Part shown: in pieces, positions 1 through 25,739 of the stretch
Numbering within the stretch: the first letter of the stretch is position 1
How the letters are laid out: every line of letters begins with the position of its first letter
Source of the DNA: a candidate division WOR-3 bacterium
GTDB taxonomy: Bacteria > Hydrothermota > Hydrothermia > Hydrothermales > JAJRUZ01
Length of the DNA stretch: 25,739 nt
Direction: 5' to 3'
Assembly (NCBI GenBank): GCA_965649145.1
Contig: CBFGJR010000190.1
Span: 1 to 25,739, forward strand
Notes under the pieces: generated by a model
What the model was told of the DNA's origin: nothing
What the model saw: the letters and a program-made list of their open reading frames with translations, nothing else
Database searches by the model: none
Translations under genes and position numbers: made by a program

Positions 1-104
1 TAAGTTATTATAAAAGGTAAATCAATAAAAAAATCGGGAAAAAAAATTCTTACAAAGGGCAATAAAAAAAAGGAATTAAAAATAAAAATTAAAAATCTAA
101 TCAT
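1..104 (-). CDS. Probable rod shape-determining protein MreD, N-terminal part; runs off the left edge and is not in the ORF track
   Basis: ATG at 104-102 overlaps the mreC stop (97-99). Manual translation MIRFLIFIFNSFFLLPFVRIFFPDFFIDLPFIIT is hydrophobic and open to base 1. It occupies the mreD position after mreB-mreC. Confidence 0.55.
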   Translation of the reverse strand, partial: MIRFLIFIFNSFFLLPFVRIFFPDFFIDLPFIIT

Positions 105-765
105 GGCTTCTTGGTGGTATAGTATAATAAAATTCATACCTTTCAGGTTTCCATAAAGGTTTAACATATATTTCATAAAATATTTCACCTTTTTTCTCAA
201 GGAAACTATCCACAATAAAAGCAGGGATACCTTTGGGAAAATTTTCAGTTAAACCGGAGGTAAAAAGTGAATCTCCTTTTTTCAATTCCCCCCAGGTTGG
301 ATAAAAACTTACTATTCCTCTTAATTCTCCTGTTCCCTGATACAATGATAAAATATTATATTTTGAAATCAGGGAGCATTTAAATTCTTTATTAAAAACA
401 GTCTTTACCTTTAAAAGTTCGCCGTTTTTTTCAACCACTTTTCCAACAAGTCCTTCCTCTGATATTACAACATCGCCTTTTTCACCTTTACCCTTAATAA
501 TGATATTTTCCGGGTAAGGAAAGTTATCATAGTAAACAGGAAAATTAACAAAAATTGGCATTTTTTCATTTTTTCTCAGGGAAAATTTTAATCCTTCAAT
601 CTTTTTTTTTCTTATGTAAAAAAAGGAATGTATTTCATTATATAAGGAGAAATAAGGATAAAAAATAAAACTTTCTATTTTCCTGTCCAGAAAATATTTA
701 AAGTTTTTTTTAAAGGAAAGAAGAGAAAGAATTACTAAGAAGAAAACAAAAAAATTTTTATTCAA
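97..765 (-). CDS. mreC: Rod shape-determining protein MreC (short form, lacking the long coiled coil)
   Basis: N-terminal hydrophobic anchor; motifs GLVGKVV, KKGDSLFTSGL and NFPKGIPAFIV typical of the MreC beta-domain; directly downstream of mreB. Confidence 0.85.
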   Translation of the reverse strand: MNKNFFVFFLVILSLLSFKKNFKYFLDRKIESFIFYPYFSLYNEIHSFFYIRKKKIEGLKFSLRKNEKMPIFVNFPVYYDNFPYPENIIIKGKGEKGDVVISEEGLVGKVVEKNGELLKVKTVFNKEFKCSLISKYNILSLYQGTGELRGIVSFYPTWGELKKGDSLFTSGLTENFPKGIPAFIVDSFLEKKGEIFYEIYVKPLWKPERYEFYYTIPPRSHD

Positions 766-1810
766 TAATCTTCTTTCTTTCCTTTAAAAGAACTTTTTCA
801 TAAAAAGATAAATTATCAAGAATTTTACCTGCTCCCCTTGCAACACATGTTCTTGGGTCATCTGCAATTCTTACAGGAAGACCAGTTGCTTCCTGTATTA
901 AGGCATCTAAATTTTTAAGTAAAGCACCCCCACCTGTTAAAAAAATACCTCTGTCAATAATATCAGAAGATAGTTCAGGGGGAGTTTTATCAAGAGCCTT
1001 TTTCGTAGCATCTATTATCTGGGAAAGAGGTTCCTTTAGAGCCTCTCTAACTTCTGAAGAAGTTATCCTGATAGTTCTAGGAATACCTCTTACAAGGTCT
1101 CTTCCCCTTACTTCCATCTCTTTGTCCTCTCCCACAGGAATACAATTTCCAATTTCTATTTTAATTTTTTCAGCTGTTTGTTCTCCTATAAGGACATTGT
1201 ATTTTCTTTTAACATATTCAACAATTGCCTCATCCAGTTCATCACCAGCTGTTCTTATGGAAACATTGGAAACAATCCCATTTAAAGCAATAACTGCTAT
1301 TTCGGTTGTGCCACCTCCTATATCAATTACCATATTTCCCACAGGTTCTGAAATTGGGAGACCAATACCAACAGCAGCTGCTATTGGTTCTGAAACAAGA
1401 AAAACCTCCCTTGCTCCTGCATGAATAGCTGAATCTTTAACTGCCCTCATTTCTACCTCCGTAATGCCTGAAGGAACACATATTAGAACTTTTGGATGAA
1501 GAAAAAGGGATTTTTTCGTAACTTTTGTAATAAAATAATGCAGCATTTCCTGAACAAGAATAAAATCAGCAATTACCCCATCTTTCATCGGTCTAACTGC
1601 TATAATTTCTACAGGAGTCTTTCCAAGCATTTTTTTTGCCTCATTTCCAACTGCTATAACTTTACCCGATTCTTTTTCAACTGCAACAACAGAAGGTTCG
1701 TCAAGAACAATTCCTTTTTCTTTTAAATAAATAAGCGTTGTTGCTGTTCCTAAATCAACAGCTACTTCATTACCAAGAAAAATATTAAAAAATTTAAAAT
1801 AGTTTACCAA
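758..1810 (-). CDS. mreB: Rod shape-determining protein MreB (TTG start inside rpmC)
   Basis: DLGTATT, EPSVVA, RPMKDGVIADF, DIGGGTTE and LTGGGALL actin-family/MreB motifs. Confidence 0.97.
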   Translation of the reverse strand: MVNYFKFFNIFLGNEVAVDLGTATTLIYLKEKGIVLDEPSVVAVEKESGKVIAVGNEAKKMLGKTPVEIIAVRPMKDGVIADFILVQEMLHYFITKVTKKSLFLHPKVLICVPSGITEVEMRAVKDSAIHAGAREVFLVSEPIAAAVGIGLPISEPVGNMVIDIGGGTTEIAVIALNGIVSNVSIRTAGDELDEAIVEYVKRKYNVLIGEQTAEKIKIEIGNCIPVGEDKEMEVRGRDLVRGIPRTIRITSSEVREALKEPLSQIIDATKKALDKTPPELSSDIIDRGIFLTGGGALLKNLDALIQEATGLPVRIADDPRTCVARGAGKILDNLSFYEKVLLKERKKIIE

Positions 1811-1991
1811 ATTTCTCTTTTAAAATTGTTTTAACTCTTGCTATGTCCCTTTTTATTTTTCTTATTTCCATTGGATTATCTATACTTCCAAGTACTTTCT
1901 TTGTCCTTAATTCAAATAATTTTTCTTTTAAATCTTTCAAAGTTTTTAAGAGTTCTTCCTCACTCAATTCTCTCAATTCAGAAGGTTTCAT
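1794..1991 (-). CDS. rpmC: 50S ribosomal protein L29
   Basis: [10 protein letters not shown]...[17 protein letters not shown]; follows rplP; GGAGG SD upstream. Confidence 0.95.
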
Positions 1992-2407
1992 ACTCCTCCC
2001 TCCTTATAGCTTACAAACCTTGTCTTTATTGGCAATTTATGGGAAGCAATTTCAAAAGCTCTTCTTGCTGAATCCTCAGAAATACCTGCTAGTTCGAATA
2101 AAATTCTTCCTCTCTTGACCACTGCCACATAATGCTCCACATTTCCCTTTCCCTTACCCATCCTGGTCTCTGCTGGTTTCTTTGTAACAGGTTTGTCGGG
2201 GAAAATTCTAATCCACAGTTTTCCTCCCTTTTTAAGAAATCTACCTATAGCAAGTCTGCATGCTTCAATCTGATTTGCAGTTATCCATGCTGAATCAAGT
2301 GCCTTTAAACCATATTCACCAAATGCAAGATAGTACCCATCAATTGCCTTTCCCTTTCTTCTCCCCCTGTGCATCTTTCTGTATTTCATTCTTTTAGGCT
2401 GCAACAT
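1988..2407 (-). CDS. rplP: 50S ribosomal protein L16
   Basis: [33 protein letters not shown]. Confidence 0.98.
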
Positions 2408-2409
2408 AT

Positions 2410-3066
2410 TTAAACCTCCTCAAGTTCTGGTTTTTCAAGGATTTCACCCTTATATATCCATACTTTTACACCTATAGTTCCATACCTTGTGAAAGCAGTA
2501 GAAAATCCATAATTAATATCAGCTCTTATTGTCTGAAGGGGGACTCTACCCTGCATATAACCTTCCTTTCTTGCTATTTCTGCTCCCTGAATTCTACCTT
2601 TACATTGAACTTTAATTCCCTTAGCGCCCATTCTAAAAGCCTGTGAAACAGCTCTCTTCATTGCCCTTCTATGGGACACTTGCTGTTCAATCCTTCTTGC
2701 AATTCCATCTGCGACAAGCTGAGCATCCAGTTCAGGAACCCTTATTTCTTGAACATGAATTGTAATATTTTCATTCTTTAAAAGGGTTGAAAGCTCCTTT
2801 TTAACAAGTTCAATTTCTTTTCCCTTCTGTCCAATCACCATTCCAGGTGAAGCTGTATGAATTGTAATTGTGATCTGTTCACCAGCTCTATCAATTACAA
2901 TATCTGAGACCCTTGCCTCCTTATACCTTTCCCTGAGATACTGTCTGATTTTAACATCTTCCTCAAAATATTTAACATACTCTTTTTTTCTATCACTAAA
3001 CCAGTGAGCCTTCCAATCTTTATAAACACCGAGCCTGAAACCATAAGGATGAACTTTTTGACCCAT
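2410..3066 (-). CDS. rpsC: 30S ribosomal protein S3
   Basis: [35 protein letters not shown]. Confidence 0.98.
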
Positions 3067-3416
3067 TATTTTACCTCCTCAACAATTACTGTAAAATGAG
3101 CTGTATGCCTCCTTGCGATACTTGGAGAGCCTCTGAAACCCGGTCTTAAAATCCTCCATGTAGGTCCTTTATCTACCTTACATACTTTAACTAATAAATT
3201 ATCTAAATTAACATCTTCAAATTTTATTCCCTTTTTAAGTGCCCATGAATTACAGGCTGATTTAACTGCTTTATATAAGAATTTTGCAGATTTCTGTGGA
3301 AGAAAATAAAGAATATCAAGCGCTTCCTTAGCACTTTTCCCCTTCACAAGTTCACATATTCTCTTTGATTTTTTATATGAAGTCCTTAAATATTTTATTT
3401 TTGCCACTCCTTTCAT
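3066..3416 (-). CDS. rplV: 50S ribosomal protein L22 with a divergent beta-hairpin
   Basis: Position between rpsS and rpsC; N-terminal [12 protein letters not shown]; VDKGPT...TAHFTVIV C-terminal pattern. Confidence 0.92.
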
Positions 3417-3712
3417 TCTTTCTTACCCCCTTCTTTTTCCTCTTCTTTTTCCCTCTGACCTTTATGTCCTCTGAATGTTCTTGTTGGGGCAAATTCACCT
3501 AATTTATGACCCACCATAAGTTCTGTAATATAAACAGGAATAAATTTCCTTCCATTATGGACCTGGATTGTTAAACCAACCATTTCAGGAATAACCGTGC
3601 TTCTTCTTGAGTAGGTCTTTATAGGAGTACTGTCACCCCTTTGTTTGAGTTCCATTATTTTTTTAAAAAGTTTTGGGTCAACATAAACACCCTTTTTACT
3701 TGACCTTGGCAT
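3413..3712 (-). CDS. rpsS: 30S ribosomal protein S19 (start placed at ATG 3712 rather than GTG 3718)
   Basis: [27 protein letters not shown]; the GGAG SD is 9 nt from ATG 3712 but only 3 nt from GTG 3718. Confidence 0.96.
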
Positions 3713-3714
3713 AA

Positions 3715-4536
3715 TCACTTTCTCCTTTTAATTATAAATCTCTCAGATGTTTTTCTGGGACTCCTTGTCTTCTTACCCTTTGTAACTTTTCCCCAAGGCG
3801 TTTTTGGAATCTTTCCCTTAGTTCTACCCTCTCCACCTCCATGAGGGTGATCACAAGGATTCATCGCTGTTCCCCTTACATGAGGTTTTCTTCCCATCCA
3901 TCTCATTCTTCCTGCCTTACCTATAACAATGTTTTCATTATCAAGATTTGAAACCCTTCCAAGAGTAGCAAGACACTTCATGTTTATTAACCTGACTTCG
4001 CCTGAAGGTAATTGAACATGAGCATAATTTCCTTCTTTTGCAAGAATAATAGCAGCACTTCCCGCTGATCTTACAAGCTTACCACCTCTTCCAGGAATAA
4101 GTTCTATGTTATGAATTTCCATACCCTCGGGAATTTCTGATAGAGGAAGAGTATTTCCTATCTTTAAAGGGGAATTTGGGCCTGAAACTATTTCATCTCC
4201 TACTTTAAGACCTTCTGGTGCAAGAATATATCTCTTTTCACCATCTATGTAACACAAAAGAGCAATTCTCGCAGTTCTGTTTGGGTCATACTCTATACTT
4301 AAAACCCTTGCAGGAATTCCAAATTTATCTCTCTTAAAATCAATTATCCTGTAAAGTCTTTTGTGACCTCCACCTCTGAATCTGGATGTTATTCTTCCCA
4401 GATTATTTCTCCCAGCAGTTTTCTTAAGAGGCAGAATAAGGCTCTTTTCTGGTTCTGTTTTTGTTATTTCCCCAAAGGTATAACCTGTCATAAATCTACG
4501 AGAAGGGGTAAAAGGATTATATTTTTTTATTCCCAT
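3715..4536 (-). CDS. rplB: 50S ribosomal protein L2
   Basis: [38 protein letters not shown]. Confidence 0.99.
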
Positions 4537-4545
4537 TTTTTCCTC

Positions 4546-4845
4546 CTATACACCCTCATAAAGAGGTATTGATTCACCTTCTTTTAACTTAACATAGGCT
4601 TTTTTCCATGAGGATGTTCTGCCATACAATCTGTGCCTTAATCTCTTTGGTTTGGGTTTAACTCTATGAGTTCTTACCTTTTCAACCTTAACCTTATATA
4701 AATTTTCAATAGCCCACTTTATCTCTTTTTTATTAGCATCCTTTCTTACTTTGAAAACATAATAATTATGCTTTTCTCTCAAAAATGCTCCTCTTTCTGT
4801 AATAAGAGGTGAAATTACAATATCATAAGGACTTTTATTCACCAT
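4546..4845 (-). CDS. rplW: 50S ribosomal protein L23
   Basis: PLITER, YVFKVRKDANKKEIK, WKKAYVKL. Confidence 0.96.
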   Translation of the reverse strand: MVNKSPYDIVISPLITERGAFLREKHNYYVFKVRKDANKKEIKWAIENLYKVKVEKVRTHRVKPKPKRLRHRLYGRTSSWKKAYVKLKEGESIPLYEGV

Positions 4846-5473
4846 TTATCCTCCCTCTTACTTTCAAAAATTCATTTAGTCCATTTTCTGAAAAAACAAC
4901 ATACTGCGAATTTAAAATTTCATAGGCATTTACATCAACAGCCCTTTTAAATAATACACCTTCAATGTTTCTAAAGGCTAAAAATTTATCCCTTTCATTA
5001 TCTCCAAAAAGTAAAATTACCTTTTTATTTTTAATTCCAAGATTAGAAAGAACTTTTTTACCTTCTTTTGTTTTTAAACCGATATTTTCAAGGTCTCTTA
5101 TTATCTTTAGCCTTTCTTCCTTTGCTCTATCACTCAAAGCTATATATAAAGCTTTTAACCTGGCTTTATAAGGAACCCTTATTGAAAAATCCCTTGGTCT
5201 TGGACCAAATACTATTCCTCCCTTTCTCCATATAGGTGATCTAATGGAACCATGTCTTGCCCATCCTGTGTGCTTCTGTGGCCATGGCTTTCTCCCGCCT
5301 CCACTTACCTCTCCCCTTGTCTTAGTCTTTGCAGTCCCTTCTCTCTGTCTTGAAAGATAATACTTGGTCACAAGCCAGAGAAGATGAATATTCCCTTCTA
5401 ATCCAAAAATACTCTCTGGCAGATTTCTTTCACCAATTTCTTTACCTGTAAGGTCAAAAATTTTTGCCTTCAT
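4835..5473 (-). CDS. rplD: 50S ribosomal protein L4
   Basis: TKTRGEVSGGGRKPWPQK, RSPIWRKGGIVFGPRPR. Confidence 0.97.
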   Translation of the reverse strand: MKAKIFDLTGKEIGERNLPESIFGLEGNIHLLWLVTKYYLSRQREGTAKTKTRGEVSGGGRKPWPQKHTGWARHGSIRSPIWRKGGIVFGPRPRDFSIRVPYKARLKALYIALSDRAKEERLKIIRDLENIGLKTKEGKKVLSNLGIKNKKVILLFGDNERDKFLAFRNIEGVLFKRAVDVNAYEILNSQYVVFSENGLNEFLKVRGRINGE

Positions 5474-6117
5474 TTTATTCTTACCCTTTTTGGAGTTCTC
5501 ACAATTACAAAACCACCTCTTGGTCCCGGTACAGAACCTTTAACTCCTATAAGTTTATTTTCAGGGTCAACATAAATAACCTTCAAATTATGCACTGTTT
5601 CTCTTTCATTACCATAATGACCAGCCATTTTTTTACCTTTCCAGACTCTTCCAGGATCAGTTGTCTGACCAATTGAACCTGGCCTTCTGTGGGACATAGA
5701 ACCATGGGAAGCAGGACCTCCTGCAAACCCCCATCTTTTTACCACCCCGGAAAAACCCCTTCCTTTTGTAAGCCCTATCACATCCACTATTTCACCCACT
5801 TCAAATATAGAAGGGCTTAATTCAGAACCTACTCTAAATAATTCAGAGTTAAACTCCCCTCTTACTTCCCTTATATACTCAGCAGGATATTCATCCCTTT
5901 CTCCAAAAACTTTCACAAATTCACCCAGAAGAGGTTTTTTAATTCTTTTTTTCTTCCTTTTACCAATGCAAAGTTTAACCGCAGTATAACCATCCTTTTC
6001 CTTGGTTCTTAATCCAAAAACATATACATTATCCACTTGTAAAAGGGTAGTAGGAGTTATCTCTTCACCATACAATATCCTTGTCATACCAACTTTTCTT
6101 GCCAAAATAGCTTTCAT
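5470..6117 (-). CDS. rplC: 50S ribosomal protein L3
   Basis: KVGMT, TKGRGFSGVVKRWGF, HRRPGSIG, KGKKMAGHYG. Confidence 0.98.
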   Translation of the reverse strand: MKAILARKVGMTRILYGEEITPTTLLQVDNVYVFGLRTKEKDGYTAVKLCIGKRKKKRIKKPLLGEFVKVFGERDEYPAEYIREVRGEFNSELFRVGSELSPSIFEVGEIVDVIGLTKGRGFSGVVKRWGFAGGPASHGSMSHRRPGSIGQTTDPGRVWKGKKMAGHYGNERETVHNLKVIYVDPENKLIGVKGSVPGPRGGFVIVRTPKRVRIK

Positions 6118-6437
6118 TTTTCAACACTCACTTCAATTTTTACATCCACCCCAGCAGGGAGATCAAGCTTTGATAATTTTTCCACGGTCTCCTGGGTAGG
6201 ATTTACTATCTCTATCAACCTCTTGTGAATAGAATAGAAAAACTGCTCCCTTGAAGTTTTATGAACAAAGGGACTTCTTATAACACTTATTAGCGTTTTT
6301 TTAGTTGGAAGTGGTATGGGTCCTCTCACATCAGCACCTGTTCCGCGCGCAGTAAGAGCTATCCTCTTAGCAGATTTTTCAATTAATCTCGGATCAAAAC
6401 TCTTTAATTTTATTCTTATTTTTTCTGTAAATGGCAT
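6114..6437 (-). CDS. rpsJ: 30S ribosomal protein S10
   Basis: KIRIKLKSFD, GPIPLPT, SREQF, HKRLIEI, LPAGVDV. Confidence 0.98.
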   Translation of the reverse strand: MPFTEKIRIKLKSFDPRLIEKSAKRIALTARGTGADVRGPIPLPTKKTLISVIRSPFVHKTSREQFFYSIHKRLIEIVNPTQETVEKLSKLDLPAGVDVKIEVSVEK

Positions 6438-6441
6438 AGCT

Positions 6442-7656
6442 TTACTCTATAATATCTGTAATAACACCTGCTCCTACCGTTCTTCCACCCTCTCTAATAG
6501 CAAACCTCAACTCCTTTTCCATAGCAACAGGATACATGAGTTCAACCTCAAGATTCACATGGTCTCCAGGCATTACCATTTCCCTTCCCTCCGGAAGTTT
6601 GATTGAACCAGTAACATCTGTTGTTCTGAAATAAAACTGTGGCTTATATCCTGTAAAGAAAGGTGTATGTCTTCCGCCTTCTTCCTTTGTAAGGACATAA
6701 ACCTGTGCTCTGAATTTTGTATGAGGTGTGATTGAACCTGGTTTTGCAAGAACCATTCCCCTCTCAACTTCATCCTTTCCTATACCTCTTAAAAGTACTC
6801 CTACATTATCACCTGCTCTCGCCTCATCAAGAATCTTTCTAAACATTTCAACAGAAGTAGCCACTGTTTTTCTTGTAGGACCAAAACCAACAATCTCTAT
6901 CTCTTCACCCGGCTTTAAAATACCCCTTTCAACTCTACCTGTTACAACTGTTCCTCTCCCTGTAATTGAAAATACATCCTCGATTGCCATTAAAAAGGGT
7001 CTATCAATTTCTCTAACTGGATCAGGAATATAATTGTCCATTGCATCAAGTAATTCCCATATTTTTCCACAGTGTTCACATTCTCTCTTTCCACACCCGC
7101 ACTTCAAAGCATTTAAAGCACTCCCCTTTATTACTGGAACCTGATCCCCTGGAAATTCATACTTTCTCAAAAGATCTCTAACCTCTTCCTCAACAAGATC
7201 AACTATCTCAGGGTCATCAACTGCATCAACTTTGTTTATATATACAACTATATAAGGCACATTTACCTGCCTTGCTAAAAGAACATGCTCTCTTGTCTGA
7301 GGCATCACTGAATCCACAGCTGAAACCACAAGGATTGAGCCATCCATTTGAGCAGCACCTGTTATCATATTTTTAATATAATCATGGTGTCCCGGACAGT
7401 CAATGTGTGCATAATGCCTTTTCTCTGATTCATATTCTACATGGGCAAGGTTAACTGTCAGAATTTTTGTCTCGTCCCTTCTGAAAAGCTTTGCATCAGC
7501 TTTCGCTACCTGATCGTAATCCTGTTCCTGAGCAAGACCATATTTTGCAAGAACTTTTGTAATAGCAGCTGTAAGAGTCGTTTTACCATGGTCAATATGA
7601 CCTATGGTTCCTACATTAACATGAGTCTTTTTTCTTTCAAACTTGGGTTTACTCAT
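6442..7656 (-). CDS. tuf: Elongation factor Tu
   Basis: [53 protein letters not shown]. Confidence 0.99.
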
Positions 7657-7667
7657 TTTTTAAAAAA

Positions 7668-7720
7668 TTTTTGGATGGGAATAGAACCCACTTTGGGGTA
7701 TATTATAAAATCCCCAAAAA
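7668..7720 (-). promoter_or_regulatory. Structured tuf leader: T-loop hairpin (7675-7691) with alternative acceptor-like and upstream hairpin pairings, plus an embedded TATAAT box (7702-7707)
   Basis: Minus strand reads TTTTTGG GGATTTTATAATATACCCCAAA GTGGG TTCTATT CCCAT CCAAAAA TTTTTT. The pairings are read directly from the sequence; function is inferred. Confidence 0.6.
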
Positions 7721-7739
7721 TGAAAATTAAAATAATATT

Positions 7740-9788
7740 TTAATATAAAAATTCTTTTTTTTCAAGTTTTAAAGGTCTAAATGCTTTAACTTTCATCCAC
7801 AAACCTGCTCTGCCCTTAGTATGAGACCTTAAAGCTGTAACATACCCAAAGGTATTTTTTAAGGGCATCTCAGCAATTACCTTTATCCAGTCTGAGTTCT
7901 CTAACATCCCCTTTTCCAGTATAGTGGCTTCCCTCTGCATTAAATCCTGAATAACATTTCCCAAATATTCCTGAGGAACCGTAATTTCCACATAGGAATA
8001 GGGCTCAAGTAAAATAGGTTCCGCACTTTTTATCACTTCCCTACCCGCTTCATGAATGGTTAATCTTAAGCCAAGAGGGGTTATTTTTTCAATATTATAA
8101 ACTTTTTTCAAATTCATTCTCACATTCATCATTGGATAACCCGCTATAATTCCAAAATCAAGAACTTCTTTCATTGAACTCATAGCAATCTCTCTTAATT
8201 CCTCAGAAAAATTTATACTACTATCTATAACTATCTCATTTCTCATAGCCTCCATTATAGGTAAAACTTCAAGTTGAACTTTTCCATACTGGTCTTCCCC
8301 TCCTATATTTTTTTTCACCTCCTTTACAAGTTCCGCTCTCTTTAATATACTCTCTCTATAATGTACCTGGGGTTTTAATGCTCTGAATTCTAATTTATAG
8401 TCCCTCTTCAATCTATCGAGAATGATCTCAAGATGCAGTTCACCCATTCCTGATATTATTATCTGACCTGACTCCTCATCTATTTTTAAACTGAAAGTGG
8501 GGTCCTCTTCAACCATCCATTTTAATCTTTCCTCAATTTTTTTCAAATCTTTGGCTGAAACAGGTTCTATTGCCTGTGAAACAACAGGTTCAGGAAAAAG
8601 CATCTCTTCGTATAATACTGGATGTTCAGAAGAACACAAAGTATCTCCTGTCCTTACATCCTTTGGCCCAACTATCCCAACTATTTCTCCACAAAGGGCT
8701 TCCTTTATTGCATTCCGTCTATTAGCATGAAGTCTGTATAACCTCTGAACTCTTATAAGTTCTTTTGTTCTTGGATTATAGATTTTTGAATTCTGGGTAA
8801 TTTTTCCTGAATATATTCTCAAATAGCAAAGTTTTCCCATATCTTCAAAGATTTGAACCTTAAATACAACTCCACTGAAATGATCCTCAGGTGAAGGATA
8901 TCTTGAAATTTCCTTACGGGTTAAAGGGTCAATTCCTCTAATTTCTCCCCTATCTATCGGAGAAGGTAAATATAGACATATCGCATCTATTAAAGGCTGA
9001 ATACCTTTATTTCTTAATGCAGAACCTATTAAGAGAGGCAAAAATCTTTTTCCAAACACACCTTTTCTTATAGCATTATTAATTTTAACTGGATCAGGAA
9101 TTCCTTTTTCATAATAATCCTCTGCAATACTTTCGTCAATTTCCGAAAGTATTATAATCATATCCTCATAAAATTTCTTTGCTTCTTCAGGCATCTCATC
9201 TATCTCATAAACTGAGAATTGAGTTCCTAATTCATCTTTATCCCATAAAATTTTTTTATAATCAACAAAATGGTATACACCTAAAAAAAAAGATTCAATT
9301 CCAACTGGCCATTCAAGTAAAAGAGGCTTTATATTAAATTTCTTTTCTATCTGATCCAGAACTCTTAAATGATTCGCACCCTGTCTATCCATTTTATTAA
9401 TAAAGGCAATTCTTGGAACATTAAACTTTTCAGCCTGTCTCCATATTGTTTCTGACTGGGGTTCAACACCTTCCACAGCAGAAAAAATTATAACAAGACC
9501 ATCAAGAATTCTCAAAGACCTTTCAACTTCCGCGGTAAAATCCACATGACCTGGAGTATCAACTATATGTATTAAATAATCCTTCCACTCACAAAAAGTA
9601 GCAGCTGCCTGGATTGTTATACCCCTTTCTTTTTCCTGTCTCATATAATCCATTGTCGCTGTCCCTTCATCTACTTCACCCATCCTATGTATCCTTTGAG
9701 TATAAAAAAGAATTCGTTCTGTTGTTGTAGTTTTCCCGGCATCTATGTGGGCAGCAAAACCAATATTCCTCAATTTTGTTAAATCCAT
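7740..9788 (-). CDS. fusA: Elongation factor G family protein in the str operon, with a strongly diverged domain IV
   Basis: AHIDAGKTTTTERIL, ERGITI, DTPGHVDF, NKMD, SGMGELHL; located between rpsG and tuf. Confidence 0.92.
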   Translation of the reverse strand: MDLTKLRNIGFAAHIDAGKTTTTERILFYTQRIHRMGEVDEGTATMDYMRQEKERGITIQAAATFCEWKDYLIHIVDTPGHVDFTAEVERSLRILDGLVIIFSAVEGVEPQSETIWRQAEKFNVPRIAFINKMDRQGANHLRVLDQIEKKFNIKPLLLEWPVGIESFFLGVYHFVDYKKILWDKDELGTQFSVYEIDEMPEEAKKFYEDMIIILSEIDESIAEDYYEKGIPDPVKINNAIRKGVFGKRFLPLLIGSALRNKGIQPLIDAICLYLPSPIDRGEIRGIDPLTRKEISRYPSPEDHFSGVVFKVQIFEDMGKLCYLRIYSGKITQNSKIYNPRTKELIRVQRLYRLHANRRNAIKEALCGEIVGIVGPKDVRTGDTLCSSEHPVLYEEMLFPEPVVSQAIEPVSAKDLKKIEERLKWMVEEDPTFSLKIDEESGQIIISGMGELHLEIILDRLKRDYKLEFRALKPQVHYRESILKRAELVKEVKKNIGGEDQYGKVQLEVLPIMEAMRNEIVIDSSINFSEELREIAMSSMKEVLDFGIIAGYPMMNVRMNLKKVYNIEKITPLGLRLTIHEAGREVIKSAEPILLEPYSYVEITVPQEYLGNVIQDLMQREATILEKGMLENSDWIKVIAEMPLKNTFGYVTALRSHTKGRAGLWMKVKAFRPLKLEKKEFLY

Positions 9789-9870
9789 AGGTTTAATAAT
9801 TTATCTTAGAAGGATTTTAATATAAAATTATTTTCCTCTGATTCCTTACCTCTACTCCCATTTCCAAAAT

Positions 9871-10720
<850 letters not shown>

Positions 10721-10733
10721 TAAATGATAGTTT

Positions 10734-10766
10734 ATAAGATGGGGATTAGAACCCAATTTATCTTAT
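10734..10766 (-). promoter_or_regulatory. T-loop hairpin in the rpsL leader
   Basis: ATAAGAT-AAATT-GGG TTCTAAT CCC-C-ATCTTAT; ATAAGAT/ATCTTAT is a perfect 7-bp pair. Confidence 0.6.
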
Positions 10767-10768
10767 TA

Positions 10769-10797
10769 ATTATAATCTCAAAAATTAAAAAATTCAA
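10769..10797 (-). promoter_or_regulatory. Sigma70-type promoter of the str/S10 operon
   Basis: TTGAAT (10797-10792), 17 nt spacer, TATAAT (10774-10769). Confidence 0.75.
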
Positions 10798-10895
10798 ACT
10801 GCTCAAAAATATACAACTTTTAAAATCAAAAAGTTCAAATTCCTGAAAGTAAAAGAAAATAAGAAGCTTGAAAAGATACTTTTGAAAATAAATGT

Positions 10896-10924
10896 TTGAC
10901 TTAAGAATAAGAATTTCATAAAAT
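10896..10924 (+). promoter_or_regulatory. Sigma70-type promoter of the HEPN-MNT pair, likely giving a leaderless mRNA
   Basis: TTGACT (10896-10901), 17 nt spacer, TAAAAT (10919-10924); ATG follows 7 nt later at 10932 with no SD. Confidence 0.7.
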
Positions 10925-10931
10925 TTGAGTG

Positions 10932-11336
10932 ATGAACCCGAAAGAAATTGAATTTTTAAAACAGAGAAGTAAAGAATTTTATGAAAATGCCCTCAGTTTA
11001 TTTAAAGAAAAAAAATATAATCTCGCCGCTTTTAACATTGAACAATCTTGTCAACTTTATTTGAAATACTTAATAGGTAAAAAAATAGGGGAATGGCCAA
11101 AAACTCATTATTTGGACGAATTAATAGAGGAATTATCGGATGTTTATGAGAGAAAAGAAATTTTAGAATATTTTAAGAACAAGGAACTATTTTTCCAAAA
11201 TTTAACAGATGCTTATTTTACTTCAAGATATCATCCCAAAAATTTTACTCTAAATTTAACTCAACAACTAATCACAAATTATCAAAATTTTATCAAATTC
11301 TTAGAGGAGAGTTTAGGTGATAAATTTTTAAAATGA
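10932..11336 (+). CDS. HEPN domain protein (COG2250-like family common in thermophilic archaea)
   Basis: All-helical pattern with AAFNIEQSCQLYLK, PKTHYLDEL and AYFTSRY; ATGA overlap with a minimal nucleotidyltransferase gene. GTG 10929 is an alternative start. Confidence 0.85.
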   Translation: MNPKEIEFLKQRSKEFYENALSLFKEKKYNLAAFNIEQSCQLYLKYLIGKKIGEWPKTHYLDELIEELSDVYERKEILEYFKNKELFFQNLTDAYFTSRYHPKNFTLNLTQQLITNYQNFIKFLEESLGDKFLK

Positions 11337-11689
11337 AAACCTTAATTCAATTAAAAAAGAAAATTTGGCAGAAAAGAAAAAGATACTTTGAAAATTATCT
11401 TTTTTGGAGCAGAAAAATTAAACAAAAAACCATAGAAATTTTAGGAGAAGATGTTAAAGTTTTAGTTTTCGGCTCTATTGTTAAAGGAGAATGGGGACCA
11501 AACAGTGATATTGACATTCTAATTATTTCAGAAAAACTTTCTAAAAACTGGGAAGAAAATACCTGGATTAAAACAGAAATTAAAAAATCTATTGACCTTT
11601 TCTCTCCGTTTCAGATTCATTTAGCCACACCACAGGAATACCAAAACTGGTATCAAAAATTCATAAAAGGAGATTTTAAAGAGATTTAA
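11333..11689 (+). CDS. Minimal nucleotidyltransferase (MNT; Pol-beta superfamily)
   Basis: FGS-X10-DxD motif (FGSIVKGEWGPNSDIDILII); 118 aa; translationally coupled to the HEPN gene. Confidence 0.9.
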   Translation: MKTLIQLKKKIWQKRKRYFENYLFWSRKIKQKTIEILGEDVKVLVFGSIVKGEWGPNSDIDILIISEKLSKNWEENTWIKTEIKKSIDLFSPFQIHLATPQEYQNWYQKFIKGDFKEI

Positions 11690-11756
11690 ACTCTAAATAA
11701 TATCAGGGCAAGGACAAACCTATTTTATCCTAAATACTATGGGATTAAACATATTA

Positions 11757-11785
11757 TTGAAAAGATAAATTTCTTCTATTATAAT
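11757..11785 (+). promoter_or_regulatory. Sigma70-type promoter for tRNA-Thr and the tsaC-purM unit
   Basis: TTGAAA (11757-11762), 17 nt spacer, TATAAT (11780-11785). Confidence 0.75.
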
Positions 11786-11793
11786 AAAGAAAT

Positions 11794-11866
11794 GCCCGTG
11801 TAGCTCAGGCGGTAGAGCACTTCCTTGGTAAGGAAGAGGCCGCCGGTTCGAGTCCGGCCGCGGGCT
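11794..11866 (+). tRNA. tRNA-Thr(GGT); CCA end not encoded
   Basis: Cloverleaf: acceptor GCCCGTG/CGCGGGC, D arm GCTC/GAGC, anticodon arm CTTCC-TTGGTAA-GGAAG, T arm GCCGG-TTCGAGT-CCGGC, discriminator T followed by TTT. Confidence 0.97.
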
Positions 11867-11878
11867 TTTCAAATAATC

Positions 11879-12961
11879 TTGGAAATCAAAATACCTCAAA
11901 AAAGCTTCAAAAGAGCAGTTGAAATTCTTAAAAAGGGAGGAGTTATAATAGTTCCCACAGATACAGTTTCTGGATTTGTTACTCCCTACTGGTCTTATGA
12001 GGGTATAAATCGTATTTATAAAATAAAAAGAAGAGAAAAGGGAAAAGTACTTGGGCTTTTTATTTCTGATAATAAAGATGTAAAAAAATTTGCAAGAAAT
12101 ATTACAGAAACAAGAAAAAGAATATTCCATAATCTGTGGCCAGGTCAACTTACTTTACTCTTTAAAAGTAAAAATAACCTTCCTGAGTATCTGGTTCATA
12201 AGGAAAAAAAAACAGTCGCACTCAGAATACCCTCTCATCCACTTATTTTAAAACTAATTAATGAAGTTGGACCCCTTGTTCAGACATCTGTCAATATTTC
12301 AGGTGAGAAGGAAATTACAAAATATAGTGAAATTTATGAAAAATTTGGTAAGTATGTGGACTATGTATATCCCCAGGATTCCTATGGAAATATTTCATCT
12401 ACAATTCTTGATGTCTCAAAGTATCCCTTTAAAATGATAAGAAAAGGACCAGTTGGAATAAGTCAGATTGAAAATGTCCTTTTAAAAAAAATTAAAATCT
12501 CAAAAGATATAAAAACAAATATTCTTTTCGTATGCACCGGGAACACCTGCAGATCACCTATGGCAATGGGAATTCTCTATTCACTTTTAGATAAGGAATT
12601 AAAAGATTTAGTAAATGTAAAATCAGCAGGTCTTTTAACCTATGATGGGCTTCCTATCTCAGAAAATACTTTAAAAGTTCTTCAAAAATTTTATAATGTA
12701 AATCTATCCTATTACAGAACAAAAAAATTAAGAAGGGAAGACCTTGACTGGGCTGATTTTATTTATGTAATGGAAAGGAAACACTTAAGGGAAATTCAAA
12801 AAATGGGATACTATGAAAAGGTAAAGTTACTTTATCCCGGTGAAAACCCTTCCGATATACCTGACCCATTTGGTAAAGATTTTAAATTCTATGTGGATGT
12901 TTCAAAAATTATAGAAGAAAGTATTAAAAAAATTCTTAAGGAAATTAAATACAGGTACTAA
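11879..12961 (+). CDS. tsaC: Fusion of L-threonylcarbamoyladenylate synthase (TsaC/YrdC/Sua5 domain) and a low-molecular-weight phosphatase (YwlE/arginine-phosphatase-like)
   Basis: N-terminal IVPTDTVSG, KIKRR, VALRIP and TSVNISG; C-terminal FVCTGNTCRSPMA and DIPDPFG. The track start (11825) lies inside the tRNA, so the first plausible start is TTG 11879; the exact start is uncertain. Confidence 0.85.
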   Translation: MEIKIPQKSFKRAVEILKKGGVIIVPTDTVSGFVTPYWSYEGINRIYKIKRREKGKVLGLFISDNKDVKKFARNITETRKRIFHNLWPGQLTLLFKSKNNLPEYLVHKEKKTVALRIPSHPLILKLINEVGPLVQTSVNISGEKEITKYSEIYEKFGKYVDYVYPQDSYGNISSTILDVSKYPFKMIRKGPVGISQIENVLLKKIKISKDIKTNILFVCTGNTCRSPMAMGILYSLLDKELKDLVNVKSAGLLTYDGLPISENTLKVLQKFYNVNLSYYRTKKLRREDLDWADFIYVMERKHLREIQKMGYYEKVKLLYPGENPSDIPDPFGKDFKFYVDVSKIIEESIKKILKEIKYRY

Positions 12962-13926
12962 TGAAATATAAAGATGCGGGAGTAGATCTAAAGAAGGCTG
13001 AATCTGTATCAAAAATATTCAAAATTTTAACAAACCAGGAAGAAAGGTTCTCAGGTATTTATGACCTTGGTGAATTTTTTCTTGCCGCTACCTGTGATGG
13101 AGTAGGAACCAAAACTCAGGTTGCAAGATTAACAAAATATTATGAAATTTTAGGTGAAGATATTGTTAATCACTGTGTTAATGACCTTTTATGCCAGGGA
13201 GCAAAACCTTTATTTTTTCTTGATTACATAGCCTCATCAAAACTTGATTTAAAAATAGTAAAAAAAATTGCAAAGGGGATATTAAAGGCTTTGAAAGAAA
13301 ACGGTAATATACCCCTTTTAGGTGGTGAAACAGCTGAAATGCCTGATATATATAGTAAAGAAGAATGGGATATTGTTGGATTTTGTGTAGGTATTATTAA
13401 AAAGGAAAACCTGCTCCCAAAAGAAATAAAAATTGGTGATATTCTCATAGGTTTCCCTTCAACAGGACTTCATACCAACGGATACTCACTTGCAAGAAAA
13501 ATTCTTTTAAAAAAATATAAATTAGAAAAAAAATTTAATGGATATACTCTTAAAGATTTATTGCTTAAACCGCATAAAAGTTATTTCAATATGCTCTATC
13601 CATTAATTGAAAAAAATCTAATAAAGGGACTTGCACATATAACAGGTGGAGGAATTGAAGGAAATTTAAAAAGAATTTTAAGAGGTGGACTTGGATTTGA
13701 AATAGATATAAGAGAAATTGATAAACCATTAATTTTTGATATTATAGAAATTGAGGGAAATGTGCCAAGAGACGAAATGTTAAAGGTCTTCAATATGGGA
13801 ATAGGTATGATAGCTGTAATAGATAGTAAAGATTTTGAAACTGTTAGAAGCACTTTAATTGATAAAAAAGCCAAATTCTACCTTATTGGAGAAATCATAA
13901 AAGGTAAAAGAATAATAATTTCTTAG
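12961..13926 (+). CDS. purM: Phosphoribosylformylglycinamidine cyclo-ligase (AIR synthetase)
   Basis: YKDAGVD, DGVGTK, GGETAEMP, STGLHTNGYSL, AHITGGG, FNMGIGM; TAATG overlap with the upstream gene. Confidence 0.96.
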   Translation: MKYKDAGVDLKKAESVSKIFKILTNQEERFSGIYDLGEFFLAATCDGVGTKTQVARLTKYYEILGEDIVNHCVNDLLCQGAKPLFFLDYIASSKLDLKIVKKIAKGILKALKENGNIPLLGGETAEMPDIYSKEEWDIVGFCVGIIKKENLLPKEIKIGDILIGFPSTGLHTNGYSLARKILLKKYKLEKKFNGYTLKDLLLKPHKSYFNMLYPLIEKNLIKGLAHITGGGIEGNLKRILRGGLGFEIDIREIDKPLIFDIIEIEGNVPRDEMLKVFNMGIGMIAVIDSKDFETVRSTLIDKKAKFYLIGEIIKGKRIIIS

Positions 13927-13956
13927 AATCCCTTTATTATTCAAAATTCAGGGTTT

Positions 13957-13986
13957 TTGAAAATAAAAAGGCATTTGCCTTATAAT
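13957..13986 (+). promoter_or_regulatory. Putative sigma70 promoter of gyrA
   Basis: TTGAAA (13957-13962), 18 nt spacer, TATAAT (13981-13986); AAGGAGG SD about 10 nt before ATG 14061. Confidence 0.6.
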
Positions 13987-14060
13987 TTTTTATGAAAAAA
14001 CTTCTAAAAATTTTTTATTTTTTTAATCTCATAAATAACCCAAAAAGGAGGAAAAAATAA

Positions 14061-16484
14061 ATGTCTGAAAGAATCATAGGTGCTCCAATAGAAGACGAGA
14101 TGACTATAAGCTATATAGATTATGCAATGAGTGTCATTGTTGGAAGAGCTCTTCCTGATGTGAGAGATGGCTTGAAACCTGTTCACAGGAGAATTCTTTA
14201 TGCTATGTACGAAGCAGGATTACTCCCTACAAGACCTTTCAAAAAAAGTGCAACAGTTGTAGGTGATGTTCTCGGTAAATACCACCCTCATGGTGATATG
14301 GCAGTATATGATGCTCTTGTTAGAATGGCTCAGGATTTTTCACTGAGATACCCTCTAATTGAAGGACAGGGTAATTTTGGGTCAATAGATGGTGACCCAC
14401 CCGCTGCATACAGATACACCGAGGCAAGACTTTCAAAAATATCAATGGAAATGCTAAGAGATATAGATAAGGATACAGTGGATTTTGTACCCAATTTTGA
14501 TGGAAGATTAAAAGAACCTCTCGTTTTACCTTCCCTTTTACCTAACTTAATAGTAAATGGTTCAACAGGAATTGCTGTTGGTATGTCAACAAATATACCG
14601 CCACATAATCTAACTGAAACCGTTGATGCACTTTTATATTTAATAGATAATCCCGATTGTAAAGATGAAGAAATCTTTGAAATAATAAAGGGACCTGATT
14701 TTCCCACAGGAGGAATTATACTCGGAAAAAAGGGAATAATTGATTATTTTAAAACAGGAAGAGGAACAGTCACTGTAAGAGCAAGATACTACATTGAAGA
14801 AAAAGGGAGAAAAAAAATTATCTTTACTGAAATACCCTATCTTGTAAATAAATCCAATTTACTTGAAAGAATAGCAGAACTTGTTAGGGAGAAAAAGATT
14901 GAAGGTATACAGGATTTAAGGGATGAGTCAGACAGAGAAGGCTTAAGAATTGTTATCGAACTTAAAAAGGGGATTTCTGAGAAATTTGTTTTAAACCAGC
15001 TTTTTAAATATACCCAGCTTCAGGACCGTTTTGGAGTAATAATGCTTGCACTCTCAGATAATGAGCCGAGGGTGCTTTCTTTAAGAGAAATTCTTAACCA
15101 TTATTTAAAGCACAGGGAAGAAGTTACAAGAAGAAAAACCGAATTTTTACTTAAGAAAGCTCTTGAAAGGGCACATATACTTGAGGGACTTAAGATTGCT
15201 CTTAAAGATATAGACAGAGTAATAGAATTAATTAAGAAATCAAAGGATCCAAAGGAGGCAAAAGATAAATTAATGAAAGAATTTAAATTGAGTGAGATTC
15301 AGGCGCAGGCTATACTGGATATGAAATTACAGACCCTTACAAAACTTGAGATGTCAAAAATTGAAGAAGAGTATGAAAAATTAATCAAGGAAATTGAGAG
15401 ACTGAGAGGTATCCTGGAGAATAAAGGATTATTATTCCAGGAAATAAAGAAGGAGTTAATTGAAATAAAAGAAAAATACGGGGACAATAGGAGAACTGAT
15501 ATTGAGGGAGAAGAGCCTGAGGAGATTGATATTGAAAAATTAATAAAAAAGGAAAAGATATTAATTTTGCTTTCAAAAAATGGTTATATAAAAAGAGTCC
15601 AGGGTTCTTATTTAAAAACTCAAACAAGAGGAACACAGGGGCAAAAAGGACTTCTGCTTGATGAAGATGATTTTCCTGAAGATGTCTTCTATGCCTTTTC
15701 TCATGATTATGTTATATTCGTTTCAAATAAAGGTAAGGTTTATTCCTTAAAAGCTTATGAAATTCCTGAAAGTGGTTTAAGAGGAAAAGGTAAGCCAGTA
15801 AACCAAATCTTAAATTTATCAGAAAATGAAAAAATTGTTGATATGATTCCTGTTTCAGAATTTAAGAAAAGTCAATATTTATTCCTTATAACAAAAAAGG
15901 GAATAATAAAAAAAACAAGTTTAGAACTTTTTAAAAACGCAGGAAAAAGAGGAATTATTGCTCAGGGTTTAAAGGAAGGGGATGAAACCATTGATGGAAT
16001 TCTTGTTGGAGATGAAGATGACATTATACTTTTAAAATCTAATGGTCTTGCATCACGAATAAAATCTAAGATTGTAAGACCTATGGGAAGAACAGGCTGT
16101 GGTGTAATTGGTATAAATACCAGGGATGCAGACTGTGTCTCAGGCACTCTCATAAAGGATGATTCTTCACTTCTTGTTGTAACAGAAAAAGGTTATGGTA
16201 AGAGATTCAATCCTAAGGAGATACAGGCAAAGGGGAGGGGGACAAAGGGGATGATTGTCCAGAAGATAAATGAAAAAACAGGAAAAGCAATATGGATAAG
16301 AAGTTTTTCTTCAAAGGACCATCTTGTTCTCTTAACAAGTTCTTCAAAACTTTTAAGACAGAAATCAGAAGATATACCTTTGCTTTCAAGGTCCACAAAA
16401 GGTGTAAAATTAATAAAGGTTAAAGAGGATGAAAAAATTGTTGGATGTGCAAGAATTCCCTATGAGGAGGAAATAGATGTTTAA
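14061..16484 (+). CDS. gyrA: DNA gyrase subunit A (type IIA topoisomerase A subunit with a beta-pinwheel CTD)
   Basis: [23 protein letters not shown], catalytic [24 protein letters not shown], GyrA-box-like QTRGTQG and six CTD blade repeats. Confidence 0.93.
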
Positions 16485-17097
16485 TTTTACTATTTTTTTA
16501 ATTTTTTCAATAAATCCAGTAAAAGGGGCTTTTTTATCTTTCTTAATTCCGGGACTTGGAGAAAAAATCTATGGAAATAATAGAGAGTTTTATATGTTGA
16601 TAACAGGGGAGCTTTCCTTTTTATCTTTTTATTTTTATGATTACAAAACAAAAAGGGGAATAAGGGAAGACTACAAAATATTCGCTTTTCAAAAGGCAGG
16701 TGCTTATCCCGGTACTGATGATGAAAATTACTGGAATGCTGTGGAAAACTACTATAATTATGATATTTATTATGAACACCTTTTAAGAGAAGCAAGGGAG
16801 CTTTATCCTGATAATCCATTGGTCTGGGAGGATTATGCAAGGGAAAATTCTCCTCCTTACAGGTGGGCATGGAAAGATACAACTTCCTGGGATGAATTTT
16901 TGCATAGAAGAGAAAGGGAAAGAAAAATTGAATCAAGGATGAAACTCTTTCAGGGTTTTATAATTTCCTATCATATTTTTTCTGCCATCTACACATTCAT
17001 ACATCTAAAATTAAAAGAAAAAAATAAATTTGAACTTAAAGGAGAATTTAATCCTGAAATGAATAAAATGGGTATAAAATTAATTTATAGATTTTAA
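16477..17097 (+). CDS. Hypothetical membrane/exported protein (resembles the FCB-group DUF5683-like 'S..LPG.G..Y' family)
   Basis: Hydrophobic N-terminus, [16 protein letters not shown], two further hydrophobic segments; 8-nt overlap with gyrA. Confidence 0.5.
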
Positions 17098-17099
17098 AA

Positions 17100-17621
17100 T
17101 TGTATTTTATAAAAAGGGAGGAGTGGTTAAAAAAGGGTCTTACCGGTAGAATAAATAAGGTTTTAAAACATCCCTTCTATGTTATACATCACACAGCAAC
17201 ATTTCAGACGGAATATAAAGGAAATATAAACTATTTAGACAGGATGCATAAAAAAAGGGGATTTTTATTAATAGGTTATCACTTTATAATAGGGGTTGAT
17301 GGTAAAATTTTTGAGGGAAGGAAGATAGGAGAAGAGGGTGCTCATGTCAAAAGGTTCAATGATTCAATCGGTGTTGCGCTTATTGGAAATTTTGAAGAAG
17401 AAAATATTAAAAAGGAACAACTTGAATCACTTTTAAAACTCATGTTTTTTTTAAATAATAACTTACTTATTAACAGATTTACCTTTCATTTTCTTTTAAA
17501 TGAAAATACCTTATGTGGAAGATGGATTTATGGAAAAATAATAAAAAACAAAAATAAAAAATTTTTTAAATTTCCAGAGGATTTATTTTATAATTTATTG
17601 TGGGTTCAAACCCCTGAATAA
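17100..17621 (+). CDS. N-acetylmuramoyl-L-alanine amidase, Amidase_2/PGRP/T7-lysozyme type
   Basis: VIHHTA, IGYHFIIGVDGKIFEGR, GAHV, SIGVALIGNF, and later His (FHF) and Cys (TLCG) as candidate Zn ligands. TTG start is uncertain. Confidence 0.85.
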   Translation: MYFIKREEWLKKGLTGRINKVLKHPFYVIHHTATFQTEYKGNINYLDRMHKKRGFLLIGYHFIIGVDGKIFEGRKIGEEGAHVKRFNDSIGVALIGNFEEENIKKEQLESLLKLMFFLNNNLLINRFTFHFLLNENTLCGRWIYGKIIKNKNKKFFKFPEDLFYNLLWVQTPE

Positions 17622-17622
17622 A
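17589..17622 (+). promoter_or_regulatory. TATAAT box followed by a T-loop hairpin in the mdh leader
   Basis: TATAAT at 17589-17594; TTTATT-GT-GGG TTCAAAC CCC-TG-AATAAA at 17594-17622; SD AAGGAGG then ATG 17641. Confidence 0.6.
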
Positions 17623-17640
17623 AACAAGGAGGGAACTTAA

Positions 17641-18573
17641 ATGAAAGAAAAAGTCTATATAATTGGAGCCGGTTTTGTAGGAGCAGAGTGTGCTAACGAA
17701 CTTGCAAGAAAAGATTTCTGTGATATAGTTCTCATTGACATTCTTGAAGGAATTCCCCAGGGAAAATCCCTTGATATGACCCATGCAAACCCAATAAGAT
17801 ACATATCACCCAGTATAAAGGGACAGAATAATTATGATGGTATTGAAGAAGCAAAAGTTGTTGTTATAACAGCGGGTGTCCCAAGGAAGCCTGGAATGAC
17901 AAGGGAAGAATTGCTTGATACCAATTTCAATATTATGAAAAATGTAATTGGTGAAATAAAGAAAAAAAATAAAAATGCAATTTTGATAGTTGTTACAAAT
18001 CCCCTTGATGCTATGACCTATGCTGCCTATAAGTTATCTGGTTTTGAAAGGGAAAGGGTAATTGGAATGGCAGGTGTTCTTGATTCAACAAGATTCAGAG
18101 CTTTTCTTGCAATGGAACTTGGTGTTGCCTATGAAGATGTTTCAGCAATAACTCTTGGAACTCATGGAGATTTAATGGTTCCCTTACCAAAATATGCTAC
18201 CGTAGGGGGAATCCCAGTAAATCATCTTTTACCAAAGGAAAAGATAGATGCAATTGTTGATAGAACAAGGAAAGCAGGAACTGAGATAGTTTCCCTTTTA
18301 AAAACAGGAAGTGCTTATTATGCACCTGGTGTTTCAACAGCAATAATGGTGGAATCAATAATTAAGGATAAAAAAAGAGTTCTTTCGGCATCAGTTTTGT
18401 TAAAAGGAGAATACGGAATAAAAGATATATTTGTTGGAGTTCCTGTAGTTTTAGGTGAAAATGGTGTAGAAAAAGTTATTGAGATGAAACTTGAACCGGA
18501 TGAACTTAATGCCCTAAGGAAATCAGCTGAACATGTTAAAAAAATGCAGGAGGAAATAGATAGGAAGCTCTAA
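17641..18573 (+). CDS. mdh: Malate dehydrogenase (LDH-like type)
   Basis: IIGAGFVG Rossmann motif; ITAGVPRKPGMTREELL with the Arg that specifies malate over lactate; VTNPLD; LDSTRF; GTHGD. Confidence 0.95.
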   Translation: MKEKVYIIGAGFVGAECANELARKDFCDIVLIDILEGIPQGKSLDMTHANPIRYISPSIKGQNNYDGIEEAKVVVITAGVPRKPGMTREELLDTNFNIMKNVIGEIKKKNKNAILIVVTNPLDAMTYAAYKLSGFERERVIGMAGVLDSTRFRAFLAMELGVAYEDVSAITLGTHGDLMVPLPKYATVGGIPVNHLLPKEKIDAIVDRTRKAGTEIVSLLKTGSAYYAPGVSTAIMVESIIKDKKRVLSASVLLKGEYGIKDIFVGVPVVLGENGVEKVIEMKLEPDELNALRKSAEHVKKMQEEIDRKL

Positions 18574-18606
18574 AATTTTTTTCAGGCTGCGCTAAGAGAA
18601 AGCTCT

Positions 18607-19428
18607 TTAAACTAAATTACTTGCAAGACCTATCCAGGTTCTTAAAGCATAAAAAGCTTCAATTATGTCTTCTGCTTCATAACTTAAAGTTCTCGGTGAA
18701 ACTCTTTTTGTTTTAGGCATAATCTCAGCAATATCAGTCATGCCTGTATTTATAAAATCTGCTTCTATCCTTACTTTTCCATTTATTTTTAAAGGTTTTA
18801 TAACTTTATTTTTATATTTATCAATCGCCCCTTTTATGTTTAAATTTATTTCCTTTTCAATTTTAGGAAAAGAAAAATGTATTGCCGAGAATCTGCTTAT
18901 TGCCTCTTTGGTAATAACATACTCAATCTCGGGAATAAGTGTCCTTGCTTCCTTCACAACTTCATTATCCCCTGTTAAAAAAATTACTGGAACATCAAAA
19001 TCTCCTGCAACATAAGCATTTATAGCAAATTCACCTACAGGTAAATCATTTATTCTTACTTCATAGATAACTCTTCCAAAATAAGTATGGTCAAGAACCC
19101 CTTTATTTCCGGCTCTTGAGTGGTAACCTAAAAAAATTGCCGCATCACTTTTTTCAACACCTTCAACCATTGAGAGTCTCTTTAAATTTCCTGTGATTAA
19201 CCTCACATTTTCAGGGATTTCATCAAACAGTATATTCGTCATGTCTCCGTGAGAATCATTGACAATAATTTCTTCTACCCCATTTTTATTTAAAGAATTG
19301 ATAACACATAAAAGATGATTTGTCATCCATCCCCTTGCCTTCTCGTAATCTTTTCCTTCTCTTCTTGTATGTTCTAAGGATACAACACCTTCTATTCCCT
19401 CAATATCAATTGATATAAAAACTTTCAT
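18607..19428 (-). CDS. dppA: D-aminopeptidase DppA (peptidase M55)
   Basis: MKVFISIDIEG, VNDSHG, GYHSRAG and LDHTY metal-binding motifs. Confidence 0.93.
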   Translation of the reverse strand: MKVFISIDIEGIEGVVSLEHTRREGKDYEKARGWMTNHLLCVINSLNKNGVEEIIVNDSHGDMTNILFDEIPENVRLITGNLKRLSMVEGVEKSDAAIFLGYHSRAGNKGVLDHTYFGRVIYEVRINDLPVGEFAINAYVAGDFDVPVIFLTGDNEVVKEARTLIPEIEYVITKEAISRFSAIHFSFPKIEKEINLNIKGAIDKYKNKVIKPLKINGKVRIEADFINTGMTDIAEIMPKTKRVSPRTLSYEAEDIIEAFYALRTWIGLASNLV

Positions 19429-19605
19429 TCACTTAAATTTCAAAAGAAGTCCAAGGGGAATTAAAACTAAGTATCCAAGAACCATAAAGATAACTGAAAA
19501 GGTTTTATCACCAAGAAAAAGAAAAATAAAACCTATAAGGGCTGAAACCAAACCTGTTAATAAAAGGATATAATTTTCTTTTTTGTAAGGTAAAGTATTT
19601 TTCAT
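19429..19605 (-). CDS. 58-aa two-TM membrane protein, DUF3098-like; missing from the ORF track
   Basis: Manual translation MKNTLPYKKENYILLLTGLVSALIGFIFLFLGDKTFSVIFMVLGYLVLIPLGLLLKFK*; its TGA abuts the dppA ATG; TAAAAT lies 6 nt upstream of the ATG. Confidence 0.75.
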   Translation of the reverse strand: MKNTLPYKKENYILLLTGLVSALIGFIFLFLGDKTFSVIFMVLGYLVLIPLGLLLKFK

Positions 19606-19637
19606 TTTTTAATTTTACTAAAAAAGAAAATCAATTA

Positions 19638-21266
19638 TCAATATTCAAAGGGAACAAAATTTTTGTTTTTTATTTTATAAAATTTAACATTTTCTATAGA
19701 TCTTCCAAAAAGATAAAATTTGTAAGCACCCTTAAAGTAAATCAGGTTGTTTAAAAAACTTAAAAAGGAATAGGAGCCTCTAATATCTTTCTCAAAAGCA
19801 TAATTAAGAATATTACCAATATCATAGCCAATATAAGCTGCCTCACCTGGATAAAACCCATATTTTGTTTTAAATTCAGATAAAAATTTCTCAGAAACTC
19901 CTCTATCCCATATTCCAGAACTTGCAAAAATCACCCTATCTTCCACATACTTATTTGATTTGAGAGCAAAATCCTCTGTTGTAAATTTTCCTGTTGATAT
20001 AATTTTTGATTTCAATCCTTTAAAAACAATCTGGGAAGAAAGTGAAAGAAGAGATTCTTCTGTTCCTGCTGGGAAAATAATGATATCAGGTCCCAATGTA
20101 TCTTTAAAAAATTTTACCATTAAGTCAATTTTCCTCTGAAAGTCAGGCGAATCAGGTGAAAACATTATATAAATAATATCGCTTCTTTCTTTGAAGAAAT
20201 CATATAAAAAGGATAATATACTTTCACCCTCTTCAGTTCTTGGTACAAAAATAGAAATCCTTTGAAAGTTATTTGGAATTATAAACCTTTCCAGAATTGC
20301 TCTTATCTCCTGGTATGTAGAATTAGAAAGAGTCACAATATTTTCAGCAAACTCACAAGCTTTTATATAGGAAAGTGCAGGAACTATAAAGACTTTATCC
20401 TTTTTCCTGGCAAAATAGGGAAGGGCTGTATAAAGATTTTTACTTAAAATAGGACCAACTAAAATCATAAAATCAGAAGAATATAAAAGGTGATTTTCAA
20501 TTAATTTAAAAGTTTGAAAGGGGTCCCCTTTTGTATCAAAAAAACTGTAATCTTTATATTTGAAGGAAAGTTCAAAACCTTTAAGAAAATCCTTACCAAG
20601 AGAACTATCAGGACCGGTTAGTGGAAGATAAAGAAAAATAGAACCTCTTTTTTCTCTTATAAAAGGAATCTCAGTTTTTTTTCTTGTAAATATTTTTTCT
20701 ATTTCTTTTGTTCTTTCGTGTTCAGGATAATATTCTTTTAAAATATAAAAAATTTCTTCCTGTGCCTTTATATCCCCATCTCCTCTTGCTTTTTCAAAGG
20801 CAATGGAGAGCATTTCCGGGTATATCCTTTTATTTTGAAGTTTATTAAGATTTTTTAAAATTTCTCTCAATGAAAGGGATTCTGAAAGTTTAAGTATTTT
20901 CCCCTCTGATTCTCTATAATAGGGGGATTCTCCTTCACTAACAATTTCAATATAAGTTTCAAAGGCTCTAAGTAAAAAATTTTTTTTCTCATAACTTTTT
21001 GCAAGCATATAGAAGACTTGAACTTTATAATTACTTTCAGGATAAGTATTTAAAAATTTGTTTGAATAAACTATAACTGAATCAGGGTTATTTAGATAAT
21101 AATAAACATATATTAAAAGGTAAAGAGTTTTTTCATTTTTTTCTCCTTCTTTTAATAACACCTTTAACTCTCTTTCAGCATCTTTCAGCTTATTATTTTT
21201 TATAAGTTCAATTATTTTTACATCTGTCTGATTTAAAAGAAATAAAAGAATAAAAAATTTAAACAT
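19638..21266 (-). CDS. Exported TPR plus periplasmic-binding-protein type 1 protein (LpoA/LppC-like)
   Basis: Hydrophobic N-terminus; TPR-like helices (FLNTYPES, YMLAKSYEK, KEYYPEH); then LYLPLTGPDSSLG, DTKGDP, LVGPILS and AYIGYD of the type-1 periplasmic fold. Confidence 0.7.
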   Translation of the reverse strand: MFKFFILLFLLNQTDVKIIELIKNNKLKDAERELKVLLKEGEKNEKTLYLLIYVYYYLNNPDSVIVYSNKFLNTYPESNYKVQVFYMLAKSYEKKNFLLRAFETYIEIVSEGESPYYRESEGKILKLSESLSLREILKNLNKLQNKRIYPEMLSIAFEKARGDGDIKAQEEIFYILKEYYPEHERTKEIEKIFTRKKTEIPFIREKRGSIFLYLPLTGPDSSLGKDFLKGFELSFKYKDYSFFDTKGDPFQTFKLIENHLLYSSDFMILVGPILSKNLYTALPYFARKKDKVFIVPALSYIKACEFAENIVTLSNSTYQEIRAILERFIIPNNFQRISIFVPRTEEGESILSFLYDFFKERSDIIYIMFSPDSPDFQRKIDLMVKFFKDTLGPDIIIFPAGTEESLLSLSSQIVFKGLKSKIISTGKFTTEDFALKSNKYVEDRVIFASSGIWDRGVSEKFLSEFKTKYGFYPGEAAYIGYDIGNILNYAFEKDIRGSYSFLSFLNNLIYFKGAYKFYLFGRSIENVKFYKIKNKNFVPFEY

Positions 21267-21271
21267 ATTTA

Positions 21272-21277
21272 ATTATA
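21272..21277 (-). promoter_or_regulatory. -10 box immediately upstream of the LpoA-like gene (leaderless arrangement)
   Basis: TATAAT-TAAAT-ATG(21266); no SD. Confidence 0.5.
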
Positions 21278-21293
21278 TGAATAAGGATTAATT

Positions 21294-21325
21294 AAAATAA
21301 AACCCCTCCCATATCGGGAGGGGTT
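21294..21325 (-). terminator. Rho-independent terminator after the 573-aa secreted protein gene
   Basis: Perfect 10-bp stem AACCCCTCCC-GATAT-GGGAGGGGTT (21325-21301) followed by TTATTTT. Confidence 0.85.
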
Positions 21326-21351
21326 CTTAAAAATTGTAATTTACTCTTTAC

Positions 21352-23073
21352 TTATTCAGAAACAAGAAATTTGAATGTCCCTTCAGATGAACCCTTGTAT
21401 CTCAAGAAGTATACACCAGATTTCAAATTCTTAAACACAACCTCATTATTTCCAGAATTAACAAAAAGAGCCCTGGTATCAAGCTTCCTTCCGTTCTTAT
21501 CATAAAGTTCAAAAACCATTTTCCCATTGAAAGGTGAAATAAATCTCACTGTTCCATTTTTATAAATATTACCCACAAAACTGAGCCCCTTTCCTGTAAC
21601 AAAAGATTTTGAACCTTCCTCAACACCCATAAGAGGATAATAACCTGTGAGAATATAAGTCTGATCTATAGCGCCTAACCTGTATATACCATAATGAATA
21701 TCATAACCAGCCATTGCTCCATCCCATCCCCTTACAACATTAAAGAGAAGCCAAACATTAGAGCCTCCAAATACATGCTTTACCGTATGAACCTGATGCT
21801 CTATCTTGTCATCAGTAGGTTGATTAACCTCATCCCTTGTAATATTTATTGGCGCACTCCATGTCGCTCCTCCATCTGTTGAATACTTCACATAAATATC
21901 TGTCCAACCATACCTTGAACCATTCACATAATCAAAAGTATGATAATCAACATAGGTAACATAAAAAACATTATGAACATGGTCTATCGTTAATTCACAG
22001 TTCACAAACTGAATGTCCTCATCAGGGTCAATGACCGTATATGTCGCTGTTGGAGTCACAAGATATAAACCATTACCCGATACAAAAGTATCCGCTGTTC
22101 CAAAAATTATTGGATTAGTAAACAAACAGGTTGTTGAAATAAGAGCAACAGGTGTTGATGCATCTAAAAGCGCAAAATCCCAGTAGTTTGTCCACCAGAA
22201 TGCATCAACAATATGCGTTGAACCATCATAACCAAAAGTAAATGTATCAATAGGTATTTGTATATTAAGACCTATTCTTTGCCAGCTTACTCCATCATCA
22301 TATGAGACAAAAACAGAATCAGGTAAAACAAGGGCTGCATAAGTTCCATTAAGATAATCCATATTCCAAACTTCACCAGGATGACCAGGTATCACAGTTG
22401 CGGGAGGGTCTGGGTTAACAAACCCAAATTTCCACCACCATTGGGAGAAATAGTTATTATCAGCTCCTATCAACCAGTTCACATAGTTTGCAGGGTCATT
22501 TGAACCATGTGCAAAACTCTGAAAACCAACAAAAGGAGTAGTTTGATAATAATACTTTAAAATATTTCCCTGACCAAGGTCACCATTTGAAGGAACAGTT
22601 GCTATTGAAGCACCATAACCAGGAGAAACATTTGCATAACTCGCTATAAATGTATCACAGTCACCCAACCATGGACCAACCTGTGGATATCTACCGCCTC
22701 CATCATCATTATAAGGCCATACCCTATTCCATGTGGTACCACCATCTTTTGTAAATGTAAGAGCAAGCCATCCTGAACCTGGATAATTGGGATTATCAGA
22801 TAATCTTCTATATGTGAAAAATACACAGGATTGGTCGGGTGATGTATTTATAGGCTTTTCAGCAGTGTAAAGGGTTGAATACTGATTTGGCATTGTATCA
22901 ACATAGCTGATAGTCAATGTGGTGTAGGTGGGAGGAGACGCCAGATAGTAATCAAGGGTGCTTACAGCATCCTCATCTATAATCATATGAGTTCTTGCAG
23001 CAGGATTTATATAACCTGCAAGGAGGAATGTGGTTAAAAACATTCCTCCTAACATTTTTTTGAGGTAACTCAT
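21352..23073 (-). CDS. Secreted Asp-box/BNR (sialidase-like propeller) protein with a T9SS type-A-like C-terminal sorting domain
   Basis: Signal-peptide-like N-terminus; three Asp-boxes (TKDGGTTW, SYDDGVSW, STDGGATW); tail GVEE...ELYDKNGRKL...LKSGVYFLRY...KFLV. Confidence 0.7.
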   Translation of the reverse strand: MSYLKKMLGGMFLTTFLLAGYINPAARTHMIIDEDAVSTLDYYLASPPTYTTLTISYVDTMPNQYSTLYTAEKPINTSPDQSCVFFTYRRLSDNPNYPGSGWLALTFTKDGGTTWNRVWPYNDDGGGRYPQVGPWLGDCDTFIASYANVSPGYGASIATVPSNGDLGQGNILKYYYQTTPFVGFQSFAHGSNDPANYVNWLIGADNNYFSQWWWKFGFVNPDPPATVIPGHPGEVWNMDYLNGTYAALVLPDSVFVSYDDGVSWQRIGLNIQIPIDTFTFGYDGSTHIVDAFWWTNYWDFALLDASTPVALISTTCLFTNPIIFGTADTFVSGNGLYLVTPTATYTVIDPDEDIQFVNCELTIDHVHNVFYVTYVDYHTFDYVNGSRYGWTDIYVKYSTDGGATWSAPINITRDEVNQPTDDKIEHQVHTVKHVFGGSNVWLLFNVVRGWDGAMAGYDIHYGIYRLGAIDQTYILTGYYPLMGVEEGSKSFVTGKGLSFVGNIYKNGTVRFISPFNGKMVFELYDKNGRKLDTRALFVNSGNNEVVFKNLKSGVYFLRYKGSSEGTFKFLVSE

Positions 23074-23092
23074 TTGAAACCTCCTTTTTTAT

Positions 23093-23153
23093 AGGGAATT
23101 GAACCCTTTTTATTTTATGCTTAATTATAATCAATCATTCATTAATTCTTCAA
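23093..23153 (-). promoter_or_regulatory. Promoter plus T-loop hairpin upstream of the 573-aa gene
   Basis: TTGAAG (23153-23148), 18 nt spacer, TATAAT (23129-23124); AGGG TTCAATT CCCT (23107-23093); SD AAGGAGG. Confidence 0.6.
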
Positions 23154-23991
23154 TCTTCAAAAGAATTTTTATATGGGAAGTTGGGTCAAAGGGATTCTGT
23201 GGGTAATCATTCCAGCCTGAAAGTTTTAAAATATCAACAGCATTTCCATAAAGTTTTTCTTTAAAGAAGGCATAGGCAGCTGCACCAATAATATTTGTGA
23301 ATTTTATAAAGGGATAATGGGGGAAATAAAAAGCCCTGCTTCTTTTTGCAAGAGAATAAAGATATTCAGCAGCAAGGGAATTCTTCTTCTGAGCAAGATA
23401 TATAAAACCTATACCTGCCCAAGCCCATAAAAATTTATCATCTGTCCCCATCTGTGGTATATAATAGGTATAATCTATAAAAGTTACTGTATCAGGAGGT
23501 TTATCATTAAAATAAACAAGAGTATCATCAAAATAAAAAGGAATTTTAACTTCTGCGGGAGCCTCAATTACACTTGATACCCAGAGAATATTTCTCTTTT
23601 TTGTCCTTATAGCCCAATTCGCTCCGTAAGGAAGTGAAGGACCCGTTACTATTGTTGCAACTTCCTTAAATTGCTTTTCCACTAAGGAAATACCGTCAAG
23701 AGCAAGAATTAAAGAAAAATAAGAAAGTGCTGAACTTAAATCATTATTTTCTCTTTCTAAAAGCGTGTAACCTTTGCCAAGTACAGCTTCCCTATCCTGA
23801 AGATTTAAAGTTATAAGAGAATCAAACCAGAATTCAGCGCTTCCAAAATCACCTATATCATAATAGAACCATGCTTTTTTAAGAAGTTCATCTCTTGAGG
23901 GTTCAGGTGAAAATTCGGTCTCTACTTTTTTACAGGCTGTTAGAAATATCATAGAAACCATAATTAAAGATAAATAGTTCTTCATTTTCAT
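23131..23991 (-). CDS. Predicted lipoprotein with TPR-like repeats
   Basis: MKMKNYLSLIMVSMIFLTAC lipobox; TPR-like segments KAWFYYDIGDFGSAEFWF...AVLGKGYTLL and WAWAGIGFIYL; SD AAGGAGG. Confidence 0.7.
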   Translation of the reverse strand: MKMKNYLSLIMVSMIFLTACKKVETEFSPEPSRDELLKKAWFYYDIGDFGSAEFWFDSLITLNLQDREAVLGKGYTLLERENNDLSSALSYFSLILALDGISLVEKQFKEVATIVTGPSLPYGANWAIRTKKRNILWVSSVIEAPAEVKIPFYFDDTLVYFNDKPPDTVTFIDYTYYIPQMGTDDKFLWAWAGIGFIYLAQKKNSLAAEYLYSLAKRSRAFYFPHYPFIKFTNIIGAAAYAFFKEKLYGNAVDILKLSGWNDYPQNPFDPTSHIKILLKIEELMND

Positions 23992-24002
23992 TTCAAACCT
24001 CC

Positions 24003-25739
24003 TTATTTATTATCAAAAACAACAACTTTCCTTTTAATTTTTGAAAATCCATCAATATCAGCTACTATAAAATAAACACCCTGTGAAGGAATATCAAGAG
24101 TAAATTCATAAATTCCAGGCTCTTTTTCACCTTTCAAAAGACCAGAAATCTTCCTTCCTGATGAATTATAAAGAGAGAGTTCAACATTCCTTTTAAGAGG
24201 CATATAGAAGGATATTTTTGCTTCATCTTTTTTCATAAGAGACGGTGCTTTAATCAGGGGAATAGTTAACCCGCCTCCACCACTCCTTACCTGGAATATT
24301 CCAAAAGTATTCGTTTCAAATAAGAATTTTCCTTCTTCTCTATCAACAACACCCTGAACATTTACCCAACCTATTCCACTTTCGTACCTGTAAAGAGAAA
24401 CTCCTTCATTTTTCAAGGAAGGGTCAATAATCTCCACTAAAAAGTTAGAAGAAATTTTTTCTCCCTTGCGACCGATTGTGATAATATCTGAATAACCTTC
24501 TGAAGACCCTGGAACTATATAATCAAAAGCATTTTTATCATTTCTTGAAAGCGTAAGCATAAATGAATTATTCAAACTGGACGGGAAGCTAACTCTAATA
24601 GAACCATCAGAAGAAGCAAATGTCCCACCCCCTGTTACATAAAAAACAGGAACAGAAATGATAACCTTTGTTCCATTACCTGTTGTATCTTCTACATAAG
24701 CAGTGAAGTTATATATTGTACTCTTCCTCGCAAGTTCCTTTGAGGTAGTAAATAAAGCAATAGGAGCAGAACCTGCAAGGTTTGTTAGATTATCATCCAC
24801 ATCCAATACTCTTCCTCCTTCTAAAATCGTAAGTTTTACTCCTTCCTCATTAACATCCTTATAAACCTTTCTTCTACTCCATAGATATACATCAACAAAA
24901 TTATCAATAGCAGGATTCTGAAAAACCATCAAAACAGGGTACGGAACCTCTAAGTCTCTCCCTCTTGCTGTGCTATAAACTCTTTCAAGGTCAGTATTCA
25001 CAACAACAATCTGCTGTTTCAAGGAGACTGTATTATCATTTAAAAGAATAGAATATAAATGTCTAAGGGTATCTTCGGGCGAGAGTTTATTTATTTCTAC
25101 AGTACTATCAACCTTATAATTAATGTTCCAGACCTCAATAGGCGAAACCCAGTTTCCTGAAGTATCAAAATAGGAAGCATCATCCGGAAAACTCAATCTA
25201 AGAATATGTGTACTTGCATCAGGATTATGAGTGTAAATTATATAGGAGAAAGGCTCCTGCTCAATAAAAGCATATCTTAAATCTGTTGTAGGTTCCTCAG
25301 TAGGGAAAGGGTCAATTATACGATAATCATCTTTTGCATTAAAAATAGCCCATTCAGATATGTATGGTTTAAATCTTGCAAAGGATACTGAAGTATCACT
25401 AAGGAGTTCCTTAATTTTTTGTAACCCATATTTTTCCTTTATATATTCTAAAAAAGTAAAGATTCTTGCAGTGCTAAACTCATTAGCTTCAGGTTCCCCT
25501 TCACCATGATACTTTGAAAAATCTCTCATATCTACATTTGTTCCAGTGGAATCATAATATTCAGTCAAATCAAATAGACCAGGAACCCCTTTTATTGTGT
25601 CTGGCATATTTGAAGTCAATGAGTCTGTCTTATATTTGTAATTAGCAATTAAAAGAGTAGCAAAACCTTTCCTCACCAATTTATTCTCCCTTGGTTTTAG
25701 GTTGAAAAGTCCCCTGTTTATAAACTGATAATCAAATAC
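24003..25739 (-). CDS. Large secreted/surface protein, 5'-truncated by the window edge; T9SS-like C-terminal domain preceded by a ZU5-like beta domain
   Basis: The frame stays open from 25679 to 25739 (VFDYQFINRGLFNLKPRENK-), so the track's TTG is not the true start. Tail ISFYMP...LSLYNSSGRKI...GVYFIVA...RKVVV; FLEYIKEKYG recalls the helix that follows a metallopeptidase active site. Confidence 0.65.
   Translation of the reverse strand, partial: VFDYQFINRGLFNLKPRENKLVRKGFATLLIANYKYKTDSLTSNMPDTIKGVPGLFDLTEYYDSTGTNVDMRDFSKYHGEGEPEANEFSTARIFTFLEYIKEKYGLQKIKELLSDTSVSFARFKPYISEWAIFNAKDDYRIIDPFPTEEPTTDLRYAFIEQEPFSYIIYTHNPDASTHILRLSFPDDASYFDTSGNWVSPIEVWNINYKVDSTVEINKLSPEDTLRHLYSILLNDNTVSLKQQIVVVNTDLERVYSTARGRDLEVPYPVLMVFQNPAIDNFVDVYLWSRRKVYKDVNEEGVKLTILEGGRVLDVDDNLTNLAGSAPIALFTTSKELARKSTIYNFTAYVEDTTGNGTKVIISVPVFYVTGGGTFASSDGSIRVSFPSSLNNSFMLTLSRNDKNAFDYIVPGSSEGYSDIITIGRKGEKISSNFLVEIIDPSLKNEGVSLYRYESGIGWVNVQGVVDREEGKFLFETNTFGIFQVRSGGGGLTIPLIKAPSLMKKDEAKISFYMPLKRNVELSLYNSSGRKISGLLKGEKEPGIYEFTLDIPSQGVYFIVADIDGFSKIKRKVVVFDNK

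Follow-up and report, generated by a model that had tools for sequence, protein, structure and literature searches.

The window, a stretch of 25,739 nucleotides, is contig C190 of a 1.78-Mb metagenome-assembled genome with a G+C content of approximately 33%. Its minus strand carries rpsL, rpsG, fusA, tuf, and rpsJ in this order. The upstream cistron of the str operon, fusA (7740..9788; EF-G of 682 aa with Pfam EF-G domains), ends with a stop codon at 7742-7740, and tuf (6442..7656; EF-Tu of 404 aa with the Pfam GTP_EFTU, D2, and D3 domains) starts with an ATG at 7656-7654. EF-Tu typically ranks with the most abundant proteins of bacterial cells. The tuf gene was found to be single-copy, with one tblastn match across the assembly, and its product is 94% identical to the EF-Tu of a Candidatus Hydrothermales bacterium. 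The encoded protein (6442-7656, minus strand) also has a divergent and longer switch-I region and a cysteine-rich insert that is zinc-knuckle-like in appearance.

The fusA-tuf spacer has 83 nt and holds all the features listed in the earlier note, each of which was found in place and with the right letters when checked against the sequence. In the direction of transcription on the minus strand, these are TTTTTGG (7720-7714), TTTGGGG (7718-7712), TATAAT (7706-7701), CCCCAAA (7698-7692), a T-arm-like hairpin GTGGG-TTCTATT-CCCAT (7691-7675), CCAAAAA (7674-7668), and a run of six T (7667-7662). The hairpin contains a 13-nt core, GGG-TTCTATT-CCC (7689-7677), and TATAAT lies 12 nt 5' of the core GG. 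The spacer from hairpin to ATG, CCAAAAATTTTTTAAAAA (7657..7674, minus strand), is pure A/U past its first two C's and without a Shine-Dalgarno (SD) sequence; a GGAG-type SD is absent from the tuf leader. An intrinsic terminator between fusA and tuf was considered and rejected, since no terminator-like site was found in 7300-8100 and CCAAAAA parts the T-arm stem from the T6 run.

The earlier note had proposed that this leader toggles between two folds. In fold B, TTTTTGG would pair with CCAAAAA and stack on the 5-bp hairpin stem as an acceptor/T-arm minihelix, and in fold A, TTTGGGG would pair with CCCCAAA; EF-Tu binding or cleavage by RNase P or RNase Z would then autoregulate tuf or process the fusA-tuf transcript.

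Conservation of the tuf hairpin among relatives

The fusA-tuf junction was compared with those of 40 relatives. The family is represented by nine members, namely six genomes from two genera (this one included) and three metagenome contigs, the only relatives that a metagenome scan added. The core GG-TTCNANN-CCC was kept 21-25 nt 5' of the tuf ATG in all nine, and its flanks diverged. In the other five family genomes, the spacer is 79-92 nt long, has no SD, and carries GGTTCNANNCCC 21-24 nt 5' of the ATG; these 12 letters are the sole invariant internal block of the spacer among the six family genomes. The three metagenome relatives, whose EF-G C-termini are 61-69% identical, have the same core 24-25 nt 5' of the ATG. 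At 5 bp, the stem of the tuf copy in this genome is among the longest of the element described below, and the tuf orthologues do not maintain that length. One metagenome relative (L142:1290-1350) has a GAGGTG and an ATG that open an upstream ORF of 15 codons across the T-loop core, ending at a TAA one base 5' of the tuf ATG; this ORF is missing in the other relatives and is probably due to chance.

In the eleven other families of the class, tuf is either separated from fusA by a 25-40 nt spacer with GGAGG or preceded by a different gene, again with GGAGG, and the T-loop motif was absent from the 22 tuf leaders of other families. At the level of sequence, this comparison shows that the tuf copy is conserved across a bacterial family and that its arrival at tuf coincided with the loss of the ancestral SD. 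The part of the earlier note that read the hairpin as a copy of a tRNA T-loop was borne out.

The resemblance to tRNA raises the question, also posed in the earlier note, of whether a functionless tRNA gene has decayed between fusA and tuf. The T-arm does resemble those of the genome's own tRNAs, e.g., GTGGGTTCAAATCCCAC. However, ARAGORN gave no match at its normal or a lowered threshold, the sole match appearing at 70% of the threshold, and no Rfam tRNA match was obtained up to an E value of 10, with nothing near gathering scores in 7400-8000. None of the relatives has a tRNA close to tuf, the 12 core letters do not vary between the two genera and are surrounded by scrambled flanks, and more than 100 other copies occur in leaders. 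A decayed tRNA gene was thus rejected as extremely improbable. A second tuf locus, or gene conversion from a tRNA-tuf operon, was also rejected, as tuf is single-copy here and the relatives have no tRNA near it.

A T-loop element in leaders across the genome

The pattern GGTTCNANNCC has 218 matches in the genome, of which 46 are in tRNA or tmRNA genes and 172 elsewhere; approximately 16 would be expected by chance, as estimated from base composition. More than half of the non-tRNA copies (106 of 172) lie 15-40 nt 5' of an ORF start, counting ORFs of 80 aa or more, with a sharp peak at 19-25 nt and a mode of 21 nt. The position was re-tested with 622 genes that have near-unambiguous starts and were picked regardless of the motif. 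In these genes, the first loop T fell almost only at -27 to -37 (mode, -30), and the motif was essentially absent elsewhere within 120 nt on either side of the start. The motif is strictly sense-strand. The tuf copy fits this pattern as GGTTCTATTCC at 7688-7678 of the minus strand (GG-TTCNANN-CC in the sense direction), with a G-C third pair at 7689/7677, and its first loop T (7686) is located at -30 relative to the A of the ATG (7656), which is the genome-wide mode.

The commonest loop of the element, TTCAAAT, is also the commonest loop in the genome's own tRNAs, which are encoded by G+C-rich genes. Each of the six family genomes contains 44-100 exact copies of the 11-mer GGTTCAAATCC, compared with 14-21 per genome in the sister family and 1-16 in ten other families; the counts outside the family approximate the contribution of tRNA genes alone (about 20 in the tRNA list of this genome). 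These comparisons show the tuf hairpin, as far as sequence can, to be a copy of a lineage-specific leader element of the Candidatus Hydrothermales family, to which this hot-spring bacterium belongs. No description of such a T-loop or tRNA-mimic leader motif was found in the literature, and the element is apparently undescribed. It is neither a tRNA nor a tRNA remnant.

Further copies in the window illustrate the range of settings. One copy, GGG-TTCTAAT-CCC (10742..10754, minus strand), is located 21 nt 5' of the rpsL ATG (10720) and 15 nt after a TATAAT (10774-10769). It was kept in 6/6 family genomes, with G-C, A-T, T-A, or C.A as the third pair, and was absent in four sister-family genomes; the str operon of the family consequently has two copies, before rpsL and before tuf. 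A promoter TTGAAT-17-TATAAT (10769-10800, minus strand) is conserved across the family 5' of the rpsL copy. The rpsL gene of the sister family has GTTGACAAAT, a long leader, and a GGGGTG SD. Neither a T-loop core nor a clear SD is present in the 82-nt rpsG-fusA spacer (9789-9870, minus strand), whose AAATCCTTC is similar to the 3' half of the element alone. On the plus strand, GGG-TTCAAAC-CCC (17602..17614) lies 27 nt 5' of the ATG (17641) of a lactate/malate dehydrogenase gene, in a leader with an SD. A minus-strand copy, GGG-TTCAATT-CCC (23094..23106), lies 21 nt 5' of an unannotated ORF of 573 aa (ATG at 23073), inside a 57-nt spacer that follows a co-directional ORF. Elsewhere in the genome, contig C194 (approximately 7080-7340, plus strand) has two copies 199 nt apart with identical surroundings of 65 nt, which is a local tandem duplication including a leader.

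Covariation and the pairing potential of the flanks were examined after copies with real tRNA genes (25 in the raw sample) had been removed. The third pair, next to GG/CC, covaries (G-C 33, A-T 31, A.C 12, A.A 10, and G.T 5; z = 6.4) and is unpaired in 31 of 106 copies, and the next two stem positions showed no covariation in the tRNA-free copies. This leaves a 13-nt core with a stem of 3 bp as the element. As G.T was avoided as strongly as A.C at the covarying pair, the pairing cannot tell RNA from DNA. The hairpins were predicted to be marginal or unfolded at 70 C, and the 3-bp stem to be unfolded.

These results bear directly on the proposed two-fold switch. Fold A (7692..7718, minus strand), which places the TATAAT box inside a 13-nt loop, was kept only in this genome (G000), G001, and G004, the three closest species, with one swap from T-A to G-C; G005 and the metagenome relatives have a CCCC..GGGG hairpin at this place. 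The helix of fold B was 43% paired across the six tuf orthologues, no pair in them showed a compensatory change, and its two G-C pairs are unique to this genome. Fold A was thus present in 3/9 and fold B in 1/9 relatives, and the conservation of both pairings that the earlier note had looked to was not observed. The predicted energies of fold A and fold B, each combined with the T-arm, were -14.5 and -8.5 kcal/mol at 37 C and -3.8 and +0.7 kcal/mol at 70 C, so that the two folds differ by 6 kcal/mol at 37 C and are not balanced. The 96-nt region folded no better than its shuffles (z = -1.2).

The acceptor-type helix fared no better among the other copies of the element. In 21 of 105 copies, the 7 nt after the T stem had a perfect 7-bp complement within 70 nt upstream, compared with 22.1 for flank-swapped copies, i.e., in approximately 21% by chance; in DNA this rich in A/T, such a pairing costs nothing. 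Pairing in the element family stops after the third pair, and no acceptor helix follows. RNase P, RNase Z, and EF-Tu all require an acceptor helix, and minihelices of this kind are substrates of the CCA enzyme as well. The same element also precedes at least 106 unrelated genes and is missing from the tuf leaders of the sister families, which argues against autoregulation of tuf by EF-Tu. What speaks for the minihelix is that helices of 7 and 5 bp can stack with a T6 run behind them, in this genome alone, and that ARAGORN threads a tRNA-like shape through the region, only at 70% of its normal threshold.

We consequently consider the switch very improbable. A tuf-specific minihelix switch is not supported, and the main result on that claim is negative: the A/U-rich acceptor pairing is not conserved, an outcome that the earlier note had itself named as a refutation, and fold B is a chance pairing. 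Fold A is, judged by its distribution, a separate clade-specific GC hairpin around a candidate promoter.

Promoters, start codons, and the SD context

Copies of the element are found both within operons (fusA-tuf and rpsD-rpoA) and before first genes (rpsL). In 16 of the 106 leader copies, the element begins no more than 5 nt from a co-directional stop codon. The rpsD-rpoA spacer on contig C261 (L145:1397-1435; rpsD encodes S4) is 33 nt long and consists of the last base of the stop codon, AGGTTCAACCCCT, and 20 nt, followed by the ATG. The spacer between trkH and ald, the alanine dehydrogenase gene (L145:4117-4155), has the same 33-nt layout. Both thus contain little beyond the T-loop core and a 20-nt spacer.

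Exact TATAAT boxes 6-18 nt upstream of the core were found for 27 of 105 copies, a 6.7-fold enrichment that places many copies near a predicted transcription start; about half of the copies are located just downstream of a -10-like box. The TATAAT that the earlier note had marked just upstream of the tuf hairpin matches this genome-wide pattern with its distance of 12 nt. A -10-like box was found for 30% (near background) of the 23 copies that lie within 20 nt after a co-directional stop, compared with 59% for the rest, and the median distance to the ATG was 22 nt in stop-adjacent and other copies alike. The spacing to the -10 box varies loosely over 6-18 nt and that to the ATG is tight; from sequence, the element is shown to be anchored more tightly to the start codon than to the -10 box.

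The TATAAT of the tuf leader (7701..7706, minus strand) was kept in G000, G001, G004, and G005. As a candidate internal tuf promoter, it has a weak -35 hexamer, TTAATT (3/6), and it failed the two-hexamer scan. A second promoter-like site, TTGAAA-17-TAAAAT (7737..7765, minus strand), has 10/12 consensus matches and overlaps the 3' end and stop codon of fusA. Its letters were kept in relatives, but the same letters encode the conserved C-terminus of EF-G. The consensus scan found six sites, compared with 3.0 expected. The leader may plausibly contain an internal tuf promoter.

Whether the element acts as DNA or as RNA was weighed against these data. As a DNA-level element, it would be bound, as an operator or close to promoters, by a DNA-binding protein or sigma factor specific to the family. 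The proximity of about half of the copies to a -10-like box is consistent with such a site, as is the finding that G.T is no better tolerated than A.C. However, covariation of a flanking pair is not expected of a protein half-site, the motif is strictly sense-strand and reproduces every invariant of an RNA tertiary motif, and the stop-adjacent copies keep their distance to the ATG without any -10 enrichment. We regard a DNA-level role as decidedly unlikely. The rpsD-rpoA and fusA-tuf pairs are co-transcribed in bacteria where this was studied. Together with the stop-adjacent copies and the tight distance to the ATG, this co-transcription leads us to read the element as a part of the mRNA that is tied to the start codon.

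Within the mRNA, the hairpin might mark a cut or protected site and give the downstream cistron a defined, stable 5' end, for instance if a tRNA-processing nuclease acts there or decay from the 5' end is blocked. The operon-internal copies that follow a stop codon directly would suit such a signal, as would the promoter-proximal copies near a predicted transcription start; in addition, real tRNAs punctuate tuf operons elsewhere, as in the tufB operon of E. coli. A protector at the 5' end should nevertheless hold a tight distance to the -10 box and a loose one to the ATG, the opposite of what was observed, and the stem is too short for known substrates of RNase P or RNase Z. A processing or stability signal is a rather doubtful alternative to a start-codon-anchored signal acting on the downstream cistron.

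The lack of an SD at tuf, correctly described in the earlier note, is not exceptional in this genome. SD-like words precede 27% of the element genes and 30% of the other reliable-start genes, and about 70% of the genes have no SD; an SD-less tuf is therefore ordinary here, though it is a change relative to the sister families. SD-less leaders with the element have nearly no G/C at -19 to -1 and A-rich tracts at -17 to -13 and -5 to -1, a pattern that the control genes did not show. The tuf spacer CCAAAAATTTTTTAAAAA, A-rich and G/C-free, is typical of them. Codon adaptation was the same in element genes (median, 0.722) and others (0.720; p = 0.7). With both the SD frequency and the codon adaptation equal, there was no sign of an expression effect in the element genes. 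In three family genomes, the 16S rRNA has a canonical 3' end (…GGATCACCTCCTTTCT) that lacks any complement to the T-loop; the assembly of G000 itself contains no 16S rRNA.

Candidate binding partners and comparison with known systems

The 3-bp stem cannot stand alone at approximately 70 C, and we therefore infer a T-loop-binding partner. The enzymes that act on the T-loop of tRNA are plausible candidates by analogy. No lineage-specific binding factor emerged from phyletic patterns: all 41 genomes have one copy of TruB, whether or not they carry the element, S1 is full-length and single-copy everywhere and does not track the element, TrmFO is single-copy in relatives with or without the element, and TrmI- and TrmA-type genes are present. 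The genome analysed here contains two full-length TrmFO genes and duplicate genes for tRNA-Ser(tga) and tRNA-Ser(gct) with different sequences (contigs C6, C196, C223, and C257). Contigs such as C6, which carries the second TrmFO, are probably from a second, related organism, and this fits the stated contamination of 7.6%.

If these enzymes are the partners, the hairpins might exist as programmed modification sites for TruB, TrmFO, and TrmI, and a modified leader would alter decoding or stability. The core agrees with the GUUCNANNC stem-loop consensus, and the genes for all three enzymes are present. E. coli TruB accepts 3-bp GUUCNANNC stem-loops in vitro, modifying them at 0.3 times the tRNA rate (PMC13492117), and GU-pseudoU-CG sites were observed in bacterial mRNAs (PMC13236023). 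However, the same enzymes are found in sister families without the element, and a modified untranslated loop has no known effect. Programmed modification is unlikely to be the reason for the element.

We favour the reading that the tuf hairpin is a copy of an RNA-level, start-codon-anchored T-loop leader signal bound by a candidate T-loop-binding factor, and we give it a probability of about 60%. The signal would be a 13-nt T-loop look-alike of two fixed G-C pairs, one covarying pair, and the loop UUCNANN, whose first U is placed approximately 30 nt 5' of the start codon in more than 100 genes and which is followed by a G/C-free A/U spacer. Recognized by its T-loop-binding partner, it would act in the mRNA on the downstream cistron, most likely in ribosome loading and otherwise in mRNA processing or stability. 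A far more specific version, for which the odds are low, is that a T-loop mimic approximately 20 nt 5' of the AUG, bound by a ribosome- or tRNA-handling factor, loads ribosomes on tuf, rpoA, and rpsL independently of an SD, having arisen in one thermophilic family and replaced the ancestral SD of tuf.

The single tuf of this family has traded a strong SD for a T-loop look-alike and an A/U spacer. The contribution of this locus is a single-copy essential gene in which the element took the place of the SD when the family arose, and operon-internally as in rpsD-rpoA. It offers a clean natural test case, as sister families keep the ancestral SD at the same junction. If the element does recruit ribosomes or tRNA enzymes to mRNA, tRNA mimicry would underlie a so far undescribed layer of gene expression in bacteria; if it has no measurable effect, it illustrates the ease with which a tRNA-like word of 13 nt spreads through leaders.

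The closest structural relative of the element is the tRNA T-arm (positions 49-65) with its T-loop motif. Both have a 7-nt loop with equivalents of U54, U55, C56, and A58, closed by pairs of the G53:C61 and G52:C62 types. In contrast to the T-arm, the element constrains three pairs instead of five, has no acceptor, D, or anticodon arm, and occupies a fixed position relative to the ATG in mRNA leaders; in addition, the tuf copy (TTCTATT) has a pyrimidine at the position of purine 57.

In E. coli, the thrU-tyrU-glyT-thrT-tufB operon carries complete, functional tRNAs that are excised by RNase P and RNase E. A tRNA-type structure is thus found immediately 5' of tuf in the same transcript in both cases, but the structure studied here is a 13-nt T-loop core only, follows fusA, and occurs in a genome with no second tuf. 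The thrS operator and T-box leaders are confined to a single gene or a small regulon, act as mimics or binders of the anticodon or the elbow, and have a known partner. They share with the element a tRNA-related structure in the 5' leader, which in their case is linked to expression control, and differ from it in that the element is genome-wide. Bacteroidota and related phyla use SD-independent, A/U-rich leaders, and ompA has a stabilizer hairpin at its 5' end. The likeness lies in an SD-poor genome, an unstructured A-rich spacer, and a hairpin close to the 5' end of many messages. Neither class is known for a conserved loop sequence or a T-loop, and the position of the element is set by the ATG, not by the 5' end.

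The GUUCNANNC sites of TRUB1/Pus4 and the GU-pseudoU-CG sites of mRNAs have the same consensus as the element and are likewise short mRNA stem-loops (PMC13492117; PMC13236023). Those sites are scattered, neither locked to start codons nor expanded in one lineage, whereas the element, known here from its sequence, is both.

Follow-up and report, generated by a model that had tools for sequence, protein, structure and literature searches.

A tRNA T-loop-like element at a set distance upstream of start codons in one family of heat-loving bacteria

Our analysis of a 25,739-nt contig from a candidate division WOR-3 bacterium (this whole stretch is here called the window), of its genome, and of related genomes identified a short element that carries the signature of the tRNA T-loop and recurs outside tRNA genes at a set spacing from start codons, just past promoters or past the stop codons of upstream genes. 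It is restricted to one family of uncultured heat-loving bacteria, within which it is conserved at orthologous sites. We see about an even chance that it is a transcribed expression signal, carried on the mRNA and tied to the translation start or to the 5' end.

Four copies in the window and their counterparts across genomes

The window holds exactly four matches to GGGTTCNNNNCCC, a number never reached in dinucleotide shuffles (mean, 0.13). A pattern search and a reading of the sequence found all four where the initial annotation had placed them, with the sequences that it had quoted. On the minus strand, the leader of tuf (EF-Tu) has GGG-TTCTATT-CCC at 7677 to 7689, followed by an A/T spacer of 20 nt (7676 to 7657) without a Shine-Dalgarno (SD) sequence and by the ATG at 7656. 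A TATAAT box, read from the sequence, lies 12 nt upstream of this hairpin (7702 to 7707), and the predicted transcription start near 7695 would place the hairpin from about +6. The leader of rpsL (S12), on the same strand, carries GGG-TTCTAAT-CCC at 10742 to 10754, again with a spacer lacking an SD, here of 21 nt (10741 to 10721; ATG at 10720). A promoter scan detected a sigma-70-type promoter, TTGAAT-17-TATAAT, at 10769 to 10797; its TATAAT box is 14 nt upstream of the hairpin, which lies about 8 nt downstream of the predicted transcription start near 10762, and in six orthologous leaders TATAAT is kept 10 to 14 nt before the motif.

On the plus strand, the mdh leader has GGG-TTCAAAC-CCC at 17602 to 17614, with a 26-nt spacer that contains the SD sequence AAGGAGGG and an ATG at 17641. 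Its TATAAT box (17589 to 17594, read from the sequence) is 7 nt upstream, so that the transcript is predicted to start at or beside the first G of the hairpin, and this layout is also present in orthologous leaders. The fourth copy, GGG-TTCAATT-CCC (23094 to 23106, minus strand), precedes the gene for a 573-amino-acid protein; its 20-nt spacer contains the SD sequence AAGGAGG, the ATG is at 23073, and a TATAAT box, likewise read from the sequence, lies 17 nt upstream (23124 to 23129). Remeasured from 13-mer to ATG, the distances of 20, 21, 26, and 20 nt are identical to those first given, and the boxes, found 12, 14, 7, and 17 nt upstream, agree with the claimed range of 7 to 17 nt. Also as claimed, no copy of the 13-mer in the window lies within a coding sequence (CDS). 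The 11-mer core has two matches in the window beyond the four: the T-arm of tRNA-Thr (11845 to 11855) and an antisense copy in fusA (9460 to 9470).

The claim that the copies stand far above chance holds genome-wide: outside tRNA genes we count 142 copies of the core GGTTC-N-A-N-Y-CC, whereas composition predicts 6.5, and a reversed-pattern control of GGTTCNANYCC occurs 9 times. In this genome 108 of the 142 copies are in leader position, on the sense strand and 14 to 36 nt upstream of a start codon, with a mode of 19 to 23 nt. Among genes without an SD, the motif stands 19 to 22 nt before the start in 44/69. The genes marked in this way, about 7% of the total, are of very mixed function, and their codon bias does not differ from that of the rest of the genome and gives no high-expression signature; the suggestion of a regulon that includes abundant housekeeping genes is thus not borne out.

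All six genomes of the family carry the element, at 47 to 85 copies per genome, while 265/266 other genomes of the phylum have at most 12 copies, the exception, with 20, being a dispersed repeat. Across 173 ortholog pairs, 11/11 non-tRNA motif-led genes keep the core in the second genus, with flanks that cannot be aligned. The core is kept in 6/6 family genomes at tuf (where the flanks diverge), rpsL, and groES. At mdh the consensus is kept in five of the six, the sixth (G005) having GGTCCGAATCC, and an 82%-identical ortholog of the 573-amino-acid protein, on another hot-spring contig, has tGGGTTCAAATCCCa in the same place. Conservation in relatives, which had been put forward as a check, is therefore seen at orthologous sites across genera, together with covariation of a stem pair (below). 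The proposal of a lineage-wide sense-strand cis element stands, as one family of sites with a T-loop consensus that follow promoters at a set distance from the start codon. An origin by chance, from tRNA-gene debris, or as a mobile repeat is highly improbable. A similar 17-mer does sit in a dispersed repeat in G178, from another family of the phylum, but the copies studied here are in 20-fold excess over chance, their flanks are A/T-rich, not tRNA-like, and without homology to one another, and their orthologous positions are conserved across genera.

Loop signature, stem, and candidate readers

The element keeps U54, U55, C56, A58, and Y60 of the T-loop along with the G53:C61 pair. Two loop positions left free in the search nonetheless follow the consensus, with A at position 5 (A58) in 116/121 copies and T or C at position 7 (Y60) in 110/121. 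Position 57 is A in 93 copies, T in 21, C in 5, and G in 2 (n = 121), and is thus a purine in 95/121, versus 47/48 tRNAs of the genome. When sites of the form GG-N7-CC in leader position are compared, every dominant loop begins with TTC.

The G-C closing pairs are invariant in 48/48 aligned copies. The first pair outward of GG/CC is GC in 18 of these, AU in 14, GU in 4, CG in 2, UA in 1, and unpaired in 9, so that a third stem pair forms in 81%. Its covariation score is 0.279 versus 0.142 ± 0.025, with 0/500 shuffles as high, and in the genome-wide set it forms in 86/121 copies versus 60.6 ± 3.5 in shuffles. At this pair both G:T (5 observed, about 14.6 expected) and A:C (14 observed, about 27.7 expected) are depleted, and because G:T is avoided as much as A:C, covariation alone cannot separate RNA from DNA. 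Pair 4:20 forms in just 44% of the aligned copies, and flank pairs 3 to 8 are at chance level in the genome-wide set. At 37°C the hairpins have predicted energies of -4 to -6 kcal/mol, a range that does not improve on shuffles, and 67% of the hairpins are predicted to be unfolded at 65°C. The T-loop hairpin originally described is upheld in its loop consensus, but its stem shrinks to the two invariant G-C pairs, extended by one or two that covary, and would be mostly unfolded at thermophilic temperatures.

The initial annotation had not recognized the element as a named RNA family. In agreement with this, Rfam covariance models run on the window pass the gathering score only for tRNA-Thr and give no match at the four sites even at E values up to 5, and we found no published description in the literature. 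The sites are not tRNA genes: ARAGORN calls none there, and the 5-bp T-stem is absent. Nor are the tuf and rpsL hairpins intrinsic terminators, for which a G+C-rich stem of at least 5 pairs and a following T run would be expected: a scan of 7600 to 11000 calls no terminator at either, and the stem of a genuine one in the window measures about 10 bp.

The loop also raises the possibility of an epitranscriptomic target, in which the hairpins would be substrates of TruB (pseudouridine 55), TrmI (m1A58), or a U54 methylase and the modification or binding would be their function. The conserved letters match the GUUCNANNC consensus exactly, the element has the sequence features that TruB-family enzymes require (PMC13492117, PMC5340967), whose substrates carry the consensus on a stem of at least 2 to 3 bp (PMC13492117), the genome contains TruB and TrmI genes, and Escherichia coli TruB modifies a consensus hairpin with a 3-bp stem in vitro at 0.3 times the tRNA rate (PMC13492117). 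This reading is nevertheless unlikely. The same enzymes occur in every related family, and none of these has the element; a modification site would have no reason to keep a fixed distance from the start codon; and bacterial TruB binds short hairpins weakly, its known targets being only tRNAs (PMC13492117). The TruB gene is single copy in 41/41 genomes searched, and the TrmI gene, of the GCD14 family, is not family specific. Among TruB, TrmI, and tRNA_bind proteins, we found no family-specific reader, as all occur across relatives, and a comparison of the family with its relatives shows no diagnostic position in 16S rRNA.

Placement relative to promoters, operon junctions, and Shine-Dalgarno sequences

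In the 57 promoter-proximal copies, -10 boxes concentrate 6 to 11 nt before the core (25 versus 6.9 expected), which would place the hairpin about 0 to 5 nt past the predicted transcription start, and full -35/-10 promoters number 12 versus 2.3 expected. This promoter geometry suggests that the element is transcribed. The description of it as a 5'-end element fits these copies but not the 40/106 copies with an identifiable upstream neighbor that lie at most 30 nt past the stop codon of a same-strand gene, 25 of them at most 10 nt past it. Such operon-junction copies precede, for example, ftsZ, rpsO, a Nuo/Mrp membrane-subunit gene, and, in G005, rpsG; some copies lie within the end of the upstream coding sequence.

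One explanation for copies directly past stop codons within operons is RNA punctuation, whereby the T-loop hairpin would guide an endonuclease, either an enzyme of tRNA processing or some other RNase, to cut polycistronic RNA beside it and leave each cistron with a defined, hairpin-protected 5' end. Real tRNA genes precede protein genes at the same distance, one such junction being kept in G005, and the promoter-proximal copies are predicted to be 5' terminal, as this model would have it. We regard it as improbable, to the same degree as a modification target. Pairing past the second flank pair is at chance, so the element lacks the minihelix of acceptor and T stem, about 12 bp long, on which RNase P or RNase Z depends. 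The hairpin has no RCCA after it, and copies at primary 5' ends would require no processing.

The element could instead work at the DNA level, its 11 bp being recognized as an operator or as a site near the promoter by a sigma factor or DNA-binding protein peculiar to the family, with the likeness to a T-loop being coincidental. The equal avoidance of G:T and A:C, the marginal thermodynamics of the hairpin, and its overlap with the predicted start-site region of many promoters are consistent with such a site. However, the spacing is tight to the start codon and variable to the -10 box, and in the spacers of genes without an SD no -10-like positional signal follows the element; on both counts it is unlike part of a sigma-70 promoter. 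In 47 genes an SD lies downstream of the element, starting 10 to 13 nt past it in about half, and their transcripts must therefore begin upstream of the SD. Copies also occupy tight operon junctions and even the ends of upstream CDSs, nine positions fit the T-loop consensus, and the flank pair has compensatory CG and UA variants. We accordingly consider a DNA site quite unlikely.

At rpsL, the motif is present and an SD absent in 6/6 family genomes, whereas the reverse holds, with a strong SD, in 24/24 other-family relatives with the locus; at rpsG, only G005 carries the motif, all other relatives having an SD in its place. These patterns may reflect an exchange of motif for SD at the two loci, but SD state flips in 18% of ordinary ortholog pairs, and the swaps could be coincidence. 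SD words are found in 47/116 motif-led genes (41%) versus 77/161 other genes with ortholog-checked starts; being about equally common with or without the motif, they indicate that it is not a general SD replacement. The spacers of genes without an SD consist of 52% A, 36% T, 4.6% G, and 7.3% C, and A occupies -3 in 54/69.

A proposed mRNA signal and its closest known systems

In the model that we favor, the module would be an RNA of 11 to 13 nt, G53-U54-U55-C56-N-A58-N-Y60-C61, with a stem of two G-C pairs that never vary and one or two further pairs that do. Monocistronic leaders would begin with it, and in operons it would come right after the preceding stop codon; in either place it would be followed by about 20 nt of G/C-poor, unstructured spacer up to the start codon. 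In a thermophile the hairpin would need a stronger stem to stand unaided, and conservation falls on the letters of the loop, not on the stem. We therefore infer that a T-loop reader acts in trans: the ribosome, an enzyme of the tRNA T-arm, or some other protein could bind the module and hold its T-loop shape. Most likely, the bound hairpin would then influence in cis how the cistron downstream is expressed, through translation initiation or mRNA survival. It would mark where the ribosome landing pad begins on its upstream side, fix the distance to the AUG, and shield the 5' end or upstream boundary of the cistron. The initial annotation had offered a 5'-end stabilizer, a modification or processing site, and translational control as mechanisms, none of which stands out. 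The more ambitious possibility, that it is a general ribosome-recruiting or start-positioning signal, a second, SD-independent "address label" that evolved by copying the tRNA T-loop and is read by the ribosome or a dedicated T-loop-binding factor, is doubtful.

The accepted modes of bacterial start choice are SD pairing, unstructured A-rich leaders, and leaderless 5' ends. A T-loop copy phased to the starts of more than 100 genes and fixed throughout a family would, if the model is right, be a new start-site or mRNA-survival signal; alternatively, these would be the first bacterial mRNAs to systematically engage tRNA T-arm enzymes, comparable to those of eukaryotic TRUB1 and TRMT6/61A. Sister families without the element, and orthologs with an SD in one lineage and a T-loop in the other, provide a natural experiment, and the probable phylum has a cultured member (PMC12285271). 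Gene-start prediction for the family genomes should consider the element.

Like the SD, the element is a short sense-strand signal at a tight distance before start codons, at first and internal cistrons. Unlike the SD, which lies 5 to 9 nt upstream, it lies about 20 nt upstream and co-occurs with an SD in the proportion given above. Nor is it complementary to the 3' end of 16S rRNA, whose tail reads GGATCACCTCCTTT, the canonical sequence, both within the family and outside it. With the A-rich, Kozak-like leaders of Bacteroidota it shares an A-rich spacer and A at -3.

The tRNA T-arm itself (positions 49 to 65) has the same U54-U55-C56-N57-A58-N59-Y60 loop, with G53:C61 and G52:C62 as its closing pairs; one sequence, GGTTCAAATCC, is both the commonest variant of the element and the commonest T-arm among the genome's own tRNAs. 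The element differs in having a stem of 2 to 4 pairs rather than 5, no D-loop partner, and a location in mRNA leaders outside tRNAs, and in carrying U or C at position 57 in 26/121 copies versus 1/48 tRNAs. The mRNA targets of eukaryotic TRUB1/Pus4 (GUUCNANNC) and TRMT6/61A (GUUCRA) have the same consensus in a short mRNA stem-loop, although the purine of GUUCRA is present in 95/121 copies of the element; those sites are scattered, mostly coding, and not phased to start codons, whereas the element is phased.

Among 5'-terminal stabilizer stem-loops, such as ompA-type leaders, the shared feature is a hairpin a few nucleotides from the mRNA 5' end, which for the promoter-proximal copies is predicted from -10 boxes. 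Known stabilizers rely on stem stability and not on loop sequence, while the element has a weak stem and a conserved loop, and many of its copies are internal to operons. Transfer RNA mimicry in mRNA control is known from the thrS operator, T-box partners, viral tRNA-like structures, and the IGR IRES. There, as we propose for the element, part of the tRNA shape is used to engage the translation apparatus; those mimics are single, large, and gene specific, whereas the element is minimal, just 11 nt, and recurs ahead of more than 100 unrelated genes.

T-loop-like elements in the window and across the genome

Exactly four matches to GGGTTCNNNNCCC occur in the window, at the positions reported by the initial annotation (7689-7677, 10754-10742, 17602-17614 and 23106-23094), and they lead tuf, rpsL, mdh and the gene for a 573-aa protein, respectively. 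Shuffled sequences held a mean of 0.13 matches and never four. As first described, TATAAT boxes lie 7 to 17 nt upstream and the ATG follows after 20, 21, 26 and 20 nt; the rpsL promoter is complete (TTGAAT-17-TATAAT). Rfam gave no match at any of the four sites, even with relaxed thresholds, in agreement with the suggestion that this is not a named RNA family.

Other features lie near these copies. An inverted repeat, TTGGGGA/CCCCAA, flanks the tuf TATAAT box on both sides (7692-7716, minus strand); in two other genomes (G001 and G004) it reads GTGGGG/CCCCAC, a compensatory change. It may be a fusA-tuf intercistronic hairpin in competition with the internal promoter. Directly 3' of the 573-aa gene is a canonical intrinsic terminator (21290-21352, minus strand), with a stem of ~10 bp (AACCCCTCCC/GGGAGGGGTT) followed by a T run, which accounts for the weak Rfam matches to Phe_leader, SmY and rnk at 21253-21396.

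We scanned the 1.78-Mb assembly (31% G+C), which includes the window's contig. The 13-mer has 77 copies, 47 of them outside tRNA genes, and nearly all of these 47 lie shortly before a start codon. When the outer pair was relaxed, AGG...CCT proved as common as GGG...CCC, so that the core proper is GGTTC-N-A-N-Y-CC. It has 142 copies outside tRNAs, compared to 6.5 predicted by base composition and 9 when the pattern is reversed, and 108 copies are in leader position, ending 14 to 36 nt ahead of the start codon of an ORF that is 50 codons or longer. Among the 34 other copies, several precede short or mis-called genes, including one that, judged by its first residues, is probably the L32 gene, and ~20 are within coding sequence.

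The distance from core to start codon is sharply peaked, at 19 to 23 nt in 69 of 121 copies. Loop positions 5 and 7 were left free in this search, yet position 5 is A in 116 and position 7 a pyrimidine in 110 of the 121. With the loop fully unconstrained, loops starting with TTC predominate at leader positions. Position 57 (tRNA numbering) is less strictly kept, with A in 93, T in 21, C in 5 and G in 2 copies. The conserved positions, U54, U55, C56, A58, Y60 and G53:C61, are the T-loop signature.

Pairing, promoters and the distance to the start codon

We examined pairing in 48 copies from three genomes. Two G-C pairs are invariant; the first pair outward is GC in 18, AU in 14, GU in 4, CG in 2, UA in 1 and unpaired in 9, and the second is AU in 24, UA in 4, GU in 3, UG in 2, GC in 1 and unpaired in 14. 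The covariation score (0.279) exceeds that of every slid register and of the shuffles (0.142 +/- 0.025; reached by 0 of 500). Of the 121 copies from the whole genome, 86 form the first flank pair, compared to 60.6 +/- 3.5 expected, and pairs beyond it are at chance level. The extended, acceptor-like stem that had been noticed at tuf and rpsL is therefore not general. One alternative is that the element is a DNA-level operator; G:T is as depleted as A:C in the covarying pair, and covariation by itself therefore does not separate RNA from DNA.

The hairpins are weak, with predicted energies of -4 to -6 kcal/mol at 37 C that are no better than those of shuffles, and 67% are predicted to be unfolded at 65 C; for comparison, the stem of the window's true terminator is ~10 bp long. 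The G+C-rich 16S rRNA (62 to 64%) and tRNAs (62%) in a 31% G+C genome indicate that the organism is a thermophile. Weak hairpins in a thermophile argue that selection acts on the sequence and shape of the element and not on its stability, and so imply a reader acting in trans.

Among the 106 copies with an identifiable upstream neighbor, 64 follow a gene on the same strand, with a gap from stop codon to element of at most 10 nt in 25 and at most 30 nt in 40, and some copies overlap the last codons of the upstream gene. At the 57 promoter-proximal copies, -10-like hexamers cluster 6 to 11 nt upstream of the core (25, compared to 6.9 expected from control genes), as do complete -35/-10 promoters (12 versus 2.3). 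This spacing places the hairpin, by prediction, at about +1 to +5 of the transcript.

A Shine-Dalgarno (SD) word is present in 47 of 116 copies and absent in 69. Copies without an SD keep the tightest distance to the ATG (median, 21 nt; 19 to 22 nt in 44), and in the 47 with one the median is 25 nt and the SD most often starts 10 to 13 nt after the core. Spacers without an SD are 52% A, 36% T, 4.6% G and 7.3% C, compared to ~14% each of G and C in intergenic DNA, carry A at -3 in 54 of 69 and show no -10-like positional signal. With no positional signal in the spacer and with the SD downstream of the element, we rejected the possibility that the element is itself a -35 or -10 box. Taken together, the variable promoter distance, the tight start-codon distance, the operon-internal copies and the downstream SD argue that the element is part of the transcript and acts together with the start codon that follows it.

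Other starts in this family carry neither signal. The fusA genes of family genomes (window 7740-9788 and stretches L003-L007) have no SD and no T-loop motif before the ATG, and a large share of genes here thus start without either. A TATAAT box also lies just 5 nt before the ATG of a 542-aa gene (box and start at 21264-21283, minus strand; gene at 19638-21266), making its mRNA a candidate leaderless one, so that a third, leaderless type of start may exist in this genome.

The genes led by the element are functionally mixed. A random sample of 30 included GAPDH, DnaN, PilC, a PilB-type ATPase, FtsZ, GroES, ribosomal proteins S1 and S15, AlaRS, FBP aldolase/phosphatase, thiolase, Hbd, acyl-CoA dehydrogenase, a response regulator, a Nuo/Mrp subunit, a Thi4-family protein, secreted proteins with T9SS tails and several proteins without a family; a T9SS sorting domain in one motif-led protein is compatible with the WOR-3/Hydrothermales lineage. 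The initial annotation proposed a regulon that includes abundant housekeeping genes, but codon bias, measured by a codon adaptation index based on the ribosomal genes of the window, does not differ between motif-led genes and the rest of the genome (P = 0.33). An SD is present in 41% of motif-led genes and 48% of other genes with ortholog-checked starts. On these observations the element does not mark a coherent regulon, and we rejected it as a general substitute for the SD.

Conservation within one family

At rpsL, all six genomes of the family have the motif and no SD, and all 24 relatives from other families with a locus have a strong SD and no motif. The motif is kept in 6 of 6 family genomes at tuf and groES and in 5 of 6 at mdh. 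At rpsG, every genome examined has an SD except G005, a member of a second genus; here, at the rpsL-rpsG junction (L007:1094-1116) inside the str operon, the SD has been lost, and the motif is followed by a 22-nt A/T spacer and the ATG.

We compared the window's genome systematically with 380 kb of G005, and starts could be aligned in 173 ortholog pairs. The motif is kept in all 12 motif-led genes (11 true copies and one real tRNA), as is SD status, while flanks and spacers are unalignable and spacing differs by 0 to 7 nt. An 82%-identical ortholog of the 573-aa gene, with the same leader motif, is found on a hot-spring contig binned in a 'Candidatus Aenigmatarchaeota' MAG (JAWBNO010000009.1); the contig probably belongs to this bacterial family and was misbinned.

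Real tRNA genes also occur at such positions. The T-arm of tRNA-Thr, the sole tRNA in the window, lies 23 nt before an ORF with a TTG start (11794-11881, plus strand), a spacing that matches the mimic's. Protein genes also follow several other tRNA genes of the genome at this distance, and G005 shares one of these junctions. Junctions of this kind may have given rise to the leader element.

Across the phylum, we scanned 272 genomes (43 families, 110 genera) with a discriminating 17-mer that has 59 non-tRNA matches and 1 tRNA match in the window's genome, with ~1 expected by chance. The six genomes of the window's family have 47 to 85 copies each, and all others have at most 12 except G178, with 20. 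We rejected two genomes from other families as second lineages: the 20 copies in G178 are identical 17-mers in one dispersed repeat, and the 12 in G081 look random. In G178 (L040-L068), seventeen identical copies of TTGGGTTCTAATCCCAA sit in a longer dispersed repeat upstream of paralogous genes, an arrangement that suggests a multi-copy and possibly mobile gene family with a T-loop-like hairpin in its leader.

Candidate readers and possible roles

We searched for a reader with the same restricted distribution. TruB (TruB_N) is single copy in all 41 genomes searched and TrmI (GCD14) is present in 38 of the 41, and stand-alone tRNA_bind proteins are scattered among relatives rather than family specific. 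Among 19 16S rRNA sequences there are no family-diagnostic columns; the anti-SD tail is canonical, and 3' tails are identical in family and sister-family genomes. Nothing among these candidates accounts for the restriction of the element to one family.

The best-supported proposal, to which we give roughly even chances, is that the element is a transcribed T-loop-mimic module that is held by a T-loop-recognizing factor and affects the cistron downstream of it in cis. Such a module would delimit, on its upstream side, an unstructured landing pad for the ribosome, or protect the 5' end, or do both. The peaked spacing, together with the two exchanges between SD and motif (rpsL and rpsG), would suggest a role in translation initiation, and the 5'-terminal position one in mRNA protection. 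Less probably, the element could be a pure modification target, a processing signal or a DNA-level operator; each of these leaves one or more of four observations unexplained, namely the distance to the start codon, the confinement to a single family, the missing acceptor-like helix and the operon-internal copies.

Literature searches with motif strings and with terms for T-loops, leaders and translation did not find the element described. A member of the probable phylum has been brought into culture (PMC12285271). TruB of E. coli in vitro modifies a GUUCNANNC hairpin with a 3-bp stem at 0.3 times the tRNA rate but binds it weakly (PMC13492117). The leaders described here therefore have the sequence features known to be needed in a TruB substrate.

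Follow-up and report, generated by a model that had tools for sequence, protein, structure and literature searches.

The leader of rpsL in this candidate division WOR-3 bacterium carries a short T-loop hairpin that looks like one of about 100 copies of a general leader signal rather than a private switch of rpsL and tuf. The T-loop element is present in about 5% of the genes of this genome and is tied more tightly to start codons than to promoters. Within the class, it is restricted to the family of this bacterium (hereafter f1), being found in all six f1 genomes and in none of the 58 others. We tentatively propose, at somewhat less than even confidence, that the element is an mRNA signal that promotes or positions translation initiation and is read through its T-loop. 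The initial annotation of this DNA had described the hairpin as a joint control element of rpsL and tuf with an extended basal stem. The present analysis adds the contrast between orthologous leaders of f1 (T-loop without a Shine-Dalgarno sequence, SD) and of its sister family f2 (SD without a T-loop), the class-wide count of the motif, and the rejection of both the basal stem and the specificity for rpsL and tuf.

Sequence features of the rpsL and tuf leaders

In Table 1, we list the leader features of the window, which denotes the whole stretch of 25,739 nucleotides that was analysed. The hairpin, its arms, the promoter, and the coordinates and spacings claimed for rpsL in the initial annotation were confirmed by direct reading. 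The rpsL promoter (TTGAAT-17-TATAAT, 10797-10769, minus strand) matches the consensus at 10 of 12 positions with a 17-nt spacer, and its transcription start site (TSS) is a prediction from the usual 7-nt distance after the -10 box. As also described before, the same T-loop motif precedes rpsL and tuf, the distance from the shared ...ATC to the ATG is exactly 17 nt in each gene, and direct reading reveals no SD in either of these 17-nt spacers. Across the entire rpsL spacer (10741-10721), no GGAG/GAGG-type word was found 4-18 nt before the start codon. Measured from the end of the 11-mer GGTTCNANNCC, the ATG follows after 22 nt in rpsL and 21 nt in tuf.

Table 1. Positions of the leader features in the window
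Feature	Position	Strand	Remark
rpsL promoter, -35 hexamer TTGAAT	10792..10797	-	present in all six f1 genomes
rpsL promoter, -10 hexamer TATAAT	10769..10774	-	predicted TSS at about 10762
Proposed basal stem, 5' arm ATAAGAT	10760..10766	-	direct reading
T-loop hairpin core: GGG/CCC 3-bp stem, 7-nt loop TTCTAAT	10742..10754	-	
Proposed basal stem, 3' arm ATCTTAT	10734..10740	-	inside the spacer
A/U-rich spacer, hairpin to rpsL start codon	10721..10741	-	without SD
rpsL (S12) coding sequence	10340..10720	-	start ATG 10720-10718
tuf copy of the T-loop element, loop TTCTATT	7677..7689	-	20 nt before ATG 7656
Copy before the Ldh/Mdh gene (17641-18573)	17602..17614	+	has SD
Copy before ORF 23073-21352	23094..23106	-	has SD; 17 nt after TATAAT

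Translation from TTG 10756, which the initial annotation had named as an outcome that would overturn its reading, was rejected in favour of the ATG, given that the S12 relatives returned by a protein search, all from distant phyla because S12 is so highly conserved, match the ATG frame (MPTINQL) from its first residue. The S12 open frame is, furthermore, exactly 126 aa long in three relatives, which also argues against the TTG. No terminator-like structure (a stem rich in G+C, at least 5 bp long, with a T run behind it) was detected in 10650-10950, and no Rfam family was assigned to the rpsL leader at the gathering and E-value thresholds. ARAGORN and Rfam identified tRNA-Thr (11794-11866) as the sole tRNA of the window, and no cloverleaf was found around the T-arm look-alike of rpsL.

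Two further observations concern the surroundings of these leaders. Divergent from rpsL, a HEPN-domain gene (PF05168) overlaps a nucleotidyltransferase-domain gene (PF01909) at 10929-11689 on the plus strand, a gene order that corresponds to the arrangement of HEPN/MNT toxin-antitoxin pairs. Upstream of tuf (7693-7717, minus strand), an inverted repeat TTGGGG ... CCCCAA flanks the TATAAT box that precedes the T-loop. In two relatives of the same genus, this repeat has longer arms with compensatory differences (CTGTGGGG ... CCCCACAG), and the repeat may form a structure in the transcript that reads through from fusA into tuf.

Abundance, placement and anatomy of the element

The assembly comprises 1.78 Mb with 31% G+C in 267 contigs and an estimated contamination of 7.6%. 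Genes were called crudely as longest ORFs, and "intergenic" refers to the 16% of the genome that falls outside these calls. The element was defined as a sense-strand GGTTCNANNCC located 18-31 nt before a start codon and followed by an A/U-rich spacer, a definition that includes both rpsL and tuf. The strict 13-mer occurs 58 times in the genome, with 29 copies in tRNA T-arms and 29 outside tRNA genes, where about 0.3 would be expected from base composition; one of the latter is the tmRNA 3' end. Within the window, three strict copies compare with 0.22 expected. The relaxed motif was found 173 times outside tRNAs (3-45 for eight permuted controls), and its intergenic copies number 108 (2-11 for four permuted controls).

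The intergenic copies are strongly associated with gene starts. A co-oriented start was observed within 150 nt of 102 of the 108 copies, compared with 36% at random intergenic sites, and 65 of them (60%) have a start codon at 18-24 nt, compared with 2.6% at random sites and strands. The spacing between hairpin and start shows a sharp lower bound at 18 nt and a peak near 21 nt; in 55 genes the first base of the motif is located at -35 to -31 relative to the start codon. Perfect TATAAT boxes lie 6-32 nt upstream in 34 copies (median about 14), which is a broad distance. Additionally, 33 of the 96 well-placed leader copies are located within 30 nt after a co-oriented ORF.

The genes behind the element include dnaK, the Ldh/Mdh gene, several genes of small ribosomal proteins (L35, S21 and L32, assigned by their initial codons) and many whose products appear to be secreted. 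Four leader copies are found in the window, before tuf, rpsL, the Ldh/Mdh gene and the ORF at 23073-21352, whose 573-aa product (21352-23073, minus strand) matched no Pfam family above the cut-off. A relaxed-motif match at 9460-9470 (plus strand), antisense in the EF-G gene, has no start codon downstream and is probably a chance hit of the kind predicted by the controls. On contigs C78 (140-152) and C220 (9979-9991), a nearly identical stretch of about 60 nt forms the end of a reading frame. A T-loop copy and a T run come next, and no ORF lies within the following 150 nt; this likeness may reflect a duplicated gene end or assembly redundancy.

The anatomy of the element was described from the 96 well-placed copies, which were selected with loop positions 54, 55, 56 and 58 fixed, so numbered as in tRNA. 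In this set, the loop consensus is T T C N A N N, and the tRNA invariants U54, U55, C56 and A58 are kept. Position 57 is mostly A (76 copies; T 14, C 4, G 2), position 59 is A in 48 copies and T in 34, and position 60 is T in 71 and C in 20. When A58 was replaced by T or positions 54-56 were permuted, the counts dropped to control level (4-7 intergenic copies, compared with 108), and this fall of the controls altered at 56 or 58 indicates that C56 and A58 are required. Positions 57, 59 and 60 vary. The spacer contains 50-67% A at -18 to -11, has hardly any G or C except where an SD occurs, and favours A at -3.

The stem consists of two invariant G-C pairs and one covarying pair. This third pair is Watson-Crick in 65 of the 96 copies (G-C in 35, A-T in 26), compared with 36.3 +/- 4.4 in permutations, and compensatory changes at the same pair were observed among the orthologues. 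The fourth pair is at chance level (47 versus 42.0 +/- 3.7), and pairs 4 and 5 form in about half of 14 aligned copies. Since G-T (4 copies) is not favoured over A-C (9 copies) at the third pair, covariation alone does not prove an RNA helix. The same lack of G-T excess would be in keeping with a site in DNA, namely an operator with a fixed direction or a site near the promoter, recognised by a DNA-binding protein specific to the family, as would the many copies lying just downstream of a -10 box. Such a site is nevertheless very unlikely: the motif is strictly gene-oriented and placed by the start codon rather than the promoter, copies also turn up in the narrow intervals behind co-oriented ORFs, the half-sites of the loop form no palindrome, and the positions that are fixed or free match those of the RNA T-loop fold.

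Among the closest known structures is the tRNA T-arm, with which the element shares the 7-nt loop (TTCTAAT in rpsL), the bases U54, U55, C56 and A58, and the G53-C61 closing pair. TTCAAAT is the most frequent loop both in the leaders and among the tRNA T-loops of this genome. The leader element differs from the T-arm in having three supported stem pairs instead of a 5-bp T-stem, in its position outside tRNAs at a fixed distance from start codons, and in the identity of position 57, where G is rare and a pyrimidine is present in 18 of the 96 copies, compared with 0 of the 46 tRNAs of the genome.

Basal stem, rpsL-tuf likeness and leaders in relatives

The extended 7-bp basal stem, which the initial annotation had described in the rpsL leader, is neither above chance nor conserved, and a functional role for it is not supported. 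The core rpsL hairpin alone has a folding energy of -2.2 kcal/mol at 37 C and the whole hairpin -7.2 kcal/mol (z = -1.57), and 14 of 200 shuffled sequences fold equally well. The T-loop copies are flanked by A-rich sequence 5' of the hairpin and by T-rich sequence 3' of it, and a perfect outer helix of at least 7 bp was observed in 24 of the 96 copies, with 15.9 expected from shuffled flanks. No 7-bp basal stem is present in any of the five orthologous rpsL leaders. Furthermore, with the TSS predicted at about 10762, transcription would begin inside the 5' arm of this stem and leave four of the arm's seven bases out of the RNA.

The near-identity of the rpsL and tuf copies over 17-18 nt, pointed out previously, turned out to be ordinary. 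The two differ by an edit distance of 4 over 19 nt, and 973 of 4560 copy pairs (21%) are as close or closer. In the orthologous rpsL and tuf leaders, the shared ATC flank and T57 are not kept, and position 57 is A or G.

The relatives were grouped into f1, which comprises six genomes in two genera, and f2, its sister family. All six rpsL leaders of f1 retain the promoter, the T-loop hairpin and an SD-less spacer, and all six tuf leaders contain the T-loop without an SD. The outer stem pair of the f1 rpsL hairpins varies between G-C, A-U accompanied by further A-U pairs, and U-A, and one genome has two pairs only. In f2, by contrast, no T-loop was found, and all readable leaders (three of rpsL, four of tuf) contain an SD-like word, of the GGGGTG type before rpsL and a full AAGGAGGTG-type SD before tuf. 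The comparison of leaders in related genomes that the initial annotation had suggested thus upheld the motif and the missing SD in f1; the fixed spacing and the ATC flank did not hold, and the distance to the ATG ranges from 21 to 29 nt across the orthologous rpsL and tuf leaders. Among the six rpsL orthologues, the distance from promoter to motif (13-17 nt) varies less than that from motif to ATG (22-29 nt). At the level of whole genomes, the motif followed by an ATG was counted 98-174 times per f1 genome and 3-33 times in the 58 other genomes of the class, the latter being approximately the level expected from tRNAs and chance.

These observations bear on the coordinated control of rpsL and tuf that had been suggested previously. 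An operator private to the two genes, bound by S7, S1, EF-Tu or a similar protein and including the basal stem, would account for two features that both leaders share, the 17-nt gap and a loop with T57, which is a rarer variant. We consider it already largely refuted and its probability to be slight, as the likeness of the two copies is ordinary, position 57 is A or G in the orthologues, which also lack the shared ATC flank and show the variable spacings given above, and the basal stem is not conserved. An autoregulatory element of a ribosomal protein or EF-Tu would be confined to the regulated operon or operons and would imitate the rRNA or tRNA site of that protein; the present element was found in about 100 unrelated leaders, which argues against a feedback operator of the S7 or EF-Tu type. 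The analysis shows that the rpsL and tuf leaders of this genome are not gene-specific riboregulators. The related suggestion that one factor acts on both genes fares better in part: since rpsL and tuf carry the same element, the same reader probably acts on both, although it would not be specific to them.

Initiation without SD and possible readers of the T-loop

The lineage initiates translation largely without an SD. Using a GGAG/GAGG/AAGGA test, an SD was detected at 27% of the unambiguous starts and at most 38% of all starts of this genome, and the same test detected one in 39% of the motif-bearing leaders. The frequency is not lower in motif genes, so the element is not simply a substitute for the SD. 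Among the 96 copies, the 59 without an SD have a median spacing of 21 nt, with 49 at 18-24 nt, and the 37 with an SD have a median of 25 nt, with the hairpin ending at least 10 nt before the SD. The anti-SD at the 16S 3' end is canonical in three relatives; this genome has no assembled 16S rRNA. A global loss of the SD in f1 was considered and rejected, as the excess of GGAGG-N4-10-ATG is alike in f1 and f2.

The organism is probably a thermophile, judged by the G+C content of its stable RNAs: 62-64% for 16S rRNA in relatives and 63% for the tRNAs of this genome, compared with 31% for the genome. A high G+C content of rRNA and tRNA is linked to high growth temperature. In a heat-adapted organism, a 3-bp stem of the stability given above would be too weak on its own, and we infer that something binds the loop. 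In the mechanism that we tentatively favour, the element would act in the mRNA, a T-loop-recognising component (either a T-arm-binding protein or a part of the ribosome) would hold or read the loop, and the 30S subunit would be presented with the start codon by way of the unstructured spacer of fixed length. The element would thereby serve as an initiation enhancer or positioning signal, either in the absence of an SD (the case of rpsL and tuf) or together with one. The tight start-codon spacing and the contrast with f2, which has the SD and no T-loop, fit a role in SD-independent initiation. To that extent the earlier suggestion of such initiation for rpsL and tuf is sustained, but the absence of an SD is in itself ordinary in this genome. 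Against the initiation reading stand several observations: the SD is not reduced in motif genes, strong SD patterns are in similar excess in f1 and f2, codon adaptation shows no enrichment in motif genes over others (median 0.713 versus 0.720), and among the rpsL orthologues the distance from promoter to motif is kept better than that to the start codon. The lack of a G-T preference at the third pair and of family-specific extra copies of TruB, TrmI or a U5-methyltransferase also counts against it.

A more specific version is that the hairpin is a lineage-general signal for start-site selection, docking on the ribosome or an initiation factor by T-loop or elbow mimicry and bringing into the P site, without SD pairing, the start codon that lies 21 nt downstream. 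We regard this as unlikely; if true, bacteria would offer a natural example in which tRNA mimicry starts translation. Two other candidates were rejected. In the 16S rRNA of a relative, the best pairing site for the motif lies near the 5' end, at positions 10-20, with 10 of 11 pairs. This match was judged a coincidence, as variation at loop positions 57, 59 and 60 would disrupt the pairing and as, in known 30S structures, this segment lies buried as part of helix 1 and the central pseudoknot. A reading of the motif as a -35-like box of leaderless genes was set aside: judged from the geometry, the ATG would have to lie about 5 nt farther from the motif, and leaders are evident in the copies that have an SD.

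The loop might instead be a substrate mimic, a hairpin that T-arm enzymes (TruB for Psi55, a U54 methyltransferase, TrmI for m1A58) bind or modify, tuning mRNA stability or translation through the modification itself or through the bound enzyme as a chaperone. This explanation is compatible with the initiation reading, and we give it a low probability. TruB, GCD14/TrmI and a U5-methyltransferase are all encoded in this genome, and the conserved positions of the element correspond to the GUUCNANNC stem-loop code of TRUB1/Pus4, as given in the available portion of PMC5340967. According to the available portion of PMC13492117, 2 bp is the minimum stem for TRUB1, and short stem-loops are substrates of TruB; the rpsL hairpin has both the GUUCNANNC sequence and such a stem. 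Family-specific extra copies of the three enzymes were not found, each being single-copy in f1 and also in f2, which is without the motif. The modification alone would not explain the fixed start-codon distance, and the pyrimidine at position 57 in 18 copies, including rpsL and tuf, sets the element apart from the tRNAs of the genome.

Hairpins near the 5' end are also known as stabilisers, for example in E. coli ompA and B. subtilis aprE, where they are stable and have no required loop sequence. The element could likewise be a 5'-end or processing element, either a cap against 5'-dependent RNases or a cleavage mark giving a leader of fixed length, in which case the spacing to the start would merely be the closest position that does not block the ribosome. 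The TATAAT boxes 6-32 nt upstream of 34 copies place many hairpins a few bases from the predicted 5' end, the hairpin of the six rpsL orthologues begins 13-17 nt after the -10 box, and the spacing has its sharp lower bound at 18 nt. The likeness to the known stabilisers ends at this position, as the element here is weak and defined by its loop: any stable hairpin would protect, yet the T-loop invariants are strict and the stem has 3 bp. One third of the copies directly follow an upstream co-oriented ORF, and the spacing peaks near 21 nt instead of merely piling up at the lower bound. We therefore consider the 5'-end explanation improbable, though less so than the DNA site discussed above.

We know of no SD-independent initiation system in which a conserved T-loop-like hairpin takes part, and none was encountered in the literature searched. 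A full-text literature search likewise returned no description of a start-anchored T-loop leader element in bacteria. T-box leaders and the thrS operator are bacterial leaders that mimic tRNA. The yjdF riboswitch is another and resembles the present case in that a piece of tRNA architecture in a bacterial leader affects translation (available portion of PMC9142559). Such leaders are large, gene-specific structured RNAs, whereas the element described here is an 11-13-nt module before about 100 unrelated genes. Unstructured, A/U-rich leaders that start translation independently of an SD (S1-dependent enhancers; Bacteroidetes-type, PMC7797042, as far as its available text goes) share with this lineage the SD-less majority, the canonical anti-SD and the A-rich spacer. 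Eukaryotic mRNA sites of TRUB1/Pus4 follow the same GUUCNANNC sequence-plus-stem-loop code and tolerate short stems (PMC5340967, PMC13492117), and T-loop-like m1A sites occur in eukaryotic mRNAs (bioRxiv 10.1101/202747). The available portions of these three sources do not report such sites as a placed leader element; the element here is bacterial, confined to leaders, located about 21 nt before starts and present at about 5% of genes.

For the question of how bacteria choose starts without an SD, an element at about 5% of the starts of a genome offers a concrete handle. The four invariant loop bases, the adjustable spacer and the natural contrast with f2 at rpsL and tuf provide the points at which it can be approached. 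If tRNA-handling enzymes or the ribosome read the loop, tRNA recognition would be linked to the selection of mRNAs in bacteria.
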